A stretch of 64,000 nt of DNA from Acidobacteriota bacterium (lineage in GTDB: Bacteria > Acidobacteriota > CAIWXX01): contig JBFMAF010000038.1 of the NCBI GenBank assembly GCA_040755995.1, forward strand, positions 1,593 to 65,592. Reading direction: 5' to 3'. Positions within the stretch are counted from its first letter, which is position 1; each line of letters opens with the position of its first letter. Of this stretch, positions 1 to 64,000 are shown in pieces. The translations under genes and the position numbers were made by a program. The notes beneath the pieces are model-generated. The model was not told where the DNA came from, did not search any database, and worked only from the letters and a program-made list of their open reading frames with translations.

Positions 1-171
1 CCGCCATTCTACCGCGGTGAAGCGCCGCTCGGACTCGGTGCTTCGTCCTGTGTAATCGCCGGTCCAGACGCGGCCGCCCAGCCGTCAAGCGCTCGAAGGC
101 GAGGACGGCGCAGCTGCGGTTGACACGCCGTTCGGCCTGGGGCTAGGATCGCGATCGGAGAGGCTTCCCGA

Positions 172-3100
172 GTGGTCGTGTCGTCGCGAGTCCTGTGCGT
201 GTCATTGTTCGGGGGGCTGCTCATCGGCTCCGTCGCGCAGGCCGCGCGGCTCCCGATCAAGACGTATACGACGGCGGACGGGCTGGCCCGTGACCACGTG
301 AATCACATCCTCTGTGATTCGAAAGGCTACGTGTGGCTCTGCACCACGGAGGGACTCTCCCGATACGACGGGTACGAATTCAGGAACTATGGTATTGCCA
401 ACGGCCTACCACATCCGTCTGTCTCGGACATTGTGGAGGCCGGGGAGGGCCGCTACTGGGTGGCCACCGGAGGCGGACTGTGTCTGTTCGACGCCGTACG
501 AGGCGGGAAGTTCACAGTCTACAGGCCGGAGGAGACTGGAGGCGGCAGGTATGTCGGCACGATCAGACGGAGTCGGTTCGGGTGGCTGTGGTGTGCCACG
601 AGTGCCGGGCTCTTCAAGATGCAGCAGTACGGAGACAGGATGCAGTTCGAGAAGGTGGACTTCGGAATTCCACCACTAGCCTGGGAAGGCCCACGTGTGC
701 TCGACATCGTCGAAGATCGCTCGGGACGCCTGTGGATTGCAGCTGAGGGGGAGCTCCACAGATATGACAGCAAGACTCGCACCGCCGCCCGCATCCCCGG
801 CTTCGCCCCTCCCTCCAACGGCGTCGGTGTCCTCTTCGCGGACCGCGATGGCCGCATCTGGGTGGGGACGACGAACGGAGTCTATGTGCTGGCCCTGGAT
901 GCCGGAGGTGAGGCCCGGCTGGAGCGTTCCTGGGAAGCGGCGCAGCTGCCGCTGATGTCCCACATCACGTCGCTGTTCCAGTCTTCCGACGGCACCATCT
1001 GGGTGGGAGCCTTCCGCGGGCTGACATCGTTCCGTCCGGATGCAGATGCCGGCGGATTCGACCTGCGGTCCTACACGAAAGCCAACGGCCTCAGCGATGT
1101 GGGAATCTCGAGTCTCGCCGAAGATAGAGACGGCAACCTGTGGGTCGGTACGGAGGTCGGCGGGGTGATGAAGATCTCGCAGAGCGGGTTCGTCTCCTAC
1201 GACCAGGCCGACGGGCTGGGAGGCACTCGGATCGATGCGATCTTCGAAGACCTGCAGGGCGATCTCTGTGTCTACACGACACATCTGGACAACATCACAA
1301 TATCGAGGTGGACGGGAAGCGGCTTCCGAGTCACCCGACCGAATCTCCCTCGCGGGATCACGTACACAGGGTGGGGCACTCACCAGCTCGCTCTCCAGGA
1401 CCACACCGGCGAATGGTGGATACCCACCGGGCAGGGGCTGTGTCGCTACCCGCGGGCGTCGAGCCCAGATGCCTTGGCGACGATGCCGCCCAAGGCGGTC
1501 ATGACATCTCGGGATGGACTGCCGGTAGACGAGATCTTCCGGCTCCACGAAGACCCTACCGGGGACATCTGGATTGGAACGATTGGCCCCACCGCGGGCA
1601 ACCTGAGTTGCTGGCACCGGGAGAGCGGGAAGCTCCAGCGCTACGTCGAAGGGGTTCCTCCGGAAGCGCCGACGGCGTTCCGCGAGGATCGCGCGGGCAA
1701 CCTCTGGATCGGCTTCTACCTCAGAGGTCTTGCGCGCCGTCGAGGAGAACGCTTCGACAGGTTCACAGAGAAGGAAGGCGCCCCAGCCGGCTTCATCTTC
1801 GATCTTTTCCTAGACAGCCAGGGCCGGATGTGGGTGGCAAGCCACCGCGGCGGGGTGGCGCGGATCGACGAGCCGGGCGCGCAGCACCCGAGCTTCACGC
1901 GATACACGACGCGCGAGGGTCTCTCGAGCAACGATGTACGCTGCATCACGGAGGACCGATACGGGCGGATCTACGTCGGCACCGGACGCGGCGTCGACCG
2001 GCTGGATCCGCGAACTGGACGAATCCGGCACTACACGACGGCCGACGGCCTGGCCTCCAGCGAGCAGCAGGTCGCATACAGGGATCGCAATGGAGTGCTT
2101 TGGTTCGGTACGATGGCTGGCCTGAGCCGCCTCGACCCGGCTCCCGACCCGCCATGCACTCCACCGCCGATCCTGATCCAGGGGATCCGGATCAGCGGCG
2201 AAGCCCTTCCGATTTCAGAGCTGGGAGAATCGGAAGTAGCGGCACTCGAGCTGGGTCCGACACAAAACCGCATCCAGCTCGACTTCATCGGGCTGGGCTT
2301 CGCAGCAGGAGAAGTCCTCCGCTACCAGTGGAGACTGGATGGGGCCGACCCTGACTGGGGAAGTCCTTCGCCCAGCCGATCGGTCAACTACGCACGACTC
2401 GCACCAGGCCGCTACCGGTTCCTTGTGCGCGCGGTGAGCTCCGACGGATCGACCAGCACCTCCCCCGCGTCCGTCTCCTTCGTGGTCTTGCCACCCATAT
2501 GGCGACGCTGGTGGTTCATCTCAGTCGCCGTCGTGTTCTCCGCTTCAGCATTGCTCACTGCGAATCATCTTCGGGTCAAGCGATTGCTCGAGCTCGAACG
2601 GGTGCGCACCAGGATCGCCACCGACCTCCATGACGACATCGGCGCGAGCCTTTCGCAGATCACCATTCTGAGCGAGGTGCTCCGGAAGAAGACCGGCGAT
2701 CAGGAGATCGAGTTCTCCGGGCCGCTCGATCAGATCGCCAAGACCTCGCGCGAGCTGATGGAGGCCATGAGCGACATCGTCTGGGCGATCAACCCGCGCA
2801 GAGACCGCCTCAGCGACCTCGTCATCAGGATGCGGCGCTTCGCAAGCGACATGCTCGCCTCCCGCGGAATCGCGCTGCGAATGGATGTGCCTGACAGCAG
2901 CCACGGCGACACGGCTCTCGGGGCGGACCTCAGACGGCACGTGCTGCTGATCTTCAAGGAGGGTGTCAACAACATCGTCCGCCACTCGAAGTGCGGAGAG
3001 GTGTCGATAGCGATGAGGATTCACGGCGGGTGGCTCAGCCTGCTGCTACGGGACGACGGCACGGGATTCGATCTTGGTAGCACGACCGGGCACGGACAAG

Positions 3101-3255
3101 GGCTGGCCAGCATGCGCGCGCGAGCGTCGAGCATGGGTGGCTGCCTCGACATCCGCTCGCGACCCGGCGGCGGGACCGAGATCGAGCTGCGGGTCCCTGT
3201 CGCCGGCCGCCCACACAGATGGGACCTCGGCGGGGCGCAGGCCCGGCCACAGTGA
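172..3255 (+). CDS. Sensor histidine kinase with N-terminal signal peptide, a long periplasmic region of two-component-regulator beta-propeller/Y_Y_Y-type repeats (repeated W..GT..GL..Y/F motifs), a TM helix, a HisKA_3-type dimerisation box (RIATDLHDDIGASLSQI) and HATPase_c (GHGQGLASMRARA...GG)
   Basis: 1027-aa ORF. Repeated 'RxWxGTxxGL' propeller motifs. H-box of NarX/DegS (HisKA_3) type. G1/G2 ATP-lid motifs near the C-terminus. Followed by a NarL-type response regulator. Confidence 0.8.
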   Translation: MVVSSRVLCVSLFGGLLIGSVAQAARLPIKTYTTADGLARDHVNHILCDSKGYVWLCTTEGLSRYDGYEFRNYGIANGLPHPSVSDIVEAGEGRYWVATGGGLCLFDAVRGGKFTVYRPEETGGGRYVGTIRRSRFGWLWCATSAGLFKMQQYGDRMQFEKVDFGIPPLAWEGPRVLDIVEDRSGRLWIAAEGELHRYDSKTRTAARIPGFAPPSNGVGVLFADRDGRIWVGTTNGVYVLALDAGGEARLERSWEAAQLPLMSHITSLFQSSDGTIWVGAFRGLTSFRPDADAGGFDLRSYTKANGLSDVGISSLAEDRDGNLWVGTEVGGVMKISQSGFVSYDQADGLGGTRIDAIFEDLQGDLCVYTTHLDNITISRWTGSGFRVTRPNLPRGITYTGWGTHQLALQDHTGEWWIPTGQGLCRYPRASSPDALATMPPKAVMTSRDGLPVDEIFRLHEDPTGDIWIGTIGPTAGNLSCWHRESGKLQRYVEGVPPEAPTAFREDRAGNLWIGFYLRGLARRRGERFDRFTEKEGAPAGFIFDLFLDSQGRMWVASHRGGVARIDEPGAQHPSFTRYTTREGLSSNDVRCITEDRYGRIYVGTGRGVDRLDPRTGRIRHYTTADGLASSEQQVAYRDRNGVLWFGTMAGLSRLDPAPDPPCTPPPILIQGIRISGEALPISELGESEVAALELGPTQNRIQLDFIGLGFAAGEVLRYQWRLDGADPDWGSPSPSRSVNYARLAPGRYRFLVRAVSSDGSTSTSPASVSFVVLPPIWRRWWFISVAVVFSASALLTANHLRVKRLLELERVRTRIATDLHDDIGASLSQITILSEVLRKKTGDQEIEFSGPLDQIAKTSRELMEAMSDIVWAINPRRDRLSDLVIRMRRFASDMLASRGIALRMDVPDSSHGDTALGADLRRHVLLIFKEGVNNIVRHSKCGEVSIAMRIHGGWLSLLLRDDGTGFDLGSTTGHGQGLASMRARASSMGGCLDIRSRPGGGTEIELRVPVAGRPHRWDLGGAQARPQ

Positions 3256-3361
3256 TCGACAACCCCACCTGAACAGGTGGTGACGGGCGAGTGAGTGCGC
3301 ACTATACTGGGAACGTAGAACGGTCGGGGACGGCACTCGCGACAGCAGGAGGAGCCCAGCC

Positions 3362-4045
3362 GTGAGGGAGAGAGCGGGAGTCGGCGGGAGGGAGACGCGG
3401 GAGGACGGGCTCATCCGCGTGACCGTCATCGAGGACCAGCAGCCGATCCGGGACGGGCTCTGCATGCTCATCGCGGGCACACCGGGCTTCGTCTGCGCCG
3501 GCAGCTACGAGTCGATGGAAGCGGCCCTTGCGGGCATCGACCGGGCTGTGCCCGACATCGCCATGGTGGACATCGCGCTCCCAGGAATGACAGGCATCGA
3601 AGGGATCCGGTTGCTCAAGCAGCGACACCCGAACCTGGTCGCGCTCATGCTGACGGTGTACGACGACGATGAGCGCATCTTCGATGCGCTGTGCGCAGGG
3701 GCCTGCGGCTACATGCTCAAGAACACGCCGCCGGCGCGGTTGCTGGAGTCGATCCGTGAGGCCGTCGATGGTGGCGCGCCGATGTCACCCGAGGTCGCGC
3801 GGCGCGTGATCGAGCTGTTCCGCCAGGTGCGGCCGCCTGCGAGCGCCGAGCACGACCTGACTCCGCATGAGCGACGTCTCCTCAAGATGCTCGTCGAAGG
3901 GCACAACTACACGACCGCCGCCCAGGAGCTCGGTGTCAGCATCAACACGATCTCGTTCCACATGCGGCACATCTACGACAAGCTGCACGTGCACTCCAAG
4001 TCGCAGGCCGTGGCGAAGGCTCTCCGCGACGGCCTCGTGAAGTAG
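3362..4045 (+). CDS. Response regulator, NarL/FixJ (LuxR-HTH) family. The true start may be the internal GTG near 3420 (VTVIEDQQ).
   Basis: REC motifs (VIEDQ..., acceptor Asp in MVDIALPGMTG, LTVYDD, K in CGYMLK). C-terminal LuxR HTH (LTPHERRLLKMLVEGHNYTTAAQELGVSINTISFHMRHIYDKLHV). Confidence 0.85.
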   Translation: MRERAGVGGRETREDGLIRVTVIEDQQPIRDGLCMLIAGTPGFVCAGSYESMEAALAGIDRAVPDIAMVDIALPGMTGIEGIRLLKQRHPNLVALMLTVYDDDERIFDALCAGACGYMLKNTPPARLLESIREAVDGGAPMSPEVARRVIELFRQVRPPASAEHDLTPHERRLLKMLVEGHNYTTAAQELGVSINTISFHMRHIYDKLHVHSKSQAVAKALRDGLVK

Positions 4046-4064
4046 CCCGCGATTAGCTCGTGGT

Positions 4065-4080
4065 GACGCCGCGCGGCGTC
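4065..4080. terminator. GC-rich 16-nt perfect palindrome (GACGCCGCGCGGCGTC) just downstream of the response regulator. Possible terminator stem or protein site; no U-tract.
   Basis: Perfect inverted repeat read directly from the sequence, 20 nt after the stop codon. Confidence 0.25.
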
Positions 4081-4149
4081 GCACGCACGTCCGGCTCGGG
4101 CGTCCATCCTCGTCACAAAGCCACCTGTACATGTGGCGACAACGCGCCT

Positions 4150-4218
4150 GAGCCGCGCGATCATTTCAGAGGATATCGACGAGGCAACCGACTCATCGTG
4201 AAGTGAGGAGGAAATACG
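4150..4218 (+). repeat. Conserved about 70-nt 5' leader/promoter-proximal segment shared with 7030-7093 (about 85% identity). It includes the RBS AGGAGG and is followed by the conserved N-terminus MRHKH.
   Basis: Direct comparison of the two upstream regions: tttcaga(g/c)gatatcgacgagg...atcgt(g/c)aagtgaggagga. Confidence 0.7.
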
Positions 4219-5928
4219 ATGCGCCACAAACACTTTCCTATGCCAGAGCACCTTCATGCAATGGCCGGCATGCTCACCGCCGCGTGCGTGGTGCTCGGGC
4301 TCTGCGTGGTGGCTCTGTCCGGAGCGAGCAGCGACTTGCCGGCGCGATCGGCAGCAGACAGCCACATCGTCGGGATCGATCGGGGCGCACGGAATGGCCA
4401 GCCCAATCCGGACTCGCCCTTCGTAGTCGACGGTGAGCTGGTGTGGAACACGTTCCTCGGCAGCGCCGCGTTGGACGGGGCTGAGACCGTCGCCGTCGAC
4501 CCGAGTGGGAACGTGTATGTGGCGGGCATCAGCGGTGCCACCTGGGGCACGCCCGTGAGACCCTTTTCCGGCAGCAGTGATGCCTTCGTGGCCAAGCTGG
4601 ATCCGAACGGGACCGTGCTGTGGAGCACATTCCTGGGTGGAGCTGGATCCGACGGTGCCTCCGGCATCGCTGTGGACGCCTTCGGGATCACCTACGTGGT
4701 GGGTAGAAGCAAGGCCACCTGGGGTACGCCGGTCAGGCCATATGCCTCCGGCGATGACATCTTCGTGGCGAAGCTGGACCCGAGTGGGGCACTCCTCTGG
4801 AACACCTTCCTCGGCGGTGTGAACGAGGACTGGGGCCTTCGCGTAGCCGCGGACGCCTTTGGGAATTCCTGCGTGGCCGGTCAGAGCAGCGGCACGTGGG
4901 GCTCGCCGGTCAGGCCTTACACGGCTGGGTACGACGGCTTCGTGGCGAAGCTCGACGCCGCCGGGTCTCTCCTCTGGAACACCTTCCTCGGCGGCACGGC
5001 AGGGGACGGTGCCACGGGCGTGGCTCTGGATGGTTCCGGCAACACGTACATCTCCGGTTCTAGCTATGCCGGATGGGGCTCCCCGGTCAGGCCATACTCG
5101 GGCACTCCGGATGCTTTCGCGGCCAAGATGGATCCGAACGGACTGCTCGTCTGGAACACCTTCCTGGGTGGAGGAGGGTGGGCCACGGGCGAGGGTATTG
5201 ATGTCGACACCTCAGGCACCGCGTACGTGGTGGGCGACAGCGGCGGCACCTGGGGCTCGCCCGTGAGGCCGTACACGGCTGGGTCGGATTCCTTCGCTGC
5301 CAGGCTGGACGCCAACGGGCTTCTCGTCTGGACCACATTCATGGGCGGCGCCGTCGATGATCGCGGGCGAGCGATCCAACTCGGCGGCACCGGGAGTGTC
5401 TGCGTCGTAGGCAAGAGCGACGGCACATGGGGATCACCTCTGAGGCCGTACACAGCAGACGCCGACGCGATCGCGGTGAAGCTCCATGCCGATGGATCAC
5501 TCATCTGGAACACATTCATCGGCGGCACCGGACGAGACTTCGGCTACGGGATCGCGCTGGACAGCACAGAGGACATGCACCTGGTGGGCTACAGCAAGGC
5601 GAGCTGGGGCACGCCTGTGAGGCCCTATACGGCGGACGCAGACGTGTTCGTCGCAACGCTCGCGCATGCTCCGCCCGGTCCGACCGTCACGCAGATCAAG
5701 TCCAAGAAAGCGACCCGCGGCAGCGCAGCGACGATCATCGGCACGGGCTTCTCGACGAAGAAGACGGACAACGTCGTCTACTTCGGCAAGAAGAAGGCCG
5801 ATGTGAAGAGGGCCACTGCCAAGAGGCTCAGTGTGAAGATTCCGACGAAGTGCAAGAAGGGAAAGAACAGCGTGTACGTCGTCGTGAAGGGCGTCAAGAG
5901 CAACGTCGTGACATTCACGGTGAAGTAG
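4219..5928 (+). CDS. Secreted SBBP beta-propeller-repeat protein (about 10 repeats of 'WNTFLGG..D.G.GIAVD..GN.YV.G.S...WG.PVRPY.G..DAFVAKLD..G') with a C-terminal IPT/TIG-like domain
   Basis: Signal/TM-like N-terminus. Highly regular roughly 50-aa repeats typical of the SBBP (Acidobacteria-type) repeat. C-terminal 85 aa 'PPGPTVTQIKSKKATRGSAATIIGTGF...VVKGVKSNVVTFTVK'. Confidence 0.75.
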   Translation: MRHKHFPMPEHLHAMAGMLTAACVVLGLCVVALSGASSDLPARSAADSHIVGIDRGARNGQPNPDSPFVVDGELVWNTFLGSAALDGAETVAVDPSGNVYVAGISGATWGTPVRPFSGSSDAFVAKLDPNGTVLWSTFLGGAGSDGASGIAVDAFGITYVVGRSKATWGTPVRPYASGDDIFVAKLDPSGALLWNTFLGGVNEDWGLRVAADAFGNSCVAGQSSGTWGSPVRPYTAGYDGFVAKLDAAGSLLWNTFLGGTAGDGATGVALDGSGNTYISGSSYAGWGSPVRPYSGTPDAFAAKMDPNGLLVWNTFLGGGGWATGEGIDVDTSGTAYVVGDSGGTWGSPVRPYTAGSDSFAARLDANGLLVWTTFMGGAVDDRGRAIQLGGTGSVCVVGKSDGTWGSPLRPYTADADAIAVKLHADGSLIWNTFIGGTGRDFGYGIALDSTEDMHLVGYSKASWGTPVRPYTADADVFVATLAHAPPGPTVTQIKSKKATRGSAATIIGTGFSTKKTDNVVYFGKKKADVKRATAKRLSVKIPTKCKKGKNSVYVVVKGVKSNVVTFTVK

Positions 5929-5976
5929 GACCGTGGCGGTGAAGCCAATCCCGATCGTCAAAATGGAGGTCAAGCA

Positions 5977-6888
5977 ATGAAACGATTGAGTCTCGGTGGA
6001 GGAATCGCGGTTGGATTCGTGCTCTCGCTGGCGCTCGGATCGCCGGCCATGGGAGCAGAGGAGAAAGGCGGCGGCTCTGTCCAAAGCCTGAACGGCCTGA
6101 AAGGCAAGCTGAACCTCGCGGGAGGTCTGGGCACATCGATCGCCAAAACCAATCGCAAGACCCTGACCATCACCGGCCTCACCTTCCCGTACTCGGCGCC
6201 GGTGTCCACGACTTTGCCTTCATTCCAGGTCACGAACAACGTCCCCGCCGGGCACTCTAGCATCGCCATCAAAGCCGAGGTCAAAGGCTACGGCACGGCC
6301 ATCGACGCCACCGACAACACGGGCCTGCCCTCCGGCTGCGCATTGCGTGCCTACTCTGGATGCGGTTACGCCCTCGACGCCTGGGGGAACGTTGGCGTCT
6401 ATGGGAACGTTGACCTCAGCGGCACTCTTTCCAAGGGCGCCGGCTCCTTCAAGATCGACCATCCGCTGGATCCGGAGAACAAGTATCTGTACCACTCTTT
6501 CGTCGAGTCGCCGGACATGATGAACATCTACAACGGCAACGCCGTCCTCGACGAGAACGGAGAGGCGACCATCGAGATGCCGGAGTGGTTTGGTGCGCTC
6601 AACCGGGATTTTCGGTATCAGCTCACGTGCATCGGCGGCTTCGCTCCGGTCTACATAGCCGAGAGGATGCATGGGAACCGTTTCAAGATCGCCGGGGGTC
6701 AAGCGGGCTTGGAGGTTTCCTGGCAGGTCACCGGCATCCGCAAGGATCCTTTCGCCAACGCGCACCGCATTCCGGTGGAAGAGGAAAAGCCGGATGAAGA
6801 GCGTGGGTATTACCTGCATCCTCGCGAGGCGGGGCAGCCGGAGGAGCTCGGGATCTTGTGGAGACAGCGATCTGACAGCGTGCGTTGA
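5977..6888 (+). CDS. Secreted protein (signal peptide MKRLSLGGGIAVGFVLSLALGSPAMG) with a conserved C-terminal domain carrying the motif DHPLDPENKYLYHSFVESPDMMNIYNGNAVLDENGEATIEMPEWFGALNRDFRYQLT. Family not resolved (reminiscent of tail-fibre/adhesin-like surface protein C-domains).
   Basis: 303-aa ORF with signal peptide and a good RBS (GGAGGTCAAGCAATG). Inserted between two SBBP paralogs. Confidence 0.55.
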   Translation: MKRLSLGGGIAVGFVLSLALGSPAMGAEEKGGGSVQSLNGLKGKLNLAGGLGTSIAKTNRKTLTITGLTFPYSAPVSTTLPSFQVTNNVPAGHSSIAIKAEVKGYGTAIDATDNTGLPSGCALRAYSGCGYALDAWGNVGVYGNVDLSGTLSKGAGSFKIDHPLDPENKYLYHSFVESPDMMNIYNGNAVLDENGEATIEMPEWFGALNRDFRYQLTCIGGFAPVYIAERMHGNRFKIAGGQAGLEVSWQVTGIRKDPFANAHRIPVEEEKPDEERGYYLHPREAGQPEELGILWRQRSDSVR

Positions 6889-7029
6889 TGACCGCGCAGT
6901 CCATGCAGGCTTGGATAGGGCATGCTCATCGCCGAGAAGCCGGGATTCCCTGCGCCGCTCTTTCCTCTCGCCGCACGGGTCTTCGTGATCACAGCGCGAA
7001 CGGTGCATGCGCCGCAGTGCGATTGAGTC

Positions 7030-7093
7030 TCCCGATCCTTTCAGACGATATCGACGAGGTAGCTGATTGATCGTCAAGTGAGGAGGACATCCG
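7030..7093 (+). repeat. Second copy of the conserved SBBP-gene 5' leader (see 4150-4218)
   Basis: About 85% identity to 4150-4218, including RBS and spacing to ATG. Confidence 0.7.
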
Positions 7094-8782
7094 ATGCGTC
7101 ACAAACACTCTCCCGTCCAAGAGAACGCTTGTGCAATGACCCGCATGGTCACCGCGGCCTGCGTGGTGCTTGGCCTTCTTGTGGCGGCGCCACCCGATGC
7201 GAGAGGCGATCCACCGGCGCGATCCGCTCGGGGCGCAGTGAATGGCCGCGCCAATCCCCACTCGCCCCTCGTGGCCGACGGCGAGCTCGTCTGGAACACC
7301 TTCCTGGGTGGAGCGGACTATGACGAAGTGTGGGCGATCGCAGTGGACAGTGCCGGATGCTCATACGTGGTGGGCAGATGCGGCGCTAGTTGGGGCTCCC
7401 CGGTCAGACCCTACACAGCGAGCCTGGATGGCTTCGTTGCGAAGATTGATGCGCACGGGGCACTGCTGTGGAACACCTTCCTGGGGGGTTCCAGCTATGA
7501 CTCGGTCAACAGGATCGCCCTGGACGGCGCCGGGAACGTATATGTAGTGGGCGACAGCCAGGCGACCTGGGGCCTGCCACTACGGCCATACACAGCCATG
7601 AGTGATGCCTTCGCGGCGAAGCTGACCCCGAGCGGTGCGCTCCTCTGGAGCACGTTCCTCGGCGGCTCCGCAAATGACGGCGGCTACGGGATCGCCGTGG
7701 ACAGTGCCGGGAGTCCCTGCGTGGCCGGCACGAGCGGCGCGGCTTGGGGCTCCCCGGTCAGGCCCTACACGGCGAACCAGGATGGCTTCGTTGCGAGACT
7801 CGATACCAACGGATCGATCTTGTGGAACAGCTTCATGGGCGGGGGCTCCTGGGAATCGTGCAGCCAGGTCGCATTGAATGGGAGTGGAGCTGCGTACGTC
7901 TTGGGCCAGAGCCCGGCGAGCTGGGGATCGCCCGTAAGACCGTACACCGGAGGCGACGACATGTTCGCGGCGGAACTGGATGCGGGCGGGTCACTCGTGT
8001 GGAACACGTTCCTCGGCGGAGGCGGGAGCGATAGAGCCGGCGACATCGCCGTGAACGCGGGCGGGGTGGTATCCCTTGTGGGAACAAGCGATGCCAGCTG
8101 GGGCTCGCCCGTCAGGCCGTACTCTGCGGACAAGGATGCCGTCGCAGTCAGATTGAACGCGGCGACCAGGGCGCTCGTCTGGAGCACGTTCCTCGGCGGA
8201 GGCGGAGATGACCGTGGATGGGGGATCGCACTGGATAGCGACGGGAACGCATACGTTGCCGGTCCCTCGGCAACTGCCTGGGGTACGCCGGTCAGACCAT
8301 ACAGCGGATACTACGACGCTGTCGCGACGAAGCTGGATGTGAACGGAGCGGTAGTGTGGAACTCGTTCCTCGGGAGCGTCGCAGTCGACGCCGGAACCGG
8401 CGTCGCCCTGAACGGCACTGGTGATGTCTACGTGGCAGGTCACAGCGAAGCCACGTGGGGTGCACCTGCCAGCCCCTACACGGGGAACACCGACGGGTTC
8501 GTCGCCAAGCTGGCGCATGTTCCTCCGGGTCCCACGATCACGCAGATCAAGTCCGAGAAAGCAACTCGCGGCAGCGCAGCGACGATCATCGGCACAGGCT
8601 TCTCCACGAAGAAGACCGACAACGTCGTCTACTTCGGCAAGAAGAAGGCCGACGTGAAGCGGGCGCGAACGACCCGGCTCCAGGTGACCATCCCGAACAA
8701 CTGCAAGAAGGGGAAGAACAACGTGTACGTCGTCGTCAAGAGCGTCAAGAGCAACGTCATGACATTCACAGTGAAGAAGTAG
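7094..8782 (+). CDS. Secreted SBBP beta-propeller-repeat protein with C-terminal IPT/TIG-like domain (paralog of 4219-5928)
   Basis: Same N-terminus (MRHKHSP...), same repeat architecture, and a near-identical C-terminal about 250-bp coding segment (8521-8779 vs 5675-5925). Confidence 0.75.
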   Translation: MRHKHSPVQENACAMTRMVTAACVVLGLLVAAPPDARGDPPARSARGAVNGRANPHSPLVADGELVWNTFLGGADYDEVWAIAVDSAGCSYVVGRCGASWGSPVRPYTASLDGFVAKIDAHGALLWNTFLGGSSYDSVNRIALDGAGNVYVVGDSQATWGLPLRPYTAMSDAFAAKLTPSGALLWSTFLGGSANDGGYGIAVDSAGSPCVAGTSGAAWGSPVRPYTANQDGFVARLDTNGSILWNSFMGGGSWESCSQVALNGSGAAYVLGQSPASWGSPVRPYTGGDDMFAAELDAGGSLVWNTFLGGGGSDRAGDIAVNAGGVVSLVGTSDASWGSPVRPYSADKDAVAVRLNAATRALVWSTFLGGGGDDRGWGIALDSDGNAYVAGPSATAWGTPVRPYSGYYDAVATKLDVNGAVVWNSFLGSVAVDAGTGVALNGTGDVYVAGHSEATWGAPASPYTGNTDGFVAKLAHVPPGPTITQIKSEKATRGSAATIIGTGFSTKKTDNVVYFGKKKADVKRARTTRLQVTIPNNCKKGKNNVYVVVKSVKSNVMTFTVKK

Positions 8783-8911
8783 GAGTGTGCCGGTGTGCAG
8801 GCAGCGGGGCTTCTTCGCGATGTGGGGCTCCGAACAGCAGATGGGTTGGATGAGCGCCCCGTGTGCCCGTCTGGTACAGCCGGGGACCTACCAACTCTGG
8901 GAGGAGATCCA

Positions 8912-10636
8912 GTGAGACGGAGACACGATCCCTCGTACCACGGTCTGCATCTAACATCCCGCGCGCTGCTCGGGGTGTGCATTGTGTTCGGGCTTTCGGT
9001 GGCGCCGCCACCCCATGCGAGAGGTGATCCACCGACACGACTCACTGCGGACCGCGACCTGTCCAGTCTAGACAAGGGCGTTCCGATTGAGGAGCAGGCG
9101 CCCGGCTCAGCCTCCGTTGTGGACGGCGAGCTCGTCTGGAAAACCGTCTTCGGCGGATCCGGCCACGGAAGTGCCGCCGCGATAGCGATCGACACTGCCC
9201 AGAACTCCATCGTGGTCGGCCAAAGCGAAGCCGGCTGGGGCTCGCCCGTCAGGCCGTACGTAGGAGACTGGGATGCATTCGTGGTGAAATTCGATGCCAA
9301 CGGGACTCTCGTCTGGAACACGTTCCTCGGTCACGTCATGATGGATACTGGGGAGGGAGTCGCAGTCGATCACGAGGGGAGTATCTATGTGGTGGGTTCG
9401 AGCCATGTCGGCTGGGGCTCTCCGGTCAGGCCCTTCACAGCAACAGACGCCCATTTTGAAGACGCGTTTGTTGCGAAGCTGGACGCCGACGGAAATCTCG
9501 TTTGGAACACCTTCCTAGGCGGTTACGAAAGAGATTATGGCCTGGGGATCGATGTGGACCTCTCGGGGCACGCGTGCGTGGTGGGCTGCAGCTACGGCGC
9601 TTGGGGCTCACCCGTCAGGCCGTTTGCGGTGGGGGCCGATGGATTCGTGGCGAGGCTCGAGGCAAACGGGGCACTGGCCTGGAGCACGTTCCTCGGGGGT
9701 CCGGGTCATACAGAGACTACTGGGATCGGACTGGATTTGGGCGGAGCAGCATACGTGGGAGGGTGGTCAGACTACACCTGGGGCGTGCCAGTCAGGCCAT
9801 TTGCGGACTCGTTCGATGCCTTCGCTGCGAAACTGGATGCCAGCGGGGCCCTCATCTGGAACACGTTTCTAGGTGGCACCAACATGGACACAGCGCGCGG
9901 GATCGCGGTGGGCAGCGGTGGAAATGCATATCTGCTGGGATCCAGCTTGTCTGGCTGGGGGACACCGGTGAGACCCTTCACACCGAATGACCCGAGCTGT
10001 ATGGGCTACCTGGATGCGTTCGCGGCGAAGCTGGATGCAGGTGGGGAGCTTGTGTGGAACACCTTCCTCGGCGGTGGTTGCGAAGATGGCGGGGACGGGA
10101 TCACACTCGACACCAGCCAGAACGCCTACGTTGCGGGCGTTTCCAGCAGCGGCTGGGGCTCGCCCATCAAGCCGTTCGGGGGGGATTACGACGGGTTTGT
10201 TGCGAAAGTGGATGCAGGTGGTGCGCTCGTCTGGAACACGTTCCTGGGCGGCACTTCTCACGACACCGCAAACGGCGTCGGCTCCGACGGCACCGGGGTC
10301 CTCTATGTGACCGGCAACTGTCCTGGCGACTGGGGGGGCCCCGGGGGTGAGATGTATCTCGCCAAGCTCGCGCATGCCCCCCCTGGCCCCACTATCACAC
10401 AGATCAAGTCGAAGAAGGCCGCCAAGGGCAGTCCCGCAACGCTTGTCGGCACGGGCTTCTCCACGACCAAAGCCGACAACGTCGTCTACTTCGGCAAGAA
10501 GAAGGCCGAGGTCAAGACCGCCAGGACGACGAGACTCAAGGTGAAGATCCCGAAGAACTGCAAGAAGGGAAAGAACAACGTGTACGCGGTCGTCAATGGC
10601 GTCAAGAGCAACGTCGTCACGTTCACGGTGAAGTAG
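8912..10636 (+). CDS. Third secreted SBBP-repeat / IPT-TIG paralog. GTG start at 8912 is preferred over the upstream ORF start at 8795.
   Basis: RBS GGGAGGAG 6 nt upstream of GTG. Hydrophobic N-terminus, SBBP repeats, and a C-terminal IPT-like domain that is about 85-90% identical at DNA level to the other two copies (10375-10633). Confidence 0.7.
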   Translation: MRRRHDPSYHGLHLTSRALLGVCIVFGLSVAPPPHARGDPPTRLTADRDLSSLDKGVPIEEQAPGSASVVDGELVWKTVFGGSGHGSAAAIAIDTAQNSIVVGQSEAGWGSPVRPYVGDWDAFVVKFDANGTLVWNTFLGHVMMDTGEGVAVDHEGSIYVVGSSHVGWGSPVRPFTATDAHFEDAFVAKLDADGNLVWNTFLGGYERDYGLGIDVDLSGHACVVGCSYGAWGSPVRPFAVGADGFVARLEANGALAWSTFLGGPGHTETTGIGLDLGGAAYVGGWSDYTWGVPVRPFADSFDAFAAKLDASGALIWNTFLGGTNMDTARGIAVGSGGNAYLLGSSLSGWGTPVRPFTPNDPSCMGYLDAFAAKLDAGGELVWNTFLGGGCEDGGDGITLDTSQNAYVAGVSSSGWGSPIKPFGGDYDGFVAKVDAGGALVWNTFLGGTSHDTANGVGSDGTGVLYVTGNCPGDWGGPGGEMYLAKLAHAPPGPTITQIKSKKAAKGSPATLVGTGFSTTKADNVVYFGKKKAEVKTARTTRLKVKIPKNCKKGKNNVYAVVNGVKSNVVTFTVK

Positions 10637-10679
10637 CTCGGCGCCTCAACTGAATCAACTCAACCAAAGGAGGTCGAGA

Positions 10680-11465
10680 ATGAACAAACGTGCAATCGTG
10701 GCACTCCTGTCGGTTCTCGCCGTGACGGCGTGCCTCTCGTATGCGCAGGAAGCCTCGGAATCGATCGAAGATGTCGCCACGGTTGGTCAGACCGGGTGGA
10801 GATGGTGCAGCAAGTGCGAGGGCATGCATTTCATCACCAACGGTCTTGGCCCGTGTCCCGCGGGCGGGACGCACGACGTGGCTGGCAGCAGCCTGTACAA
10901 GCTGATCAACAACGACTTCACCGCCGACGGGCAACATTGGTGGCGGTATTGCAAGAAGTGCAAAGGCCTTTTCTACGGGGGTCACGAAACCCAGGGCGTC
11001 TGCCCGGCCGGCGGCGCTCACGACAGCTCGTGGAGCGGGGACTACTGCGTCATTCACAACAGCACCGCAGCGCCGGGCCAGCAGAACTGGAGGTGGTGTT
11101 CCAGGTGCGAAGGCCTCTTCTACGGCGGCCATGCATCCCTGGGCACCTGCCCGGCCGGCGGGCAGCATTCGCTGTCGGGCAGTGGCAACTACACACTGCT
11201 CTTCGAGACTAAGGACGCAGTTGTTTGGGGAAGGGTGACAGACTCCAGTGCCGCGCCCGTTGCAAAGGCCAGCGTCAAGATCCAGGGGAAAGCCGGCACC
11301 AAGACGATGAAGAGCGCCACGGATGGGAGCTACGGGTTCGCCGGCTTGAAGCAGGGCAAGTACACGTTCACCGCCAGCAAGAAAAACGTTGGAGATGCGA
11401 AGCGAACCGCCAGGCTGCAGAGCGGCGACGCGAAGAGCGTCGCCCTGGTGCTGAAGAAGAAATAG
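10680..11465 (+). CDS. Secreted protein with three tandem roughly 55-aa Cys-rich modules (WRWCxKCEGLFYGG...G.CPAGG.H...GSG.Y) followed by a carboxypeptidase-regulatory-like (CarboxypepD_reg) beta-sandwich domain
   Basis: Signal peptide MNKRAIVALLSVLAVTACLSYA. Three clear repeats each containing C-x2-C...C...C. C-terminal 'GRVTDSSAAPVAKASVKIQG...GSYGFAGLKQGKYTF'. Confidence 0.65.
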   Translation: MNKRAIVALLSVLAVTACLSYAQEASESIEDVATVGQTGWRWCSKCEGMHFITNGLGPCPAGGTHDVAGSSLYKLINNDFTADGQHWWRYCKKCKGLFYGGHETQGVCPAGGAHDSSWSGDYCVIHNSTAAPGQQNWRWCSRCEGLFYGGHASLGTCPAGGQHSLSGSGNYTLLFETKDAVVWGRVTDSSAAPVAKASVKIQGKAGTKTMKSATDGSYGFAGLKQGKYTFTASKKNVGDAKRTARLQSGDAKSVALVLKKK

Positions 11466-11483
11466 CGCACTGCCCGGCGAAAC

Positions 11484-11501
11484 CCCGCCGCCGGCGGCGG
11501 G
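11484..11501. terminator. 18-nt perfect GC palindrome CCCGCCGCCGGCGGCGGG immediately after the 10680-11465 gene. Terminator-like hairpin without a U-tract.
   Basis: Read directly from the sequence. Confidence 0.3.
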
Positions 11502-11550
11502 AGTGTGAATGAGCATGTGAAACAATGAAACGCCATCGCAGGAGATTATC

Positions 11551-12543
11551 ATGAAACGAATATTGATCATCCATGCCCTTCTGCTCGGATACGTGGCCTC
11601 AGCGCACGCCGCCGAGTACTACTACGTGCCTCTGATCCGGCAAGAGGCAGATGGCACCTGGGATCTCTACTGGATGAAGCTGAATGAGAGCGGCAAGCGG
11701 GTGAAGGGACCCCGATTGATCCGGAACAGCGCAGGCATCGTGGGATCAGCGACGATCACGCCGGAAGGGAATAAGGTGTACTTCAGCGAATCCCCCGCCC
11801 CGTTGGTGGCTCAGCAGCTCTACTCGCTTGAAGTGAATCCCAAGAACGGCAAGGTCGCGAGCGCTCCGGTCGCACTGACGGGCGGATCGTATGTGTACTT
11901 GCACGGCGTGAGCCTCTCAAAAGACGGCAAGAAGCTTGTGTACGCCAGATGGGACTACGACTACACGCCCGCAGCCATCGATGACATCTTACTGCAGAGA
12001 TTCAAGAAGAACGGCTCTTTGTCGACAGTGACGAAAGCGATCGCGACAGTACCTGGTGTCAACGAATGGCTGCCGTTCATAACGGAGGACGGCAGGAGCG
12101 TCTACTATTGCCTGGAGGACGGCGGCAAGAACAGCATCATGCTGCAGCGGGTGAAGCGGCTCGGGGCTCCGGCCGGCCCGCCGATCCCGGTGATCCAGAT
12201 CCCGGGCGAAGACGTGCGCCAGCCGATGGTGGAGGCTGGAGGAACCTGGATGTCATATATCCGATACGCTGCCTGGGACGACAACAACCTCTACGTGACC
12301 CGACTTTCCGGCAACGGTCTCCCAACCGGAGCGCCGATCAAGATCACGTCGCTGGGTGCGGACCAGTGGCCCGCAGGCGGCCTGACGCGAAACTCGAAGC
12401 TGCTCGTCTACTCGGTCCTCAGTCCCGCGCCCACATGCCCGGTCTACTCTCAGAAGCTCGATGCCAACGGCCATCCGGCAGGTGCGCCGAAGCTTCTGAA
12501 CAGCTCGTCCTGCACGCAGTATCCCTGGGTTCTGCCGGACTAG
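11551..12543 (+). CDS. Secreted TolB-like/PD40-type beta-propeller protein (hypothetical)
   Basis: Signal peptide MKRILIIHALLLGYVASAHA. Repeated 'S.DGK.l.Y' propeller-like segments. RBS AGGAGA. Confidence 0.55.
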   Translation: MKRILIIHALLLGYVASAHAAEYYYVPLIRQEADGTWDLYWMKLNESGKRVKGPRLIRNSAGIVGSATITPEGNKVYFSESPAPLVAQQLYSLEVNPKNGKVASAPVALTGGSYVYLHGVSLSKDGKKLVYARWDYDYTPAAIDDILLQRFKKNGSLSTVTKAIATVPGVNEWLPFITEDGRSVYYCLEDGGKNSIMLQRVKRLGAPAGPPIPVIQIPGEDVRQPMVEAGGTWMSYIRYAAWDDNNLYVTRLSGNGLPTGAPIKITSLGADQWPAGGLTRNSKLLVYSVLSPAPTCPVYSQKLDANGHPAGAPKLLNSSSCTQYPWVLPD

Positions 12544-12648
12544 TCCTGCGGCCCGTGGGGCGAACTGCGACGAGCACGTTGGAATGAGCCCGGTGGATGG
12601 CCACCGGGGCGGAAGATGGGCTGAGTGTGACGACTCCGGGCGTGTGCT

Positions 12649-13116
12649 GTGCCGTGTGGGAGAAGGGGCATGAGACTCAGAGCAATGGTGTTCGTGTTAG
12701 TGGCCTTCCTGGGAGTTCCAATGCTCGCTTCCGGTGAACAGAATGCCGGCAAGAACCAGGTGTTCGTATGGGGTGGTGCATGCGACCTGTTCGACGAGAT
12801 GTCGACCGCAATCTATGGAGCCTCCTATGGTCGCTATCTGACGAGATGGCTGATGCTGGAGGCGGGAGTCGAAGGCTACAGCGGCGACGTCTCCGGCACG
12901 TGGTCAAGAATCAACGCGCTCTTTGAGATTCCGACCGGGAGTCGGTTGGCCGCCTATGCGATTGCGGGTACCTCCAGCTTCTATCCCGACCTTGGAGCAG
13001 GGGCGAAGATCAGATTCGCCTCGCGTGTGGGGATACGCCTCGAATACACGCGGGCCTATGACGATGACGAGGGCTGGTACGGCAACATTCGCGGCGGAGT
13101 CACCCTCAGCTTCTGA
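12649..13116 (+). CDS. Small outer-membrane beta-barrel protein (OmpW/OMP_b-brl-like)
   Basis: Signal peptide, alternating amphipathic strands, and a C-terminal ...GGVTLSF aromatic terminus. Confidence 0.6.
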   Translation: MPCGRRGMRLRAMVFVLVAFLGVPMLASGEQNAGKNQVFVWGGACDLFDEMSTAIYGASYGRYLTRWLMLEAGVEGYSGDVSGTWSRINALFEIPTGSRLAAYAIAGTSSFYPDLGAGAKIRFASRVGIRLEYTRAYDDDEGWYGNIRGGVTLSF

Positions 13117-13126
13117 GATCAGAGCG

Positions 13127-13608
13127 TCAAGATCCATCTCGGCATCCTTGACGGGGGGAGTCTCGCCACGAGTCGCCTTCTCCAGTATCTCTCCCATCGT
13201 CAGGCCCTCTGCGTACGGCGGCTGGCCCGTGAGTAGCTCTTGCAGGATGATGCCGAACGACTACATGTCGCTTGCGGCAGTGACCGCCTCGCCACGTGCC
13301 TGCTCGGGGCTCATATAGGTTGCCGTGCCCTTCAGCCCGCCCGCTCGGGTTCCATGCATGTCTGTCATCCGCAGCGACACCCCCCACGCTCCCCTGGCCT
13401 CCGGTGCACTCTTGACCGGAGTCGGCGGGAGGGAGAACTCGCCCGCCCGAACGAGGCCAAAGTCGGCGGTTTCATCCGGCCGGGCCGGCGCGCCAGAACC
13501 GCCCTCCCACTCTGTTCCTGCTGCCGCCATCGCCGATTCCCCAGATCTCACGCTGGTGCAGTGCGGCATCTGCCCGTGCGAGGAGTGTCTGTCGCATACT
13601 CGCGACAT
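13127..13608 (-). pseudogene. Fossil of a Ser/Thr protein kinase (activation-loop-to-C-lobe fragment) interrupted by an in-frame TAG at 13261-13263
   Basis: Minus-strand translation gives ...DFGLVRAG...[38 protein letters not shown]..., so a stop replaces the conserved Tyr of the DxYSxG motif. No HRD/VAIK region upstream. The 3' part overlaps the OMP gene on the other strand. Confidence 0.5.
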
Positions 13609-13773
13609 CCGTCGGCCGGTTCGTCGCGCCCGCGCGACCCCCGTGCTTGCGGCGATGTCTAGGGTCCGTCTCCAAGCGCTTGATCAGAAGCAGCCGCATT
13701 CGAATCGGGCAACCTGCTTCACGGCACCGTCTATGGGCACGCGACTTGCATCCCGAGAGACAGGAGGCAAGCT

Positions 13774-14325
13774 TTGAGCAAGGTTGCGGTCACGCAATGG
13801 CTGGGTCGAGTGGCTCCGGTATTCGACACCGCTCGCCAGGTTCTGGTGGTCAATGTGCAAGACGGCTCGGCGGGCTCGCGTCAGGAAGAGGAGTTGCCGG
13901 ATGGAGGGCCCAGCCGCCGGATCCAGGCGCTCTGCGTCCTCGGGATCGACACGCTGATCTGCGGCGCCATATCGAGGCCACTCGCCGGGATGCTCCGCTC
14001 GTGCGGCATCTCGATCATTCCATTCGTGGCCGGATCGGTCGAGGAGATCCTGAAGGCCTACATCTCCGGGAGACTTCCGTCGCCACGGTTCGCCATGCCG
14101 GGATGTGCACAGGGGATACGACTTGGCGGCCGTGGGCCGGGCGGCCAGTGCGTCTGCCCAAGATGCGGTCACCGGGAGCTGCATCGGAGGGGCAGGCCGT
14201 GCAGTGGAGAGGCCTGTCCGGCGTGTGGGTCACAAATGATCAGAGAGGGAGGCCCCTCTCGCGGGAAAGGAGGAGTACCATGGCAGGACCAGCCAGCGAA
14301 GGGTTCGCGGAATGGGCAAGAATGA
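13774..14325 (+). CDS. NifX/NifB-type dinitrogenase FeMo-cofactor-binding domain (PF02579-like) protein with a fused C-terminal Cys4 zinc ribbon (CVCPRCGHRE...CSGEACPACG). TTG start.
   Basis: 'VAVTQWLGRVAPVFDTAR..LVVNVQDG....ICGAISRPL..GISIIPFVAGSVEEILKAY' matches the NifX/NafY fold signature. Zn ribbon homologous to the separate small protein at 18301-18519. RBS GACAGGAGG. Confidence 0.7.
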   Translation: MSKVAVTQWLGRVAPVFDTARQVLVVNVQDGSAGSRQEEELPDGGPSRRIQALCVLGIDTLICGAISRPLAGMLRSCGISIIPFVAGSVEEILKAYISGRLPSPRFAMPGCAQGIRLGGRGPGGQCVCPRCGHRELHRRGRPCSGEACPACGSQMIREGGPSRGKGGVPWQDQPAKGSRNGQE

Positions 14326-14621
14326 GCGGCCGTGGAGCCGGCTACTGCGGAGGAGCCGGCGCCGGAGGTTCTGCTGGGCGGGGCTCGCGCGTGCGGCACA
14401 CCCCAGGGCACGGCTGGCGCCACGTCTTCCGGACATCCTGGATTCCGGGATGGATGCGGTTCGGGCAGGAGTGGGAACCACTCTCGCCGGCCGGCCGCAC
14501 CGAGCTCACCCATGAGTCGGAGAAGGAGTACCTGCAGCAGGAGATCAGCGCACTCCAGGACCAGCTCGATATCGCCAAGAGACGCCTGGAAGAGCTCTCT
14601 GCTGCCGATCAGAAGAAGTGA
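14280..14621 (+). CDS. DUF5320-family protein (Gly/Arg-rich N-terminus 'MAGP...GRGAGYCGG', W-rich middle 'WRHVFRTSWIPGWMRFG', C-terminal coiled coil)
   Basis: RBS AAGGAGGAG. Paralog of 18550-18924. Lies in the C-terminal part of the longer track ORF 13647-14621, whose N-terminal part is considered spurious. Confidence 0.65.
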   Translation: MAGPASEGFAEWARMSGRGAGYCGGAGAGGSAGRGSRVRHTPGHGWRHVFRTSWIPGWMRFGQEWEPLSPAGRTELTHESEKEYLQQEISALQDQLDIAKRRLEELSAADQKK

Positions 14622-15041
14622 TGAAAGACTGAAGGCGAGGTGCCCGGGCATTCGCGAGTCCATAGGGGTGAGATGCGCCCGCGTCGAGCGGCACGTCCTC
14701 TCGCGAATGTCGATGCCTCACTGCGTCCGGTCTCCCACGAAGGGGGGCGCTGCGCGCAGGAGGCTCGGAGAACCCGAGCGGATCTCTTCATCGCGTCTCC
14801 CTGCCACGACGTATCACTGTCTACTACGATGGGGCGCCGCCACCCCGTCCGCTCCACCCCAACAAGTGGTCGGGGGACCGGGTCGATTGTCGACCCGCGC
14901 GGCGCATCTCGGGGAGGGCCGGTGAGCTGCGCTCCTCCGGTCTCACCGTCCCTCCCCATTCTTTTCGGGCCCTCGGAGCGGGCGTACCGGCTCGCACACC
15001 GCCCGTGCGACCGGCTATAATCGCCGCGAGGTGACGGAGGG

Positions 15042-15980
15042 GTGAGGTCGCGAATCGGAGTCGAAGCGGCGTTGGGCGCTCTCTGGTCAGTCTGGCTCGC
15101 CACCGCGGGATGTTGTGGTGGTGCGCCTCTCATCGTCGACACGGACATGGCCCTGGACGACGTACGGGCCATCGCCCTGCTCTCCAGTTCCAGGACCCTG
15201 GCCATCATTGCCGTCGTCACGTCTGACGGCTCGTCCGGCGCTCGAGCCGGATACGAGAGTGCAGTGAGGGTACTCCGGGCGCTGGGACTCGATCGTGTCC
15301 CGATCGGGATGGGCCCGTCGCTGGACGCGCCTCCACCCCCCTGGCGCGGGCTCTCCGAGGCGCTCGGATGGTCAGCCATCGTGTCATCGGGCCCCGGCAC
15401 ACAGCCTGCACAGCGCGAGCCGCCGGCGGACGCCGTCTCTGTGATTGCCGGCGCATTGCGCGACTCAGCCGCGCCCGTTGACTACGTCTGTCTGGGACCG
15501 TTGACCAACCTCGCACAGCTGATTCATGAGAAGCCGGAGCTGGCGACTCGAATCGCGAGAGTCCTGTATGTCGGATCGACGAGGCCCGATCCGACTCCGG
15601 GTTGGAACACGCTTCGCGACCCGTCCAGCACCGATCGGGTCTTCGGCGCCGACATCGCGATCTGCGCGTTCGACATGGATGATCCGGATGTGCTCAGATT
15701 CGATTCCGGCCTGTGGCAGGAGGTAGGGCACGTCGAATCAGCCGCAGCGCAGCTGATCTATGGCCTGCATCGCGACAGTCGCGTCCAGGCGCTGCTGAGG
15801 GAGCGGCACTTCCGAGCGTGGGATGAGACAGTCCCCCTCTACCTGCACGACCCTGCCATCGCGCATCCTGAACCGTTCCCTGGCCGGCCGCGGGGGATCA
15901 GGATCGGTGCCGTCGACGTCGATGCCGCACGAAACGCCTACTTGGCGATCCTGAAACAGCGTCGATCGGGACGGCCATGA
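15042..15980 (+). CDS. Inosine-uridine-preferring nucleoside hydrolase family protein
   Basis: N-terminal 'LIVDTDMALDDVRAIALL' (DxDxxxDD motif of IU_nuc_hydro). Confidence 0.7.
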   Translation: MRSRIGVEAALGALWSVWLATAGCCGGAPLIVDTDMALDDVRAIALLSSSRTLAIIAVVTSDGSSGARAGYESAVRVLRALGLDRVPIGMGPSLDAPPPPWRGLSEALGWSAIVSSGPGTQPAQREPPADAVSVIAGALRDSAAPVDYVCLGPLTNLAQLIHEKPELATRIARVLYVGSTRPDPTPGWNTLRDPSSTDRVFGADIAICAFDMDDPDVLRFDSGLWQEVGHVESAAAQLIYGLHRDSRVQALLRERHFRAWDETVPLYLHDPAIAHPEPFPGRPRGIRIGAVDVDAARNAYLAILKQRRSGRP

Positions 15981-16137
15981 TCGCCCGAAAGGCTTCGGCC
16001 GAGCCCGCATCGACCAGCACGTGCGACCACAACCGTGCGTCTGACCGGCTTTCCGCGCGTTCGCAGTGCGGCAGCCGGGGTTTCGTTTGAGCCGTTGCTT
16101 CGCACACGACCTGTGCCATTAAGCAAGGAGATACCAC

Positions 16138-17403
16138 ATGGAAGCGTCCAATCGACCTGAGTACTTGAGGAAGCACTTCTATCTGGATTGCGGATTCGCC
16201 ACGCGTGCCCTGCACGCCGGCGAGCACATCGGGCAACCGCATTTCACGAATCACACCAACGCCATCTTTCAAACATCGACATTCACATTCGAGACGGCAA
16301 AGGACGGTGCGGACCTGTTCGCCGCTCGGAAGGAGGGCTTCGTCTACACGCGCATGGGCAACCCGACGGTGCTCGTGCTCGAAGCGAAGCTCGCGGCCCT
16401 CGAAGGCTGCTCGTACAAGCTGGCGCACCCCGAGAAGACCGTGTCGTGCATCGCGTTTTCCTCGGGGATGGCCGCCATCTCCTCCACGATGATGGCCATG
16501 CTGCGCCCCGGCGACACCTTGATCGCCGGGCAGGTTCTCTATGGTGCCACGGAGGATTTCTTCCGGACCGTGCTGCAGCCGCTCGGGATACGCTGGGTGC
16601 CGATCGAGACATCGGACCTGGACCTTGTGGAGGCCGCGTTGCGCGAGCACGAGCGCGCACGTGCCGTCTACTTCGAGACGCCGACCAATCCCTTGATGGG
16701 GGTCACCGACATCCGGGCGCTATCGAATCTCGTGCGCAGCGTCAGGCCCGACTGCCACATTGTCGTGGACAACACGTTCGCTACGCCGTTCCTGCAGAGA
16801 CCGCTGGAGCTCGGCGCAGACGTGGTGCTGCATTCCACGACCAAGTACATCTGCGGGCACGGTACCGTGATCGGTGGAGCCGTCATCACGGTGGACGACC
16901 AGGTGCGCGCGCACCTCTACCACATGATGAAAGACTTCGGCGGCTGCCCGTCGCCGTTTGATGCGTGGCTCGTGAACACGGGCTTGAAGACACTGCCCCT
17001 GCGAATGCGCCAGCATTGCGCCAACGCCCAGGGCATCGCCGAGTTCCTCGAGCGGCACCCGAAGGTGGATCGCGTCTTCTACCCGGGGCTGCCCTCCTCG
17101 CCACAGCACGATCTCGCGAAGAGGCAAATGAGCGGGTTCGGGGGTATTCTGTCCTTTGAACTCAATGGCGGCTACGGGGCTGCCGAGAAGGTCATGAACG
17201 GCGTGCGGCTGTTCACGCTGGCCGTCTCCCTGGGCTGCGTCGATTCGCTGATCCAGCATCCGGCCTCCATGACCCACGCCATGATTCCGCGTGAAGAGCG
17301 AGAGCGCAGCGGCATCTCCGATGGGCTGCTTCGTCTCTCGGTCGGGGCCGAGGATCTGAACGACCTGCTGGGCGACCTCGAGAGCGCGCTCGGCGGCGCG
17401 TAG
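16138..17403 (+). CDS. PLP-dependent Cys/Met-metabolism enzyme, methionine gamma-lyase / O-acetylhomoserine sulfhydrylase family
   Basis: '...[16 protein letters not shown]...' and the PLP-lysine region '[16 protein letters not shown]'. 421 aa, RBS AAGGAGA. Confidence 0.85.
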
Positions 17404-17674
17404 CGAAGACCGGTCAACACCGGGCTCCCATTGATGGGGGAGGCGGCGCGGCATGGAAGGAGGTGACACGATGGCTCTGCGCTATCACCATACCTGATTC
17501 AGTGCGGGCGGAATGCACGGGATGCATTGGCTGTCCGGAGCTGCTGCGCCGTGCGTGCCACCTGCCGGCAGCGTCACCGCCTGTCTTCTCCGTTGTTGAT
17601 CGCCCTCCAGACGCCGCCGAACGAGGCCTCGACGTGCGCAGCCCAAACACCAACCGACAACGAAGGACTGTGGC

Positions 17675-18025
17675 ATGGCTGATCCCTCAAGCGTCGTCTT
17701 CGTCTTCAACTCCTACGGCATGGGCCATACCGAGAATGCCGATCTCAAGCTCGTCCTGGCCAAGAAGGCCCTGACGATTCTGGCGACCATGGAACCGCCG
17801 CCTCGGCGAATCTGCTTCTACGCAGACGGTGTCAAGCTCTGCGTGAGAGGTTCGCCCGTACTGGGCGAGCTCCACGCCCTGATGCGCCTCGGTGTCGAGC
17901 TATTGCTGTGCTCGACCTGCATCGAGGCGCTCGGCCTGAAGGATCACGTGGCCGTCGGGACAGTCGGCGGCATGGACCAGATGATCACGACCATGGTGAG
18001 CGGCAGTCACGTCGTCACACTGTGA
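17675..18025 (+). CDS. DsrE/DsrF(TusD)-like small sulfur-relay-fold protein (tentative)
   Basis: 116 aa. 'VVFVFNSYGMGH', '...LLLCSTCIEALGL...' with conserved Cys, similar to DsrE/DsrF-like proteins. First gene of the long + strand cluster. Confidence 0.45.
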   Translation: MADPSSVVFVFNSYGMGHTENADLKLVLAKKALTILATMEPPPRRICFYADGVKLCVRGSPVLGELHALMRLGVELLLCSTCIEALGLKDHVAVGTVGGMDQMITTMVSGSHVVTL

Positions 18026-18300
18026 CGGCGCGGCATGCAGTAGCGGAAACGCGACCCATCGAGTCGGCATCAGTAGCCTCAGGGCGACAGGGGTCGACCC
18101 TTGTTCGAAGGCCGAATGTCACTAGAACCAGGTTGATCAGACGACTAGCGGTCCTTGGAACCCAGCCCAAAGCCGCTGGCATCGGCTTTGCAAGAGAACG
18201 GGTGGGAGATGAAAGGCGGGCACAGTCGCATGTGTGAGATACGCGATCGTGGCATCAAACGCCGGCGGTGTGCCACGCCGATTCGACAGGAGGAACGATC

Positions 18301-18519
18301 ATGATTGGAAGAAGAGGAAGCAGAGAGGGTGGCCGCCGCGCGGGCGGGCAGGGCCGGGGCGGTCGGGGTCTCGGCCGGATGGGCGGAGCTTTCGCAGCCG
18401 GCCCAGGCGGCAACTGCGTCTGCCAGCAGTGCGGCCATCGCGAGTCACATCAACGCGGAGTGCCCTGCACCGGACGGATGTGTCCCAAGTGCGGCACAGC
18501 CATGACAAGAGAACCATGA
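18301..18519 (+). CDS. Small Gly/Arg-rich protein with a Cys4 zinc ribbon (CVCQQCGHRE...CTGRMCPKCG)
   Basis: RBS CAGGAGG. Zn ribbon homologous to the C-terminal fusion on the 13774-14325 protein. Confidence 0.5.
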   Translation: MIGRRGSREGGRRAGGQGRGGRGLGRMGGAFAAGPGGNCVCQQCGHRESHQRGVPCTGRMCPKCGTAMTREP

Positions 18520-18549
18520 CGACATAGCGATGACAAGGAGAACAACATC

Positions 18550-18924
18550 ATGCCAAGAGGTGACAGAACGGGGCCCGTGGGGATGGGTCCGATGACGGGG
18601 CGCGCTGCAGGGTACTGCGCGGGGCTCGGTGTGCCCGGCTATTCGAATCCCGCTCCCGGACGGATGTTCCGGGCGGGAGTCGGAATGGGCGGAGGAGGAC
18701 TGGGCCGCGGGTTCGGCGGCGGTGGTCGCGGATGGCGACACTGGTTCCACGCCACTGGTCTGCCCGGTTGGATGCGATTCGGTGGGTGGGCGGCACCCTA
18801 CGCGAAGCCTGACCGCGAATCGGAGAGGCGCACACTGCGGAATGAAGCACAGGCCTTGAAGGCCACCCTGGACTCGATCCAGAGTCGACTCTCCGAGCTG
18901 GAGGCCGGTCCAGACAAGCCGTGA
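18550..18924 (+). CDS. DUF5320-family protein (MPRGDRTGPVGMGPMTGRAAGYCAG..., WRHWFHATGLPGWMRFGG, coiled-coil C-terminus)
   Basis: RBS AAGGAGAA. The N-terminal 'MPRGD.TGP.GMGPMTGR..GYC' is the hallmark of DUF5320. Paralog of 14280-14621. Confidence 0.7.
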   Translation: MPRGDRTGPVGMGPMTGRAAGYCAGLGVPGYSNPAPGRMFRAGVGMGGGGLGRGFGGGGRGWRHWFHATGLPGWMRFGGWAAPYAKPDRESERRTLRNEAQALKATLDSIQSRLSELEAGPDKP

Positions 18925-18995
18925 ACCCGTGGAGAGGAATCCGTACCGGTGACTCTGACCACCAGTCCGAAGCAAGACGCTGCGGGGAGGATACG

Positions 18996-19358
18996 ATGAA
19001 GATTGCCTTCAGTACGTCGGGGCAGACCCTCGATGCCCCTCTGGACGGGCGTTTCGGCCGGGCGCCGAGGTTCCTCGTGTACGACGTCGAGCGTGCCGAT
19101 TTCAAGATCGTCGACAACACACAGGCATTCGATGCGATGCAAGGAGCAGGCGTCCAGGCGGCGGAGACAGTCACACGTGCAGGGGCGGGCTGCGTTGTGA
19201 CGGGGCACTGCGGGCCGAAGGCCTTCCGGGTCCTCTCTGCTGCCGGCATCGAGGTCTACACGACCGGCGCAGCCAGCGTGGCCGAGGCCCTGGAGCTCTT
19301 CCGCTCTGGGAAGCTCGTGCCCGCCACGGGTCCGGACGTGGATGGGCACTGGGCATGA
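18996..19358 (+). CDS. NifX/NifB-type dinitrogenase FeMo-cofactor-binding domain protein
   Basis: 'MKIAFSTSG..LDAPLDGRFGRAPRFLVYDVE...GAGCVVTGHCGPKAFRVLSAAGIEVYT' is a textbook NifX-like signature. Start chosen at the internal ATG with RBS GGGGAGG. Confidence 0.8.
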   Translation: MKIAFSTSGQTLDAPLDGRFGRAPRFLVYDVERADFKIVDNTQAFDAMQGAGVQAAETVTRAGAGCVVTGHCGPKAFRVLSAAGIEVYTTGAASVAEALELFRSGKLVPATGPDVDGHWA

Positions 19359-19882
19359 GGGCGACCGACCGAACTCTTCGGAGCGTCACTTACAAGCCGA
19401 TCGGCACAGTGCGGAGCGAGCATCGAGATCCCGAGCGGACGCCGATCCAGCCGACCCATGCGAGAGGTTGCAGGGGCCGCCTGCAGATTCGCCCGGAGGT
19501 GGCCGCAGGACTGAAGGACCTGGACGGTTTCTCTCACATCCTGCTGATCTACCACCTTCACAAGGCAGGCGGGCCGATGCTGACGGTGAGGCCGTTCATG
19601 GACGAGGCTGAAAGAGGTGTCTTTGCGACGAGGCATCCACGGCGCCCGAACGCCATCGGCATCAGCGTCGTGCGGCTTGTTCGGATCGAAGGTGAGACTT
19701 TGTACGTCGACGATCTGGACATTCTCGACGGCACGCCACTGCTCGACATCAAACCCTTCGTCCGCAGGTTCGACACGGTCGGGACCTCCCGTGACGGATG
19801 GGCGGGGCGGGTGGATGAGAGGACGGCCAGGCTGAGGGGTCGCAGAGGTTGTCGAAGGAGCCGGTCATCGGACCGGCGTTGA
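19355..19882 (+). CDS. TsaA/TrmO (YaeB, UPF0066) family tRNA-methyltransferase-like protein
   Basis: 'GFSHILLIYHLHK', 'GVFATRHPRRPNAIGISVVRLVRIEGETLYVDDLDILDGTPLLDIKPF'. ATG overlaps the upstream stop (ATGA). Confidence 0.75.
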   Translation: MRATDRTLRSVTYKPIGTVRSEHRDPERTPIQPTHARGCRGRLQIRPEVAAGLKDLDGFSHILLIYHLHKAGGPMLTVRPFMDEAERGVFATRHPRRPNAIGISVVRLVRIEGETLYVDDLDILDGTPLLDIKPFVRRFDTVGTSRDGWAGRVDERTARLRGRRGCRRSRSSDRR

Positions 19883-19887
19883 CGACG

Positions 19888-20766
19888 ATGAGCAAGAAAT
19901 TCGTCATCGCGGTTGCCTCGGGAAAGGGCGGGACGGGCAAGACGACCGTGGCTGTCAATCTTGCCCGTGTGCTGCCGGACCCGGTGCAGCTGATGGACTG
20001 CGACGTCGAGGAGCCGAACTGCCATCTGTTCCTGGACGGGGCGACCAGGGGCCAGGAGGAGGTCCATATCCCAGTGCCCGCAGTTGACGAGTCGCTCTGC
20101 GATGCCTGCGGCGAATGCAGCCGGATTTGCCAGTACCATGCCATCGTGTCGCTCAAGACCAAGCCTCTCCTGTTCCACGACCTCTGCCACGGATGTGGCG
20201 GATGTGCACGGGTCTGCCCTCCAGGTGCGATCCGCGAAGTGGGCCACCGCATCGGGGTCATCGAGACGTCGACGTCGGATCGCATCACCCTGATCCAGGG
20301 GCGGCTGGACGTCGGTGTCCCAACTGCCCCGCCGTTGATCCGCGCCGTGAGGGACCGTCGCCGGGACGACATGCCTGCCATTCTGGATGCGCCGCCCGGA
20401 ACCTCGTGCCCGGTCATCACGACCGTCAGAGACTCGGACTTCGTGCTGCTTGTCGCCGAGCCGACCCCGTTCGGATTGCACGACCTGGAGCTGGCGATCG
20501 AGCTTGTGCGGCAGCTGCGGATACCGTTCGGAGTCATGGTCAATCGTGCGGGGTCTGGAGACGAACGCGTTCGCACGCTCTGCCAAGACGAAGGAATCGA
20601 GATACTGCTGGAAGTGCCGGAAGATCGTAGAGTCGCCGAGAGCTGCTCGAGAGGCGAGATCCTGGTGGATGTGCTGCCGGAGTACCGGCGGCTCTTCGTG
20701 CGGCTGCTGGAGACGGTCCTGGAGCGGTGCAACCGGGCAGAAGGAGCCAGACATGCCCACGTATGA
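19888..20766 (+). CDS. MinD/ParA-superfamily P-loop ATPase with inserted 4Fe-4S dicluster ferredoxin domain
   Basis: Deviant Walker A 'SGKGGTGKTT'. Two CxxCxxCxxxCP motifs (CDACGECSRICQYHAI; CHGCGGCARVCPPGAI). Confidence 0.8.
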   Translation: MSKKFVIAVASGKGGTGKTTVAVNLARVLPDPVQLMDCDVEEPNCHLFLDGATRGQEEVHIPVPAVDESLCDACGECSRICQYHAIVSLKTKPLLFHDLCHGCGGCARVCPPGAIREVGHRIGVIETSTSDRITLIQGRLDVGVPTAPPLIRAVRDRRRDDMPAILDAPPGTSCPVITTVRDSDFVLLVAEPTPFGLHDLELAIELVRQLRIPFGVMVNRAGSGDERVRTLCQDEGIEILLEVPEDRRVAESCSRGEILVDVLPEYRRLFVRLLETVLERCNRAEGARHAHV

Positions 20767-21016
20767 GTATGAGTGCGGGAGATGCGGTCACAGGTTCGAG
20801 CGCATGCAGTCAATCACCGATGCGCCTCTCGAACGATGCCCCGAGTGCGACGGAGAGATCCGGCGCCTGGTGAGCGGCGGGGCCGGGTTCATCATCAAGG
20901 GGGGCGAGGCGGGTCGCCCCGGTTCTCACGCAGGCGACTGCGCTATCGAGCAGCGCGGGCAGACCTGCTGCGGCCGTGAGGAGCGGTGCGACAAGCCGCC
21001 GTGCGGGGGCAGATGA
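20753..21016 (+). CDS. FmdB-family zinc-ribbon small protein with Cys-rich C-terminal tail
   Basis: 'MPTYEYECGRCGHRFE...CPECDG' is the FmdB (CxxC..CxxC) signature. Tail '...GDCAIEQRGQTCCGREERCDKPPCGG'. RBS GAAGGAG. Confidence 0.7.
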   Translation: MPTYEYECGRCGHRFERMQSITDAPLERCPECDGEIRRLVSGGAGFIIKGGEAGRPGSHAGDCAIEQRGQTCCGREERCDKPPCGGR

Positions 21017-21969
21017 TCACACAGCATGCGGCCGGGCACGTCTACGGTCCCGTCTCTTCACGACGTCTGGGCAGATCCCTTGGCGTGGACCTGGTCCCCT
21101 TCAAGACCTGCACGTATGATTGTGTCTACTGCCAGTTGGGCCGCACCACAGACAAGACGACGGTTCGTACCGAATACGTGCCGGCCGATATGGTGTTCGA
21201 TGAGCTGCAGGCAAAATTGGCGACCACGAAGGCTGTCGACCATGTGACAATCGCCGGTTCCGGCGAGCCGACATTGAACTCCCGGGTGGGCGATCTCGTC
21301 ACAAGGATCAAGGCCCTCACGAGCATCCCGCTGGCCGTCCTGACAAACGGATCGCTCCTGTGGATCCGCGACGTGCAAGACGCACTCATGGACGCAGACC
21401 TGGTCCTCCCCTCGCTCGACGCCGGCGACGAGAACCTCTTCAGGTACGTGAACCGACCGCACAGCGACATTCGCTTCGCGACGATGGTCGATGGCCTCGT
21501 GCAATTCAGGGAGCGCTTCTCCGGACGTCTCTGGCTCGAGGTGTTCCTGCTCGGAGGGGTCACGGGAATCCGCCCGGAGGTCGAGAGGATCGCGGCGCTT
21601 GTGCAGCGGATTCGACCTGAGCGAGTCCAGCTCAACTCCGTCTCTCGGCCTCCATGCGAGGATTTCGCCTTCCCCGTGCCTGCAAGACAGATGGAGGGGT
21701 TCGCAGATCTGTTCGAAGTAGGTGCTGAAGTCGTCTGCGTCGAAAGAGGCGAAGGGGAAGGTGAGATTGTGGAGGCGAGTTCGGTGACCGACGAGGCGAT
21801 CCTGGCCCTGCTGAAGAGACGGCCGTGCACCGCCAGAGGGGTCGCTAGGGGGCTCGGCATCCATCTCAGCGATGCGACCAAACGATTGCACCGGCTGGCG
21901 CAGCAGACCGAGGTCAGACTGCTCCGCAGGCACAGGAGACTCTTCTACTGGGTCGACAACACACCATGA
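21013..21969 (+). CDS. Radical SAM protein (CTYDCVYC). ATG at 21013 overlapping the FmdB stop is preferred; the track ORF starts at 20986.
   Basis: 'YGPVSSRRLGRSLGVDLVPFKTCTYDCVYCQLG' is a CxxxCxxC core with the upstream GPV.SRRLG motif seen in small COG0731-type radical SAM enzymes. Confidence 0.8.
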   Translation: MITQHAAGHVYGPVSSRRLGRSLGVDLVPFKTCTYDCVYCQLGRTTDKTTVRTEYVPADMVFDELQAKLATTKAVDHVTIAGSGEPTLNSRVGDLVTRIKALTSIPLAVLTNGSLLWIRDVQDALMDADLVLPSLDAGDENLFRYVNRPHSDIRFATMVDGLVQFRERFSGRLWLEVFLLGGVTGIRPEVERIAALVQRIRPERVQLNSVSRPPCEDFAFPVPARQMEGFADLFEVGAEVVCVERGEGEGEIVEASSVTDEAILALLKRRPCTARGVARGLGIHLSDATKRLHRLAQQTEVRLLRRHRRLFYWVDNTP

Positions 21970-22898
21970 CCAGAGAGCTTGTCGTCGTGAGCGGCAAAGG
22001 CGGAACAGGGAAGACGAGCCTCGCCGCGTCCTTCGCGGCCCTGGCGCGCCGTCCGGTGATCGCGGACTGCGATGTCGATGCGGCGGACCTGCATCTGGTT
22101 CTGACACCGCGAGTCGTCGAACGGCACGAGTTCTGGAGCGGCCACGAGGCCGTGGTCCGAACGGCGGACTGCACACTCTGCGGTGCCTGTCTCGGGGACT
22201 GCGGCTATGGAGCGATCAGGATGGAAAACCAGCAGGACGGCAGGGCGACCTTCTCGGTGGATCCTCTGTCGTGCGAGGGGTGCGGTGTCTGCGTGCGATT
22301 CTGCCCGGCACAGGCGATGGATTTCCGCGAGAGATTGTGCGGCGAGTGGATGGTGTCGGAAACCCGCTGCGGACCGATGGTCCACGCACAGTTGGGGATC
22401 GCCGCCGAGAACTCCGGCAAGCTCGTCTCGACCGTCCGGCGCGCGGCGCGCCGCATCGCCGAGGACAACGGTCATCCCCTGGTCATCGTCGATGGGCCGC
22501 CGGGGATCGGATGCCCGGTCATTGCGTCGATCACCGGCGCGGATGCCGTGCTGGTGGTCACCGAGCCCACACGGTCCGGAGAACACGATCTTCGACGAGT
22601 AATCGAGCTGTCTCGTCACTTTCAGATCCCCTCGTGGGTGTGCGTGAACAAGAGCGACATCAATCCTGAGCTGACGGTGCGAATCGAGGCGGAGGCACGG
22701 AGCATGGGATGTGAGGTCGCCGGGCGGATTCCCTGGGATCCGTCCGTCACCGGCGCCCAGCTCGCAGGCGCCTCCGTGGTCGAGTACGGCAACGGACCCG
22801 CCGCCAGCGGCATCCGGAGCATCTGGGAGAGGCTGGAGCATGTCGTTCTGCTCGGAGCCCCTGGTGAAAGGAAACTCGCTGCGGCGGCGGAATCTTGA
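21966..22898 (+). CDS. Second MinD/ParA-type P-loop ATPase with 4Fe-4S dicluster domain
   Basis: 'SGKGGTGKTS'. 'CTLCGACLGDCGYGAI' and 'CEGCGVCVRFCPAQAM'. ATG overlaps the radical-SAM stop. Confidence 0.8.
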   Translation: MTRELVVVSGKGGTGKTSLAASFAALARRPVIADCDVDAADLHLVLTPRVVERHEFWSGHEAVVRTADCTLCGACLGDCGYGAIRMENQQDGRATFSVDPLSCEGCGVCVRFCPAQAMDFRERLCGEWMVSETRCGPMVHAQLGIAAENSGKLVSTVRRAARRIAEDNGHPLVIVDGPPGIGCPVIASITGADAVLVVTEPTRSGEHDLRRVIELSRHFQIPSWVCVNKSDINPELTVRIEAEARSMGCEVAGRIPWDPSVTGAQLAGASVVEYGNGPAASGIRSIWERLEHVVLLGAPGERKLAAAAES

Positions 22899-24069
22899 TG
22901 CCGTCGAGGAGGATGTGCGACGCTGCCTTCACCGGGACCTGCGCCATTTCTGGTTCATCTGCTCGGAGCTGAACAACCTCGGCCGCGAATTCGCCCTCGT
23001 CCTGGCGGAGCGGATGCTGCGGATGAACGAGCAACGCGGCTCCGACCGGTTCACGTGGAAGTCGTACATGTTGCCGCGCTCGTTCTCGCAGAGCGATTTC
23101 GATCTCCTCTACAGATCGGGGTTCGTCACGACGTGGAATCCGGTCGAGTCGTTCGATGACGCCCAGCTCGCCCTGTCGCGCTCGCCCTACAGCGCGCGCG
23201 ACGCGTCGCTCTTCCTGGGGCGCGACTTTCGCGCGAGAAGGAAGCACGGTCGCTTGCCGCCATTGCCTGTGTCTATCTTCCTGGGCGACCAGCACCTGAC
23301 CCCGGAGTCGCTCTCGCGTTGCGTCCAGCGCTTCAACCGCGAGCGCCTCTGGAGAGTCTGCGGCGGCGCAGTGGCAGTCCACGCCCTTCGCGTCTGGGAC
23401 TTCGAATCCCAGGGCGTACCGGAAGGGGAGGCGGTCACGTTCGCTCCCGAGGGGACTGGACGCCTCGATCTCGCCCACCCAACGTATCACTTTCCGGCGG
23501 AACTGCTGCGCGACTTCGGCAGCCGCGAGGCCGTGATGGTCCTCCACGATCGTCTCCTCTCGACGTTCTTCTCGCATGGGCACCGGAATCGGCCGGAGTG
23601 GTGCCGGTTCCTGGCTCGACACGCATCGCCCACCACACTGCATCGGGAATTGCTGCGCATCGGAAGCGAGGCCGTGCTCAAGGATCCTTCCGTCGAAACG
23701 CTTCGCGATCTCATGACGCCGTCACGCGACAACGAGGCGAGCTGCGAGGCCGTGGCAGAGCGCCTGCTCGGACTGCTCCGGCGGGCGTATCGACGGGACC
23801 TCGAGCGGATCTACCGGTTCCTGGAGATTCCCTCCGACCGGCGGGGGAGGATTGCGATCGACGAGTACGACCTGCACGAAATTCTTTATCGGAAGTTCGA
23901 GACCACGGAAGGGCTCCTAGCCGCCGTGAAACGGCGGTTCCGCCAGCGAACCGGCTCGACGCTCCTCCTGCTGTTTCGTTCAGAGCTCCATCGCCGAAAC
24001 GTCCTGCTGGACCCGCTGCACAGGAAATGGATCTTCCGGCATCTCGACCGACCAGGTTCATCGATATGA
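22840..24069 (+). CDS. Hypothetical protein resembling the post-Cys-motif half of a B12-binding radical SAM enzyme, but lacking the B12 domain and the CxxxCxxC triad
   Basis: 'SLRRRNLDAVEEDVRRCLHRDLRHFWFICSELNN' aligns by eye with 'RKTRYHSVERVLDEIEYVSRKGLRRFWFADPSF' of the bona fide B12-rSAM at 46048-47352. The start overlaps the MinD gene end. Weak call. Confidence 0.35.
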   Translation: MSFCSEPLVKGNSLRRRNLDAVEEDVRRCLHRDLRHFWFICSELNNLGREFALVLAERMLRMNEQRGSDRFTWKSYMLPRSFSQSDFDLLYRSGFVTTWNPVESFDDAQLALSRSPYSARDASLFLGRDFRARRKHGRLPPLPVSIFLGDQHLTPESLSRCVQRFNRERLWRVCGGAVAVHALRVWDFESQGVPEGEAVTFAPEGTGRLDLAHPTYHFPAELLRDFGSREAVMVLHDRLLSTFFSHGHRNRPEWCRFLARHASPTTLHRELLRIGSEAVLKDPSVETLRDLMTPSRDNEASCEAVAERLLGLLRRAYRRDLERIYRFLEIPSDRRGRIAIDEYDLHEILYRKFETTEGLLAAVKRRFRQRTGSTLLLLFRSELHRRNVLLDPLHRKWIFRHLDRPGSSI

Positions 24070-24752
24070 CGACACACGCCATCATCGGAGGAATGGGGCC
24101 GCTCGCCTCGGCCGCGTTCCTACAAACCATCTACGAAAATCACGGCTGGGATCGCGAGCAGGAGCTGCCGGATATCCTGCTCCATTCGCTTTCCTCGGTC
24201 CCCGACCGCACTTCCACCTTGCTGTCCGGGCGGGACGATCTCCTCCTCGAACGCCTGCGGTGCGCGCTGCGGCAGGTCAACCTGCTTGATCCCGCATCGA
24301 TCGTGATCTGCTGCGTGACGTCTCATCATCTCCTCGACCGCCTGCCGGAGGAGATTCTGCCGAAGATCATCTCGCTCACCGACACGGCGCTGAAGACCGT
24401 TGCGGCGAAAGGCGAGCGCGCACTTCTCCTGGCCACCCGCGCCACCTATGAGCTGCGCGTCTTCGAACGGAGCCGGCACTACGCGGCGGCCGCGCCGCTG
24501 ATCGTGACACCCGAGCCGGCGGATCAGGAGCGCGTGCACGCGATGATCTATGACGATCTCAAGAAAGGCCGGCGGATCGCAGAAACAGCCGACGCACTTG
24601 CGGCCATGACCGCGCGGTACGGAGTCGGCGCGTTCATCGCCGGCTGCACCGAATTCCATCTGGTGACGCGTCATCTCCGGAAGAACCGCGTGGCGACGCC
24701 TTCCTTTATCGATCCGCTGATGACGATCGCTGACAAGGAGATGAGGGCATGA
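24066..24752 (+). CDS. Asp/Glu/hydantoin racemase family protein (aspartate racemase-like)
   Basis: 'IGGMGPLASAAF', 'CCVTSHH', 'AGCTEFHL' are the two catalytic-Cys motifs of the family. ATG in frame inside the long track ORF. Confidence 0.7.
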   Translation: MTTHAIIGGMGPLASAAFLQTIYENHGWDREQELPDILLHSLSSVPDRTSTLLSGRDDLLLERLRCALRQVNLLDPASIVICCVTSHHLLDRLPEEILPKIISLTDTALKTVAAKGERALLLATRATYELRVFERSRHYAAAAPLIVTPEPADQERVHAMIYDDLKKGRRIAETADALAAMTARYGVGAFIAGCTEFHLVTRHLRKNRVATPSFIDPLMTIADKEMRA

Positions 24753-26605
24753 GTCCGGCTTACTCGAACGCCACTCTGCGGGAGAGGATCGTCGAGCTCG
24801 TCGGGGACGTCTCGGGGCTCAGTCCCTCCTCGATCGATCCAAACGCCAACTTCTTCAGCCTCGGACTGAACTCCCTGATGTTCATGCAAATCCGGGACCG
24901 GATCGAGAGGGAGCTCGGCGTCGAGCTTGCGGTGAGCCAGTTCACTAACGATGTCTCAACGCTGGTGAAGCTGACCGGATACCTGGAGGAGCGGCTCGCA
25001 CTCGTTCCTTCCTCCGAATCTCAGCCGCCGCCAGTTCCGGATCGCTCCGATCAGACCGGACGGACTGGGGAGACTTCCCTCGACCTTTCATCACTCTCGG
25101 GGCTCGATACGCTCTTTCGCCGCCAGCTCGATGTACTGGAGCGGCAGAACGAGATCCTGCTCTCCGCCTTCCTCAACGGCGGCGGTGCGGCCCCCGCTCC
25201 GTCCCGCCCCGCGCCGGCTCCCCCCGGGAAGGCCTACGTTCCCTTCAAGGCGATCGTGACGTCGCGTTCCTCCGGCGTTGCCCAGGAGCATGTCGAAGCA
25301 CTCGCGCGGCTCCTGGGCGAGAAGTGCAAGTCGACGAAGGACCTTACCCAGAAGCATCGTCGCGTCTTCGGCAATAATCGCGCCATCGCCGGGTTCCGGC
25401 CAGATTGGAAGGAGATGGTCTATCCGCTCATCGCCGCCCGTGCGGACGGCTCGCGGATCTGGGATCCTGACGGGAACGAATACATCGACCTCACTATGGG
25501 CTTCGGCGTGGCGCTCTTCGGCCACAACCCCGCGTTCGTGATGGAGGCGATCCGGGCGGAGCTCGCAAACGGCATGCCACTCGGCCCGCTCTCGCCGCTG
25601 GCGGGGGAGGTTGCGGAGCTCATCGCCGAGCTTACCGGAGTCGAGCGCGTGGCCTTCTTCAACTCGGGTACCGAGGCCGTGATGGTGGCACTCAGGCTCG
25701 CCCGGACTGTGACTGGCCGCGCCAGGGTCGCGATCTTCTCGGGTTCCTTTCATGGAAGCTTCGACGGCATACTTGCGATCCGCGGCGCGGGCGGCAGGAC
25801 GCTGCCCATGCTGCCGGGCAGTCCCGCGGGCATCGTCGCCGATGTCATCGTTCTCGACTACGACGATCCGGCCTCGCTGGATTACGTGGCGGCGCACGGC
25901 GGGGAGCTGGCAGCGGTCCTCGTCGAACCGGTGCAGAGCCGTCATGTCGAGATCCAGCCGCGCGACTTCCTGCACCGGCTCAGGGAGCTGACCGCCGCGT
26001 CCGGAACCGCGCTGATCTTCGACGAGGTCATCACTGGCTTCCGGATCCATCCGGGCGGCGCGCAGGCCAGGTTCGACGTGCGCGCTGACATCGTAACCTA
26101 CGGCAAGATCATCGGCGGCGGGCTTCCGATTGGGATCGTGGCCGGTCGCGCCGAATTCATCGACGCGGTGGACGGAGGGATGTGGCAATACGGCGACGAA
26201 TCCTATCCCGCGAAGAAGAACACCTTCGTGTCTGGGACCTTCTGCCACCATCCCCTCGCGATGGCCGCCGCGCGCGCCGTGCTTCTTCACCTCAGGAGAG
26301 AGGGCCCGAAGCTCCAGGAGGACCTGAATCAGCGCACCGCGGCGTTCGTGACCCGCATGGCCGATCTGTTCAGGGACAGGAGCTGGCCGATCCGCATCGC
26401 CTGCTTCGGCTCGCTCTTCAGGATGGATCTCATGCCGGATCACGAGCTCCTCTACTACCACCTGCTTGACAAGGGCGTCTATGTCTGGGAGGGCCGCAAC
26501 TGCTTCCTCTCGACCGCGCATTCAGACGGCGACATCGAAGCGATCGAAACGGCGATCCGCGCATCCGCGGAGGCCATCGAGCGGGCCGGGCTCTTCCACC
26601 ACTGA
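24749..26605 (+). CDS. Fusion of an N-terminal acyl/peptidyl carrier protein domain to a class-III (glutamate-1-semialdehyde aminomutase-like) PLP aminotransferase
   Basis: N-terminus 'FFSLGLNSLMFMQIRDRIE' (PP-binding, Asn instead of the usual Asp before the Ser). Body 'FNSGTEAVMVALRLAR', 'FDEVITGFR', 'YGKIIGGGLPIG' (PLP-Lys region). ATG overlaps the racemase stop. Confidence 0.8.
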   Translation: MSPAYSNATLRERIVELVGDVSGLSPSSIDPNANFFSLGLNSLMFMQIRDRIERELGVELAVSQFTNDVSTLVKLTGYLEERLALVPSSESQPPPVPDRSDQTGRTGETSLDLSSLSGLDTLFRRQLDVLERQNEILLSAFLNGGGAAPAPSRPAPAPPGKAYVPFKAIVTSRSSGVAQEHVEALARLLGEKCKSTKDLTQKHRRVFGNNRAIAGFRPDWKEMVYPLIAARADGSRIWDPDGNEYIDLTMGFGVALFGHNPAFVMEAIRAELANGMPLGPLSPLAGEVAELIAELTGVERVAFFNSGTEAVMVALRLARTVTGRARVAIFSGSFHGSFDGILAIRGAGGRTLPMLPGSPAGIVADVIVLDYDDPASLDYVAAHGGELAAVLVEPVQSRHVEIQPRDFLHRLRELTAASGTALIFDEVITGFRIHPGGAQARFDVRADIVTYGKIIGGGLPIGIVAGRAEFIDAVDGGMWQYGDESYPAKKNTFVSGTFCHHPLAMAAARAVLLHLRREGPKLQEDLNQRTAAFVTRMADLFRDRSWPIRIACFGSLFRMDLMPDHELLYYHLLDKGVYVWEGRNCFLSTAHSDGDIEAIETAIRASAEAIERAGLFHH

Positions 26606-26649
26606 GAGCTACCGAGGCCACGCCCTCCACGTCAACGCCCGTTTCCGTC

Positions 26650-26668
26650 GTCAACAACGGTTGACATC
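26650..26668. promoter_or_regulatory. Motif GTCAAC-N4-GTTGACATC (contains -35-like TTGACA). Recurs at 62541-62559, with a wider-spaced variant at 62388-62434.
   Basis: Exact recurrence read from the sequence in two intergenic regions. Confidence 0.3.
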
Positions 26669-26707
26669 CTGAAGGGCCGGCCCGTTCCAAGGTTCCAAGA
26701 CCAAGGC

Positions 26708-26736
26708 TTGACGTCCGAGGCGATTTGTCCTAGATT
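26708..26736 (+). promoter_or_regulatory. Candidate sigma70-type promoter for the ABC exporter: TTGACG, 17-nt spacer, TAGATT
   Basis: -35/-10-like hexamers with canonical spacing about 65 nt upstream of the 26800 start, in a 190-nt intergenic gap after a long coupled operon. Confidence 0.35.
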
Positions 26737-26799
26737 CGTCAAATGTTCACGACCGAAATCGAAGTCATTGGATTATTCTAGCGCTGGCGTGGCCGTCCA

Positions 26800-28446
26800 T
26801 TGAGAGCCCTCGGACCGATCTCGCGACTTTATCAATTCGTGGTGAAGGAGTCGCCGGAGTCTTGGAAACTCGTTCTCTACATGGCGCTCCTATCCGGAAT
26901 CGCCAATGGGGTGCTTCTGGGCGTCATCAATGCCGGAGCATTGGCGGCCTCCTCGGACTCGACGAGCTTGCGCCTGCTGCTGCTTTTCGCCATTGCAATG
27001 ACGGTCTTCGTGATGGCGAAGAAGATGGCTCTCGTCCGCTCCACAATCACCGTCGAGCGGCTGGTGAAGCGGCTTCGGATAAGGGTCTCTGACAAGATCC
27101 GGAAGTGCAAGTACGTCCTGTTGGAATCGCTCGGTCGCGGAGATCTCTATACGAAGATCTCGCAGGACACCAACTTCATCTCCCAGGCCTCCCACGTCAT
27201 CATCAACGCTGCTCAAGAGGCGGTCGTCGTGGTGTTCTGCCTGGTGTACATTGCCACACTATCGTTTGCGGCCTGCTTCGTCACAGTCATCTCCATCTTG
27301 CTCGCTGTCTACATCTATTACTACCATCAGAGGGCGCTCCTGGCTGACCTCAAGGAGTGGACGAGACGTGAAGCCGTCATGTTGGATTCGCTGGGGCACC
27401 TCGTCGACGGATTCAAAGAGGTCAAGGTTAACCGGAAGCGGAGCGACTCCTTGTTCGACTCGATCAAGTTCATCGCTGCGGATGCTGAGACCCTGAGGAG
27501 CAAGACCGGCATTCGGTTCGTGACCGATGTCATGTTCGCCCAGGTGTTCTTCTACCTCCTGATCGCCACGATCATCTTTCTTCTGCCTCGACTCGTGCCG
27601 ACTTACGCCGATGTGGTGATCAGGACGACTGCGGCGATCCTCTTCATCATCGGTCCGCTGGAGGCGGTGGTGAGCGCCGCCCCGATCCTTTCGCGAGCGA
27701 ACGTTGCCCTCGATAACCTGTACAAGCTCGAGGATCTTCTCGACACGGCCCAGGAAGATGGGGAACCGGTGATGGCGGAGGGCTTTTCGGGATTCCGGGA
27801 GATTCACGTCCGAAGCCTCGTTTTCAGCTATCTCGATCCGGCCGGCGTGCCCACGTTCACGATCGGGCCGATCACGTTTTCTCTCCCTCGCGGCCAGATG
27901 CTGTTCATTGTCGGAGGGAATGGGACGGGCAAGTCGACCTTTCTCAAGCTGCTCACCGGTCTCTATTATCCGAGGCAGGGGCTGATCAGAGTCGACGATC
28001 AGGAGATCCACCCGGGCAACCTGGCGGCCTATCGGGATCTCTTCTCGCCCATTTACTCGGACTTTCATCTCTTCGACCGTCTCTATGGATTGGAAGATAT
28101 CGAAGAGAGCAAGGTCACGGCGTTGCTCAGCGAGATGGAACTAGAGGGGAAGACGGAGTACCTCCATGGCAAGTTCTCGACGCAAAACCTTTCCTCCGGC
28201 CAGCGCCGTCGCCTCGCGCTCATCGTCTCGCTCCTCGAAGACAAAGACGTCTACGTCTTCGATGAGTGGGCCGCGGACCAGGATCAACGTTTCCGGAGGC
28301 ATTTTTACGAAGTCATCCTGCGGGATCTCAAATCGAGGGGCAAAACGGTCGTCGTCATCACCCACGATGATCGGTACTGGAGCACGGCCGATCGACTCAT
28401 CAAGATGGATTACGGAGAGATGGTCGAACAGGACGGCCTCGGCTAG
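26800..28446 (+). CDS. Fused permease-ATPase ABC exporter of the cyclic-peptide/siderophore-peptide transporter type (SyrD/PvdE-like, TIGR01194-like)
   Basis: N-terminal 6-TM domain. Walker A 'GGNGTGKST', signature 'LSSGQRRRL', Walker B 'VYVFDEWAADQD'. 548 aa. Confidence 0.8.
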   Translation: MRALGPISRLYQFVVKESPESWKLVLYMALLSGIANGVLLGVINAGALAASSDSTSLRLLLLFAIAMTVFVMAKKMALVRSTITVERLVKRLRIRVSDKIRKCKYVLLESLGRGDLYTKISQDTNFISQASHVIINAAQEAVVVVFCLVYIATLSFAACFVTVISILLAVYIYYYHQRALLADLKEWTRREAVMLDSLGHLVDGFKEVKVNRKRSDSLFDSIKFIAADAETLRSKTGIRFVTDVMFAQVFFYLLIATIIFLLPRLVPTYADVVIRTTAAILFIIGPLEAVVSAAPILSRANVALDNLYKLEDLLDTAQEDGEPVMAEGFSGFREIHVRSLVFSYLDPAGVPTFTIGPITFSLPRGQMLFIVGGNGTGKSTFLKLLTGLYYPRQGLIRVDDQEIHPGNLAAYRDLFSPIYSDFHLFDRLYGLEDIEESKVTALLSEMELEGKTEYLHGKFSTQNLSSGQRRRLALIVSLLEDKDVYVFDEWAADQDQRFRRHFYEVILRDLKSRGKTVVVITHDDRYWSTADRLIKMDYGEMVEQDGLG

Positions 28447-28527
28447 CGCGACCACGCCTCAAACCATCGAGTCGTGGCCTGGCGCTGAGAGTCAAAAGTT
28501 GATCGTCGTTAGAGGAGTAACTTCGAA

Positions 28528-29370
28528 ATGAAGTGGAGAGATATTCGCGCCTGGATTGGCCATAGCCTTCCGTACCTGATCATGACAGCTCTCATCTTGC
28601 TCTTCGCCATCGTGTTCTTTGCGCCCCGGATATTCATCGTCGTTCACTCGGGCGAGGCCGGCGTCTTCTATCGTATGTTCCTCGGCGGCACCGTCACGGA
28701 CAGGGTGTATGGCGAGGGGCTCCACATCATATTCCCCTGGAATAAGATGTACGTGTACAACGTCCGGCTGCAGGAACGGGGCGATGAGCTCGATGTTCTG
28801 ACCAAGAACGGTCTCCGATTGCACCTCAAACTTTCAATCCGATTCTACCCGGAAAGAGACGTGATCGCAGTCCTCCATCAGAGGATCGGCCCTGACTACG
28901 TCGACAAGATCATCATCCCCAGCGTGGAATCGATCGTCCGGCAACGAGCGGGCGAGATGAGTGAGCAGGACGTCTACACGACACAGCACGCCTTCGTCCA
29001 GAGCCTCCTCGCGGAATCGTATGCGGATGTCGGCCAGAGCTATCTCAAGATACATGCCGTGATAGTCCGCGAGGTACGACTGCCGGAGCCGATCCAGAAG
29101 GCGATCGAGCAGAAGCTCGAACAGGAGCAGCTGGCGGCCGCGTATGTCTACAGGCTCGATCGTGAGTTGCAGGAAGCCAAGCGGAAAGCCATTGAAGCAG
29201 ACGGCTACAAGATGTACAACGATACCGTCAACTTGTCGTTGACGCCGGCGCTTCTCAAGTGGAAGGGCATCGAAGCCACCAAGGAGCTCGCTCAATCACC
29301 CAACACAAAGGTCATTGTCGTGGGGAATGGGGATCAAGGTTTGCCGGTTCTCCTCTCCGGCGAGAAGTAG
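28528..29370 (+). CDS. SPFH/band-7 (prohibitin/HflC-like) membrane protein
   Basis: N-terminal TM then 'VHSGEAGVFYRMFLGG...' SPFH core. Coiled-coil C-terminus. Confidence 0.8.
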   Translation: MKWRDIRAWIGHSLPYLIMTALILLFAIVFFAPRIFIVVHSGEAGVFYRMFLGGTVTDRVYGEGLHIIFPWNKMYVYNVRLQERGDELDVLTKNGLRLHLKLSIRFYPERDVIAVLHQRIGPDYVDKIIIPSVESIVRQRAGEMSEQDVYTTQHAFVQSLLAESYADVGQSYLKIHAVIVREVRLPEPIQKAIEQKLEQEQLAAAYVYRLDRELQEAKRKAIEADGYKMYNDTVNLSLTPALLKWKGIEATKELAQSPNTKVIVVGNGDQGLPVLLSGEK

Positions 29371-29634
29371 GCGCCGGGAGCGCGAACAAGCGCTTCGGTT
29401 TCTGGGGTCCTTCTTCGCCTCACTGCTCTTGTCGCCGGTCATCGGAGTCCCGCTTCTGCTTGCGGCCAGGGGCCCCCAATCCGAGCGTGAGCGGATCTCC
29501 CGGTCCACGGCCTCCCTTTGCCCCCGAAGTTGTTGCGCACCCGGCGTGAGCAACCGACTTGACTCTGTCCAGTCTCAGAGAATAGAGTCGAACTTGTCGG
29601 TGACTCATAATCCTCAGCCAATGGAGGTAACTCT

Positions 29635-30183
29635 ATGAGGAAGGAAGCAGCAAGACCTGTGGAGGGGGCCCCGGGGGAACCGAAACCCGAAACGCCAGCC
29701 GGGAGCAAGGCAACGGCATCGAGGGAAGCGCAGGCGCAACCGATCATCAACAAGTACATGATCGGATCGCTCGTAGCAGGGATCATCCCGGTCCCAATCG
29801 TGGACATCGCTGCCGTCACGGGCATCCAATTGAAGATGCTCCACTCGCTGTCGCGGCTCTACGAGCTCGAATTCAGGGAGAACGCCGGGAAGTTCGTCAT
29901 CGGATCTCTCGTTGGCGGCATCGGTTCGAGTGCGCTGGCGTGGGGGATGTTCGGCAGCCTGGTGAAGGCCATTCCCATCATCGGCCCTCTGGCGAGCCGC
30001 ATGACGATGCCCGTGCTGGCCGGCGCAAGCACCTACGCGCTCGGCAAGGTGTTCGTACAGCACTTCGAGATGGGAGGGACCTTCCTCAATTTCGACCCGT
30101 CGGCTGTTCGCGAACACTACGAGAAGCTCTTCAAGGAAGGGCAGCAGGTCGCCTCCGAGATGGCCAAGGAAGCCTCCGCCTAG
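29635..30183 (+). CDS. DUF697-like (YcjF-type core) membrane-associated protein
   Basis: 'IGSLVAGIIPVPIVDIAAVTGIQLKMLHSLSRLYELEF' and Gly-rich amphipathic segments. About 78% aa identity to the inverted paralog 36900-37487. Confidence 0.55.
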   Translation: MRKEAARPVEGAPGEPKPETPAGSKATASREAQAQPIINKYMIGSLVAGIIPVPIVDIAAVTGIQLKMLHSLSRLYELEFRENAGKFVIGSLVGGIGSSALAWGMFGSLVKAIPIIGPLASRMTMPVLAGASTYALGKVFVQHFEMGGTFLNFDPSAVREHYEKLFKEGQQVASEMAKEASA

Positions 30184-30261
30184 CTCACGGTTGACCCGCC
30201 GCGGGCCCATTGCCGGGGTCCGCCTTGACCCGAGGGGGTCGCAGTGACTAGGCGGTAAGAT

Positions 30262-30275
30262 CCTAATCGATTAGG
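30262..30275. promoter_or_regulatory. Perfect 14-bp palindrome CCTAATCGATTAGG. Identical core recurs at 36809-36822.
   Basis: Read from sequence. Sits about 80 nt after the DUF697-like gene and about 33 nt beyond the 3' end of the RND operon. Confidence 0.4.
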
Positions 30276-30306
30276 GCCATGAGGACTCCCGCCCTCAGCG
30301 ATCGGG

Positions 30307-31764
30307 TCATGATGACGACTCTTGAGTCTGTGCACTCGCGGGCTGCGGCGTCCATCCGCCACCAAGGGCCTTGTAAAGTTGGACCACTGACTGAAGCTGC
30401 GCCAGCTTCCCCTGCGCGAGGCCGATTTCCGCTGCGTAGAGCTGACGCTGGGCGTCGAGCACCTCCAGGTAGCTCGAAACGCCCCCTCGATAGCGCTTGT
30501 CAGTCAGGCGCAGATACGTCTGGCCGGCTTCAACCTGCCTCGTCTGCGCCTCGATCTGCGATTGCAGAGTCTGGTAGGTAACGAGCGAATCGGCCACTTC
30601 GGCAAGCGCGGTGAGCACCGTGCTGCGATAGCTCAGGGCCGCCTGCTCCATCTGCCACTTCGCAGCGCGCACGTTGTACCGCCCCGGCACGTCGAGCAAC
30701 GGCCAGCCGACGCCCGGTCCCCACGAGAAGATGCCGTCAGTCTTCCCACGGAACAGGTCCGCCAGAACCGTGCTCATCGTGCCCGCGAATCCTGTCAGCG
30801 AAAGCAGCGGGAACGGGAAGGTCGAAGCCTTGGCTACTCCGACCCGAGCCGTCGCGGCGATGAGATCCTGCTCGGCTTGCCTCACATCAGGACGCCTTTC
30901 GAGCAGCTGCGAAGGGAGCCCGGCAGGGATCACCGGCGGGAGCGGCATGCCCCGCGCCTCATCGGGAAGAGCAATTGCCTCGGGCGCACGCCCCCTCAAC
31001 CCGCTCAACTCGTTTTCCACCTCCGCGATCTGGCGGATGATTGCCGGTAACTGCGCCTGCACCGAAGCGAGCTGCCCAAGCGCCTGCGCCTCTTCGGTAC
31101 CGGAGGCGACTCCGCCACGACCGAGCTCGCGCACCAGATCCAACGACTTCTGGTCAGCCTGGATCGTTCGCTCGGTAATCACCTTCTGCTCGAGCAGAGA
31201 CCGCAGCTGGAAATAGTCGGATGCCACCTGCGCGACGAGCGCCGAAACCGCTGCGCGCCGCGCCTCCTCGGTCGATAGCAGGTCGGCAAGCGCCGCCTGT
31301 GACGATCGTCGAATGCGCCCGAACAGATCGATTTCCCAAGATACCGTCAACCCGCCGGTGTAGGTGCTTCCCGACCCGGCCTTGTAAGACACGAGTCGGC
31401 CGGTGCCCGGATCGAGGGCCAGCCCCTCGGACGCCGGCCGGGCCGACGTGTCGAGCACCCCTTCGACCACGGGCGCAATGCCGGCCAGGGCAGCGCCGTG
31501 GCGTGCACGCGCCTCTTCGACCCGTGCAACGGCAATCCGCAAGTCGAGGTTGTTTGAAAGCGTCTCCTTGATGAGGCCGGTCAGAACCGGATCCTGGTAG
31601 AGCTCCCACCAGCCCATGTCGGCGAGCGACTTCGGTTCCGTCTGCGGCACCTCGCTGCGATAAGCTTCGGGGGCGTTCGTTTCGGGCCGCCGGTACTTAG
31701 GCCCCACGGCACAGGCGGTTGAAAGAAGGAGGCACCCAATGACGGTTCTCGACGCCAGACTCAT
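30307..31764 (-). CDS. RND efflux outer-membrane factor lipoprotein (NodT/OprM family)
   Basis: Lipobox 'LLLSTAC', two-repeat OEP architecture, overlaps the upstream RND permease stop. Confidence 0.85.
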   Translation of the reverse strand: MSLASRTVIGCLLLSTACAVGPKYRRPETNAPEAYRSEVPQTEPKSLADMGWWELYQDPVLTGLIKETLSNNLDLRIAVARVEEARARHGAALAGIAPVVEGVLDTSARPASEGLALDPGTGRLVSYKAGSGSTYTGGLTVSWEIDLFGRIRRSSQAALADLLSTEEARRAAVSALVAQVASDYFQLRSLLEQKVITERTIQADQKSLDLVRELGRGGVASGTEEAQALGQLASVQAQLPAIIRQIAEVENELSGLRGRAPEAIALPDEARGMPLPPVIPAGLPSQLLERRPDVRQAEQDLIAATARVGVAKASTFPFPLLSLTGFAGTMSTVLADLFRGKTDGIFSWGPGVGWPLLDVPGRYNVRAAKWQMEQAALSYRSTVLTALAEVADSLVTYQTLQSQIEAQTRQVEAGQTYLRLTDKRYRGGVSSYLEVLDAQRQLYAAEIGLAQGKLAQLQSVVQLYKALGGGWTPQPASAQTQESSS

Positions 31765-34700
31765 CGGAGATCGCCTCCTTTCCCGACATATTCGGGCGGG
31801 GAGGCCGGCACGCGCTGCCGTCCCACCCGTTCAGAGATCTTCGTGATGGCAGCGAACAGCACTGGGACGATGAAGATGGCCAAGCCGGTGGCTGCGACCA
31901 TTCCGCCGAAGACGGACGTCCCGAGCGCGTGGCGGGCGCCCGCCCCGGCCCCGGCGGCAATCACGAGCGGCACGACCCCGAGGATGAACGCAAGCGAGGT
32001 CATGAGGATCGGGCGCAGCCGGACCTTCGCGGCTTCGGCCGCGGCCTCCGGGATCGACATCCCCTTCTCGCGATTCGCCTTCGCAAACTCGACAATCAGG
32101 ATCGCGTTCTTGGCCGAGAGGCCGACGAGCAGGATCAGCCCTATTTGCGCATAGATGTTGTTCTGGAGCCCGCGCAGCAACTGGGCCGACATGGCGCCGA
32201 AGACCCCGAGGGGCACGGCAAGAAGCACGGCGAACGGCACGGACCAGCTTTCGTACAGCGCCGCCAGGAAGAGGAAGACGAATACCAACGCGAGCCCGAA
32301 GACGACGGGCGCCTGCCCGGCCGACTCCTTCTCCTGCCGGCTCATCCCGGCCCACTCGTAACCATAGGTCGCAGGCAGGACTTCGGCTGCGAGCTGCTCC
32401 ATGGCCTTCATCGCATCCCCGGAGCTGAACCCGAGTGAGGGGCGGAAGCCGATCTGCGCGGTCCGGTACACGTTGTACCGCTCGATATTGGGCGGGCCGC
32501 TGGTCGGCTGCGGCCGCAGGAGCGTCGTCAGCGGCACCATGTTCCCGCGTTCACTACGTACGTAGAAGAAACCCAGCGCGCTGATGTCGCCGCGAAACTG
32601 CGGCTCGGCCTGCATGATCACCTTGTAGGTCCGCCCGAATCGGGTAAAGTCGTTGATCTGGTATCCGCCGAGGAGGCTCTGGAGCGACATGAAGATGTCG
32701 GTCACCTGGACCCCGAGCTTCTTGGCCTTTTCGCGGTCGACTTCGAGCTGATACGAGGGCGTCCGGTTGCTGAACACGCTGTAGACTTGCGACAGCTCCG
32801 GCCGCTTCCCGGCTTCGGCGACGAGCCGCCCAGCGACATTTTCCAGCTCTGCAGGCGAGCCGCCTCCGCGGTCCTGCACCATGAACTGAAATCCCGTACC
32901 GCTGAATCCAGGAATTGGAGGCGGCGGGAACACGATAGCCACGGCGTCAGAGATCGAGCTCGCGGCGGCCATGATTCGTTGGATGATGACTCCGACCTGT
33001 TCTTCGTCGGCCTTGCGGTCATCCCACGGTTTCATCGCAACGACAAACAGCCCCGTGTTGGGTTTGTTCGTCCCGCTGAGCATGTCGTATCCTATGATGT
33101 CCAGCGTTCCCTGGACGCCGGCGATCCCCGGCAGCAATTTGTCCAGCTGGTCGAAGGCGGCAATCGTTCGGTCCAGCGCAGCCGCATCGGGCAGGGTGAG
33201 ACAGCCGAACAGGTATCCCTGGTCCTCTTCCGGAACGAATCCCGTCGGCACAGCCTTCGTGATCGGCACGGTGGCGAATGAGAGGATGACGAGTGCGAGG
33301 AGCATTACGGCGGCGCGCCGGAGCGCGGCGCGCACGGCTCGGCCATAGCGTTCGGTGATTCGATCGAACCACGCGTTGAAGCCCCCGAAGAGCTTCGACC
33401 TGAGCCCCCGCCTGGAGGTGTCGTGGGGTCTCATCATGAGGGCGCAGAGGGCCGGGGTGAGCGAGAGGGCGATGGTCGCCGAGAGCGCCGTCGAGACGGC
33501 GACCGTGACCGCGAACTGCTTGTACAGCTGCCCCGCGATCCCTCCGAGGAACGCGACAGGGACGAAGACCGAGCACAGGACCAGGGCGATCGCGACGACC
33601 GGCCCGGAGACATCGTCCATCGCCTTCCTGGTGGCCTCGCGCGCGTTCAGCCCGTACTCGCGCATATGGTGCTCGACCGCCTCCACCACGACGATCGCAT
33701 CGTCGACGACGATGCCGATCGCGAGCACCATGGCCAGCAGGGTCAGTGTATTTATGGAAAAGCCGAGTAGTATGAAGGACGCAAATGTGCCGACGAGGGC
33801 CACCGGGACGGCCAGCATGGGGATCAGTGTCGCGCGCCACGTCTGCAGAAAGAGGAAGACGACGATGAACACAAGAAGCAGCGCCTCGAAGAAGGTCTTG
33901 ACGACTTCGGCCAGCGACGTTTTGACGAACACGGTGTTGTCGATGAACACGCTGTACTCGACGTCCGGGGGGAAGCGGGGCGCCAGGCGCTTGAGCTCCG
34001 CCCTCACCAGGTCCGACGTCTCGACGGCGCTCGCATCCGGCGTCAGGTTGACGGCGAGCACGGCCGCCGGCTTGCCGTTCATCCTCCCGATGAAGGAGTA
34101 GCCCTGCGCCGCGAGCTCCACGCGGGCGATGTCTCTGATCCGCACGAACGATCCATCCGGCTGCGACCGCACGATGATGTTCTGGAATTCCTCGGGTTCG
34201 ACCAATCGCCCCTGGACACGCAACGTGTACTGGAAGGCCTGCCCCTTCGGGGCCGGATACTGCCCAATCTGGCCCGCGGGGGCCTGCACGTTCTGCTCGG
34301 AGACCGCGTGGACGACGTCGGTCGGAGTGAGCCCCAGGCGGGCCATCTTGTCGGGGTGTAGCCAGATGCGCATCCCGAAGTCGGACCCGAATGCCTGAAC
34401 GTTGCCGACGCCCTTGACCCGCTTGATCACGTCGACGATGTTGATCGTGCCGTAGTTGTTGAGCCAGAGGTCGTCGTAGGTGCCCTTTGGGGAATAGAGC
34501 GAGATGTACATCAGCGTGTCAGGGGACTGTTTCGTGACGACGACACCGGCGCTCTTGACTTCGGAGGGCAGCGAGCCCTCGGCCTGGGACACGCGATTCT
34601 GGACGAGCACCGTCGCGATGTCGGGGTCCGTCTCCAAGGCGAACGTGACCTGCAGCGCGTACGAGCCGTCGCCTCCGCACTGCGAGTCCATGTATATCAT

Positions 34701-34922
34701 CCCTTCCACACCGTTCACCTGCTGCTCGATCGGTTGCGCCACGGCCTCCTCGACCACGTCCGGGCTAGCGCCGAGATAGATCGACGAGACGTTTATGACG
34801 GGCAACGTGATGTGGGGATACTGGGCCACAGGGAGATTGACGAGCGAGATCACGCCCGCAATGGTGATGATCAGAGCGACGACGATGGCGAACACCGGCC
34901 GGTCGATGAAGAACCTCGCCAT
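31761..34922 (-). CDS. RND efflux permease (AcrB/HAE1 family)
   Basis: 1053 aa, 12-TM/two large periplasmic loop architecture. Motifs such as 'FIDRPVFA', 'AIGIVVDDAIVVVE'. Confidence 0.9.
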   Translation of the reverse strand: MARFFIDRPVFAIVVALIITIAGVISLVNLPVAQYPHITLPVINVSSIYLGASPDVVEEAVAQPIEQQVNGVEGMIYMDSQCGGDGSYALQVTFALETDPDIATVLVQNRVSQAEGSLPSEVKSAGVVVTKQSPDTLMYISLYSPKGTYDDLWLNNYGTINIVDVIKRVKGVGNVQAFGSDFGMRIWLHPDKMARLGLTPTDVVHAVSEQNVQAPAGQIGQYPAPKGQAFQYTLRVQGRLVEPEEFQNIIVRSQPDGSFVRIRDIARVELAAQGYSFIGRMNGKPAAVLAVNLTPDASAVETSDLVRAELKRLAPRFPPDVEYSVFIDNTVFVKTSLAEVVKTFFEALLLVFIVVFLFLQTWRATLIPMLAVPVALVGTFASFILLGFSINTLTLLAMVLAIGIVVDDAIVVVEAVEHHMREYGLNAREATRKAMDDVSGPVVAIALVLCSVFVPVAFLGGIAGQLYKQFAVTVAVSTALSATIALSLTPALCALMMRPHDTSRRGLRSKLFGGFNAWFDRITERYGRAVRAALRRAAVMLLALVILSFATVPITKAVPTGFVPEEDQGYLFGCLTLPDAAALDRTIAAFDQLDKLLPGIAGVQGTLDIIGYDMLSGTNKPNTGLFVVAMKPWDDRKADEEQVGVIIQRIMAAASSISDAVAIVFPPPPIPGFSGTGFQFMVQDRGGGSPAELENVAGRLVAEAGKRPELSQVYSVFSNRTPSYQLEVDREKAKKLGVQVTDIFMSLQSLLGGYQINDFTRFGRTYKVIMQAEPQFRGDISALGFFYVRSERGNMVPLTTLLRPQPTSGPPNIERYNVYRTAQIGFRPSLGFSSGDAMKAMEQLAAEVLPATYGYEWAGMSRQEKESAGQAPVVFGLALVFVFLFLAALYESWSVPFAVLLAVPLGVFGAMSAQLLRGLQNNIYAQIGLILLVGLSAKNAILIVEFAKANREKGMSIPEAAAEAAKVRLRPILMTSLAFILGVVPLVIAAGAGAGARHALGTSVFGGMVAATGLAIFIVPVLFAAITKISERVGRQRVPASPPEYVGKGGDLR

Positions 34923-34931
34923 AGCGCGCTC

Positions 34932-36107
34932 CTATGTCCCCGCGAGATCCGACTCGGTCACGGTTGTTATCTTCAGCCTGGTGCCAGGTTGGGCCTTCAA
35001 CTGGCCCTCGACGACGACCCGCTCACCGGGCTTGAGCCCTTCCAGTACGACCCACAAGTTGTCGATGCGAGGCCCGACGCGGACCGGGCGCATCTCGGCA
35101 ACGTCGCCTTCTGCAACTACGGTCACGAAGTACTTGCCGAGCACCTGCGAGACGGCCTCTTGCGGGACGAGCAGAGCGTCAGGCAGAGTCGTGTACGTCA
35201 CGCGCACCCTGGCGAACATGCCGGGACGGAGCACGAGATCCGGGTTCGAGAACTGGGCCCTGAACATCAGCGTTCCCGTGTCCTCAGAGATCGCGCGATC
35301 GGCGAAATCGATCTTCCCCTCATACGGGAATGGCGATCCGTCGACGAGGAACAGATGCGTGCGTGCCCGGCTGGCCGCCTCGTCCAGCGCCTTCGTCCCC
35401 TCCCGCTTCCATCGCTCCACGATGTCCAGGTAGTCTGTTTCGCTGATTGCGAAGTAGACATAGGCCGGGTCGTTCTGCGAGACCTTCGCCAGCACAGTCT
35501 GGCCGGCGGTTGCCAACCCGCCTTCCTCGATCATCTGCAGGCCGACCTGCCCGTTGACCGGAGACCGAATCAAAGAGTCGTCCAGATTGAGCTCGGCCTG
35601 GCGCACCGATGCCTGCCGCGCCTCTACCTCGGCTTTCGCCTGTTCGAGTGTAGCGATGGCGTTGTCGAGCGTCTCCTTCGGAATGGCGTTCTCGGCCTGC
35701 AGAGGGCGATAGCGATCGACATCCTGCTGGGCCTTGATCAGTCCCGCCTGGGACTGCGCGAGCAGCGCCTTGGCGTCGTCGAGCGCCGCAGCGTAAGGGC
35801 GCGGATCGATTTCGAAGAGAACCTCGTTCATCTGCACGACGGCCCCCGGCTGGAACGCCCTGCGCTTCAGGATCCCGCTCACTTTGGAACGCAGCTCCAC
35901 TTCAAGATACGCGGCGACCTGGCCTACAAACTCGGCGTGGATCGGCGTCGTACGCTGGATGACGGCCATTGCCTTGACCTCCGGGGCCTGTGGTGGCGCC
36001 GCCGCCTTCTGGCAACTGATCCCGCTCACCGCGGCGGCGAGAGAAGCGGCCAGCACGCAGAATGTGGGTCGGCAGAGTTTACGTTCCAGGCTCTCGATGG
36101 ATTTCAT
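34932..36107 (-). CDS. RND efflux periplasmic adaptor (membrane fusion protein, HlyD/AcrA family)
   Basis: Lipoprotein-like N-terminus, coiled-coil hairpin, beta-barrel segments. Precedes the permease. Confidence 0.85.
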   Translation of the reverse strand: MKSIESLERKLCRPTFCVLAASLAAAVSGISCQKAAAPPQAPEVKAMAVIQRTTPIHAEFVGQVAAYLEVELRSKVSGILKRRAFQPGAVVQMNEVLFEIDPRPYAAALDDAKALLAQSQAGLIKAQQDVDRYRPLQAENAIPKETLDNAIATLEQAKAEVEARQASVRQAELNLDDSLIRSPVNGQVGLQMIEEGGLATAGQTVLAKVSQNDPAYVYFAISETDYLDIVERWKREGTKALDEAASRARTHLFLVDGSPFPYEGKIDFADRAISEDTGTLMFRAQFSNPDLVLRPGMFARVRVTYTTLPDALLVPQEAVSQVLGKYFVTVVAEGDVAEMRPVRVGPRIDNLWVVLEGLKPGERVVVEGQLKAQPGTRLKITTVTESDLAGT

Positions 36108-36784
36108 GGTGAACCCCTCCTCTTGAGGCTCTTGACCTCGGGCGGTTCATGCTCCAATATGTTCCTCGACTCCTTGGTCTCCGTGATGCGCGATGGCATG
36201 ATGGCGAATGTCACCGTGAAGGGGACTGTCTTTCGGCTCGACCCTTTCTGGTGCTTTTCGAAGAGTCTCATGCAGCGCTTCTGGAGATCGCGCTTGAATT
36301 CGACTGCCGCGGACGGCGGCAGATGCACCACGTAACTTCCGGCAAGGAAAGGGAAGGCGAATCCCTCGGATCTCAGGGTCTCTACTCCTTCACGATGTCG
36401 TTCGTGGATCCAGGCAAGCGTGTACTGCAGGTAGAAGTTCACCTCGTTTGTCGGTTCGGCAAGGGCCGCCTGCCATTCATTCTGATCGGTGGCATAGAGC
36501 TTCTCGGTGATTCCGTTGGGGCCCGGGCGCGTGCCCTGGAGCTTGACGAGATGAACGGCGAGGAGCGTCTGCAGGTGATGGTGGACAGCGGCATTCGAGA
36601 GGAAGAGGCTCTTGCCGAGCTCCCGCTGCGTCATGGCATCGCTGCCTCGGAGGATTTCGATTATCCGCACGCGGATGGGATGAAGGAGGGCCTGCCGTAG
36701 GGCCCTTCGTCGCCGGTCCTCGGCCGCCGCGCCCGTCCGATCGAGCGGCCGGACGTCAGCCGGGGTCAGAGTGATGTGACCCAT
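36104..36784 (-). CDS. ArsR/SmtB-type winged-helix transcriptional regulator (first gene of the RND operon)
   Basis: 'HPIRVRIIEILRGSDAMTQRELGKSLFLSNAAVHHHLQTL'. RBS GGAGG. Confidence 0.65.
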   Translation of the reverse strand: MGHITLTPADVRPLDRTGAAAEDRRRRALRQALLHPIRVRIIEILRGSDAMTQRELGKSLFLSNAAVHHHLQTLLAVHLVKLQGTRPGPNGITEKLYATDQNEWQAALAEPTNEVNFYLQYTLAWIHERHREGVETLRSEGFAFPFLAGSYVVHLPPSAAVEFKRDLQKRCMRLFEKHQKGSSRKTVPFTVTFAIMPSRITETKESRNILEHEPPEVKSLKRRGSP

Positions 36785-36808
36785 TGCATTCCTCCTCTGG
36801 CTCAGGGC

Positions 36809-36822
36809 GCTAATCGATTAGG
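36809..36822. promoter_or_regulatory. Second copy of the palindrome (GCTAATCGATTAGG) about 25 nt upstream of the ArsR start codon. Candidate operator.
   Basis: Identical 12-bp core CTAATCGATTAG to 30263-30274. Shared flanking GGTAAG on the same relative side. Confidence 0.45.
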
Positions 36823-36899
36823 CCCTTACCATGGAGTGGCGAGATTCATTTCGTGTCGAAGCGGGCCGAGGAAACCGGCCCGCGCACTGCGGCAATGAG

Positions 36900-37487
36900 C
36901 TAAGCCGTCGTGTCCTTGCTCATTTCGGAAGCGACCTGTTGTCCTTCCTTGAACATCTTCGCGTAGTGTTCGCGGACAGCAGCCGGGTCGAAATTGAGGA
37001 ACGTGCCTCCCGCCTCGAAGTGTTGAACGAACACCTTCCCGAGAGCATAGGTGCTGGCCGCGGCCATGACGGGCATCGTCAGCGAGCCAGCCAGGGGGCC
37101 CAGGATTGGAATGGCCTTCACGAGGCTGCCGAATGTCCCCCACGCGAGCGTGCTTGATCCGAAACCGCAGACGAGAGATCCGATGATGGACTTCCCGAGG
37201 TTGTCCTTGAATTCGAAACCGTAGAGGCGCGAAAGCGAATGGAGCAACTTTAGCTGAACGCCGGTGATTGCGGCCACATCGACGAGTGGGGCCGGGATGA
37301 TCCCAGCTACCAGTGACCCCACCATGAACTTGTTAACGATTCTCTGGGCCTGCAACTCCTTTGTTTCCATGGCGCTTGGGCCGGTTGGCGTCTCCTGCTT
37401 CTGTTCCTCCGGGGCTCCCTCCAGTGGTTTCGTGGCTTCTTTCCTCATAGAGCTACCTCCAGTGGTTGAGGACAGCGAGATCTTCAT
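36900..37487 (-). CDS. DUF697-like protein, inverted paralog of 29635-30183 (start possibly at internal MRKEATKPLEG)
   Basis: About 78% identity over 150 aa to the + strand copy. Confidence 0.55.
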   Translation of the reverse strand: MKISLSSTTGGSSMRKEATKPLEGAPEEQKQETPTGPSAMETKELQAQRIVNKFMVGSLVAGIIPAPLVDVAAITGVQLKLLHSLSRLYGFEFKDNLGKSIIGSLVCGFGSSTLAWGTFGSLVKAIPILGPLAGSLTMPVMAAASTYALGKVFVQHFEAGGTFLNFDPAAVREHYAKMFKEGQQVASEMSKDTTA

Positions 37488-37731
37488 AGTTTCGAGTCTA
37501 ATCCCGGTGCATAAGGACTGTCAATCGTTTTCGTGGCGTTCCGACGCCTGCTCACCGTCGATCCTGCCCGCGCTCGAAGGAAGGCGGGCCGGCGGCGAGG
37601 AGGAGCAGGAGCCCGATGATCGGCGTGAGGAAAATTGAGGCAAAGAAATAACCCCAAAATCCGAATCGCTTGTTCATGCCCAACACCGCAATGGCGATGC
37701 TCGCTATGAGATACATGAGATAGAACATGCT

Positions 37732-38982
37732 TCAATCCCCTTCGTCGGGCTGCGTTGAATCGCGAAGGACGGCCGATTGAGTCTGGCTCTCGGGCTCCCA
37801 GGGCACTGTCCGGGTCTCGGAGCCGGGCACGATCTCGAAGTGCCCGCGTTTCACCACCTTGACGAAGATCTCCCGCCCGACGGGATCGCCATACGCGGTA
37901 AAGGACATGTCTTCGCCGACCCCATGGAAAGGGCCCTCGTGGTAGAGAGTCGTGGCCACGACGAGCGGCATCGTGGAGTGAGTCCTCTCGACAGCCTGTG
38001 CATATACCGAAACGGCCTCGTACCCGAGAGACGCGGCCAGGTCCGGGTAGTGTCCGAACCTCGTTCGGAATCGCCTGCTGAATCCCATTTCGAGGTCGCT
38101 GCCGCCCGCCGTCGGATCGAAGATCGTCGGAACGTATGTCCCATCCGCCGCTGCTCCGGCGAGCCGCCAGAGGTTGGGCGAATCAATTTCGTGGCCACCC
38201 ATCAACGGCTGCGTGATTCCCATCTGGCGCGCCTGCTTGATGACCTTGGCGGCGAGGGGAAGGCTGTCCAGGACGAGCATGGCGTCCATGTCGGTGCTGC
38301 GCGCATCCGCCAGGAGCGGGCGGAAGTCCCGGCACTCGGAACCATAGGAGCTGACGAACGAGGCCTTGATGCCTTCAGGATCCCCGAAGTAGAGGAACAT
38401 GGCTGCGTAAAGGCCCTTGTAGCCGTCTCGATTGAACAGAATCCCCACCTTCTTGAACCCTGCACGGGCGGCGAACAGCGCGAGGCACCTGCAGGATTCC
38501 TGGGCAGGCGGGATCACTCTGAGCACGTGTTGGAACCTGTGTGATGTGAGGCTGGGATCGGAAGCAAAGGGAGCGATGAACAGAATTCCAAAGTACTCGT
38601 ATGTCACGGACGCAGAGATCGCGGTCTCAGAGGCTACGTGCCCGATGACGGCCATGAACCGGGGCGTCCTGCCGATCTTTTCGGCGACGTCTGCGGAGGT
38701 ATCGGGGTTCTCCTCATTGAAGTAGGTCGGGACCAGCCGGCGCCCGCCGAAAATGCCCTTCACATTGACATCGTCTACGGCGAATTGAACCCCATCGAGA
38801 AAGTGAGTTTTGTCGGCGAACGGCCAGACGATCGCAATGTCGATCGGTCCGTCAGAGGTCTCTGCCCAATCGACGCGCATTTCCGCATAGCGCTGGTACA
38901 GATTGTTCTGGCCGTAGGAGTAGTAGCCGATGGCGGCGGCCACTGCGGCAAGGATCGCGAGCATCGGGGCCGTCCTTTTCAT
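37732..38982 (-). CDS. Periplasmic substrate-binding protein, Leu/Ile/Val-binding (Peripla_BP_6) family, without adjacent permease genes
   Basis: Signal peptide. 'IAVIGHVASETAISASVTYEYFGILFIAPFASDPSLT'. Confidence 0.65.
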   Translation of the reverse strand: MKRTAPMLAILAAVAAAIGYYSYGQNNLYQRYAEMRVDWAETSDGPIDIAIVWPFADKTHFLDGVQFAVDDVNVKGIFGGRRLVPTYFNEENPDTSADVAEKIGRTPRFMAVIGHVASETAISASVTYEYFGILFIAPFASDPSLTSHRFQHVLRVIPPAQESCRCLALFAARAGFKKVGILFNRDGYKGLYAAMFLYFGDPEGIKASFVSSYGSECRDFRPLLADARSTDMDAMLVLDSLPLAAKVIKQARQMGITQPLMGGHEIDSPNLWRLAGAAADGTYVPTIFDPTAGGSDLEMGFSRRFRTRFGHYPDLAASLGYEAVSVYAQAVERTHSTMPLVVATTLYHEGPFHGVGEDMSFTAYGDPVGREIFVKVVKRGHFEIVPGSETRTVPWEPESQTQSAVLRDSTQPDEGD

Positions 38983-39211
38983 TCTCCGCGCTCCCGTCGC
39001 CTACTTCTCGCCGGAGAGGAGAACCGGCAAGGCGTAGCACGCGAGATCATTTCGATTCATTTCACCAGATGGCCACCCCGATGTCAAGAGGAACGGAGAT
39101 TGATTCAGAGCGTCATTCGGATCAAGGGCTCCTGAGGATTGTGCCATCTCGAGCTCGACCCGGGTGGTGTTCCCGTGATCGAGCCCGAGATCGGCTACCT
39201 GACGCCCCGTC

Positions 39212-40261
39212 CTACCGATCCTTCTTGGGATCGTGCTTCCGATTCTCGGCGCCTTTGGGCGCGGCCTTCTGCTTCTTCACGGCCGGTTTCGAGGCCACGT
39301 TCGAAGGCTTGCCTCCGTGCTTCGCCTCTATCTTCGTCTGAGTCGGCGCCTGGGCCCGCTGTGGCTGCGTGGGCGTCCGCACTACGCCTTCGTGACCGCC
39401 GCCACGAGAGTCCACCCGAGGCTTGGCCGTCGCGGGGGCCGACTGGTGCATCGGTCGATGCTCAGGCTCGTCCTTGCGAGGCGCGGCTGACTTCTGCACC
39501 TTGTCGTGGTCGTCGGTTCGCCGTACGACCGGAGCCGATGCGGGCTTCCGCGCAATCATGGAAGCCTGCTTCAGCACGACCGCCTCGTGGGCCTGCGGAA
39601 CGACCATCTTGACACGACGGCCGTCGACCGCCATCTCACGCTGTTTGACGGACTGAACCGGAATCGATCGGCGGGTCACGCGTTCCATCACGTCTCGCCT
39701 CGGCGCCGACGAGGTGAACTGGACCGTCTTCCGCACCAACAGGTTCTGAACGACGGCCGGCTGGGCGCTGTACGCGCCGTAGTCGTTGTATGTGAACCGG
39801 TCCGCACCGACGAACACCCAGAGGCTCGCCCGAGCTGGGCTGTAGCCGTAGGCTCGTGCGACGTGGCTGGGGCACCAACCGACGTAGCCGTCGCCATACG
39901 ACCAGACTACATCGGCGGGCTGCCATTCATAGCCCGGAACCCAGACCCACCCAAACGCATCGGTGAAGACCCAGTCACCGTAGTGGTAGACGGACCAGCC
40001 CCACGGCTCGTTGGAAACCCAGGTAGGTCCGTACGAAGTGTACACCCAGTGGCCGTAGAGATACGGTCGCCATCCAACGCGCGTCGCCGCATACGGCCGC
40101 CAGCACCTTCCACGGGACGCCACTTCGAGCCAGGTGCCGTAAGGAGCCAGCGTCTCGTGGTAGCCGAACGAGAAACTGAAGGAGACGCCGGCTGGAGCCA
40201 GGCTCCCGCTGCCGAACAGCAGAGTCGACAGCGTCAGTAGAGTTGCGATCTTGAGTTTCAT
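39212..40261 (-). CDS. Secreted hypothetical protein with Trp/Tyr/Gly-rich repeats (WxPYxxGxWVxT...) and a Lys/Ala/Pro-rich basic tail
   Basis: Signal peptide MKLKIATLLTLSTLLFGSGSLA (start moved to this Met). Repetitive aromatic-rich core. Confidence 0.45.
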   Translation of the reverse strand: MKLKIATLLTLSTLLFGSGSLAPAGVSFSFSFGYHETLAPYGTWLEVASRGRCWRPYAATRVGWRPYLYGHWVYTSYGPTWVSNEPWGWSVYHYGDWVFTDAFGWVWVPGYEWQPADVVWSYGDGYVGWCPSHVARAYGYSPARASLWVFVGADRFTYNDYGAYSAQPAVVQNLLVRKTVQFTSSAPRRDVMERVTRRSIPVQSVKQREMAVDGRRVKMVVPQAHEAVVLKQASMIARKPASAPVVRRTDDHDKVQKSAAPRKDEPEHRPMHQSAPATAKPRVDSRGGGHEGVVRTPTQPQRAQAPTQTKIEAKHGGKPSNVASKPAVKKQKAAPKGAENRKHDPKKDR

Positions 40262-40554
40262 GTCTAAAACCTCCTCGTACACCGTTCAGTCATCAGGATG
40301 TGCAAGCGAGGTGCCAGGTCGACGGTGAGCGGCTTCAAGCACTTACCCGCCGCTCGCCACTTGACGCGGCGTCCTCTGTGAAGGACAGCAGCGGCTCGGG
40401 CCCATCTAACGGACAGAGAACACAGGCCGAGCCCCCGTCCAACGGTGGGGACAGTCGCTGCTGGATTTGCCACATCCTGCGTCGTGTCGCCGTACGTCCC
40501 GGCTCATGCCGGGGCGTCGCTGTGGGCCACATCACCGCTTCGATGCGCTGCGAA

Positions 40555-40587
40555 GTGAGCAGGGTCACAGCTGCGAGGGTTGAGCCT
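40555..40587 (+). repeat. 33-bp direct repeat GTGAGCAGGGTCACAGCTGCGAGGGTTGAGCCT (copy 1)
   Basis: 32/33 identical to 42295-42327. Confidence 0.85.
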
Positions 40588-41100
40588 CAAATCCGGGAGT
40601 CATTCATGCGCTCCAGGAATCTCACGAACGGTCCAAAACACTGCGGGCATCGTTCAATGACGACTGGATACTGACCTACATGCAGTATCAACGGTGCGTC
40701 CACCGTGTCTTTGTAGCGGTCCCCATGCGCTCCGAAGAGGTCCTCGACGACGCGTTTGGGAGGTTGATTGTGATCCTGGTCTTCGACTGGGACGGTCCAT
40801 GTGATCTTGAGCTGGTTCGTCTTTAGCCGCGTCTTCAGCGACTCATGTGCTGCCAAAACGAGCGCTTCAAGATCGTGCTTGAAGCAGAACACGCGGAATC
40901 GGCTTCTGAGTCGTTCATGAGGTTGAACGCTTTTCGATGACAAGGCTTCGTCGAACAGCCGCAGCACTCCTTCTCTATAATTCCTCGGGTGTGACGTGCG
41001 GGAACACCTTGTCGCGAGGGTAGAGATCAGGCAGCGCCACCACGACGGAATCCGGATCGTTCCTTAGGATGTTAACCGCCTTCACCGGGATTTTCTTTAG
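40587..41100 (-). pseudogene. Reading-frame-discontinuous remnant downstream of the ATPase. Ends 'VVIERCPQCFGPFVRFLE'. Tentatively DUF4276-like, as known partners of AAA_21 ATPases.
   Basis: Coding continuity 'FPHVTPEEL|YREGVLRLFDEAL' needs a 1-nt frame change near 40975. Family assignment is from memory only. Confidence 0.3.
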
Positions 41101-41810
41101 GAGATCTCGCTTGTTGTCTCCCCGACTGCGCATCGGGAAGAATTCGATCGCAACGCCCTCGGCTCTCTTGCGCGCGAGGAGATCGCTGAGTACAGGGTGA
41201 TCAGCTCCGGGTTGGTCACAGTGCTCAGTGCCAGTTGGTTTGGGCGCTTGAGGGCGATCTCCTGCTTCGTGAGTTTCTTCGACTTCGCATCCTGGATGAG
41301 CCCTTTTCGTTCTCCGATGTTCAGGAAGAGGTAAGGATTCTGATCACGAGGCCGAGCAGTCTGCACGCGTTCGAACGAGACATGGGTCCGACCGACCGGT
41401 CCCATGAGCTCCCCCTGATATCTCAGCGGGTACTGCTGATGGAAGTCCATGTCGAGACTCCACCAGAATCGCTCTGCGCCGGGAACGTGAAAGATCTGCT
41501 GCCCGATGGACCCGGCAACGATCTCGGGAGGGATATCCTGGTAGATACTGTCGCGGAGGAATTTCAGAAATTCGAAGAGACTGGATTTCCCCGAGCCGTT
41601 TGCCCCCACGAGGATCTCGAGCGGTGTGAGCTCAGCCTGGAAATCCCGGAAGGGTCGATACCCCTTGATCTTCAGGGACTTGATAGTCGGCTTGCTGCTC
41701 ATGTCTGTGCTCCCTGGGCGATCATGCCTCAAAATGCCGACTGATCGGCTGACCTTCGCTATCGCCAGCTGCGTCGGAATCGAGGACCACTCGAACTTCC
41801 CTTTCGTCAA
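41097..41810 (-). pseudogene. P-loop ATPase of the AAA_21/ABC-like (AbiEii/OLD/RecF-like) kind. N-terminal half only. C-terminal half displaced into another frame.
   Basis: 'IKSLKIKGYRPFRDFQAELTPLEILVGANGSGKSSLFEFL'. No Walker B/D-loop in frame. An 'HPVL'-containing continuation appears in the -1 frame. Confidence 0.45.
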
Positions 41811-42294
41811 CGCTTCCCAGTGCCCCCTGGCCTCCCTCGGTTGCCGTTCAACCAGCGCGCTCCAGGCAGTACGCCGCGGTCTCTACCATGGCAGTGTCCA
41901 GAACTCTGGATCGGCTCGGCAAGCCGAGAGGATTGGTTTCCACGAGACACGTGGCCACGGCTGGATCGTCCGACGACAGGGTCGTGATTTGTCGCGTCTC
42001 ATTCAGCAACGCTCCCCCTTCTGGAGACGAGTTGTGCACTTGAATGAAGTGGAGACAGCATCCATGATTGCACCTAACGGCGTTCTAGACCGCATCGAGA
42101 AGAATCACCAGCAACCGAGATCTTACTCTGAACGCCGCGAAGAGTCCACCGGGTTAGGTGGTCAGGCGGTCAGTTGAGCGCCTAAGCCGCGTCATCGCCA
42201 AGCGCCTCGGAGGTCCGCCAATCACGTATCGACGCGCTTGCGGTTGGCTACAGGATCGCGCCAATTGTAGCCGAAAAGGTCCGCTACAGCGGCT

Positions 42295-42327
42295 GTGAGC
42301 AGGGTCAGAGCTGCGAGGGTTGAGCCT
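42295..42327 (+). repeat. 33-bp direct repeat (copy 2) GTGAGCAGGGTCAGAGCTGCGAGGGTTGAGCCT
   Basis: See 40555-40587. Confidence 0.85.
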
Positions 42328-42469
42328 TGACGTCGGCAACTCGGGGCACTACCTTCGAGATTGCGAGAATGTTGGAGGCAACTCTCGCAGAGAAGAGGGA
42401 ACGTTGAGGTGATCGGCAGATGGACCCGCGGGCGTTATCGGGGTCAGGTGCCTCACGCTCCAGGTTACG

Positions 42470-44109
42470 ATGGAAAGGAGAAAGACGATGAGACGAGTTA
42501 GCACGATCGGTTCGATTCTTGCCGCGCTCGTACTGGCGGCAGGGGTCGTTGCCCAAGCTGCAACCCAGGAGCCCAGCAAGGGTACGCCGCTGGAGTCTGG
42601 GAACATCGTTGCGGTCAGCTACCTGTCCAAGACGAATACCACTCTTGATCTGGTAGGGACGGCACTCTCGCCGCGGTCGAGGGGCAAGGTGGAAGTGAAG
42701 ACACACGACGACAAGCCCACGGAGGTCAAGGGGGGAAATCGAGGGGTTGCAGAGTCCCTCTCGGTTCGGTCCAGAGTACCTCACGTATGTACTGTGGGCC
42801 GTCACGCCCAACGGACAAGCGAAGAACCTAGGCGAGCTGCGGCTCGACGGCGATGAAGCCGACATCGACACTTCACTCGAATTCCAATCGTTCGGGATCG
42901 TGGTAACGCCGGAGCCCTACTTCGCCGTGATGCTTCCCAGCGGCACTGTCGTCGCTGAGAACGTCCTCCGTCCGGATACGAAGGGCAAGGTGACAGCGGT
43001 TCGTTCAACCTATGAGCTGATGCCGCGTGGCAGCTACGCAGCTGCGACCCCGGCCGAAGGCTCGGCCGGGCCCGTAGGGAACCCGAAGGATCCGTTGGAC
43101 CTCAGACAGGCTCGCAACGCCCTGCACGTTGCGCAGCTGGCCCATGCCGACCGCTACGCTTCGGAGATCTATGCGAGGGCAAAGGAGCAGCTCAACACTG
43201 CCGAGACCTACTACTCGAAGGACGTCGACAAGAAGGCCATCAGCCAGCAAGCCCGCACCGCAGTCCAGACTGCGGAGGAGGCGCGGATGGTATCGACACG
43301 CCGCATGGCCGAGGAAAAGGAGGAGATGGCCAAGCAGGCGGCAATTCAGGCGGAGGCAAGACGGCGGCAGGTTGCCGAACAGGCCAGGCTGACGGCCGAG
43401 GAACAGAAGGTGGCCGCCCAGCGGAAGCAGGCAGCCGCGGAGGTCGCGAAGGCGGATGCCGAGATGCAGGCCAGGAAGGCGCAGCAGGAGCGTGAGGCGG
43501 CAGACAGGGCCAACCAAGGACGAGGCCCTCAGGGCCGAACGCGAGGCCCAGCTCCAGAAGCTTCAGGCTGAAACCGAGGCCGTCAGGGCCAAAGCGGCCG
43601 CAGACGAAGAGGCCCGCCAGCGCTTGAAGGCCGAAACAGAACGAGCTGAGCTGCGCGCGAAGCTGCTCAGACAATTCAATGAGATCCTGCCTACGCGCGA
43701 GACCGAGCGCAGCCTGGTCGTCAACATCGGTGACGTGCTCTTCGATTTCGACCGGCACTCGCTACGCGACGAGGCCCGAGAAAAGCTCGCGCGTTTCGCG
43801 GGGATACTGCTCAACTACCCCGATTTGAAGATCCGGTGCGAGGGGCACACGGACAGCATCGGAACGGCTGAGTACAACCAGGACCTATCGGAGAAGCGAG
43901 CTCAAGCCGCTGCCGACTACCTGAACACGCTCGGCGTGGACAGATCACGCCTCTACTATGAAGGCCTCGGAGAGAACGCGCCGATCGCGAGCAACGACAG
44001 CCGATTCGGCCGGCAGAAGAACCGCCGGGTCGAGATGATCGTCTCAGGAGAAGTCATCGGCGTACCGGTGTCGAGCTCCGGCAGCGCAGCCGGCGGGGCC
44101 ATGAGGTAG
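42470..44109 (+). pseudogene. OmpA-family protein (signal peptide, Ala/Glu/Gln/Arg-rich coiled coil, C-terminal OmpA peptidoglycan-binding domain) split over three frames
   Basis: Frames join as ...PTEVKG|EIEGLQSPSRFGPEYLTYVLWAV... across a GGGGGG run at 42730-42735, and again near 43505-43520. C-terminal 'LVVNIGDVLFDFDRHSL...EGHTDSIGTAEYNQDLSEKRAQAAADYL' is OmpA_C. Could be sequencing error or a real frameshift. Confidence 0.6.
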
Positions 44110-44182
44110 GCACGGGCCCTTCGGGCTGGCCGGTCGAATTACTACGGATGTAGTAACTCGACTATCGACACGGAGCCACAAT

Positions 44183-44217
44183 CCCATCCTCCGTCCCCTC
44201 GGGGGACGGAGGATGGG
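44183..44217. terminator. Strong hairpin: 16-bp perfect stem CCCATCCTCCGTCCCC / GGGGACGGAGGATGGG with 3-nt loop, between convergent genes
   Basis: Read from sequence. Located between the OmpA-like gene end (44109) and the TPR gene end (44366). Confidence 0.5.
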
Positions 44218-44365
44218 CGCCTCCGACGTCGCGCACCCGATCAGGCCCTGACGGGCGAGCCCTCTGAGGCGATCACGGAGGCGGGATCTCGTGCAGGTTG
44301 GCAGTCGCCTCAGGCCACGGGCCTCGTGCACCCGGCGGGACTAGTCACAGAACTTCACAACCGCC

Positions 44366-46051
44366 TCATCCGCTCCTGCCTTCCAGACGCCTGAGGCTGT
44401 CGCGCGCGAAGTCGATCGAGGGGTCGATAGAGAGCGCCCGGCGGTACATTCTGACTGCCCCGTCCCTGTCACCCTTGTCGCGCATGCAGCTGCCCATGTT
44501 CGCCCAGTCGATGGCGGAGCGAGGATCGATCTCGATGGCCCTTTCGAAGCAGGCGATCGCGAGGTCATACTCCCCTCGTTTGAAGTGGCAAAACCCCGTG
44601 CAATTGTGCAGCTCTTTGCACCTGGGGTCGAGAGCGAGCGCCCTGGCGGAATACTCCAGCGCCTGCTCGAATTCCCCCAAGCTCTTATGACACTCGGCGA
44701 TGTAGAAAAGAACATGGAACAGGTCCTCCTCGGCAGGGCCGCGATCGAGTGCGGAGATCAGGTACTCCAGGCCCCTCCGTGGCTCCCCCTTCCCCATCCA
44801 GCTGAGGCCGCTGAAGAAGTCAAGCGGGCTGTCCTCCATACCGGCTGACGCCGCATCGTCGAGAGCACGCAAGGCGTCATCGAATTCCTCGATGCGATAG
44901 TGGCAGACGCCGCGATGGAACTGGGCGTCGGCTGCCATCGGGCCGGCGAGTCCGAGCTGAACGGCCTCGCTGAACCGATCCGCAGCTTCTATGTAGTCGC
45001 GCCACGCGAATTCGCAGCGCCCCATCTGATAGCGGATTTCGGCGGCCTCCGGGTCCTTCTCCCGCGCCGCCCTGAGCCATCTCATGCTCCCTTCGAGGTC
45101 CCCTTTCTCGTACGCCGCGATGCCGAGCTGGAGCAGCACCGGCGGAGAGAGACGGTCGACTGTGAAGCGGTCTGACCGCGCGGCCAGGGTCGCGATTGTT
45201 TCCGCGAGTCTTTCGCAACTCGTGGCTCCGGCCAGCAGATGTGTCTGCAGTTCATCGAGGGCGTCGCTCCGCCGGTTCAGCTCAATGGCCCGCTCGATCG
45301 TCTGCCAGGATTTCACAACGCAGTCCACACAGGCGTCTTGTGCGTCGCCCCTCCCCTCCATGACGCAATGCTCGATTCTCCCGCCCGAGTCGATAATCGT
45401 GAATCCGTCGCATGGGGGCCCGTTGGATCCGCAGGACTCCAACCAGCGATCGACAATCGCGTTCACATAGAGCGCATCGAGCGCTGATCGCGGCTGAAAG
45501 GCGCTCGACTCCATCAGGTAGACTCTCTCCCAGGGCCGCACACCCTGATCCGCGATCGGAAACTGACTGCTGATCAGGAGAGACGGCAGAAAGAAACGCT
45601 GCTGCAGGAACGTTGCGAGCCGGGCCGCGTCGCTGATGGAGGCGGGGTCGTCCACGAACAGGATCGGGAAGATGCGGAGGCGCGCGACGATGTGATGCCT
45701 GTATGCTTCCTCCTGGAACGGTGCACAGTGTGCGTGCAGCCTGGCGTACGCCTCCCGGCACGCCCTCAATGTATCCGCCCCGAAAACATGAACGGGGCGG
45801 GCGGTGATTTGAAGGAACTGCTGATCGGCCAGCATCTCTGAGACCTTCCGAATGACCTCGCGGCTCGTGCTGCCGTCGACCGGACCCGCCGGCTCGATGA
45901 GGTAGCAGGTAGCAGAGAGGTTCATGCGGTTGAGGAGTTGCGGGAGCGCATCCAGGAGCCCGTCGCGTGCCTGGTCATCGCAAAGGCAAAACAGATCGGT
46001 GATGCACTCGTTGACCCTCCCTGCGCCCACCTCTTCTGCCGGTCCGCTCAC
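44366..46051 (-). CDS. Protein with uncharacterised about 300-aa N-terminal domain and C-terminal TPR repeats
   Basis: Multiple canonical TPR motifs in the C-terminal half. Start overlaps the B12-rSAM stop by 4 nt. Confidence 0.7.
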   Translation of the reverse strand: MSGPAEEVGAGRVNECITDLFCLCDDQARDGLLDALPQLLNRMNLSATCYLIEPAGPVDGSTSREVIRKVSEMLADQQFLQITARPVHVFGADTLRACREAYARLHAHCAPFQEEAYRHHIVARLRIFPILFVDDPASISDAARLATFLQQRFFLPSLLISSQFPIADQGVRPWERVYLMESSAFQPRSALDALYVNAIVDRWLESCGSNGPPCDGFTIIDSGGRIEHCVMEGRGDAQDACVDCVVKSWQTIERAIELNRRSDALDELQTHLLAGATSCERLAETIATLAARSDRFTVDRLSPPVLLQLGIAAYEKGDLEGSMRWLRAAREKDPEAAEIRYQMGRCEFAWRDYIEAADRFSEAVQLGLAGPMAADAQFHRGVCHYRIEEFDDALRALDDAASAGMEDSPLDFFSGLSWMGKGEPRRGLEYLISALDRGPAEEDLFHVLFYIAECHKSLGEFEQALEYSARALALDPRCKELHNCTGFCHFKRGEYDLAIACFERAIEIDPRSAIDWANMGSCMRDKGDRDGAVRMYRRALSIDPSIDFARDSLRRLEGRSG

Positions 46052-47352
46052 GACACGATCCTCTTGCCGCCGTCGATCGAGGCAGCCGCCCAGAGGCTCC
46101 GGACCCTCTTGATCTCCGACTCGCTCATGCAGTCCGTGTGGTAGCGTCCCCCGGCGGAAATGTAGAGCGGTGGGGACTCCGGAGCCACGCAGATACCGAA
46201 CCGCGCAGGCTCGCGCTGCACTTCCGTGCCGAAGTACAGCTGCATCTGCTGCGCATTCGTATTCCCGCGAATCGGGACTTCGAGACTCTCAACGAAACGG
46301 AGCGTCGCCACCGCGTCCTCGAAACTTTCGCCCGGCAGGCCGTATTGGGAAAAGACCTCGACGCCGATGCCGGCGTCCTGCGTCAGCCGGACCGCCCTCT
46401 CGAACTCGCCCGAATCGATCGGCTTGCGAATCCGCTGCAGCACGTCTGGCGATGCCGATTCAAGACCATACGCTATAGTATGGACTCCCGCGTGCTTCAT
46501 CTTGTTGAGGAGGTCCGAATCGACGAGGTCGGCACGGGTCTCCAGCCAGAATTCACTATCGAGGCCTCGCCGTAGGAGACCATCCAGAAGGCCGTGGATG
46601 CGAGTTCGATCGAGGGTGAAGCTCGGATCGGCGAACCAGAAACGCCGCAGGCCCTTACGCGAGACGTACTCGATCTCGTCGAGCACGCGCTCGACGGAGT
46701 GGTACCGCGTCTTGCGGCCGAAGGCCTGGGGAGTGTAGCAGAACGCGCATCGATAGGGGCATCCCCGCGACGCCAGCAGAATCGCCTCGTCCATCCGATC
46801 GATCTCCAGGGCACCAGTGAGATAGGGCGACGGGTAGTCGTCGAGCTCCTCTTTCGAATCGACTGCGGGGCCTTCCCACGCTCCCCCGCTCGGACGCCGC
46901 CCCATCATGCATGGCGTTCCATCGATTGACTCCCCAGCACGCATCCGTTCGGCCAGCCCCATCATGGCAACCTCGCCCTCACCCCGGCAGACGAGGTCTA
47001 TGGACGGCAGTTGCCGGAGCGCCTCCGGCGGCAGAAACGTCGCCTGCGGGCCTCCGATCACAGTCGTGCAGTCCGGCAGCAGGGACTTGCAGAGGCGCCC
47101 GAGCGCCTGGACGAAGAAGATGTTTCTCTGGTAGGCGGAGAACCCCACGATGGCCGGGCGGAAGTCCAGGAGCAGCCGCCCGATCAGATTGAGGGACAGG
47201 CGCGTGTCGCTACCGATCTGGAGAATCTTCACGGAGTACCCCTGCTCCGCGAGGTAGGCCGCGATGTAGCCGAGCGAAATGGGAGTCTGTACCGGCAGGA
47301 AGGGGCTGCACTCGATGAGCAGCACCCTCGGGTGGATTGGACTGCCCATCAA
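46048..47352 (-). CDS. B12-binding-domain radical SAM protein (class B)
   Basis: N-terminal B12-binding fold ('RPAIVGFSAY..IGGPQATF'), 'ASRGCPYRCAFCYT' CxxxCxxC. Confidence 0.8.
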   Translation of the reverse strand: MMGSPIHPRVLLIECSPFLPVQTPISLGYIAAYLAEQGYSVKILQIGSDTRLSLNLIGRLLLDFRPAIVGFSAYQRNIFFVQALGRLCKSLLPDCTTVIGGPQATFLPPEALRQLPSIDLVCRGEGEVAMMGLAERMRAGESIDGTPCMMGRRPSGGAWEGPAVDSKEELDDYPSPYLTGALEIDRMDEAILLASRGCPYRCAFCYTPQAFGRKTRYHSVERVLDEIEYVSRKGLRRFWFADPSFTLDRTRIHGLLDGLLRRGLDSEFWLETRADLVDSDLLNKMKHAGVHTIAYGLESASPDVLQRIRKPIDSGEFERAVRLTQDAGIGVEVFSQYGLPGESFEDAVATLRFVESLEVPIRGNTNAQQMQLYFGTEVQREPARFGICVAPESPPLYISAGGRYHTDCMSESEIKRVRSLWAAASIDGGKRIVS

Positions 47353-47400
47353 GTCGCCCGAATCCCCGGCCCTTCTGTTTCGGCCCGCGCGAATCCCCGC

Positions 47401-48981
47401 CTATGGCCGTTGGAATTCGCAATCCTCGTTCCAGCGGATCTCTCCCTTGCGCTCGGCGATCCGCTCCACGATCCTGACAACCAGCTCGGCGACCTGCACC
47501 TGGCCGCTCAGGTCCCATGTGTCATCCACCTCGTCCGACGGCTGGTGGTACTGCGTGCGGATGTACTCCACTGCGACGCTCTCGCCCCAGCCGGCGGGGC
47601 GGCCCTCGTACTCGAGCCCCGAGCTGAGGGTGAAACCGGGAACGCCGGCGCGCGCGAATGAGAAGTGGTCGCTGCGGAAGTAGTAGCCCTTCTCAGGGAA
47701 CGGATCCGGCGAGATCTTCATGCCGGCCGATTTCGCCGCTTCCGCGACGATCGCATCGAGATCGCTCTTCTCGGCTCCCTGGGCTCGGGCGTCGAGCGTG
47801 CGGCCGCGCGAGTTGCCTCCGTCGACGTTGACCACCGCGATCGTCCGATCGAGCGGCACCACCGGGTGATGAACGTAGTACTCCGATCCCAGCAGGTTCT
47901 GCTCCTCCCCCGTGTACGTCAGGAACAGGACGCTGTCCTTGGGGTGCACGATGGCGAGGGCGCGCGCACAGGCCAGGAGGGTTGCAACGCCGACCGCATT
48001 GTCGTGCGCGCCGTTGTATATGGCGTCGCCGGTAGCGTCCGGCTTCCCGATGCCGAAATGGTCATGATGAGCGCTGACGACGACGTACCGTTCCTTGGTG
48101 ACAGCCCCTGGAAGCATGCCGATGGCATTCGGCGCGCTGAGGTGCCTGATCTGATTCTCGAACGTTGCCTTCACCGTGACATGCAGCGGCACTGGCTTGA
48201 AGTCAGGTGAGGCCGCGGAGGCCACGAGAGTCTGGAGGTCCTTGCCTGCCATCCCGACGACCCGTTCTGCCACGTCTCCGCGAAGCCAGGCGCGGAGCTT
48301 GAGCGGGTCCTGTTCCTGCTCCGGCAGGAACCGTTCGCCCGACCACGATTGCTGCGGTACCTGCCAGGGGTAGCCCGCCGTGTCCTCGATGTGGATCAGG
48401 ATCGCGCCGGCCGCGCCCTTGCGTCCTGCCTCTTCGTACTTGTAAGTCCATCTGCCGTAATAGGTCATCGCGCGCCCGCCGAAGAACTTCTCGTCTGTCG
48501 ACGGCGGGTCGTTCACGAGCATCAGCAGCACCTTGCCGCGGACGTCCACGTCCTTGTAGTCGTCCCACTTCTGTTCTGGTGCGGAAATCCCGTAGCCGAC
48601 GAACACCAGTTCGCCATCCAGGTTGACGGACGGGCTGACCACACCGCTCCCGCCGACGATCTCGTCGTAGTACCTGGCGGTGATGACCTCGGAGCCCTTC
48701 TGGAACGCGACGGTCATCGACTGATCCGCAGTCATACCGATCAGCGGGACCCCTTGAATGTAGCTTCCTGAGTTGCCCGGGAGCAACCCGATGGCCTTGA
48801 ATTGCTCCGCGATGTAGTCCGCCGCCAGCCGCTCCCCCTTTGACCCTGTTCCGCGACCTTCCATCTTGTCATCCGCTAGAATGGCCGTATGCTTCATGAT
48901 TTCTTCGCCCGTGATGGGCTGAGCGTCTGCGCGCACGATGGCGATCAACGCAGCCGCTGCAATGATGATTCCCCTGTTCAT
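47401..48981 (-). CDS. Secreted M28-family metallopeptidase with PA domain
   Basis: Signal peptide. 'SAHHDHFG', 'VNVDGG', 'SDHFSFARAGVP' Zn-ligand regions typical of M28. Confidence 0.75.
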   Translation of the reverse strand: MNRGIIIAAAALIAIVRADAQPITGEEIMKHTAILADDKMEGRGTGSKGERLAADYIAEQFKAIGLLPGNSGSYIQGVPLIGMTADQSMTVAFQKGSEVITARYYDEIVGGSGVVSPSVNLDGELVFVGYGISAPEQKWDDYKDVDVRGKVLLMLVNDPPSTDEKFFGGRAMTYYGRWTYKYEEAGRKGAAGAILIHIEDTAGYPWQVPQQSWSGERFLPEQEQDPLKLRAWLRGDVAERVVGMAGKDLQTLVASAASPDFKPVPLHVTVKATFENQIRHLSAPNAIGMLPGAVTKERYVVVSAHHDHFGIGKPDATGDAIYNGAHDNAVGVATLLACARALAIVHPKDSVLFLTYTGEEQNLLGSEYYVHHPVVPLDRTIAVVNVDGGNSRGRTLDARAQGAEKSDLDAIVAEAAKSAGMKISPDPFPEKGYYFRSDHFSFARAGVPGFTLSSGLEYEGRPAGWGESVAVEYIRTQYHQPSDEVDDTWDLSGQVQVAELVVRIVERIAERKGEIRWNEDCEFQRP

Positions 48982-49168
48982 GATGCTCCTTCCATGTCGC
49001 CGACAAGCGCGACTCCACCATTATAGCGCGTCTTGTTCGGCTCGAGATCCTCGACATCCGGCACACTCGGGAAACCCGTCTGGGAGGCTGTCTACAAGCT
49101 GTTTGCCCCGGGCGCTGACCTCGCAACAACTCCACGACATATTCCGTACTTGAAAAACGGGAGGACAG

Positions 49169-50026
49169 ATGGCCAGAGAAAGAAGTGGGATATCGTCGAT
49201 GGGAACAGTGGGGACCTTTCTCAGAGTCGGGTCATGTTCTGAGACGCTTTTCAATGTTCTCGACCGCGCATTCGAACACCCGTTGAAGCAGGAAGAGCGC
49301 GCATCCATGCCCTTTGTGGGCGGATTGATGCGGCATGGATACCAGTGCGGCATGATCTGGGGCGCCACGCTCGCCGCAGGGGCACGGGCATATCGACTTC
49401 TTGGCCCCGGCCCGCAGGCTGAAGCTGCAGCAGTTGTCACGGCGCAGAGGCTTGTCGAGTCCTTCCGTGCTCGCAACAAGCATATCAATTGCCTCGAGAT
49501 AACTGAGTTGGACAAATCGTCATCGACTATGCAGATGATCATGTTTTTCCTCATAAAGGGCGGGACCATAGGCTGCTTTCGCATGGCCGCAGGGTATGCA
49601 CGGGAGGCATTCAGCGAGATAAGTACAGCTCTCTCCGAAAAGCGTATCGAAGCGCCCTCCCCTCCCGTAAGCTGCTCGGCAATGCTGGCACGAAAGACGG
49701 GTGCAGCCGACATGCATACGGTGATGGCGGCTGGACTTGCGGGCGGTATCGGCTTGAGCGGAGGAGCCTGTGGAGCATTGGGAGCCGCAATATGGCTTCT
49801 CGGATTGGACTGCCTCCACCAAGGTACCGATGACAATGTCTGGAAATCAAGTGTATTTCAATCGAGGGCCGCTGAGACGATTGATAGATTCTTGAAATGC
49901 ACCGATCATACATTCGAGTGCTCCGAAATAGTCGGTCGGAGGTTTGAGGACGTAGAGGACCATGCGGGTTACTTACGCGAGGGAGGCTGCTCGAAGATTG
50001 TCGAAGTATTGACCACTCACAGGTAG
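49169..50026 (+). CDS. C_GCAxxG_C_C-family putative redox protein
   Basis: N-terminal 'GSCSETLFNVLDRAF' and 'GIGLSGGACGALGAAIW' motif region. Confidence 0.55.
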   Translation: MARERSGISSMGTVGTFLRVGSCSETLFNVLDRAFEHPLKQEERASMPFVGGLMRHGYQCGMIWGATLAAGARAYRLLGPGPQAEAAAVVTAQRLVESFRARNKHINCLEITELDKSSSTMQMIMFFLIKGGTIGCFRMAAGYAREAFSEISTALSEKRIEAPSPPVSCSAMLARKTGAADMHTVMAAGLAGGIGLSGGACGALGAAIWLLGLDCLHQGTDDNVWKSSVFQSRAAETIDRFLKCTDHTFECSEIVGRRFEDVEDHAGYLREGGCSKIVEVLTTHR

Positions 50027-50034
50027 GATAGTAG

Positions 50035-50250
50035 TTAATCCAGTGCGGTGCATAGGTACCGTCTCGGATCTCGTCCAGCATCCGTTTCATCTTCTCCCGC
50101 GTTGCGTCGTTGACCACCCGCTGTCCGCCGGGGTAGTCCCCGTGCTCGGCCGTGTCGCCCACCGAGTCTCATGTAGTTGAGCCCGCCGGGGAACATCAGG
50201 TCGACGATCAGCTTCAGCTCGCGCAGAACCGCAGTGATGCATGTGCCATC
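50035..50250 (-). pseudogene. ilvC: Fossil of the C-terminal part of ketol-acid reductoisomerase (ilvC) with a 1-nt deletion
   Basis: Minus-strand frames give 'VLRELKLIVDLMFPGGLNYMRL' + 'GDTAEHGDYPGGQRVVNDATREKMKRMLDEIRDGTYAPHWI', matching the conserved IlvC '...GGL..MRYSISDTAEYGDY..GPRVI.....MK..L..IQ.G.FA..W'. Restoring one base gives MRLSVGDTAEHGDY. No N-terminal part present. Confidence 0.6.
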
Positions 50251-50304
50251 CTCTCTCGTGGCTCGGGGCGGTGCACGGGCTGAGTTTCGCGCCGCCCGAC
50301 ACGC

Positions 50305-53004
50305 TCACCGCGCTCCCTCGACGAGGAAGAGGTGTGAGATCGCTCTCTCGCAGACGTAGGCGTAGCTCTTCTCGTCGGCCGCGACGGCGACGTGGGCAAG
50401 CTGGATCACACCTCCGAGGTCGGCCGGCGCAAGTGTCCACACGAGCTCCCGCCGTCCGCTCTCGACGTCGACGCGCTCGACTCGGAGCGGGATCTCGCCC
50501 GACCGGTAGGCGAGCACCGAACGCCCGTTACGGGACCAGCGGATGGCCTTGTCCTCTGGCCCTGTGCCGGGAACAGAGCGCCCCTCCCCACCCGCCACGG
50601 GGTAGACCACGAATCCGCCCCCGATCGCGCTCACGAGGATCGAGCGTGCGTCCGGGGAGACGATGCCGTTCGTCATTCCGTCGGGCGTGACTTGTCGAGG
50701 CGTGTCCCCGGCGAAATGCTGCACGTAGCACCGTGTCGTGCCCCCCGCCTCGTGGCCACAGACAAGGGCGGCTCTCCCGTCCGGAAAGAACTTCGCCGAA
50801 TCGAACACGTCTATTCCGCCCCTGTCGAGCTGCCGCGCCTCCCCCGCTCCGGCCGGATAGAGCACGAGCTGCTGCGGCGAGGTCGGCACGACGGCGAGGA
50901 CCGACGTCCCGTCGGGAGAGAGGTCGAAGGAACTTCCGTCGCCAAGCCGGACGACGGGCGATCCGTCGGTGCCGCGGAGACACAAGGCGTACTGGGGCCC
51001 CACGCTCCCGTTCTGCTCGGTGAAGACGATCGTCTTGCCGTCTGTCGAGAGCGCGGGGAAGTACGAGGAATCGAGCCATTCGAGGCCGCGCTCGACTGAC
51101 TGGCCGGCACCCAGCACCGGCATCTCGGCCTGGATCTGATCGCGCGTCACGAGCCAACGGCCGTCGCGAGACGTGTCGCGGATCGTGAGGCTGCCGGCGG
51201 TCTCGATCGCGACGCGGACCCGGCCCGAGAGCGAGACGGCGTTCACGGCGAAGTCCGCGAACGAAGTGCCGCGCGAGAAGAGCACTTCTCCGCCGCCCGG
51301 CGTCCACGCCAGGCCTTCCACGCCCCAGTAGACCGGGGTCAAGATAGTCTTCCGGCCGGAGAGGTCCAGGACGGCGACGTTCCCCTGGTCGTCCCACTTG
51401 GCGCCGTGCTCGACGAAGGCGATGCGATCTCCGTGCGGGGAGAACCGAACGTCGCTGAAGTAGCCTCCCGTCTCGCACAAGACCTTGCCAATCGGGAACT
51501 CCAGCCGGTCCTTCCCACCGGCCTCGCGGATCACCGCCAGCCCGCCGCCGTCCGGCGACCAGTCCGCCTCGCGCACGTTCTCGAGCACGTCCCGCGGAGC
51601 GCCGCCTTCGAGCGGCATGCGCGCGAGTGTCCCGTGAAAGAGGTTGTGGCCAATGAACCGCGCCCGCGTCAGCACCGCCAGCTCACCCTTCGACGAGACG
51701 GCGAGCAGCTGCGCGCCGCGGAGCCCGATCGGCTTCGGGTCGGGGAAATCGGCGCGGACGGTGAAGAGCTCCGGCGTGTTTCCCTGCAAGGCCGCGCTGA
51801 AAACGATCGTGCGCCCGTCCGGAGTGGCGCGCGCGGCGAAGATCGCCTGCCGCCGCAGCGTGAGCTGCCTGTAAGAGACGGCGTGTGGCGCCCGCACCGC
51901 CCGCACCGTCGCGTAGACGGCTGCGGCCGCCACGGCCAGGAGCGCGACGACCGCGACCCGGAGCGCCCGGCGAGCCTGTGGTCTCCCGCTGGCCCTCGCG
52001 CTTCCCGCCGCGGACGACGAGACCGGCGAGAGCGCCTCCAGGTCGAAGGCCAGGTCGCGCGCTGACTGGAAGCGCTGCTCCGGCTGCTTCTCCAGGCAGT
52101 GGCGCACCACCCGATCGAGGCCCGGCGCGATCCCAGGGTTGGTGATGGAGAGGTCCGGCGGATCCTGTAGCAGGATCGCCGAGAGGCTGTCAGCGGCCGT
52201 CGCTCCGCGGAACGCCCTCCGGCCCGAAAGCATCTCGTAGAGCATCGCGCCGAAGGAGAAGATGTCGGTGCGGTGGTCCACGGTCTGGCCGCGCACCTGC
52301 TCGGGAGACATGTACCCCACGGTGCCCATCACCGTTCCCGGCTCGGTGGCCAGCCGTTCCGTGGGCGCGCTCGTTTCCTCCTCGCCGTGACGGCGCGCCG
52401 TCTTCGCGAGCCCGAAATCGAGGATTTTGACGTGCCCCTCCCGGGTGACTACGACGTTCTCGGGCTTCAGGTCGCGGTGGACTATCCCCTTCTCGTGCGC
52501 GGCCGCGAGGCCCTCGGCGATCTCGCACCCGTAGGCGAGGCACTTGCGTTGCGGAATCGGCCCGGCAGCCAGCGTCTCACGCAGCGTCTCGCCTTCCAGC
52601 AGCTCCGTGACCGCGTACGCGGTGCCGTCGTGTGTCCCGAAGTCGAAGATCGAAAGGATGTTCGGGTGCGAGAGCGCGGCCACCGCGCGCGCCTCGCGCT
52701 CGAAGCGGGCGAGGGCACCGGCGTCCTCGGCGAGCGATGCCGGCAGGACCTTGATCGCGACCTCGCGTTCCAGCTTCGTGTCGCGCGCTCTGTAGACCTC
52801 GCCCATCCCGCCCGCGCCGAGAGGGGCGACGATCTCGTAAGGCCCCAGTCGTGTACCTGGCTCGAGGCTCACCGCGCCCGCTCCGCCGGCAAGAGGTGCG
52901 AGATCGCTCTCGTGAAGGCGTAGAAGGGGCGCGTTCGCAGCGATTGGCTGTGGATCATCGCTAGTACGGCTTGAGGCGAAAAACACGTTGCGATTGAGTC
53001 GCAT
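50305..53004 (-). CDS. Ser/Thr protein kinase with TM segment and C-terminal TolB-like (PD40/WD40-like) beta-propeller
   Basis: '[14 protein letters not shown]', 'VAIKVL', 'HRDLKPENV', 'DFGLAK', '[10 protein letters not shown]'. Long C-terminal propeller repeats. Confidence 0.85.
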
Positions 53005-53294
53005 TCTTGGGGCGGTGCCTCATTGGCCCTCAATTCCCACGGTTCTGACTTTCGACCTTCGACTCTCGACGCGAGGCTCCGCCGCACCAGCCGCGACATG
53101 CCTCGTCTGTCTGAGGCGGAGCCTCGCTAAAGGGTAAGGCTGAGGTGTCTTGATGTCAAGTGTTCCTGGGAGCCCCGAGACCGCCATCACATGCTATTTG
53201 CGCGCAATCGATCCAATACAGATATGGGTAAACTGGCTTCGGAGATGTTGGAACGGACGCCTGTCCCGGAGGCGGCAGTCTAGGGCGCGCCGGG

Positions 53295-54767
53295 ATGCTG
53301 GTCTTCAGGAATTTGCCCACTGTGATGATCGGAATCCCCCGCCGTTCACCCGGCGTGACCATCGCCGGTCAGACATCGCCGGGCGGGATCATCGTCCGGG
53401 GATTCCATACGACCGAAGAGCCGTTCATCGATCAGGAGGTCGGCCGGATCAACGATCCGGACGTGCGCCACGCGGAGAACTGGATCTTGCGGCACATTCG
53501 ATCCAGACCCGCCGGAAGCGGGCTGGATGACGGCCTTCGCATCCGCTACACGAAGAACGCAATCGTCGATCATTGCTCTATTGCGAACGCCGACGATGAG
53601 ACCGTCGAGATCTCATTCGCGAGTAACATCACGGTGCAGAACTGCATCTTCGCTGAGAACATCAGCGAGCACTACATTTACGGTGGCATGCTGATCAACT
53701 ACACGAACCCGGCGGACGGGTTTCCGCTGGACCGGCTGAGCATTCATCACAACACGTGGAACCGGATCGAGGGACGGATGCCGGAGCTGTCCCGCGGCTC
53801 GCCGGCGGCCGGCGGGACATACATGGACATCGAGCTCGCGAACAACCTGCTCTGGGACCCGGGCTACTTCATAGACGTCAACCAGACGACCATTTCCGGC
53901 ACGGGCGACGGCGATCCGGTCTACTACCACCTGAACTGGATCGGCAACTATGCGTATGCCCGGGGAGACTTCCCGTACGGGATGATATGGTTCCCCGTGA
54001 ACGATCCGAATCACAGCACGATATACTTCGGCGACAACCGCATGAACCTCTACGGCGATCGGTATGACTACGGATTGATCTACTGCTGCAACGATTACCC
54101 ATCGGCAAGTGTTGAGAACGATCCGCCCTCCTATGCGCGACAGGCGCGCCACCCGTTCCCGCCGATCACCTACCAGCCGAGCTCGGGCCTGCGCGCGTAC
54201 ATGCAGGCGAGCGCCGGAGCTTTCCCGCGGGATCCGATGGACAGGAGGCTGATGGGGCCGGTCGGAACCGGTGTGATCGATCCGGCGCCGCGCAACCGGA
54301 ATCAGCATCACGATGCCTTCGCCGTGGACTGGACGACACCGCCCCCCGCGCCTCAGGATAGCGACTCGGACGGAATGCCGGATAGCTGGGAGACCGCCCA
54401 CGGGCTCGATCCGACCCGCCAGGACCACAACGGAACCGTGCTTTCGCCGCTCGGGTACACCAACCTCGAGGTCTATCTGAACGAGCTGGCGGGGACACCG
54501 GTGGGTGATCCGGCGCTGCGCATAACGCGCGTCACGAGCAGGAAAGGCGCGCCTGGAAGCTCTGCGAGCATCCTTGGCTCCGGATTCGGAGCTGACAGGA
54601 GTGTCGTCGGCGCGTGGTTCGGATCGACCGGCGCAAGAGTGAAGGGTGTCACACCGGCGAAGATCCAGGTCACTGTCCCACGATCTCTACGCCGGGGCCA
54701 GACGGTCGGAGTCCACGTCAGCGTCGCTGGAGTTCCCAGCAACACGGTGCGGTTCCGAGTGAGATAG
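53295..54767 (+). CDS. Right-handed beta-helix polysaccharide (pectate)-lyase-like protein with Ca-binding DxDxDG segment and C-terminal IPT/TIG-like domain. No signal peptide; possibly 5'-truncated.
   Basis: 'IVDHCSIANADDETVEISFASNITVQNCIF' style parallel beta-helix repeats. 'DSDSDGMPDSWETAHGLDP'. C-terminal domain similar to the SBBP paralog tails. Confidence 0.5.
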   Translation: MLVFRNLPTVMIGIPRRSPGVTIAGQTSPGGIIVRGFHTTEEPFIDQEVGRINDPDVRHAENWILRHIRSRPAGSGLDDGLRIRYTKNAIVDHCSIANADDETVEISFASNITVQNCIFAENISEHYIYGGMLINYTNPADGFPLDRLSIHHNTWNRIEGRMPELSRGSPAAGGTYMDIELANNLLWDPGYFIDVNQTTISGTGDGDPVYYHLNWIGNYAYARGDFPYGMIWFPVNDPNHSTIYFGDNRMNLYGDRYDYGLIYCCNDYPSASVENDPPSYARQARHPFPPITYQPSSGLRAYMQASAGAFPRDPMDRRLMGPVGTGVIDPAPRNRNQHHDAFAVDWTTPPPAPQDSDSDGMPDSWETAHGLDPTRQDHNGTVLSPLGYTNLEVYLNELAGTPVGDPALRITRVTSRKGAPGSSASILGSGFGADRSVVGAWFGSTGARVKGVTPAKIQVTVPRSLRRGQTVGVHVSVAGVPSNTVRFRVR

Positions 54768-54827
54768 CGGTCGGCGGGCGCGGCCGCCGCGCCTTCGCAT
54801 GCTTCATCGGTCCGAGACAGCTCCTCG

Positions 54828-55160
54828 CTAGTCGCCGTGGTCTACGACGAACTCCCACGCGTGGCCCGAGAGCTTCAGCGCCTTGTACACCGAGGTGGTC
54901 ATGTGGCGCAAGACCAGCTTCAGGTTCCGCTTCTCGGCGGTTTCGCGCAGCTCGAGGAGTCCCCGCAGGCCGTCGCCATCCAGGTGATCGACGTCGGCGA
55001 AGCTAAGAACAAGGCGCTCCACCTCCTTCGGGATCATCTCCATCACCCGCGTCTCGATGAAGTCGATCACGTCGCGATCGAAGGTGGCCGAAGGGATGCT
55101 CAGGAGAACGGAGTCTTTACCGGTCGGCTTCAGGACCTCGTTGGCATCTATCTCAATCAT
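54828..55160 (-). CDS. STAS-domain anti-sigma-factor antagonist (SpoIIAA-like)
   Basis: 110 aa. 'VLSFADVDHLDGDGLRGLLEL' STAS core. Confidence 0.75.
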   Translation of the reverse strand: MIEIDANEVLKPTGKDSVLLSIPSATFDRDVIDFIETRVMEMIPKEVERLVLSFADVDHLDGDGLRGLLELRETAEKRNLKLVLRHMTTSVYKALKLSGHAWEFVVDHGD

Positions 55161-55178
55161 CTCTGGCTCTCCTTCCGA

Positions 55179-57791
55179 TCAGATTCCCTTGCCGTGGTAC
55201 GCGTCGCGGAAGAGGTTCATGAGCTCCTTGGCCAACGGGAACCGCGGGTTGCTGCGGCCGCTCGGGTCGTCCGCAGCGATCTTCACCATCTCGCTGAGAT
55301 TGTCCTCGAGCTTCTCCTCGCTGACCCCAAGCCCCGCAATCGTGCTCGGTACGTCGACCTCCTTCATCAACCACAAGATCTTGTCGATGAGCTTGTCGAC
55401 CTTCTGCGGGACGGTCTTCCCGCCGAGCCCGAGGAAGTCCGAGATCGCCGCGTATTTCTTGTCGGCGATGTATGACTTCACGTTCGGGAACGGCATGAAC
55501 TTGGTTGGAATGGCGGCGTTGTAGCGGATCGTGTACGGCAGGAACACAGCGTTCGCCCGGCCGTGAGAGATCTTGAACCGCGCTCCGAGCGCGTGAGCGA
55601 GGCTGTGGTTGATCCCCACGAACGCCGAGGAGATCGCGATGCCCGCCATGCACGCCGCGTTGGCCATCTTCGCACGCGCTTCTTCGTCCTTCCCGTTCTT
55701 GTAGGCCGTCGGGAGGTACTCGAAGACGAGCCGCAACGCCTGCAGCGCGAGCGCGTCCGTGTACTCAGACCAGAAGATCGACACGTACGACTCGATCGCG
55801 TGTGTCAGGCAGTCGAGACCGGTGTCGGCCGTCATGCCGGGAGGCATCGACATCGTCATCTCGGGATCGATGATTGCGATGTCGGGCGACAGCGAGTAGT
55901 CGCCCAGCGTCACCTTGAGGTTGTCCTTCGACGTATCCGAGATCACGGCGAACGGCGTGACTTCCGACCCGGTGCCGCTGCTCGTCGGAATCGCGATGAG
56001 GCGCGCCTTGTTGCCGCCGGTCGGGTACTCGGCCACCCGCTTCCGCGGATCCAGGAACGGAACGCTCAGCGACTCGAACTTGAGATCCGGGTGCTCGTGG
56101 AACAGCCGCATCGCCTTGGCGGCGTCGATCACCGACCCGCCGCCGATCGCGATGATCACGTCGGGCTGGTAGCGCTGGAGCACCCGAACTCCCAATGCGA
56201 TCGTCTCGTAGGTGGGCTCGACCTCGACCCCCGTGAACGAATGCACGTGCATATTGGTCTTCAGGTGCTTGCGCACGCGGTCGACCAGCCCGAGGCGTTC
56301 CAGCACGCTCTGCGTCACGATGATCGCCGTCTTGCCCTCGATCGTCCGCAGGTTCTCGATGGAGTTCTTGTTGAAGTAGATCTGGTTCGGCACGCGGAAC
56401 CACTGGTGAGCCGGCGTGCGCGACGCGACTCTCTTGATGTTCATAAGGTGATGGACGTTGACGTTCTCGATCGTGATGTTGCCGCCTCCGGTCCCGCACC
56501 CGAATGAGAACGTCGGCACCAGGTCATTGTACACACCACCCAGCGCGCCGATCGAGGCGGGCGAGTTGACGATGATGCGACCGGCGTTGATCGCCTTCGC
56601 GAATTCTTCGATCACCGGCTCGTTCTCGGAGAAAATGCTGGCGGTATGCCCCAGCCCGCCGAAGTGGCTCACGTCAAGCGACAGGTTGATCGCCTCGCGC
56701 GGCGACTTCACCGGGATCACTCCCAGCACCGGGCAGAGCTTCTCGACCGACAGCGGGTGTTCGCGCCCGACGCCGCACAGCGGCGCAATGAGCAGCTTCG
56801 TCTCGGGCGGCACCCTCAGGCCGATGAAGCTCGCGATCTCCGTGGCCTTCTTGCCGACGGCCAGCGGCTGGCACATCAGCTTCTCGCGGTCCACCAGCGT
56901 CCCTTCGAGCTGCTCGACCTCCTCCGGCGAACAGATGTACGCGCCGAGGTTCTTGAACTTGTCCAGCACCGCGGGGTAGATCTCTTCGTCCACCATGACG
57001 GTCTGCTCGGATGCGCAGATCGTCCCGTTGTCGAACGTCTTGGAAACGATGATGTCTACGACCGCCATGTCGATGTTGGCGGATTTCTCGATGTAGACGG
57101 GGGTGTTGCCGGAGCCGACGCCGAGCGCCGGCTTGCCGGAGCTGTAGGCCGCCCTGACCAGGCTCGGGCCTCCCGTCCCCCAGATCAGCGACACGTGCTT
57201 GTGGCGCATCATGTACTGCGTGTCCTGGATTGACGGAGAATCTATCCACTGGATCGTCCCCTTTGGCGCACCGTTTCTCTCGGTAGCCTCCGCCATGACG
57301 CGCGCGGCCTCGTTCGAGCATGCGCAGGCGCGGAAATGAGGGTTCACGATTACCGCGTTGCGCGTCTTGAGAGAGAGGATCGACTTGAACAACACGGTGG
57401 AGGTCGGGTTCGTGATCGGCGTGACGGCGAGTATGACGCCGATGGGCTCGGCCACTTCCTTCAGGTTCCGGTCCGGGTACTCCCGTATGACGCCCACCGT
57501 CTTCACGTCCTTGATGTAGTTCCAGACGAATTCGGTGGCCACCATGTTCTTGATGACCTTGTCCTCGATGAGGCCTATGCCGGTCTCGAGAACGGCCAGG
57601 CCTGCCAGGTTCTGTGCCTCCTCCAGGCCCGCCAGCACCATCTCCCTGGCAATCCGGTCGACCTGCTCCTGCGAAAACTGCGACAGGATCGCCGCGGCCA
57701 CGCGCGCATTCTCGACGAGCGAATCCAAATGCTCGCGTCGCCGCCGTGTCTCCTCCTCGATCAAATTCGCGTCAATTGGCTCAGTAGCCAT
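55179..57791 (-). CDS. adhE: Bifunctional acetaldehyde-CoA/alcohol dehydrogenase
   Basis: N-terminal ALDH domain, C-terminal Fe-ADH domain, about 870 aa. Start taken at MATEPID with upstream RBS, not the longer ORF start at 57893. Confidence 0.9.
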   Translation of the reverse strand: MATEPIDANLIEEETRRRREHLDSLVENARVAAAILSQFSQEQVDRIAREMVLAGLEEAQNLAGLAVLETGIGLIEDKVIKNMVATEFVWNYIKDVKTVGVIREYPDRNLKEVAEPIGVILAVTPITNPTSTVLFKSILSLKTRNAVIVNPHFRACACSNEAARVMAEATERNGAPKGTIQWIDSPSIQDTQYMMRHKHVSLIWGTGGPSLVRAAYSSGKPALGVGSGNTPVYIEKSANIDMAVVDIIVSKTFDNGTICASEQTVMVDEEIYPAVLDKFKNLGAYICSPEEVEQLEGTLVDREKLMCQPLAVGKKATEIASFIGLRVPPETKLLIAPLCGVGREHPLSVEKLCPVLGVIPVKSPREAINLSLDVSHFGGLGHTASIFSENEPVIEEFAKAINAGRIIVNSPASIGALGGVYNDLVPTFSFGCGTGGGNITIENVNVHHLMNIKRVASRTPAHQWFRVPNQIYFNKNSIENLRTIEGKTAIIVTQSVLERLGLVDRVRKHLKTNMHVHSFTGVEVEPTYETIALGVRVLQRYQPDVIIAIGGGSVIDAAKAMRLFHEHPDLKFESLSVPFLDPRKRVAEYPTGGNKARLIAIPTSSGTGSEVTPFAVISDTSKDNLKVTLGDYSLSPDIAIIDPEMTMSMPPGMTADTGLDCLTHAIESYVSIFWSEYTDALALQALRLVFEYLPTAYKNGKDEEARAKMANAACMAGIAISSAFVGINHSLAHALGARFKISHGRANAVFLPYTIRYNAAIPTKFMPFPNVKSYIADKKYAAISDFLGLGGKTVPQKVDKLIDKILWLMKEVDVPSTIAGLGVSEEKLEDNLSEMVKIAADDPSGRSNPRFPLAKELMNLFRDAYHGKGI

Positions 57792-57989
57792 GTAACACCT
57801 CTCATCCTGAAGTTCGCCAAGTTCAGCAGATAACGTAGCACATGATCTCGAACCTTTCAAAGGGAAACTGTGCGTCGTGCGCGCCCAACGCACTGCGTCA
57901 GAATCGCAGCACGCTGCGAAACTCGGATTGGGGGCAGTCCATCCACGGGCAGTTGAAATCCCGCAGCCCGGCGAATATGCTCTGACTAG

Positions 57990-58637
57990 GTGAATGGAGC
58001 GGAGTTCATGAGCACAGAGGTCTCATTCGAAGACATAAAGCAGATGTTCCGGGAGACTGACCGGAAGTTCCAGGAGACCGACCGGAAGTTCCAGGAGACT
58101 GACCGGAAGTTTGAGCAGACTGACCGGAAGTTTAAGGAGACTGACCGGAAGTTTAAGGAGACTGACCGGAAGTTCCAGGAGACGGCGCAGAGGCTGCGCG
58201 AGGTCGGCGAACAGGTGGGCGGGCTGGGCAATCGTCTGGGCGAATTCGTCGAGGGGGTAGTGCGGCCGGGACTGGTTAGAATCTTCCGCGAACGCGGTAT
58301 CGATGTCATGGAGACGCACCGTGATCTGGAGGCCACGCGCCGAGGTCTGTCCGCGCAGATAGATATTCTTGTCGTGAACGACGCGGACGTGGTCGCGGTG
58401 GAAGTGAAGTCGAAGCTGCGGACCGAAGACGTGGACGAGCACATCGAGCGGCTGGGGAAGTTCCGTGCGCTCTTTCCGCGTTATGCGGATGCGAGATTGC
58501 TCGGAGCGCTGGCCGCGATGGTCGTAAGCGACGAGGCGCTCGCCTACGCGAGCCGGAAGGGCATGTTCGTGATAGGGCAGCGCGGAGATGCGGCTGCGAT
58601 TCTGAATCCGGAGGGATTCAAGCCGGCCGAATGGTGA
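57990..58637 (+). CDS. DUF3782-like PD-(D/E)xK-fold protein with an N-terminal array of ETDRKFQ heptads
   Basis: C-terminal 'DILVVNDADVVAVEVKS' (D...E.K). N-terminal repeats encoded by a 21-bp tandem array. Confidence 0.5.
   Translation: MNGAEFMSTEVSFEDIKQMFRETDRKFQETDRKFQETDRKFEQTDRKFKETDRKFKETDRKFQETAQRLREVGEQVGGLGNRLGEFVEGVVRPGLVRIFRERGIDVMETHRDLEATRRGLSAQIDILVVNDADVVAVEVKSKLRTEDVDEHIERLGKFRALFPRYADARLLGALAAMVVSDEALAYASRKGMFVIGQRGDAAAILNPEGFKPAEW
58054..58179 (+). repeat. Six tandem copies of a 21-bp unit GAGACTGACCGGAAGTTCCAG (0-4 mismatches), in frame, encoding (E/Q)TDRKF(Q/E/K)
   Basis: Counted directly in the sequence. Inside a CDS, so not a CRISPR array. Confidence 0.9.
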
Positions 58638-58854
58638 GTGTCCAGCGAGTCCGCCCCCGGCGAGTGGACTCGCGTGTCGAATTCGATCCCCCTGTAGCCC
58701 ACGCCGAACGGGCAGCGCCCTCCGGGACCGGTGGAGATCCCGCCCAATCAGCGGCCGCGCCGCACACCCTTGGCGCCGGATCGGCGGCCGGCTGCTTTGA
58801 CAGCTCTGGAACTTGGCCATAGAATGAGTGCTGAACTTAGCTGGTGAGGTGTAT

Positions 58855-59424
58855 ATGAAGAGGATGAGTCTCATCCCGATACTCGTGCTGGCCGTATGCG
58901 CGCTGACGGCGTCGGCAGCGGTTTCGCAGACCCTTGCAGAGGTCGCGAAGCAGGAGAGAGAGAAGAGAAAAGACCAGAAGGGCAAGCCGGCCAAGACCTA
59001 TACGAATGCCGACCTGGCCAAGCTAACGGGCGGCGCTGTAACGACCGTCTACGCCGACACCACCTCCGACGATCTGACGGCCGGCGCCGGCGACGAATCA
59101 GCACAACCTGCGGCCGAGGACGAGAAGAAGGACGACAGGGGCGAGACCTATTGGCGGGCGCGGGCCGAACAGGCACGCGAGGAAGAAGCGCGGGCGAAGG
59201 AGCGACTGGAGTTGCTCATAGTGAAGCAGCAGAGTCTCAACGCCGATTTCCTCAACATCTCGGACCTGGCTCAACGAGACCTGGCCAGCGCCGAACTGCT
59301 CCGGCTGAGCGACAAGATCGAGGATGCGCGCGAGGAGGTCGAACGAACGACCCAGGTGAGGACCGACATCGAGGAAGAAGCGCGGAGGGCCGGTGCCTTG
59401 CCGGGCTGGCTACGGGGCGAGTAG
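58855..59424 (+). CDS. Secreted hypothetical protein, Ala/Glu/Arg-rich coiled-coil
   Basis: Signal peptide MKRMSLIPILVLAVCALTASA. ORF with start moved to the Met after an RBS-like GGTGAGG. Confidence 0.45.
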   Translation: MKRMSLIPILVLAVCALTASAAVSQTLAEVAKQEREKRKDQKGKPAKTYTNADLAKLTGGAVTTVYADTTSDDLTAGAGDESAQPAAEDEKKDDRGETYWRARAEQAREEEARAKERLELLIVKQQSLNADFLNISDLAQRDLASAELLRLSDKIEDAREEVERTTQVRTDIEEEARRAGALPGWLRGE

Positions 59425-59520
59425 CGCTCTGATCCTGCGACAGGACGACATCTGCTGAAGACACCCAGGAATGCGGCGCGGCGCAAGCCGTAACGAATCT
59501 CCCCGTCACTTGGTTCGTCG

Positions 59521-60453
59521 TCACGTATCTTCATGCCCTGGCTCACCGACGGCCCCTCTGTCCATGTGCAGCGCCCGGAAATCAGCGGCGCTGTATTGAG
59601 CGACGGCTGCGTTCGTCTTGATGCCCTTCCCCGCGGATTCATTGCCCTGCGGTTCTTTCGTGATCTCGGGTGACCAGAGCACTTCGGGGAATCCCGGCTC
59701 GGAGGCTCTGGCAATCAAGACCTTCATTCCGTACTTCGCGCCGAGAGACCGGACAATGCGACCATAGAGAGGATAGGAGACCATTGGCGTATGCCCTGAC
59801 CCTACCTGTTCATGTAACTCTTCAAGGGTCAACGGCGGCTTGTCTGTCTCGAATTGACCGGCGCAGGTCACCGCGAGGCCTTCAAAGAACCACGTCGGCC
59901 CCATGGCCTCTGCCGATCCATACCACGCTATTGCCACTTGTTCATGTGCCCTGTGAGCCAGTTCGTGGAGTATGAGCTGATGATAGTTCTGTTCGGCCCA
60001 CGGCCATTCGGGATAGAGCTCCTGCCAGATGTCCTGGTACGTTCCGCGAGAAACCAGAAAGAGCTTTGCCCCTTCGACAGTGCCGGAGAATGTTTCGGGG
60101 ATGCTCTCAGCGGGCGCAGCATACGCTTTCGCCAAATACTCTCGTGCCTTCGATGAACTCTCAAATATCATGACTGAGTCGATGATCTTCGGGTCAGGCA
60201 ATCTGAACCCCGAGGACAGGAAAAAGGCGGAGACTTCACCCAACGCCATTGCTACATCCTTCTCGTACATGCTGCGTTCATGCTCAAGTGACGCGGGCAC
60301 CTCAAATCGTAAGGGTTGAGCGCCGACTTCTGGAGTAGTGCGGCCGCGAAGGGGTGCGTTGCAGGCTGCCAAGAGGAACATGGCTGGGACCAGGCGGTGG
60401 GCAAGAGTGTTTCGGATTAGGGGCACGTATGACTCCTTTCGCTTTGCAGGCAT
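59521..60453 (-). CDS. Putative zincin-like metallopeptidase (HExxH: ILHELAHRAHE), lipoprotein-like N-terminus
   Basis: HExxH + downstream E. 'MFLLAAC' lipobox-like. Confidence 0.45.
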   Translation of the reverse strand: MPAKRKESYVPLIRNTLAHRLVPAMFLLAACNAPLRGRTTPEVGAQPLRFEVPASLEHERSMYEKDVAMALGEVSAFFLSSGFRLPDPKIIDSVMIFESSSKAREYLAKAYAAPAESIPETFSGTVEGAKLFLVSRGTYQDIWQELYPEWPWAEQNYHQLILHELAHRAHEQVAIAWYGSAEAMGPTWFFEGLAVTCAGQFETDKPPLTLEELHEQVGSGHTPMVSYPLYGRIVRSLGAKYGMKVLIARASEPGFPEVLWSPEITKEPQGNESAGKGIKTNAAVAQYSAADFRALHMDRGAVGEPGHEDT

Positions 60454-60510
60454 CTAATTGTCCGGCCAGGCTGCCGCTCACTCAACCGAAGACTATCTCT
60501 GAGGTTGATT

Positions 60511-60708
60511 TCAATTCGACTGTCCCGCGCCCAGCTCCCGGATCCAATCCTCTATGACCTGGGCGGCATGTTTGCTGTAGTTGCTATGACCGTCTCGGGC
60601 CAGAATCACTCGGTATCCCAGCTTCTTCGCACCCATACAGGTGGCTCTGACGCACGCATAGGTGACCAGACCCGTGACCACCAGACTTCCTATGCCCCTT
60701 GAGTCCAA
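60511..60708 (-). pseudogene. C-terminal fragment of an isochorismatase/cysteine-hydrolase family protein
   Basis: 'LVVTGLVTYACVRATCMGAKKLGYRVILARDGH' is the conserved catalytic-Cys region. No N-terminal half in frame. Confidence 0.5.
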
Positions 60709-60805
60709 TTCCTTTTCCTTCGTGGCATCGGCTCAGTTCAACCACGACTTGCAGGCAGCCCTGCCGCTCCGCTGTGAAGTCCCATTGGTTAGACCGCTCC
60801 GGCAT

Positions 60806-61519
60806 TCATCCGGAACATCTCCATGATCGGCACCGCCCCGCGGCTGCGCTGGGCGACACCAGGGCCATCGGCTGAGAGGGGGGATAGATGTTGAGGGCCT
60901 GATCGCCACCGATTCGGGCCACTTCAGCCTCCCAGTCTGGCCAACGCCAGGTCTCGTAGAACAGGTCGACGTTGCCTGTAAAGCACCAGCATAGGAAATC
61001 ACTGTATCCGCACTCCATGTCCTCCCACCGAAGTGAGTCGGGTGCGAAATACCACACCGTGTGCTTGCTGCCCCCGAAGCGACCACCGTCGAGAGCGAAG
61101 AACCCACCCACGACATCATCGGCGACTAGCACCCAAGCGGGAGGCGTATCGCTTTCCTGCATACCACACGCGAAGTTCCAGTCAGGCAAGGAGCGGGGCA
61201 AACGAGGATGGCCTGAGCCGAGAATCCTCATCCATCCATGATCTACCAGAAGGCCACCCGTATGAAAGATCACGGCACCCATCGGAGACCGCGTCGTCAC
61301 CTGCACTGAGACGAGAGCCTGGCCCGCGTGGACGGAGGGTGGTAGAACCTCGACCGGCCTGACAGCCTTGCTGATCCACCCTTGCACCAGTGGCCACGCC
61401 GGCTCGTCTCGATTCACCAGTTGGTCGAGATCCTTCTTCACGTAGCCCATCTCTGTGTCGGTCCAGCGGCGGAGTTCACCCTCGATGGCCCGCGCCACTC
61501 GGGTGGAACCACGTGTCAC
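60806..61519 (-). CDS. Conserved hypothetical protein (Trp-rich; possibly DUF2625-like)
   Basis: 237-aa ORF with plausible codon usage. No recognisable catalytic motif. Confidence 0.4.
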   Translation of the reverse strand: MTRGSTRVARAIEGELRRWTDTEMGYVKKDLDQLVNRDEPAWPLVQGWISKAVRPVEVLPPSVHAGQALVSVQVTTRSPMGAVIFHTGGLLVDHGWMRILGSGHPRLPRSLPDWNFACGMQESDTPPAWVLVADDVVGGFFALDGGRFGGSKHTVWYFAPDSLRWEDMECGYSDFLCWCFTGNVDLFYETWRWPDWEAEVARIGGDQALNIYPPSQPMALVSPSAAAGRCRSWRCSG

Positions 61520-61636
61520 ACCCCTTTGATATCGGACTCATGGACACTCTGGAGACCTCACGGTGCCTCGTCACGCCGTTCTGCGCCTGTCACCCCTGTC
61601 GTGCACGCCTTCCTGCTGTCGGTCAAACGGCAACGG

Positions 61637-61933
61637 TCACGGGCGGCGGTTGAGCACAGCGGAACTGCGGTCCGGTGCAGCGCCTTGCTGCGCGGCCTTG
61701 ACGATTTCGCACTTTGCATAGACGAATTCAGGGTCAAGATCAATTCCAGAGTCCCATTCGATAGTGTCGAAGGCAACTCGCACCCGCTTGAAAGCCTCCT
61801 GGTCCTTGAGCCGTTGGAACACGCCGAACCCCAGAATCTGCTTCATGTCCAGCGTACCAGTCTCGCCGTTGTCAAAGACGATAGAAAGCATGTAGTCTTC
61901 ACCGGGCACTACTTCTCTCACTGATGGATACAT
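61637..61933 (-). CDS. DUF2442-family small protein
   Basis: 'YMLSIVFDNGETGTLDM...FDTIEWDSGIDLDPEFVY' is the DUF2442 signature. Confidence 0.6.
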   Translation of the reverse strand: MYPSVREVVPGEDYMLSIVFDNGETGTLDMKQILGFGVFQRLKDQEAFKRVRVAFDTIEWDSGIDLDPEFVYAKCEIVKAAQQGAAPDRSSAVLNRRP

Positions 61934-61944
61934 CAGCCTGCTCC

Positions 61945-62172
61945 TTACTGAAGAGGTTGGATCTTGAATGTCTCTTCCCCATTCATCACCAGGTTCCAGT
62001 CGGCCATGAGTTCGTTCTGGTGCAGTTCAGCCCATGCCAGCACCAGTTTCGTTTGCTTAGTGGGAAGATCTCCTTCTGTCACTTCGCACGTACGAATCCC
62101 CAGTGTGGCTTTGTGTTCTACATAGTACACATGGAAATGGTCGGCATGCTTCTTCCCTCTTCGGTGAATCAT
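61945..62172 (-). CDS. DUF4160-family small protein (partner of DUF2442)
   Basis: 'HFHVYYVEHKATLGIRT...GDLPTKQTKLVLAWAELHQNELMADW'. Confidence 0.6.
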   Translation of the reverse strand: MIHRRGKKHADHFHVYYVEHKATLGIRTCEVTEGDLPTKQTKLVLAWAELHQNELMADWNLVMNGEETFKIQPLQ

Positions 62173-62650
62173 ACGCCTTATCTTCTGTCGGCGAACCGAT
62201 GTTCAGACGGTTTTCGCCTGGACCCTGTCTCTCGCCTCTCCCTCCAGATGCTACGCCGCGCGGAAAACGGCGTCAAGATGGTCGCCATCAATGATTTGCC
62301 GAACTCCCGAGGCCTTCGCCGCTTCTTCGTGGCTACCGCATGACACGCCCCGCATCTCTCCTCACAACGTGTCCACCGGGCCCTGGCCGTCAACGAATGT
62401 AGACACGTAAACCACGGTTGACATCGACGGTATGTCGGCTCAGATACCCCGGCGCGTCCTCGCCCGAAGCACGCCTGCGCCGTTCTGCGGGACTTCGAGA
62501 CCGGCCCGTCTCTCTCAACGTCTGTCCCCGCCCGCGCGCCGTCAACTGGCGTTGACATCGGGGCCGCGCACGACCCTTCTCTTTCAACAGCTTGCGGTTC
62601 CGGCCGGTTGGCATCGAGCACGCACTCCTCCGCTTGCCAGGAGGTGCAAC

Positions 62651-62989
62651 ATGGGACTCAATCTACTGGAAGCGTTGGTCGCATCGAGCGTATTCCTGTT
62701 CGGCGCCATGGCGGTTGCGCCGCTTCTGACCGAGGCAGCGTCAGCCGCCAGGCGAGCGGATAGCCTGCTTGAGGCTACCACCGTCGCTCAGAACAGCCTG
62801 GACAGCCTCCGCGACGCGATTCAACGGGGAGAACCCGTGGAATCGTACGAGTGCGACCAGGCCGGGTTCCACGTCGTTCAATCGGTCGGCAGCCTGGACG
62901 CGGACTTCTACTGCTTGAGCGTTGCCGTCTCGGAGATGAGAGGGCGGCGCAATCTTGTGGAGCTCATCTCCTTTGTGGAGAAGCCATGA
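62651..62989 (+). CDS. Type IV pilin-like/pseudopilin (minor pilin) with degenerate prepilin N-terminus (G-LNLLEALVASSVFLFG)
   Basis: RBS CAGGAGGTG. Hydrophobic N-terminal helix after a Gly-X-X-L-X-E-like motif. Confidence 0.45.
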   Translation: MGLNLLEALVASSVFLFGAMAVAPLLTEAASAARRADSLLEATTVAQNSLDSLRDAIQRGEPVESYECDQAGFHVVQSVGSLDADFYCLSVAVSEMRGRRNLVELISFVEKP

Positions 62990-63810
62990 GGCGCACGCGG
63001 AGGAGACCATCCATCGCGTGGGCTGTCGATCATGCCGGCCACACTCTTGCCGAGGCCGCCGTGTCTCTCATGCTGATCTCGCTGTTCGTGCTGGCCGCCT
63101 TCCGGTGCTTCTCCGCGGCCAGGGACACCGCCGCGCGGATCACATCGCGCGCCTTCGGTGTCGACTCGCTGCGACTCGCAGCTGACGCGATGACCCATGA
63201 CCTGTTCTGCGCTGGGTCGGGACTGGTCTCCGACGACAGCGGGTTCGCTCCGCTGGTCACCGGTCCGCCTTTGCCTGGCGGGCCCTGGACGGACTCGGCG
63301 ACAGTCTACGCGAACAATGCCGGCCAAGTGGTGGTACTCGCGGCGCCGGTCTTGCGCGGCGACAGGCAGTTGCGCGCCATCAGTGCGAGTGTGGAGGATG
63401 GCGACCGGGTGTTGCTGCGCGCAAGCGGAGCGTGGGAGGCCGCCCGTGTCGACGACGTCCGCCGCCACGGCCCGGAGACGCACATCACGCTGCAGAGCCC
63501 GTGCGCCCACGACTACACTTCTGCAGCCGGCGTCACCATCGTCCAGTACAGTTACGATCGGCGATCTCGGCGCCTGTACCGCTCCGTTAACGGCGGCACG
63601 CGCCAGCCGTTACTGGAGGAGTGCACTGGCCTGAGACTCTGCGTGATCACGAGGCAAGATGGGCGGCCCGTCTTCGGACCCGTCGACTTCGACAGTCTTC
63701 TGCGGGCCGACTGCAACTACGATCTCTCCGTCGCTGGCAAGACCGTCTCTCGACGGGTTCCTTTCCTGGTCGGCCACCTGGAGTCGGGGTTCTTTGGGAG
63801 GAGTCTATGA
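62986..63810 (+). CDS. Pseudopilin/minor pilin-like protein (prepilin motif G-HTLAEAAVSLMLISLFV)
   Basis: Start overlaps upstream stop (ATGA). Class-III signal-peptide-like N-terminus. Confidence 0.5.
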   Translation: MRRTRRRPSIAWAVDHAGHTLAEAAVSLMLISLFVLAAFRCFSAARDTAARITSRAFGVDSLRLAADAMTHDLFCAGSGLVSDDSGFAPLVTGPPLPGGPWTDSATVYANNAGQVVVLAAPVLRGDRQLRAISASVEDGDRVLLRASGAWEAARVDDVRRHGPETHITLQSPCAHDYTSAAGVTIVQYSYDRRSRRLYRSVNGGTRQPLLEECTGLRLCVITRQDGRPVFGPVDFDSLLRADCNYDLSVAGKTVSRRVPFLVGHLESGFFGRSL

Positions 63811-64000
63811 AGAGACATGAAGCGGCGGTCCTGGAAGAGCGCGGAAGCGCACTGCTTCTGGCCGTCATTCTGGTGAGTGTGTTGTTGGCCGTCGGGGCGG
63901 CGGTAGCGGTCGGCTCGCGAGGATCGGTCATGGCCTCGACCCAGCGATTGAGGTCGCTGGAAGCCGAGAATGCCGCCCGATCCGCGGTCCGCCTGCTATC
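63807..64000 (+). CDS. Third pilin-like protein (PilX-like N-terminus), 3'-partial at window end
   Basis: 'MKRHEAAVLEERGSALLLAVILVSVLLAV'. Start overlaps upstream stop. Confidence 0.4.
   Translation, partial: MKRHEAAVLEERGSALLLAVILVSVLLAVGAAVAVGSRGSVMASTQRLRSLEAENAARSAVRLL

Follow-up and report, generated by a model that had tools for sequence, protein, structure and literature searches.

The ORP complex of Desulfovibrio vulgaris includes the MinD-ferredoxins Orp3 and Orp4, the orange protein Orp8, and MrpORP, the product of orp9 (PMC6345978, PMC8359166). Strict anaerobes conserve the ORP system and express it exclusively when the redox potential is very low (PMC6345978, PMC8359166). MrpORP has been found experimentally to serve as an Fe-S carrier for Orp3/Orp4 (PMC6345978). 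The Desulfovibrio orp genes are arranged in the operons orp3-orp4-orp5 and orp7-orp8-orp9, for which neither a zinc-ribbon protein nor a radical SAM enzyme is named (PMC6345978, PMC8359166).

The stretch of DNA analyzed here (64 kb from an Acidobacteriota bacterium, referred to as the window) contains an operon of the same type, in which a small cysteine-rich protein of the FmdB family is encoded immediately upstream of a radical SAM enzyme. The features of the operon are as follows; "tailed loci" are those that encode a relative of this small protein with the same cysteine-rich tail.

18268 to 18519, plus strand: small cysteine-rich open reading frame that fits no family and probably opens the operon (its C-terminal 40 residues are conserved in 23 of the 47 tailed loci)
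18550 to 18924, plus strand: DUF5320 protein (PF17253, 86 bits; syntenic)
18921 to 19358, plus strand: NifX-like Di-Nase protein, homologue of the orange protein ORP (PF02579, 81 bits; PDB 2WFB)
19355 to 19882, plus strand: TrmO/TsaA-like SAM-binding protein (PF01980, 133 bits; TIGR00104, 113 bits; syntenic)
19849 to 20766, plus strand: MinD/ParA-type ATPase into which a 2x[4Fe-4S] ferredoxin domain is inserted, Orp3/Orp4-like, the upstream neighbor (CbiA/ParA plus Fer4)
20753 to 21016, plus strand: gene for the Cys-tailed FmdB-type zinc-ribbon protein, 87 amino acids, stop codon included (open reading frame list, family matches, full-length conservation)
21013 to 21969, plus strand: radical SAM enzyme, COG0731-type core with a predicted C-terminal winged helix (PF04055; start overlaps the stop of the preceding gene)
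21966 to 22898, plus strand: second MinD-ferredoxin ATPase, Orp3/Orp4-like, the downstream neighbor (CbiA/ParA plus Fer4; syntenic)

The window has two features that characterize an ORP cluster, a NifX-like protein of the orange-protein type and two paralogous MinD-type ATPases with two [4Fe-4S] motifs each. The best PDB match of the NifX-like protein is ORP itself (2WFB; E = 1.4e-19). The ORP homologue, the two MinD-ferredoxin ATPases, and DUF5320 are shared with the D. vulgaris system, and many related loci also encode an Mrp/NBP35 protein. In contrast to the D. vulgaris operons, a zinc-ribbon protein and a radical SAM enzyme are encoded between the MinD-ferredoxin genes. Furthermore, whereas the D. 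vulgaris complex has MrpORP, no Mrp/NBP35 carrier (MrpORP/Orp9) was detected within the 64-kb window at E ≤ 1e-20, and the window has no NifU gene. The first open reading frame (18268 to 18519) matched no family in Pfam or NCBIfam. Sigma-54/OrpR-dependent expression is a feature of ORP clusters. A good sigma-54-like site, TGGCATCGGCTTTGCA, is located at positions 18177 to 18192, 76 nt upstream of the first frame; the upstream regions of 33 related loci contained no comparable site, and matches overall were at chance level. No sigma-70 promoters or terminators were found within the operon.

The 87-codon frame opens with an ATG at 20753 that is preceded by GGAG, ends with the TGA at 21014 to 21016, and translates to MPTYEYECGRCGHRFERMQSITDAPLERCPECDGEIRRLVSGGAGFIIKGGEAGRPGSHAGDCAIEQRGQTCCGREERCDKPPCGGR. 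Its start is overlapped by 14 nt by the upstream MinD-ferredoxin frame. Its TGA and the ATG of the radical SAM frame (21013 to 21015) form a 4-nt ATGA overlap, and another ATGA is shared by the stop of the radical SAM gene and the start codon (21966) of the second MinD-ferredoxin gene. A 76-kb Acidobacteriota MAG contig carries an annotated gene for the identical protein, and database searches at E ≤ 1e-3 yield over 800 matching proteins; the best 119 of these are 81 to 97 amino acids long, with 56 to 77% identity and 97 to 100% query coverage. The gene is therefore real, far beyond chance. Membership in the FmdB family is evident from Zn_ribbon_8 (PF09723; 62.4 bits versus a cut-off of 34.4, residues 1 to 40) and CxxC_CxxC_SSSS (TIGR02605; 71.4 bits versus a cut-off of 31.3, residues 1 to 51). 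An initial sequence-only reading of this DNA had described an 87-residue FmdB ribbon protein with a cysteine-rich tail, its stop overlapping the radical SAM start and its gene located between two MinD-ferredoxin genes. The family scores, the frame, and 225 relatives bear out the first of these statements, the ATGA at 21013 to 21016 the second, and the flanking genes at 19849 to 20766 and 21966 to 22898 the third.

The protein is divided into three parts.

20753 to 20875, plus strand: zinc ribbon, residues 1 to 41, CxxC-x17-CxxC with C8, C11, C29, and C32 (PF09723, TIGR02605, AF2)
20876 to 20938, plus strand: residues 42 to 62, the conserved SGGAGFI segment and, after it, a Gly/Arg-rich linker that varies (alignments, AF2)
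20939 to 21013, plus strand: Cys tail, residues 63 to 87, C63-x8-C72C73G-x4-C79-x4-C84

The ribbon, with its two CxxC motifs 17 residues apart, begins at the initiator methionine, and it is modeled by AF2 as three strands (pLDDT of ∼86). The linker is poorly conserved and of variable length from about residue 50 to residue 62 in alignments A1 and A4, and the pLDDT is <50 throughout residues 42 to 62. The tail has the consensus CSLEQxGxTCCGRxERCGKPPCG. In the alignment of the best 119 full-length homologues, C63, C72, G74, C79, and C84 never vary, and conservation reaches at least 90% at G69, T71, C73, R75, R78, and P82. Among 225 unique tails from many phyla, the core CCG-x4-C (a cysteine pair and a further cysteine at +7) is invariant. 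At least four cysteines, the number of conserved thiolates looked for in a set of metal ligands, are present in all 225 tails, and five are present in 212; tails that lack the cysteine at -9 often have an extra one at +17 or +18. The thiolate count is thus kept while positions shift and compensate for one another, as expected for ligands. The AF2 model has a pLDDT of <50 in the tail, compared to the confidently modeled ribbon; such values are typical of an apo metal-binding peptide. A disordered, conserved cysteine tail is equally expected of an enzyme substrate.

The N-terminal 41 to 51 residues of the Cys-tailed proteins resemble those of other FmdB proteins, with CxxC-x17-CxxC running from the initiator methionine. 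However, ordinary FmdB proteins, represented here by 33 ribbon-only loci, have Lys/Ser/Ala-rich low-complexity tails and no ORP neighbors, whereas in the Cys-tailed proteins the TCCGRxERCxxPPC tail is conserved and the genomic context is fixed. A degenerate low-complexity C terminus, which is a typical but not a defining trait of FmdB proteins, is absent from the Cys-tailed proteins. The ribbon-only relatives never occurred in an ORP neighborhood (0 of 33), which places the tailed subfamily apart from the generic FmdB proteins; grouping with the latter was one of the outcomes that would have weakened the sequence-only reading. Loss of the tail among syntenic homologues would also have counted against it, and the tail is kept. 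Searches of the literature on FmdB, zinc ribbons, radical SAM, DUF5320, and TIGR02605 found no account of the Cys-tailed proteins, which are a previously undescribed subfamily that is widespread in many phyla.

Among the loci compared, association with the ORP-type cluster of anaerobes is exclusive to the Cys-tailed subfamily. Genes of this cluster (scored as DUF5320, the ORP homologue, the TrmO-like protein, the two MinD-ferredoxins, the radical SAM enzyme, and often NifU_N and Mrp/NBP35) were present in 44 of 47 tailed loci versus none of the 33 ribbon-only loci (Fisher p = 2e-19). Mrp was found in 25 and NifU_N in 12 of the 47 tailed loci, and neither was found in the 33 ribbon-only controls. 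The upstream MinD-ferredoxin is syntenic in 20 of the 26 tailed loci having at least 3 kb of flank. No conserved protease or exporter was found in the cluster. Clusters from Syntrophales contain two extra methyltransferase genes.

The radical SAM enzyme belongs to a family with at least 8,000 homologues. Its frame is listed from a GTG at 20986, with an alternative ATG at 21013; the latter start is favored because the homologues are 314 to 318 amino acids long. PF04055 was the only Pfam match, and NCBIfam matches were weak and below threshold. The JGI name "wyosine synthetase" was rejected, as the TYW1 score was 27.7 bits versus a cut-off of 318. The conserved cysteines are C33, C37, and C40 of the CxxxCxxC motif plus the single C272; no SPASM/twitch domain and no PqqD match indicative of an RRE were detected in the enzyme. 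The C-terminal domain was modeled as three successive helices followed by a beta hairpin (AF2; pLDDT of 73 to 89), a predicted topology that is canonical for a winged helix and not that of an RRE, in which strands precede helices. Some homologues of the enzyme match TrmB or HTH_20. No sequence homologue of the enzyme was found in the PDB. A Foldseek search with the AF2 model returned generic radical SAM cores only (PFL-activating enzyme, NifB, and viperin; TM of ∼0.5), with the PFL-activating enzyme as the top structural neighbor.

Linkage of the peptide and the radical SAM enzyme is frequent but not obligate. It was counted in 47 peptide-anchored and 70 radical SAM-anchored loci with 6 to 10 kb of flank, counts that cover linked copies only. 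The peptide gene directly upstream of the radical SAM gene was the commonest arrangement (about 20 of the 47 peptide-anchored and 23 of the 70 radical SAM-anchored loci), and the genes of adjacent pairs mostly abut within a few nucleotides. However, no radical SAM gene was present in the flanks of the peptide gene in L003, L004, L006, L010, L021, L028, L038, and others, and the first five of these clusters retain an intact tail. The tail consensus is unchanged between loci with and without a nearby radical SAM gene, and in L002, where the enzyme is reduced to a 48-residue remnant, the tail is again intact. In loci without the enzyme, the peptide gene lies ∼0.5 kb or nearer to a gene for a NUBPL/Mrp-NBP35 Fe-S carrier or a NifU_N scaffold. 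The NUBPL/Mrp-NBP35 gene (PF10609, 314 to 338 bits) adjoins the peptide gene in four of five cases and is one gene away in the fifth. Conversely, L089, L091, L115, L132, and L145 have the radical SAM enzyme in the same operon slot but no peptide, and 42 of the 70 radical SAM loci have no peptide. A 96-leaf tree of the enzyme requires no fewer than 22 gain or loss events. No alignment column of the enzyme clearly separated peptide-linked from peptide-less forms, the largest difference in the frequency of the major residue being ∼0.3. The pair also occurs without MinD-ferredoxin genes, in L001, L120, L142, and Thermacetogenium phaeum, where DUF5320, the peptide, and the enzyme form a three-gene operon. 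These pairs point to a specific relationship, which a carrier function of the peptide explains only loosely.

The sequence-only reading offered a RiPP-type substrate or precursor of the radical SAM enzyme as one of two possibilities, and small cysteine-rich peptides encoded directly upstream of a radical SAM gene and conserved across taxa are indeed shared with SCIFF/ranthipeptide systems. The downstream enzyme might modify the tail (thioether formation, Cys methylation, methylthiolation, or Cα chemistry) to yield a RiPP-like peptide or a protein-derived cofactor, comparable to SCIFF, mycofactocin, or PQQ precursors. The 4-nt stop/start overlap in the window and the abutting genes of most adjacent pairs are consistent with this, as is the travel of the pair alone in three loci and with DUF5320 in T. 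phaeum. The tail is disordered, its highly conserved residues other than cysteine (G69, T71, R75, R78, and P82) could be recognition elements, and the PFL-activating enzyme, nearest in structure to the radical SAM enzyme, acts on a protein loop. Conservation of the peptide is not in itself foreign to precursors, as conserved precursors exist among cofactor-type RiPPs. However, the peptide keeps its tail without the enzyme, the enzyme fills its slot without the peptide, and both these departures and the at least 22 changes on the tree weaken the precursor reading, as does the lack of a clearly peptide-specific column in the enzyme. Differences from SCIFF/ranthipeptide systems also include an enzyme without SPASM/twitch or RRE and with one extra conserved cysteine, a peptide that matches no RiPP precursor model and has a folded ribbon in place of a leader, and the lack of a conserved protease or exporter. 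Thus, a classical RiPP precursor is unlikely, and modification of the tail in the broader sense, while the strongest of the alternatives, is also improbable. A Cys-rich open reading frame beside a radical SAM gene should not automatically be considered a RiPP precursor. Somewhat less plausible again is that the peptide serves as the scaffold or substrate on which the enzyme builds a new ORP prosthetic group, together with the TrmO-like protein and, in Syntrophales, the two methyltransferases. The product might be a SAM-derived, ligand-bearing metal-sulfide cluster, built as NifB-co is on NifB, or a protein-derived thiol cofactor; genomes without the enzyme would then use a simpler, unmodified form.

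Small proteins that serve a partner through cysteines are known. HgcB, the mercury-methylation ferredoxin, ends in a vicinal Cys pair, and Dph3/Kti11 is a small ribbon partner of a radical SAM enzyme, supplying electrons to Dph1-Dph2. The terminal Cys/CC pair or four-Cys knuckle of these proteins is a functional analogy to the peptide, with no sequence relationship. The peptide might likewise be a partner of the radical SAM enzyme, passing electrons through an iron-loaded, rubredoxin-like ribbon or lending an auxiliary Fe-S cluster in trans from its tail. The four-Cys knuckle of the ribbon weakly resembles rubredoxin and HypA, the enzyme has no auxiliary-cluster cysteines whereas the tail has four or five, and the two genes are translationally coupled. 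However, every FmdB protein has this ribbon, and no radical SAM or other cluster genes lie near it in the 33 ribbon-only loci sampled. The peptide and the enzyme each occur alone, and the putative likeness of the tail to auxiliary-cluster motifs gave no match in the profile search of the tail. We therefore regard a dedicated partner as quite doubtful, below the prosthetic-group scaffold in likelihood. The historical name "FmdB family regulatory protein" implies a role in transcription or regulation, which is very improbable. That inherited annotation is all that speaks for such a role; there is no DNA-binding domain, the gene is embedded in a biosynthetic/carrier operon with overlapping reading frames, and the conserved part that defines the subfamily is a Cys motif.

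The conserved tail next to genes for Fe-S and metal-cluster proteins makes a metal- or cluster-binding helper likelier than the precursor of a modified peptide. We consider it somewhat better than even (probability of about 0.55) that the peptide binds a metal or cluster in the cytoplasm as an accessory to ORP/Fe-S trafficking and is sometimes used with the radical SAM enzyme. The sequence-only reading had mentioned a metal/Fe-S shuttle as an alternative, and the context of ORP homologue, MinD-ferredoxins, Mrp/NBP35, and NifU_N fits that proposal much better. The reality of the gene, the conservation of its tail, its exclusive association with the ORP-type cluster, and its non-obligate linkage to the radical SAM gene are observed, and we infer from them that the protein binds a metal or cluster, that it hands this over, and that it may interact with the radical SAM enzyme. 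The N-terminal Zn (or Fe) ribbon would be folded, the Gly-rich linker flexible, and the C-terminal motif TCCGRxERCxxPPC, with its four to five cysteines, disordered unless a ligand is bound. On this swinging arm the tail might ligate a metal ion or a metal-sulfide/Fe-S cluster, which the peptide would hold or pass among the MinD-ferredoxins, Mrp/NBP35, the NifU-like scaffold, and the ORP/NifX-like carrier. With the radical SAM gene immediately downstream, peptide and enzyme would be made in fixed proportion, and the enzyme probably acts on the cargo of the tail or uses the peptide as a partner.

The Cys motif of this small, abundant, and easily expressed protein marks ORP clusters in many bacterial phyla, and the peptide is a new handle on the ORP system. 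The metal or cluster that it binds would reveal what cargo is moved by the MinD-ferredoxin, Mrp, and ORP proteins. The motif also separates a functionally coherent subfamily from the large and uninformative annotation "FmdB regulatory protein." Some members of the FmdB family are selenoproteins, with UxxU within the ribbon.

The tail matched no known cluster-binding family, and searched alone against Pfam at E ≤ 10 it matched no family, SPASM and CCG included. A profile of the whole peptide returned only spurious C2H2 zinc-finger and L32 matches among PDB sequences, and none for the tail. No informative fusion of the tail module to another domain was found among 1.84 billion representative proteins. 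A tail-only profile had 41 matches in this set, nearly all of them the C termini of proteins of 43 to 91 amino acids, mostly of the FmdB type. A few singletons (P0250, P0278, and P0279) have other N termini and could be frame or assembly artifacts.

The Cys-tailed FmdB-type zinc-ribbon protein (here, the peptide) is encoded within a series of closely spaced genes:

18268-18519, +, small Cys-rich ORF, …CVCQQCGHRESHQRGVPCTGRMCPKCGTAMTRE
18550-18924, +, DUF5320 protein
18921-19358, +, NifX-like protein
19355-19882, +, TrmO-like protein
19849-20766, +, MinD-ferredoxin
20753-21016, +, peptide ORF, 87 codons, beginning MPTYEYECGRCG...CPECDG and ending ...CAIEQRGQTCCGREERCDKPPCGGR
21013-21969, +, radical SAM enzyme (rSAM)
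21966-22898, +, second MinD-ferredoxin

Sequence inspection found GGAG 5' of the peptide start codon. The stop/start overlap proposed in the sequence-only reading was confirmed: the peptide TGA (21014-21016) is overlapped by an ATG (21013-21015) in the rSAM reading frame. This ATG is favored over GTG 20986 as the probable rSAM start because homologues are 314 to 318 amino acids long. Frames overlap by 4 to 14 nt at the junctions from the DUF5320 gene (18550) through the second MinD-ferredoxin gene (22898), and the small Cys-rich ORF lies 30 nt 5' of the DUF5320 gene. Because of these overlapping frames, and because a search of 18268-22898 gave neither a sigma-70-like promoter nor an intrinsic terminator, this region reads as a single operon. 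A protein identical to the peptide has been annotated in a 76-kb contig of an Acidobacteriota MAG.

Tailed FmdB ribbons are a real, widespread subfamily defined by a TCCGRxERCxxPPC tail. The ribbon and Cys-rich tail described from the sequence were both borne out, with a clear FmdB ribbon at the N terminus (PF09723, 62 bits; TIGR02605, 71 bits) and a conserved tail. A search of 5.8 billion proteins (E ≤ 1e-3) returned >800 relatives, and the 119 best-scoring were 81 to 97 amino acids long and 56 to 77% identical over 97 to 100% of the query. C63, C72, G74, C79, and C84 were invariant in the alignment of these 119 sequences, and G69, T71, C73, R75, R78, and P82 were ≥90% conserved, while residues ∼50 to 62 varied in sequence and length. 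The tail consensus also held in syntenic loci. When unique tails of proteins and loci were pooled, all 225 had the CC pair and the Cys at +7. Five cysteines were found in 212 of these tails and at least four in all, and tails without the Cys at −9 often gained one at +17 or +18; the number of thiolates is maintained while their positions shift.

No Pfam family matched the tail, even at E ≤ 10, and PDB sequences yielded no match. A tail profile run against 1.84 billion cluster representatives matched 41, and in almost every case the match was the C terminus of a short FmdB-type protein; a few singletons had other N termini (one, P0279, carries the tail module on a non-ribbon N terminus). AlphaFold2 with the 119 sequences modeled the ribbon confidently (pLDDT ∼86) and residues 43 to 87 at pLDDT <50 without secondary structure. 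The FmdB ribbon is already known; what is new is the conserved Cys module on it, with a defined system context, and a literature search found no paper describing a Cys-tailed FmdB subfamily. A second ribbon subtype (P0254, P0263, P0266, and P0269) starts MPIYEY..., has a shorter linker, and carries the TCCGRxERCxxPPC core plus an additional C-terminal Cys (…GxCxR). Because this subtype bears the identical core, two or more divergent ribbon scaffolds carry the tail module.

In order to sample genomic context, one genome per species was taken, giving 80 loci: 47 tailed and 33 ribbon-only, the latter with a Lys/Ser-rich low-complexity tail after the ribbon. When the loci were searched by tblastn with the window neighbors as queries, at least one cluster gene was found in 44/47 tailed versus 0/33 ribbon-only loci (Fisher p = 2e-19). 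In the canonical arrangement the small Cys ORF is followed by DUF5320, NifX-like, TrmO-like, MinD-ferredoxin, peptide, rSAM, and MinD-ferredoxin, in this order, and often by NifU_N and Mrp/NBP35 genes further downstream; Mrp/NBP35 was present in 25 and NifU_N in 12 of the 47 tailed loci, and both were absent from all 33 controls. The NifX-like protein of the window is homologous to the orange protein of Desulfovibrio gigas (ORP; 2WFB, E = 1.4e-19), and because of this homologue and the gene content of the window and tailed loci, the peptide locus is assigned to an ORP-type cluster. In the 80 loci, ORP-type cluster genes accompany the tailed form and are never found with the ribbon-only form. 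Judged by record titles, the tailed loci span many phyla, among them Acidobacteriota, Aminicenantes, NC10, Thermodesulfobacteriota/Syntrophales, Planctomycetota, Verrucomicrobiota, Spirochaetota, Omnitrophota, Clostridia, and others.

The MinD-ferredoxins of Desulfovibrio vulgaris are Orp3 and Orp4, and its orange protein is Orp8; MrpORP (Orp9) passes Fe-S clusters to Orp3 and Orp4 (PMC6345978). Expression of the orp operons is restricted to very low redox potential (PMC8359166). The Desulfovibrio operons are listed as orp3-orp4-orp5 and orp7-orp8-orp9, with no zinc-ribbon or rSAM member named (PMC6345978, PMC8359166). The peptide is of value mainly as a new, tractable entry point into the ORP system.

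Coupling of the peptide to a minimal rSAM is common but not obligate. Within the 6 to 10 kb examined per locus (unlinked copies elsewhere are possible), rSAM lay directly 3' of the peptide in ∼20/47 peptide-anchored loci, and among 70 rSAM-anchored metagenomic loci with sufficient flank, a tailed peptide lay directly 5' of rSAM in 23 and was absent from the examined flanks in 42. Adjacent genes in the rSAM-anchored loci almost always abut or overlap. Among 26 tailed loci with ≥3 kb on both sides, rSAM was found in 18 and so was no more frequent than the MinD-ferredoxins (20) or the ORP homologue (19). Three loci (L001, L120, and L142) have the peptide-rSAM pair without MinD-ferredoxin genes, and the cultured Thermacetogenium phaeum DSM 12270 has a DUF5320-peptide-rSAM operon. 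Five loci (L089, L091, L115, L132, and L145) have MinD-ferredoxin, rSAM, and MinD-ferredoxin with no space for the peptide.

In L003, L004, L006, L010, and L021 the second MinD-ferredoxin gene directly follows the peptide without rSAM, and no rSAM was found within 10 kb on either side in L005, L020, L028, and L038. A 48-amino-acid rSAM remnant in L002 (residues 9 to 56, +278 to +421 from the peptide start), spanning the CxxxCxxC region, has an intact peptide gene on one side and the second MinD-ferredoxin gene on the other; here rSAM appears to have decayed in situ while the peptide was retained. A further remnant spanning this region (residues 11 to 54, +3107 to +3238) was seen in L045. The tail consensus was unchanged in the rSAM-less and remnant loci (L002-L006, L010, L020, L021, L028, and L038). 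On a 96-leaf neighbor-joining rSAM tree, the nearby-peptide state required at least 22 changes versus 32 ± 2.6 with random labeling; the distribution therefore carries phylogenetic signal, yet gain or loss also occurred independently many times. Peptide-linked and peptide-less enzymes were not clearly split by any column of the rSAM alignment (maximum major-residue frequency difference, ∼0.3), and four conserved cysteines were common to both.

The rSAM belongs to a family of at least 8,000 relatives, which JGI labels "wyosine synthetase," the COG0731 name. Assignment as wyosine synthetase/TYW1 is not supported (27.7 bits against a cutoff of 318). PF04055 was the sole Pfam match. Since cysteine is conserved only in the CxxxCxxC triad and at C272, the enzyme has no SPASM/twitch auxiliary-cluster domain. 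The AF2 model (pLDDT 77) has a partial TIM barrel and a C-terminal helix-helix-helix-hairpin domain, predicted to be a canonical winged helix; a RiPP recognition element would instead be strand-first in topology. Foldseek returned generic neighbors only (PFL-activating enzyme, NifB, and viperin; TM ∼0.5), and no PDB sequence homologue was found.

The peptide is consistently accompanied by Fe-S/metal-cluster carriers and scaffolds. In five rSAM-less loci (L005, L009, L014, L028, and L034) a gene for a NUBPL/Mrp-NBP35 Fe-S carrier ATPase (PF10609, 314 to 338 bits) lies within ∼0.5 kb of the peptide, adjoining it in four and separated by one gene in L034. In L020 the peptide has TrmO-like and NifU_N scaffold genes as its neighbors, and NifX-like genes are also nearby in rSAM-less loci.

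The sequence-only reading had offered a precursor or a metal/Fe-S shuttle; it is partly supported, with the carrier alternative favored over the precursor. We infer, with a probability of about 0.55, that the tail is a thiolate site on a flexible arm that holds or hands over a cargo. It would offer four or five thiolates to a metal ion, metal-sulfide, or Fe-S cluster and be tethered by the flexible linker to the ribbon as anchor, and could hold or pass this cargo among the carrier ATPases, scaffold, and ORP carrier; the rSAM, where encoded, may act on the cargo or take the peptide as partner. That the tail is instead a true rSAM substrate, yielding a RiPP-like product or protein-derived cofactor, is kept in play by the specific gene adjacency and by pairs that stand alone, but is weakened by the independent losses and absent maturase hallmarks, and seems rather unlikely. 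The peptide might also serve rSAM as electron donor or trans-acting auxiliary-cluster subunit, which is more doubtful still, and a role as regulator is highly improbable. A secreted natural-product RiPP is very unlikely, given the folded N-terminal domain, a sequence kept across many phyla, and the lack of any conserved protease or exporter.

Several further features lie at or beyond the operon ends:

16138-17403, +, PLP-dependent Cys/Met-metabolism-type enzyme (by reading), just 5' of the operon
17675-18025, +, DsrE-like protein resembling the C-terminal half of selenium-metabolism protein YedF (TIGR03527, 69 bits, under the 110 cutoff)
18177-18192, +, sigma-54-type −24/−12 element TGGCATCGGCTTTGCA, one mismatch to TGGCAC-N5-TTGCW
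22711-24069, +, ORF weakly matching a B12-binding rSAM lipid-biosynthesis model (34 bits, cutoff 360)
24749-26605, +, carrier-protein-like N terminus fused to a class III aminotransferase-like protein (by reading)
26800-28446, +, ABC exporter-like protein (by reading)

Desulfovibrio orp operons are sigma-54 dependent. The sigma-54-type element lies 76 nt 5' of the first operon ORF; such matches across the window are at chance level overall, and a search 5' of the corresponding gene in 33 related loci gave no similar site. That first ORF (18268-18519) had no family match in Pfam or NCBIfam; ∼40 residues at its C terminus are kept in 23/47 tailed loci, where homologues are usually the first cluster gene, immediately 5' of DUF5320, and it looks like a second uncharacterized small zinc-ribbon-like member of the cluster. 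No counterparts of the two genes at 16138-17403 and 17675-18025 were found in related loci. The set at 22711-28446, 3' of the operon, looks unrelated, its first ORF is conserved in no related locus, and nothing so far links it to the peptide.

Four Smithella/Syntrophales loci (L012, L017, L029, and L033) carry an insertion between rSAM and the second MinD-ferredoxin, ∼1.2 to 3.2 kb past the peptide, that encodes two class I SAM methyltransferases and a small DnaJ-like protein; L018 has a single methyltransferase copy, and L025 has FeoA/FeoB at this position. Smithella/Syntrophales tails have Ala in place of Arg after CCG (TCCGA...). The T. phaeum DSM 12270 locus (KI912609.1, 81102-97365) also has, upstream on the opposite strand, a metallo-beta-lactamase-fold protein, a MOSC-domain protein, a second DUF5320, and a NUBPL/Mrp ATPase. 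Through the MOSC domain the locus may be connected with molybdenum and sulfur chemistry, and this strain is a possible experimental host.

Follow-up and report, generated by a model that had tools for sequence, protein, structure and literature searches.

Does a row of tightly packed genes, running on from an iron-sulfur operon into an ABC exporter gene, form one pathway that makes and exports an aminated metabolite? The question is raised by a 64,000-nucleotide stretch of one acidobacterial contig (the window), for which an initial annotation had proposed such a pathway, co-transcribed with the Fe-S genes. All four open reading frames that it called are present, and its domain identities are right, including the specific ones (an AMT of the iturin-synthetase kind, an Asp/Glu racemase and a SyrD/PvdE-like exporter). 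The arrangement has a different explanation, to which we give a probability of about 0.7. The segments 22846-30183 and 36900-38982 are read as the leftover of an NRPS/PKS-type cluster, similar to those for β-amino-acid lipopeptides, that was fused to an unrelated operon by a microhomology-mediated deletion. The operon on the other side of the deletion, of the MinD/NifX/radical-SAM (iron-sulfur) type, probably had nothing to do with the cluster. The features are listed in Table 1.

Table 1. Features of the putative cluster remnant and its upstream neighbour (window coordinates)
Feature	Position	Strand	Basis
MinD-2, MinD/ParA-type ATPase with 2x[4Fe-4S] ferredoxin insert	21966..22898	+	Pfam matches
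5′-truncated TsrM-like cobalamin/radical-SAM gene	22840..24069	+	homologue alignment, family profile, AF2/Foldseek
Predicted deletion junction, 5-nt microhomology TTCTG	22846..22850	+	five-sequence DNA alignment
McyF-like Asp/Glu-family amino-acid racemase	24066..24752	+	PF01177, TIGR00035, McyF match
Stand-alone carrier (T/ACP) domain, ~130-aa linker and MycA/McyE-type AMT domain	24749..26605	+	Pfam, MycA match
Candidate sigma-70-like promoter, TTGACG-17-TAGATT	26708..26736	+	consensus match, 194-bp gap before ABC gene
Fused TMD-NBD ABC exporter, 'cyclic peptide export' (SyrD/PvdE/YojI) type	26800..28446	+	TIGR01194
Band 7/SPFH protein, conserved accessory set	28528..29370	+	Pfam
DUF697 membrane protein copy a, accessory set	29635..30183	+	Pfam
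DUF697 copy b, accessory set	36900-37487	-	Pfam
Peripla_BP_6 binding protein, accessory set	37732-38982	-	Pfam

The break falls at the 3′ end of the MinD-2 gene. The protein is 310 amino acids long here, and its homologues of 290-296 residues span only 93-95% of it; the native end has been swapped for a 15-codon read-through tail, LGAPGERKLAAAAES, with loss of the stop codon. The homologue at locus L115 (84% identity) terminates in ...EHAVL exactly where the window reads on, stopping at GTTCTGTGA where the window has GTTCTGCTCGGAGCC. At the pentanucleotide TTCTG similarity to L115 ends and similarity to three full-length radical-SAM-like genes begins. This pentanucleotide is invariant in 5/5 aligned sequences and is common to the MinD-2 3′ end (GTTCTG-TGA) and to the radical-SAM motif codons (TTC TGC, Phe-Cys). 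The alignment shows what appears to be a single deletion that cut a TsrM-like gene within its CxxxCxxC motif and removed the MinD-2 stop codon, and the ATG at 22840 now lies 59 nt inside MinD-2. Because the break sits at a microhomology between the two genes and the stop codon is gone, the supposed continuation of the operon is to be read as a deletion scar. The functional link to the Fe-S genes, which had been drawn from co-transcription, falls with the loss of that stop codon and of the first ~275 codons of the radical-SAM gene, whereas the 4-nt ATGA start/stop overlaps on which it was built (24066-24069 and 24749-24752) are real. The three genes starting at 22840, 24066 and 24749 would now be transcribed by read-through from the upstream operon. 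Assembly or binning could in principle have joined the two sides in a chimeric contig, the organism really having an intact MinD-2 and a full-length radical-SAM-like gene. The sequence comes from a metagenome-assembled genome (MAG), and no other of 1.84 billion representative proteins shows the truncated form. Such an artefact is nonetheless barely plausible, as the two sides have only 5 nt in common, far under any assembler k-mer, both reading frames are open across the joint, the ORFs on either side have similar codon-position GC and the GC of the window is uniform across the joint.

The ORF downstream of the junction comprises 409 codons from ATG 22840 (NCBI places the start at GTG 22864, giving 401 aa) and represents the 3′ 60% of a rare family of TsrM-like cobalamin/radical-SAM proteins of ~685 aa. 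Alignments with 14 full-length homologues (620-770 aa) begin at FCSEP, with query residue 2-3 at homologue position ~220-260. The ORF starts inside CxxxCxxC, with MSFCSEP in place of the full-length …CYFCSEP / RGCPFSCYFCSEP; Cys1 and Cys2 are gone and the third motif cysteine (Cys4) is kept. The N-terminal Rossmann-type cobalamin-binding domain is also missing, homologues having ~220-260 extra N-terminal residues. Full-length members give weak PF02310 (B12-binding) and Radical_SAM matches within the part missing here, and Pfam gives no match to the ORF itself. What is retained is the partial TIM barrel that follows the cluster loop and a C-terminal helical domain. TsrM (6wte) is the best match to the family profile (E=8e-27), and it is also the top Foldseek match of the AF2 model of the retained part, which has a β/α pattern and a pLDDT of 85, a confidence that derives from the alignment of full-length proteins. 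Profile and fold together identify the partial TIM-barrel core of a radical-SAM enzyme. The ORF is homologous to the B12/radical-SAM region that follows the Fe-S motif, which disposes of the alternative that it is unrelated to radical-SAM C-domains and bears out its initial description as the C-terminal half of a B12-radical-SAM protein lacking the Fe-S motif; "Cys-less" holds for the loss of that motif but not strictly, given Cys4. With no B12 domain and only one of three cluster ligands, the product is predicted to be incapable of radical-SAM or B12 methylase action.

The remnant shows no decay: 23/24 family-invariant residues are kept in the retained part, and there are no stops or frameshifts. 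The deletion is therefore recent or the remnant is still useful. A new, selected role, such as scaffolding the racemase and carrier-AMT protein or binding substrate for them through the C-terminal helical domain, would agree with these residues and the open frame, with a Shine-Dalgarno-like GGAGAGG 7 nt upstream of ATG 22840, with the confident AF2 model, and with the related contig L006, where a homologue, or at least its C-terminal part, precedes this gene pair. It is nevertheless very improbable. When 1.84 billion representatives were searched exhaustively with HMMER, 105 relatives came up, fragments aside of 620-770 aa and matching from residue ~220-260 on, with no second genuine short form among them; the sole other protein starting at this point is cut by a contig end. 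A second related contig, L007, carries the pair without any radical-SAM-like homologue. The C-terminal dN/dS against L006 (0.43) falls inside the range of intact genes (0.11-0.50) and so discriminates nothing, and half a TIM barrel that is missing the first strand and the cluster loop would probably not fold by itself, the AF2 confidence notwithstanding. The family as a whole, with ~105 representatives in 1.84 billion, is rare and uncharacterised. No ancestral gene arrangement was found for this lineage; the L006 contig ends before the 5′ end of its radical-SAM-like gene.

The racemase matches PF01177 (76 bits) and TIGR00035 (107 bits, cutoff 93), in line with the Asp/Glu racemase first called, and has both catalytic Cys motifs, ICCVTSH and GCTEFH. 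Its best solved relative is McyF (5wxx), at 144 bits vs ~70 for other Asp racemases; in the alignment the ICCVTSH Cys lies opposite the McyF Cys for which 5xnk has Ser, and the GCTEFH motif is conserved. There is also a match to the cysteate-racemase model NF052483, at 98 bits vs a cutoff of 190. By sequence similarity, the substrate would be aspartate or a β-substituted aspartate.

The carrier-AMT protein (618 aa) combines a PP-binding domain (PF00550, residues 12-79, 62.7 bits vs a cutoff of 20.8) with a class-III aminotransferase (Aminotran_3, PF00202, residues 225-580, 172 bits), which confirms the proposed fusion and removes the doubt about its N-terminal domain. The carrier motif is LGLNSL in place of LGxDSL, as first noticed, with the attachment Ser42 present and Asn replacing the Asp of GxDS; at this position 63 homologous T domains have D (52), N (4), E (4), A (2) or G (1). 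No PPTase able to make the holo carrier is encoded in the 64-kb window. The best solved match to the aminotransferase is the AMT of MycA (6kfu; E=3e-164, residues 179-615). The likeness to iturin-type AMT domains thus stands, whereas GSA aminomutase, to which the domain had also been likened, is far more distant (195 bits vs 551 bits for the mycosubtilin MycA AMT, a ~3x difference). The YGKIIGGG motif at residue 451 contains what we take, from the known GSAM-family motif and the alignment score, to be the catalytic PLP lysine. The AMT forms part of a stand-alone T-AMT protein and does not have a PKS module (KS, ACP) on one side and an NRPS condensation domain on the other.

Comparison with L006 and L007 shows the racemase and carrier-AMT genes to be intact and conserved as a pair under purifying selection (ω≈0.15-0.28). 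The racemase has a dN/dS of 0.15-0.28 against these contigs, and the values by part of the carrier-AMT protein are 0.14 for AMT, 0.36 for T and 0.40 for the linker. Given this selection in two related contigs (ω≈0.2), the pair probably still works, perhaps in trans; its presence in three different flanking contexts under such selection makes it unlikely that the pair itself is a dead relic.

The exporter scores 326 bits over the whole protein with TIGR01194 (cyc_pep_trnsptr; cutoff 286.2), with ABC_membrane and ABC_tran both present. It belongs with the 'cyclic peptide' transporters, as its first assignment to the SyrD/PvdE-like type had it. The promoter suggested upstream of it corresponds to a promoter-like site; the scan of the region found 5 sites vs 1.8 expected, on consensus match only. 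The exporter is 45-46% identical to the ABC protein encoded downstream of the full-length radical-SAM-like gene in the Brocadiaceae loci L010 and L011. The Band 7 protein is 48-50% identical to the product of the same-position gene in L010/L011 and 41% to that in L095, and DUF697 copy a is 47-51% identical to DUF697 proteins encoded next to the radical-SAM-like gene in L002, L010, L011, L013 and L014. DUF697 copy b and the binding-protein gene (36900..38982) are separated from the others by an intervening RND efflux operon; in tBLASTN, Peripla_BP_6 matches L010/L011/L095 and copy b matches the second DUF697 of L002/L013/L014. These matches show that the exporter, Band 7, DUF697 and binding-protein genes correspond in sequence to the accessory genes that full clusters carry in anammox and sulfate-reducing bacteria.

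Where enough flanking DNA is available, close full-length radical-SAM-like homologues are found within or next to NRPS/PKS-type clusters (Brocadiaceae, Desulfobacteraceae), which together hold racemase, AMT, ABC, Band 7, Peripla_BP_6 and DUF697 genes. The order in L009 is NRPS / rSAM-like / racemase / AsnB / AMT-C-A-T-C-C. L010/L011 carry rSAM-like, TE, Sfp-type PPTase, ABC, Band 7, Peripla_BP_6 and DUF697 genes, and L002/L013/L014 carry NRPS, AsnB, TE and two DUF697 genes. The context is KS-AT-T-AMT-C in L003 and PKS in L001; L116 has a typical stand-alone T-AMT directly after a KS-AT gene. tBLASTN with the cluster proteins (E<=1e-10 for A, C and KS) found no A, C, KS, AsnB, acyl-ligase, TE or PPTase gene in the 64-kb window, Pfam scans of its main predicted genes found no A, C, KS, acyl-ligase, TE or PPTase either, and neither an A+C+T nor a KS+AT+ACP combination is present. 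The self-sufficient production line first envisaged is therefore not supported, the homologous loci having these enzymes: with the partners absent nearby, the complete pathway is not encoded in the window. The window is 64 kb of one MAG contig, so the partner synthetases could sit elsewhere in the genome.

A working minimal pathway, in which racemase, carrier-AMT, shortened radical-SAM-like protein and exporter jointly produce and secrete a small molecule that is aminated and contains a D-amino acid, with an acyl chain loaded on the carrier domain by the housekeeping fatty-acid synthase or by enzymes encoded elsewhere, is unlikely, although several observations agree with it. The three ORFs are intact and translationally coupled by ATGA overlaps, racemase and AMT are under purifying selection, attachment Ser and PLP Lys are present, and an exporter of matching type adjoins. 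The pair is also kept in L006 and L007, where synthetases are not visible; these contigs are only 3.2 kb long, so their lack there means little. Against this, the 64 kb hold no enzyme to load or extend the carrier substrate and no PPTase, the same genes accompany megasynthases at all informative loci, the radical-SAM-like protein is without its cofactor-binding parts and it was a deletion that placed these genes next to the upstream operon.

If the pair works within the cluster remnant, the carrier domain, after phosphopantetheinylation, would hold a β-ketoacyl thioester made by a ketosynthase encoded elsewhere, and the AMT domain would turn it into a β-aminoacyl thioester with glutamine as the donor, like MycA. 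The racemase would provide a D-acidic amino acid, as McyF does, and export of the product would fall to the ABC protein, expressed from its own promoter. It is conceivable, if improbable, that racemase and stand-alone carrier-AMT are a self-contained mobile two-gene module that makes a β-amino (possibly D-configured) acid, carrier-bound or free, from fatty-acid-synthase intermediates without a megasynthase, the beheaded radical-SAM-like protein perhaps being kept here as a cofactor-free partner.

For genome mining the locus is a caution: a tidy "operon" whose stop and start codons overlap is probably the deletion weld of two unrelated units, and the "Cys-less radical-SAM" is merely a beheaded gene. 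For natural-product research it points to a rare TsrM-like family whose closest members are tied, in anammox and sulfate-reducing bacteria, to NRPS/PKS clusters, and with which a recurring accessory set (ABC exporter, Band 7, DUF697, binding protein) travels. Neither this tie nor the accessory set opens a long-standing question.

The MAG clusters of Brocadiaceae and Desulfobacteraceae (L009-L011, L013, L014, L002) share with the window radical-SAM-like (37-43% identity), racemase (44%), AMT (~50%), ABC (45%), Band 7 (49%), DUF697 (47-51%) and Peripla_BP_6 (31%) proteins. Unlike the window they also have NRPS, AsnB-like amidotransferase, type II thioesterase, Sfp-type PPTase and full-length radical-SAM-like genes; they are uncharacterised, with no known product. 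TsrM itself, a class B cobalamin-dependent radical-SAM tryptophan 2-C-methyltransferase, is matched by the full-length family over its B12 domain and radical-SAM core (E=8e-27). However, the family scores far under every NCBIfam cutoff (TIGR04428 61 vs 500; TIGR04072 94 vs 360) and has an extra ~270-aa C-terminal helical domain, and neither the B12 domain nor two of the cluster cysteines survive in the window copy.

The microcystin/nodularin system has the same three functions that lie side by side here (McyE ACP-AMT, McyF aspartate racemase and McyH ABC exporter; for their roles in the microcystin system see PMC2885083), the likeness of the ABC protein to McyH being at the level of function. 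McyF is the best solved relative of the window racemase (144 bits), as in McyE a carrier domain precedes the AMT, and in mcy separate promoters serve the tailoring and transport genes (PMC2885083). In contrast, the cyanobacterial ACP-AMT forms part of a KS-AT-CM-ACP-AMT-C-A-PCP megasynthase surrounded by additional PKS/NRPS genes, whereas the protein from the acidobacterial MAG stands alone (618 aa) with no synthetase in 64 kb. Among solved structures the window AMT is best matched by MycA of the mycosubtilin/iturin synthetase (PDB 6kfm/6kfu) and has the PLP-lysine motif; the MycA AMT draws on glutamine to turn a β-ketoacyl thioester into its β-aminoacyl counterpart (PMC3870968). The window lacks a FAAL, a KS and a downstream condensation domain, and the substrate and amino donor are suggested by analogy. 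The split-module ACP-AMT protein P0034 of L116 has the same two-domain architecture (662 aa, 46% identity to the window protein); it comes directly after a KS-AT gene, with NRPS genes, whereas the window carrier-AMT comes after a racemase and a gene remnant.

The gene set at 22840-28446 is read here, with a probability of about 0.7, as an orphaned accessory fragment of a non-ribosomal peptide/polyketide (NRPS/PKS)-type cluster that a deletion has joined to an unrelated operon. All four open reading frames (ORFs) of the initial annotation are present, and its domain-level interpretation is right by Pfam and TIGR matches and by comparison with MycA and McyF. The window derives from a 76-kb contig of an Acidobacteriota MAG, in which NCBI product names include "hypothetical protein AB1714_23945", "aminotransferase class III-fold…" and "ATP-binding protein". 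The overlaps claimed at 24066 and 24749 are both ATGA, and a candidate for the promoter proposed before the ABC gene lies within a 194-bp gap. GC content is ~64% across the window and 58-60% at 26-30 kb, where the drop may reflect foreign origin.

Features of the window and coordinates of the recurring gene set
Feature	Position	Strand	Description
SBBP/TIG paralogues	4219-10636	+	three in tandem; SBBP β-propeller repeats, C-terminal TIG domain; downstream of a Reg_prop/Y_Y_Y histidine kinase and a LuxR-type response regulator
Upstream operon	16138-22898	+	first, Cys/Met-metabolism PLP enzyme, DsrE-like, DUF5320, NifX-type FeMo-cofactor-binding domain; further, TrmO_N domain, MinD/ParA ATPase with 2x[4Fe-4S] insert; last, 327-aa radical-SAM protein, second MinD/Fer4 protein (MinD-2)
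Truncated TsrM-like ORF	22840-24069		409 codons
Racemase	24066-24752	+	Asp_Glu_race 76 bits; TIGR00035 amino-acid-racemase 107 vs cutoff 93
T-AMT, carrier domain	in 24749-26605, residues 12-79	+	PP-binding 62.7 bits, cutoff 20.8
T-AMT, aminotransferase domain	in 24749-26605, residues 225-580	+	class III, 172 bits
Low-GC stretch	26000-30000		0.58-0.60 vs ~0.64 elsewhere; spans ABC/Band7/DUF697 genes
Candidate promoter	26708-26736		TTGACG-17-TAGATT
ABC exporter	26800-28446	+	TIGR01194 "cyclic peptide export ABC transporter" 326 vs cutoff 286
RND efflux operon	30307-36784	-	outer-membrane factor, AcrB-type pump, HlyD-type adaptor, HTH regulator
DUF697b and Peripla_BP_6	36900-38982
Complete B12-binding radical-SAM	46048-47352	-	434 aa; between a TPR protein and an M28 peptidase (44366-48981)
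Recurring set, window	26800-30183 and 36900-38982		TIGR01194 ABC exporter, Band7/SPFH, Peripla_BP_6, DUF697
Recurring set, L010	7315-12473
Recurring set, L095	4058-12812

The racemase and the carrier-aminotransferase (T-AMT) resemble enzymes of known peptide clusters. The best solved relative of the racemase is McyF (144 bits, with ordinary aspartate racemases at ~70), and both catalytic cysteine motifs are conserved. McyF is the aspartate racemase that supplies D-Asp in the microcystin cluster, of which McyH is the ABC transporter (PMC2885083). The likeness to iturin-type AMT domains drawn in the initial annotation is confirmed by direct tests: among solved proteins the domain is closest to the AMT of mycosubtilin synthetase MycA (E=3e-164, 551 bits), with GSA aminomutases at 195 bits. 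In MycA and McyE this domain converts a carrier-bound β-keto intermediate to a β-amino acid, with glutamine as the amino donor of MycA (PMC3870968, PMC2885083). The PLP-lysine motif YGKIIGGG is present, as is the reported carrier motif LGLNSL with its attachment Ser42. Of 63 homologous carrier domains preceding such aminotransferases, 52 have D just ahead of the serine, 4 have N, 4 E, 2 A and 1 G; the Asn is therefore a minor variant and not a defect. Racemase-T-AMT pairs also occur on two metagenomic contigs (L006 and L007), with a T-AMT 74% identical to that of the window. In L006 the pair lies between an upstream rSAM-like C-terminus (64% identity) and a downstream Peripla_BP_6-like gene, in L007 between an upstream β-lactamase-like gene and a downstream Cys/Met-PLP gene. 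In pairwise comparison with these contigs the racemase has a dN/dS of 0.15-0.28 and T-AMT one of 0.18-0.22 (AMT 0.14, carrier 0.36, linker 0.40). The pair, which evolves under purifying selection, is probably functional.

The cluster context comes from 106 loci encoding relatives of the 22840 ORF product, compared with proteins of the window and of the clusters. Within the close subfamily (37-43% identity), genes that come with sufficient flanking sequence lie in or beside NRPS/PKS-type clusters. For example, L009 (Ca. Anammoxibacter) encodes, in this order, an NRPS, the rSAM-like protein, a racemase (44% identity), an AsnB-like amidotransferase and an …AMT-C-A-T-C-C megasynthase, and the Brocadiaceae loci L010 and L011 carry the rSAM-like gene with a type II thioesterase, an Sfp-type PPTase, ABC (45%), Band7 (49%), Peripla_BP_6 and DUF697 (47-51%). 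L002 and the Desulfobacteraceae MAG loci L013 and L014 encode an NRPS, AsnB and a thioesterase as well as two DUF697 proteins, whose genes flank the rSAM-like gene in L013 and L014. In L003 a KS-AT-T-AMT-C megasynthase is followed by AsnB and then the rSAM-like gene, and L001 contains a PKS. The window holds the union of the accessory genes: racemase, AMT, ABC, Band7 and DUF697a, with DUF697b and Peripla_BP_6 separated from them by the RND efflux operon, as if this had been inserted between the two halves. The set that recurs with the TsrM-like family is found, besides the window, in L010, L011 and L095, that is, in Brocadiaceae MAGs and one metagenome contig. A literature search on anammox clusters returned nothing specific. 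Distant family members (25-33% identity) mostly lack these accessory genes and were left out of the inference; they occur in many Streptomyces genomes (L016, L019, L026-L031 and others), in Asgard archaeal MAGs (L042, L045, L046), in both cases as ~680-aa proteins of 25-31% identity, and in Kofleriaceae.

Searches of the 64-kb window by tBLASTN with cluster proteins and by Pfam scans of the main predicted genes gave no match to adenylation, condensation, ketosynthase, AsnB, thioesterase or PPTase. A complete pathway is thus not encoded in the window, and the suggestion of metabolite production and export is not supported for this set by itself. If functional, the pair most plausibly acts together with synthetases encoded elsewhere.

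The first ORF of the set is a beheaded gene. It has no Pfam match and matches a B12/radical-SAM model only weakly (34 bits, in the model's middle part). Its relatives are rare: a word-indexed search detected 16 among 5.8 billion proteins, and exhaustive HMMER searching detected 105 among 1.84 billion representatives. Fragmentary entries aside, they are 620-770 aa long, and the position in them that corresponds to residue 2-3 of the window protein is ~220-260. In the alignment full-length homologues read …RGCPFSCYFCSEPLVKG… where the ORF begins MSFCSEPLVKG, so that its start falls within CxxxCxxC, only the last cysteine is kept and the whole N-terminal domain is absent. In the homologues this part has weak B12-binding and Radical_SAM Pfam matches, and the family profile matches the cobalamin-dependent methylase TsrM (6wte) across the B12 domain and radical-SAM core (E=8e-27). 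When modelled with AlphaFold (pLDDT 85), the retained part has the β/α pattern of a partial barrel and a helical C-terminal domain, and the model's best Foldseek match is TsrM. The "Cys-less rSAM" of the initial annotation is accordingly related to B12-rSAM proteins as proposed; it is better described as a 5'-truncated TsrM-like gene that retains the last motif cysteine, and its product would be unable to bind the cofactors. One other member, P0278 (405 aa), starts at the same position and was the sole candidate for a naturally short form; it is a fragment, the 1.6-kb contig that carries it ending there. A search for the missing half elsewhere in the window matched only the complete B12-rSAM protein at 46048-47352, at 22-23% identity in long alignments and ~40% around the Cys motif only. 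This protein belongs to a distinct family, its similarity restricted to the Cys-motif region. The truncated ORF has no stops, keeps 23 of 24 family-invariant residues and has a C-terminal dN/dS of 0.43 against L006 (108 codons; intact gene pairs give 0.11-0.50 in the same region). The value thus falls inside the range of intact genes, and the ORF's state would fit a recent deletion or some residual use of the remnant.

The breakpoint lies at the end of MinD-2. The MinD/Fer4 family has very many members, each of 8000 scored candidates being significant. MinD-2 homologues are 290-296 aa long and span no more than 93-95% of the window protein, which has 310 aa. The homologue in L115, a locus that retains the rSAM-MinD order, is 84% identical and terminates …GAG CAT GCG GTT CTG TGA, where the window reads …GAG CAT GTC GTT CTG CTC GGA GCC… and continues for 15 further codons. 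In the other frame, TTC TGC TCG GAG CCC encodes the radical-SAM motif Phe-Cys-Ser-Glu-Pro. A five-way DNA alignment places the end of MinD-2 similarity and the start of similarity to three full-length rSAM-like genes at TTCTG (22846-22850), a pentamer invariant in all five sequences, with no rSAM-like similarity upstream of 22846. An extension of homology to 22777 suggested by tBLASTN is alignment drift, with 4 of 22 positions matching by eye. The arrangement bears the signature of a microhomology-mediated deletion. A chimera created in assembly is unlikely, since an overlap of five bases falls far short of what an assembler needs to merge contigs. MinD-2 of L115 is followed by a methyltransferase-like gene (a GCGxG motif, read by eye) instead of the cluster. 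Physical continuity with the Fe-S genes is therefore an accident of the deletion; read-through transcription from the MinD-2 operon is likely and does not imply shared function.

The components belong to known kinds, the only mildly new elements being the uncharacterised TsrM-like family and the ABC, Band7, DUF697 and binding-protein genes that recur with it. Stand-alone T-AMT proteins also occur elsewhere; the one that was examined (P0034, locus L116) follows a KS-AT gene within an NRPS/PKS cluster, where it forms a split module.

Follow-up and report, generated by a model that had tools for sequence, protein, structure and literature searches.

Inverted duplication of a DUF697 locus with a predicted operator of an ArsR-type regulator around an RND efflux operon in an Acidobacteriota bacterium

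Several described systems offer points of comparison for the locus analyzed here. The operators of ArsR/SmtB autorepressors are of the 12-2-12 type. Efflux systems of the AcrR, MexR and TtgR types are controlled by TetR or MarR family proteins, usually transcribed divergently, with the operator between the promoter and the genes and with ligand-induced derepression. The G segment of phage Mu is a multi-kilobase block lying between short near-identical inverted repeats. We compared these systems with a locus in a 64,000-nt stretch of DNA (the window) from an uncultured Acidobacteriota bacterium, in which two DUF697 genes (DUF697-A and DUF697-B) converge, as the earlier note had described, across a minus-strand operon running from 36784 to 30307. 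This operon encodes a winged-helix (wHTH) regulator, a membrane fusion protein (MFP), an RND transporter and an outer-membrane factor (OMF). The coordinates of all features are given in Table 1.

The regulator resembles the ArsR/SmtB autorepressors SmtB, CzrA, CadC and NolR in its fold (Foldseek target-normalised TM of 0.66-0.79 to 6j05, 1r1u, 4omy and 7p6f) and has an ArsR-type recognition helix, SNAAVHHHL. Like them, it heads the operon under its predicted control, and its predicted operator is an inverted repeat beside its own gene. It differs from them in its length of 226 aa, with a C-terminal extension of about 130 aa; in the predicted operator of its family, CGATTA-N5-TAATCG or TAATCGATTA, which is not of the 12-2-12 type; and in its cargo, which is polyketide synthase or efflux genes rather than metal resistance genes. 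Moreover, and unlike the metalloregulators, metal ligands such as those of an α3 CXC or α5 His/Asp/Glu site are not conserved across its 26 homologues, in which no Cys is invariant or nearly so, and the window protein has its single Cys in the C-terminal extension. Among profile searches, Pfam HTH_24 matched at 24.4 bits (cut-off 21.9), HTH_5 at 21.1 bits (just below its cut-off of 22) and NCBIfam HTH_metalloreg at 26.9 bits (below its cut-off of 55), while a PDB profile search matched ArsR 1y0u (E = 2e-5). The AF2 model (pLDDT 82.7) matches the fold of ArsR, SmtB, CzrA and NolR and of the extended forms 4g6q, 1uly and 2p4w. The label "ArsR" describes the fold correctly but does not extend to metal-binding residues, which are not conserved. 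The best whole-length fold and profile matches were Kfla_6221 (4g6q), PH1932 (1uly/2cwe) and the Phr heat-shock regulator (2p4w), all of which combine an N-terminal wHTH with a C-terminal helical/strand extension, as the window regulator does, although at only 15-19% sequence identity and with a high full-length rmsd; no functional or operator similarity to them is known. The regulator belongs to a previously undescribed, uncharacterised branch of ArsR-type regulators.

The adjacency of MFP, RND transporter and OMF genes is that of a tripartite RND pump of the AcrAB-TolC type, and the wHTH/MFP, MFP/RND and RND/OMF junctions measure -4, +9 and -4 nt. The regulator gene overlaps the MFP gene by 4 nt, which makes "regulator of efflux operon" a reasonable name. 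As in the AcrR, MexR and TtgR types, a repressor gene adjoins MFP-RND-OMF genes and has a palindromic, here predicted, operator, and by analogy ligand-induced derepression would be the expected logic. In contrast to those systems, an ArsR-type protein is encoded by the leading gene of the same transcript, and the operon has a second operator copy past its 3' end.

Table 1. Coordinates of the genes, repeats and predicted regulatory sites of the locus (positions of the window).
Feature	Position	Strand	Details
ABC exporter, permease-ATPase fusion	26800-28446	+	NCBIfam TIGR01194 cyclic peptide export ABC transporter, 326 bits, above cut-off
SPFH/Band 7 gene	28528-29370	+	Pfam Band_7, 86 bits
X, left 44-bp inverted repeat copy	29341-29384	+	SPFH 3' end plus 14 nt
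Small membrane-protein pseudogene remnant	29385-29467	+	75% identical to 37674-37591
Sigma-70-like promoter of DUF697-A	29559-29588	+	TTGACT-18-TAGAGT; promoter scan; aligns with right-copy promoter
DUF697-A	29635-30183	+	182 aa; Pfam PF05128, 56.1 bits
GC-rich hairpin past DUF697-A stop codon	30199-30223	+	without U tract
Left operator copy (predicted)	30253-30275	.	CGGTAA-N5-TAATCGATTA; between convergent DUF697-A and OMF genes
Outer-membrane factor (OMF)	30307-31764	-	Pfam OEP, 162 bits
RND inner-membrane transporter	31761-34922	-	Pfam ACR_tran, 1134 bits
Membrane fusion protein (MFP)	34932-36107	-	Pfam HlyD_D23/HlyD_3; HlyD_D23, 47.9 bits
ArsR-type winged-helix regulator, C-terminal extension	36104-36784	-	226 aa; first gene of efflux operon
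Right operator copy (predicted)	36809-36831	.	arm orientation TGGTAA-N5-TAATCGATTA; palindrome 36809-36822
GC-rich hairpin past DUF697-B stop codon	36861-36885	-	
DUF697-B	36900-37448	-	182 aa; Pfam PF05128, 43.7 bits
Sigma-70-like promoter of DUF697-B	37495-37524	-	TTGACA-18-TAGACT; promoter scan
Small membrane-protein gene, intact	37552-37728	-	58 aa; NKRFGFWG loop flanked by two hydrophobic stretches
Periplasmic binding protein (SBP, Peripla_BP_6)	37732-38982	-	Pfam, 95.8 bits
X', right 44-bp copy	38987-39030	-	SPFH 3'-end relic (LPVLLSGEK and stop) plus native SPFH-SBP spacer
Promoter-like site	39059-39087	-	TTGACA-17-TGAAAT; upstream of X'; read by eye

Inverted duplication within a conserved membrane gene cluster

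Gene order across genomes indicates a conserved cluster consisting of an ABC exporter, an SPFH protein, a binding protein, a small membrane protein, DUF697, the predicted operator and the wHTH regulator. The DUF697, ABC, SPFH, SBP and small genes are syntenic in about 26 of the 61 genomes compared, which span many phyla; the exporter likewise adjoins DUF697, SPFH and SBP genes in many phyla, and tblastn with the 58-aa small protein matched next to the cluster at over 30 loci, with E values as low as 1e-15. In relatives, the SBP gene comes directly after the SPFH gene, starting 1-20 nt past its stop codon, and the C-terminus of the window SPFH protein (...GLPVLLSGEK) is homologous to theirs (...GLP(V/L)IL...). 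Regulator and operator lie directly downstream of DUF697 in at least nine independent loci (L062, L064, L066, L069, L071, L073, L074, L079 and L081; regulator identity 39-52%), and in other phyla the homologues usually stand first in type I polyketide synthase operons that come after a DUF697 gene. Given this position and the operator-bearing promoters described below, the regulator is native to the DUF697 cluster, and in the window it heads MFP-RND-OMF genes instead.

Sequence comparison of the two arms shows a lineage-specific inverted segmental duplication within this cluster. By blastn, 29611-30283 aligns with 37472-36801 over 678 nt at 76% identity (E = 3e-134), including an ungapped stretch of 577 nt at 78%; the nucleotide alignment of the flanks that the earlier note had proposed thus shows similarity far beyond the 14-bp palindrome. 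The bounds given there for the repeat were too narrow, as the arms also take in the C-terminal half of the small membrane-protein gene (29385-29467 and 37674-37591). Both arms carry the small membrane-protein gene and a promoter, then the DUF697 gene with its GC hairpin, and finally the palindrome. The left small-gene remnant has lost its first 18 codons and carries a 1-nt deletion at about 29409/29410 that shifts the frame; its differences from the intact gene are synonymous in the NKRFGFWG part and conservative in the transmembrane part.

Both DUF697 genes score above the Pfam gathering threshold of 27.7 bits, in agreement with their previous assignment. The two proteins are 73% identical (133/182, gap-free), rather than the approximately 78% claimed before, and their coding DNA is 77% identical. 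The right-hand gene had been read as a 195-aa ORF (36900-37487), which is probably too long; its true start is almost certainly 37448, which gives a GGAGG spacing equal to that of DUF697-A and a length, 182 aa, equal to that of an NCBI protein (P0001). Promoters, Shine-Dalgarno sequence and hairpin are all conserved between the arms, the hairpins at 72-75% identity and with a G-U change that preserves the stem, and each copy has its own promoter, ribosome-binding site and 3' hairpin. Codon comparison (dN/dS 0.20, with 49% of fourfold sites differing) shows purifying selection on both copies, and with a dS of 0.83 the duplication is old. DUF697-A and DUF697-B are mutual nearest relatives among 5.8 billion proteins (next best 54-56%), outgroups are equally distant from both, and the duplication is lineage-specific. 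Because regulator and operator natively sit downstream of DUF697 elsewhere, the right arm (SBP, small gene, DUF697-B, operator, regulator) is the ancestral block, and the left arm (truncated small gene, DUF697-A, operator) is a partial inverted copy beyond the OMF gene.

A predicted operator of the regulator

The claim that the same palindrome ends both arms holds for a common 12-nt core: the left copy contains a perfect 14-bp palindrome (30262-30275), whereas the right copy matches it at 13 of 14 positions (GCTAATCGATTAGG on the plus strand), the mismatch being one end base. GGTAAG stands on the same relative flank of both, as had been observed, and the right palindrome ends 24 nt before the regulator ATG, close to the 25 nt reported; the distances past the DUF697 stop codons, put earlier at 85-90 nt, are in fact 78 and 77 nt to the palindrome starts. 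Allowing up to 2 mismatches, these are the only two sites for the 14-mer in 64 kb (0.03 expected), and a 30-nt island (30254-30283) retains 87% identity to the right copy, against 40-47% for neutral flanking spacers.

The operator assignment was based on comparative footprinting. In unrelated metagenomic contigs, genes for homologous regulators have the same motif upstream, which favors the suggestion that the palindrome is an operator, and the family consensus would be CGATTA-N5-TAATCG, with TAATCG as the half-site. The upstream regions (10 kb) contain 42 half-sites, versus 4.9 in shuffles and 0.24 per kb in the rest of the same loci, and the dyad (up to 1 mismatch) was observed 22 times versus 0.024 expected. 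No dyad was found in 0.96 Mb of related loci lacking the regulator (L001-L061), so among the loci scanned it is restricted to those bearing the regulator gene. In most homologue loci the motif overlaps a TTGACG -35 box, and dyads overlap both TTGACG and the -10 region; the 10-mer TAATCGATTA also occurs in L064, L073 and L085. On this comparison, it is very probable that the operator of the 226-aa regulator has the 14-bp palindrome as its core, and the GGTAAG flank would be its degenerate outer half-site. Unlike in the homologues, the promoter scan called no sigma-70-like promoter overlapping the operator in either window arm, and the right operator has no recognisable promoter hexamers at its position upstream of the ATG.

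In the proposed mechanism, a regulator dimer on 36809-36831 would repress its own four-gene operon, either at a local promoter that is weak or by standing as a roadblock in the way of transcripts reading through from the DUF697-B promoter, and a non-metal ligand would release it. This ligand is plausibly a product of neighbouring biosynthetic genes, because in the majority of other genomes members of the family stand first in polyketide synthase operons. At the left operator there is no gene to control; the conservation of this copy suggests that it is still selected for and probably still binds the regulator, and it could act as an insulator between convergent transcripts or as a decoy site.

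The 44-bp repeat and alternative explanations

The earlier note missed a separate, younger inverted repeat of 44 nt (29341-29384 versus 39030-38987). X and the reverse complement of X' are identical at 43 of 44 positions, with an exact run of 33 nt (P = 1.4e-4 even assuming 77% coding-level identity). X contains the last 9 codons and the stop codon of the SPFH gene, and X' carries these same codons and stop right before the SBP gene, ending 4 nt before its ATG. We infer that, after the duplication, a rearrangement inverted the 9.6-kb block 29385-38986 relative to ABC-SPFH; the same event would have left X and X' at the block ends and truncated the left small gene. The earlier suggestion that the large repeats permit inversion is weak: the longest exact run of the DUF697 arms is now at most 18 nt, and it is X/X' that would mark the inversion. 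A clean inversion with its breakpoint inside the left small gene predicts the first 18 codons of that gene beyond X', where no such remnant was detectable. The promoter-like site upstream of X' could, in the present orientation, drive SBP-small-DUF697-B; the promoter scan did not call it because position 2 of its -10 box is G. Like the Mu G segment, the block is flanked by short inverted repeats, one at the end of a gene outside it, and the near-identity of X and X' is of the kind seen in Hin, Gin and shufflon systems. In contrast to Mu, no invertase gene was found among the window ORFs scanned with Pfam, a single orientation was observed, and no alternative protein ends would arise because the repeat contains the stop codon.

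Taken together, an inverted duplication, a palindrome that is the predicted regulator operator and a later 9.6-kb inversion probably provide the best joint explanation of the locus. The palindrome might instead act at the RNA level in the DUF697 transcript, as a terminator or a stabilizing hairpin copied with the gene, rather than as a protein-binding site, as its location 77-78 nt past each DUF697 stop codon and a possible 5-bp hairpin in predicted folds would allow. However, the stem is short and AU-rich without a U tract, the terminator scan makes no call there, the left region folds no better than shuffles (z = 0.09), and past each stop codon there is already another, conserved GC hairpin; in homologues, moreover, the motif forms dyads at 11-bp spacing on promoter hexamers, also upstream of regulators with no DUF697 neighbour (L068, L070, L077). 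We consider this reading highly improbable. As an intrinsic terminator, the palindrome was rejected for its 5-bp AU-rich stem in place of a GC-rich stem with U tract. It is also very unlikely that the efflux operon is a mobile or captured cassette between pre-existing DUF697 paralogues, with the palindromes as recombination or insertion sites, although the unique centre (30284-36800), bracketed by inverted repeats, matches the four genes almost exactly, and MFP-RND-OMF must have been recruited at some point, since elsewhere the regulator mostly heads polyketide synthase rather than RND genes. Regulator and operator are native DUF697 neighbours in the nine or more loci mentioned above, so the right-hand boundary is not an insertion junction, contrary to the insertion or capture suggested in the earlier note; the motif is single upstream of regulator genes elsewhere, an RND operon adjoins the cluster without any repeat in a Bryobacteraceae genome (L001), and neither a transposase, an integrase nor IS ends occur in the arms. 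The Pfam scan of window ORFs gave no transposase or recombinase match. A composite transposon was likewise rejected, the arms encoding only a small-protein remnant, DUF697 and regulatory sequence.

The 44-bp repeat invites two other readings than the single past inversion. The contig belongs to a MAG, assembly can go astray at inverted repeats, and exact look-ups found no second assembly for comparison, so the repeat and the present orientation might be an assembly artefact of a genome with the canonical order. This has very little probability in our estimation: the 33-nt exact run is shorter than usual final k-mers, a mis-join would create neither a second X copy nor a truncated small gene abutting X, and the 77% identity of the older arms is incompatible with collapsed repeats. 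The block could alternatively be a reversible invertible segment, flipped either by RecA, using the 33 nt of exact identity, or by a recombinase encoded elsewhere, which would switch what follows ABC-SPFH between DUF697-A alone and SBP-small-DUF697-B-regulator-RND pump. Consistent with this, X/X' identity is far above the 77% of the older arms, SPFH stays intact in both orientations because its stop codon lies inside X, the flipped gene order is the canonical order of relatives, and a promoter-like site lies just outside X'. Nevertheless, the 40 window ORFs scanned with Pfam include no recombinase or invertase (some small ORFs fall outside the scan), the only orientation seen is that of one assembly, homologous recombination works poorly on a 44-bp repeat, and one past inversion explains the same facts; reversibility is therefore very unlikely. 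A shade less likely still is the fuller proposal of a reversible switch that rewires a long membrane/export operon. If true, ABC-SPFH would read either into SBP-small-DUF697-B-regulator-RND pump or into DUF697-A only, and the two operators, one at each inner block end, would insulate or repress the pump whichever way the block lies.

Significance for the regulator and DUF697 families

While the duplication itself is ordinary genome history, the retained second operator and the SPFH relic make the locus a clean worked example of nested rearrangements; it is useful to know but represents no new kind of system. Its wider interest lies in the concrete operator, CGATTA-N5-TAATCG with TAATCGATTA as core, predicted for ArsR-type regulators of an uncharacterised branch, whose genes in several phyla have DUF697 on one side and type I polyketide synthase operons on the other; the motif could serve to locate the regulon and to switch on silent gene clusters. 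In addition, DUF697, a family of unknown function, is now tied to an ABC/SPFH/binding-protein/small-protein cluster and its regulator, which narrows its likely roles to the export or membrane handling of a lipid-like product.

Components of the inverted DUF697 repeat

The inverted repeat is real: blastn aligned 29611-30283 with 37472-36801 at 76% identity across 678 nt (E 3e-134), and a repeat finder resolved it into an ungapped arm of 577 nt (78%) plus a distinct 30-nt island that contains the palindrome. Both DUF697-like ORFs were confirmed as Pfam DUF697, scoring 56.1 and 43.7 bits against a cut-off of 27.7, as were the genes read between them by Pfam: an ArsR-type winged-helix protein (the regulator), an MFP, an AcrB-type RND transporter and an OMF, successive genes being spaced by -4, +9 and -4 nt. 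Several details of the earlier note required correction. The two DUF697 proteins, given there as 78% identical, share 73% (133/182, no gaps); the right gene, previously started at 37487, most likely begins at 37448, where its sequence yields 182 aa, the GGAGG spacing of the left copy and the length of NCBI protein P0001; and the palindromes lie 78 and 77 nt past the stop codons, rather than 85-90 nt. The claim that one 14-bp palindrome stands at both ends holds for a 12-bp core, while the right copy differs at one terminal base (13/14). Allowing up to two mismatches, the 14-mer occurs in the window at just these two places (0.03 expected).

Features of the inverted repeat and its flanks, with identity between the two copies.
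Feature	Left	Right	Identity	Remarks
TIGR01194-like ABC exporter gene	26800-28446 (+)			
SPFH (Band 7) gene	28528-29370 (+)			
44-bp repeat (X, X')	29341-29384	39030-38987	43/44	inverted; exact run 33 nt
Small membrane-protein gene		37728-37552 (-)		58 aa
Small-gene C-terminal half	29385-29467	37674-37591	75%	collinear part of arms
Sigma-70-like promoter	TTGACT-18-TAGAGT	TTGACA-18-TAGACT		collinear part of arms
Leader with Shine-Dalgarno sequence			88%	24 nt
DUF697 coding sequence	29635-30183 (+)	36900-37448 (-)	77% (DNA)	
GC-rich hairpin directly 3' of DUF697 stop codon			72-75%	without U tract
Operator element (identity: 30-nt island around it)	30253-30275	36809-36831	87%	
Regulator gene		36104-36784 (-)		226 aa
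Peripla_BP_6 binding-protein (SBP) gene		38982-37732 (-)		

Between these parts, the spacers have fallen to 40-47% identity. In the left small gene the first 18 codons are missing and 1 nt is deleted near 29409; since its differences from the intact copy are synonymous or conservative, this gene probably remained functional over much of the period after duplication. The two DUF697 genes differ at 49% of fourfold-degenerate sites (dS 0.83, dN/dS 0.20), are mutual nearest relatives among 5.8 billion proteins, the next best being 54-56% identical, and are equally distant from outgroups; the duplication is therefore old and lineage-specific, and both copies have been maintained.

Other repeats occur in the window. 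A 33-nt direct repeat (40555-40587 and 42295-42327, 97% identical) brackets a 1.7-kb stretch with an AAA_15/AAA_21 ATPase gene (41097-41810, -) and may mark where a small element inserted. Three paralogous genes with SBBP beta-propeller and TIG domains (4219-5928, 7094-8782 and 8795-10636, within 4113-10636) share 66-81% DNA identity and contain internal repeats, and a short tandem repeat (58052-58183; period ~63 nt, copies 88-100% identical) lies inside an ORF.

A predicted operator for the ArsR-type regulator

The palindrome is the predicted operator of the 226-aa regulator, a role suggested in the earlier note and supported by comparison of sequences: the same motif stands upstream of regulator homologues (39-52% identity, located on contigs and in a metagenome scan) and is absent from loci without a regulator. 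Upstream of the regulator in L064, one of the loci fetched for these homologues (L062 onward), we found TTGACGATAAggaacTAATCGATTATACT, in which the palindrome sits between the -35 and -10 boxes; the window's 10-mer TAATCGATTA recurs upstream of the regulator in L073 and L085, and the other dyad-bearing loci mostly carry cTTGACGATTA-N5-TAATCG, several with a second dyad 25 nt further. The 10 kb of upstream sequence contains 42 half-sites where shuffles give 4.9, and the density in the rest of the loci is 0.24 per kb; the CGATTA-N5-TAATCG dyad with at most one mismatch was observed 22 times where 0.024 were expected. Across 1.25 Mb of fetched DNA this dyad is confined to regulator-bearing loci, with zero occurrences in the 61 loci fetched for DUF697 relatives (L001-L061; 0.96 Mb, no regulator), in which a palindrome search also gave zero 10-mer matches. 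Within the 64 kb the element has two sites in total, CGGTAA-gatcc-TAATCGATTA on the left and TGGTAA-gggcc-TAATCGATTA on the right. The GGTAAG noticed earlier on the same relative flank is therefore the outer half-site in degenerate form, 5 nt away as in the canonical dyad. Extra dyads lie 5' of a DUF481 (outer-membrane barrel) gene in L068 (279-295) and L070 (4409-4450); they set a precedent for a second operator inside one locus, and the predicted regulon thus exceeds the regulator's own operon.

An RNA hairpin or terminator, a rival reading of the palindrome, was rejected: the stem is short, AU-rich and without a U tract, a separate GC hairpin already follows the DUF697 stop codon, and the motif also sits on the promoters of regulators lacking a DUF697 neighbour. 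Rfam and tRNA scans of the region returned nothing.

The AlphaFold model of the regulator (pLDDT 82.7) shows an ArsR/SmtB-type winged helix with a C-terminal extension. Its best whole-length matches are Kfla_6221 (4g6q), PH1932 (1uly) and Phr (2p4w), and its DNA-binding domain resembles ArsR, CzrA, SmtB and NolR. No conserved Cys or other metal ligand was found across 26 homologues; the protein has the ArsR fold and is not a likely metal sensor.

The left operator, a perfect 14-bp palindrome between the convergent DUF697 and OMF genes, has no gene to control. Its 30-nt island is nevertheless conserved at 87%, far above the 40-47% of neighbouring spacers (P about 3e-6 for 26/30 at 45% identity), and for this reason the simplest reading of the sequence is that it is under selection, and hence bound. 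As to its role, one can only guess at a decoy site, or at an insulator or roadblock separating the convergent transcripts. A possible relic of the regulator start beyond it (ATCGGGTCA vs ATGGGTCA) was too weak to claim.

The conserved DUF697 cluster and its rearrangement

About 26 of the 61 genomes with a DUF697 relative have at least three of five genes (DUF697, TIGR01194-like ABC exporter, SPFH, Peripla_BP_6 binding protein and small membrane protein) within 10 kb, most commonly ordered DUF697-ABC-SPFH-SBP-small or SPFH-SBP-DUF697-small, and the window contains the same set. The five-gene cluster, whose small protein has ~55 aa and two helices, spans Acidobacteriota, Desulfobacterota, Chlorobi, Bacteroidota, Verrucomicrobiota, Proteobacteria and others (L001, L007, L009, L015, L024, L029, L031, L036 and L060, among others); no described function was found for it. 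In the nearest genome (L001 3900-14459, Bryobacteraceae chromosome OY764903.1), an MFP-RND-OMF operon lies divergently beside DUF697-small-ABC-SPFH-SBP, without regulator or repeat, and association of an RND pump with the cluster may be recurrent in Acidobacteriota.

The regulator is native to the DUF697 cluster, since its gene lies directly 3' of a DUF697 gene in nine independent loci (L062, L064, L066, L069, L071, L073, L074, L079 and L081), one of which, L069, also shows the order SBP-small-...-DUF697-regulator. Type I polyketide synthase genes lie directly 3' of the regulator, often overlapping, in L062, L064, L066, L068, L070, L073 and L074, and after a few intervening genes in L069 and L082; the window is the exception in cargo, having MFP-RND-OMF instead. 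In those first seven loci and L082 the regulator usually heads a large type I polyketide synthase operon, and thioesterase, PPTase and DUF481 genes are often close by.

The 44-bp repeat records a second, younger event, its copies matching far better than the older arms with their 77% (P = 1.4e-4). The left copy comprises the last 9 codons of SPFH, the stop codon and the next 14 nt; the right copy reads LPVLLSGEK* plus an 18-nt spacer, immediately 5' of the SBP start codon. In relatives SBP starts 1-20 nt past the SPFH stop codon, so the right copy is a relic of the original SPFH-SBP junction, and flipping 29385-38986 gives back the canonical order ABC-SPFH-SBP-small-DUF697-operator-regulator. 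From these sequence relations we conclude that the 9.6-kb block was probably inverted later than the DUF697 duplication, in the event that also cut short the left small gene. Had the inversion been clean, the first 18 codons of the small gene would be expected beyond the right copy; alignment there scored no better than shuffles. A single-event model, with whole-arm duplication followed by a 1311-bp deletion, fails to explain why the 44-bp repeat is conserved far above the rest. A second reading frame of the repeat encodes CRFSSPARSRRRER: on the right it forms a 23-codon upstream ORF (39048-38979, -) whose stop codon overlaps the SBP ATG, and on the left an ORF (29315-29638, +) that continues into the transmembrane part of the small-gene remnant. 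These ORFs may be chance, since at 63% GC every frame commonly contains long ORFs.

Insertion of the efflux module into the DUF697 locus, or its capture between the two copies, finds no support, nor does the reading of it as a mobile cassette or composite element: a search found no recombinase or transposase genes among the 40 Pfam-scanned ORFs of the window, and the right boundary of the efflux block is ancestral synteny. The suggestion that the large inverted repeats permit inversion is weak. An inversion did occur, but its mark is the different, younger 44-bp repeat; the DUF697 arms, with no exact run longer than 18 nt, are unlikely to recombine today. The 44-bp repeats could form a reversible switch, at low probability; neither a recombinase among those ORFs nor a second orientation was found to support it. 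Assembly error is unlikely. The source is an Acidobacteriota metagenome-assembled genome, exact-sequence look-ups of both DUF697 proteins (with both candidate starts of the right one) and the regulator gave no matching contig on record, and neither the species-representative genome collection nor the 5.8 billion proteins contained anything closer than 56% to the DUF697 copies. Duplication and inversion are ordinary genome dynamics; the puzzling parts are the retained left operator and the 44-bp repeat, nothing else.

Proposed repression and its significance

The right palindrome was correctly placed about 25 nt before the regulator start, lying 24 nt upstream of the ATG, and the regulator gene overlaps the MFP gene. 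We propose that a regulator dimer on the right operator would repress the four-gene operon until an unspecified ligand frees it. This ligand is plausibly a product of neighbouring biosynthetic genes: upstream of the ABC gene, 20986-26605 holds radical SAM, CbiA/4Fe-4S, Asp/Glu-racemase-like and ACP-aminotransferase fusion genes and looks like a small biosynthetic cluster, which might supply an exported product or the regulator ligand. Unlike in the homologues, no sigma-70 promoter overlapping either window operator was found by promoter scan or by eye; repression may target a weak promoter, or the bound regulator may block read-through from the promoter of the right DUF697 gene.

In the literature searched, no paper reports the motif or connects DUF697 with clusters of this sort. 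The regulator subfamily appears to be undescribed, as do its operator and its synteny with DUF697 and polyketide synthase operons. The kind of system, an autoregulated winged-helix repressor with an inverted-repeat operator, is already well known; the motif and the conserved cluster offer useful starting points.
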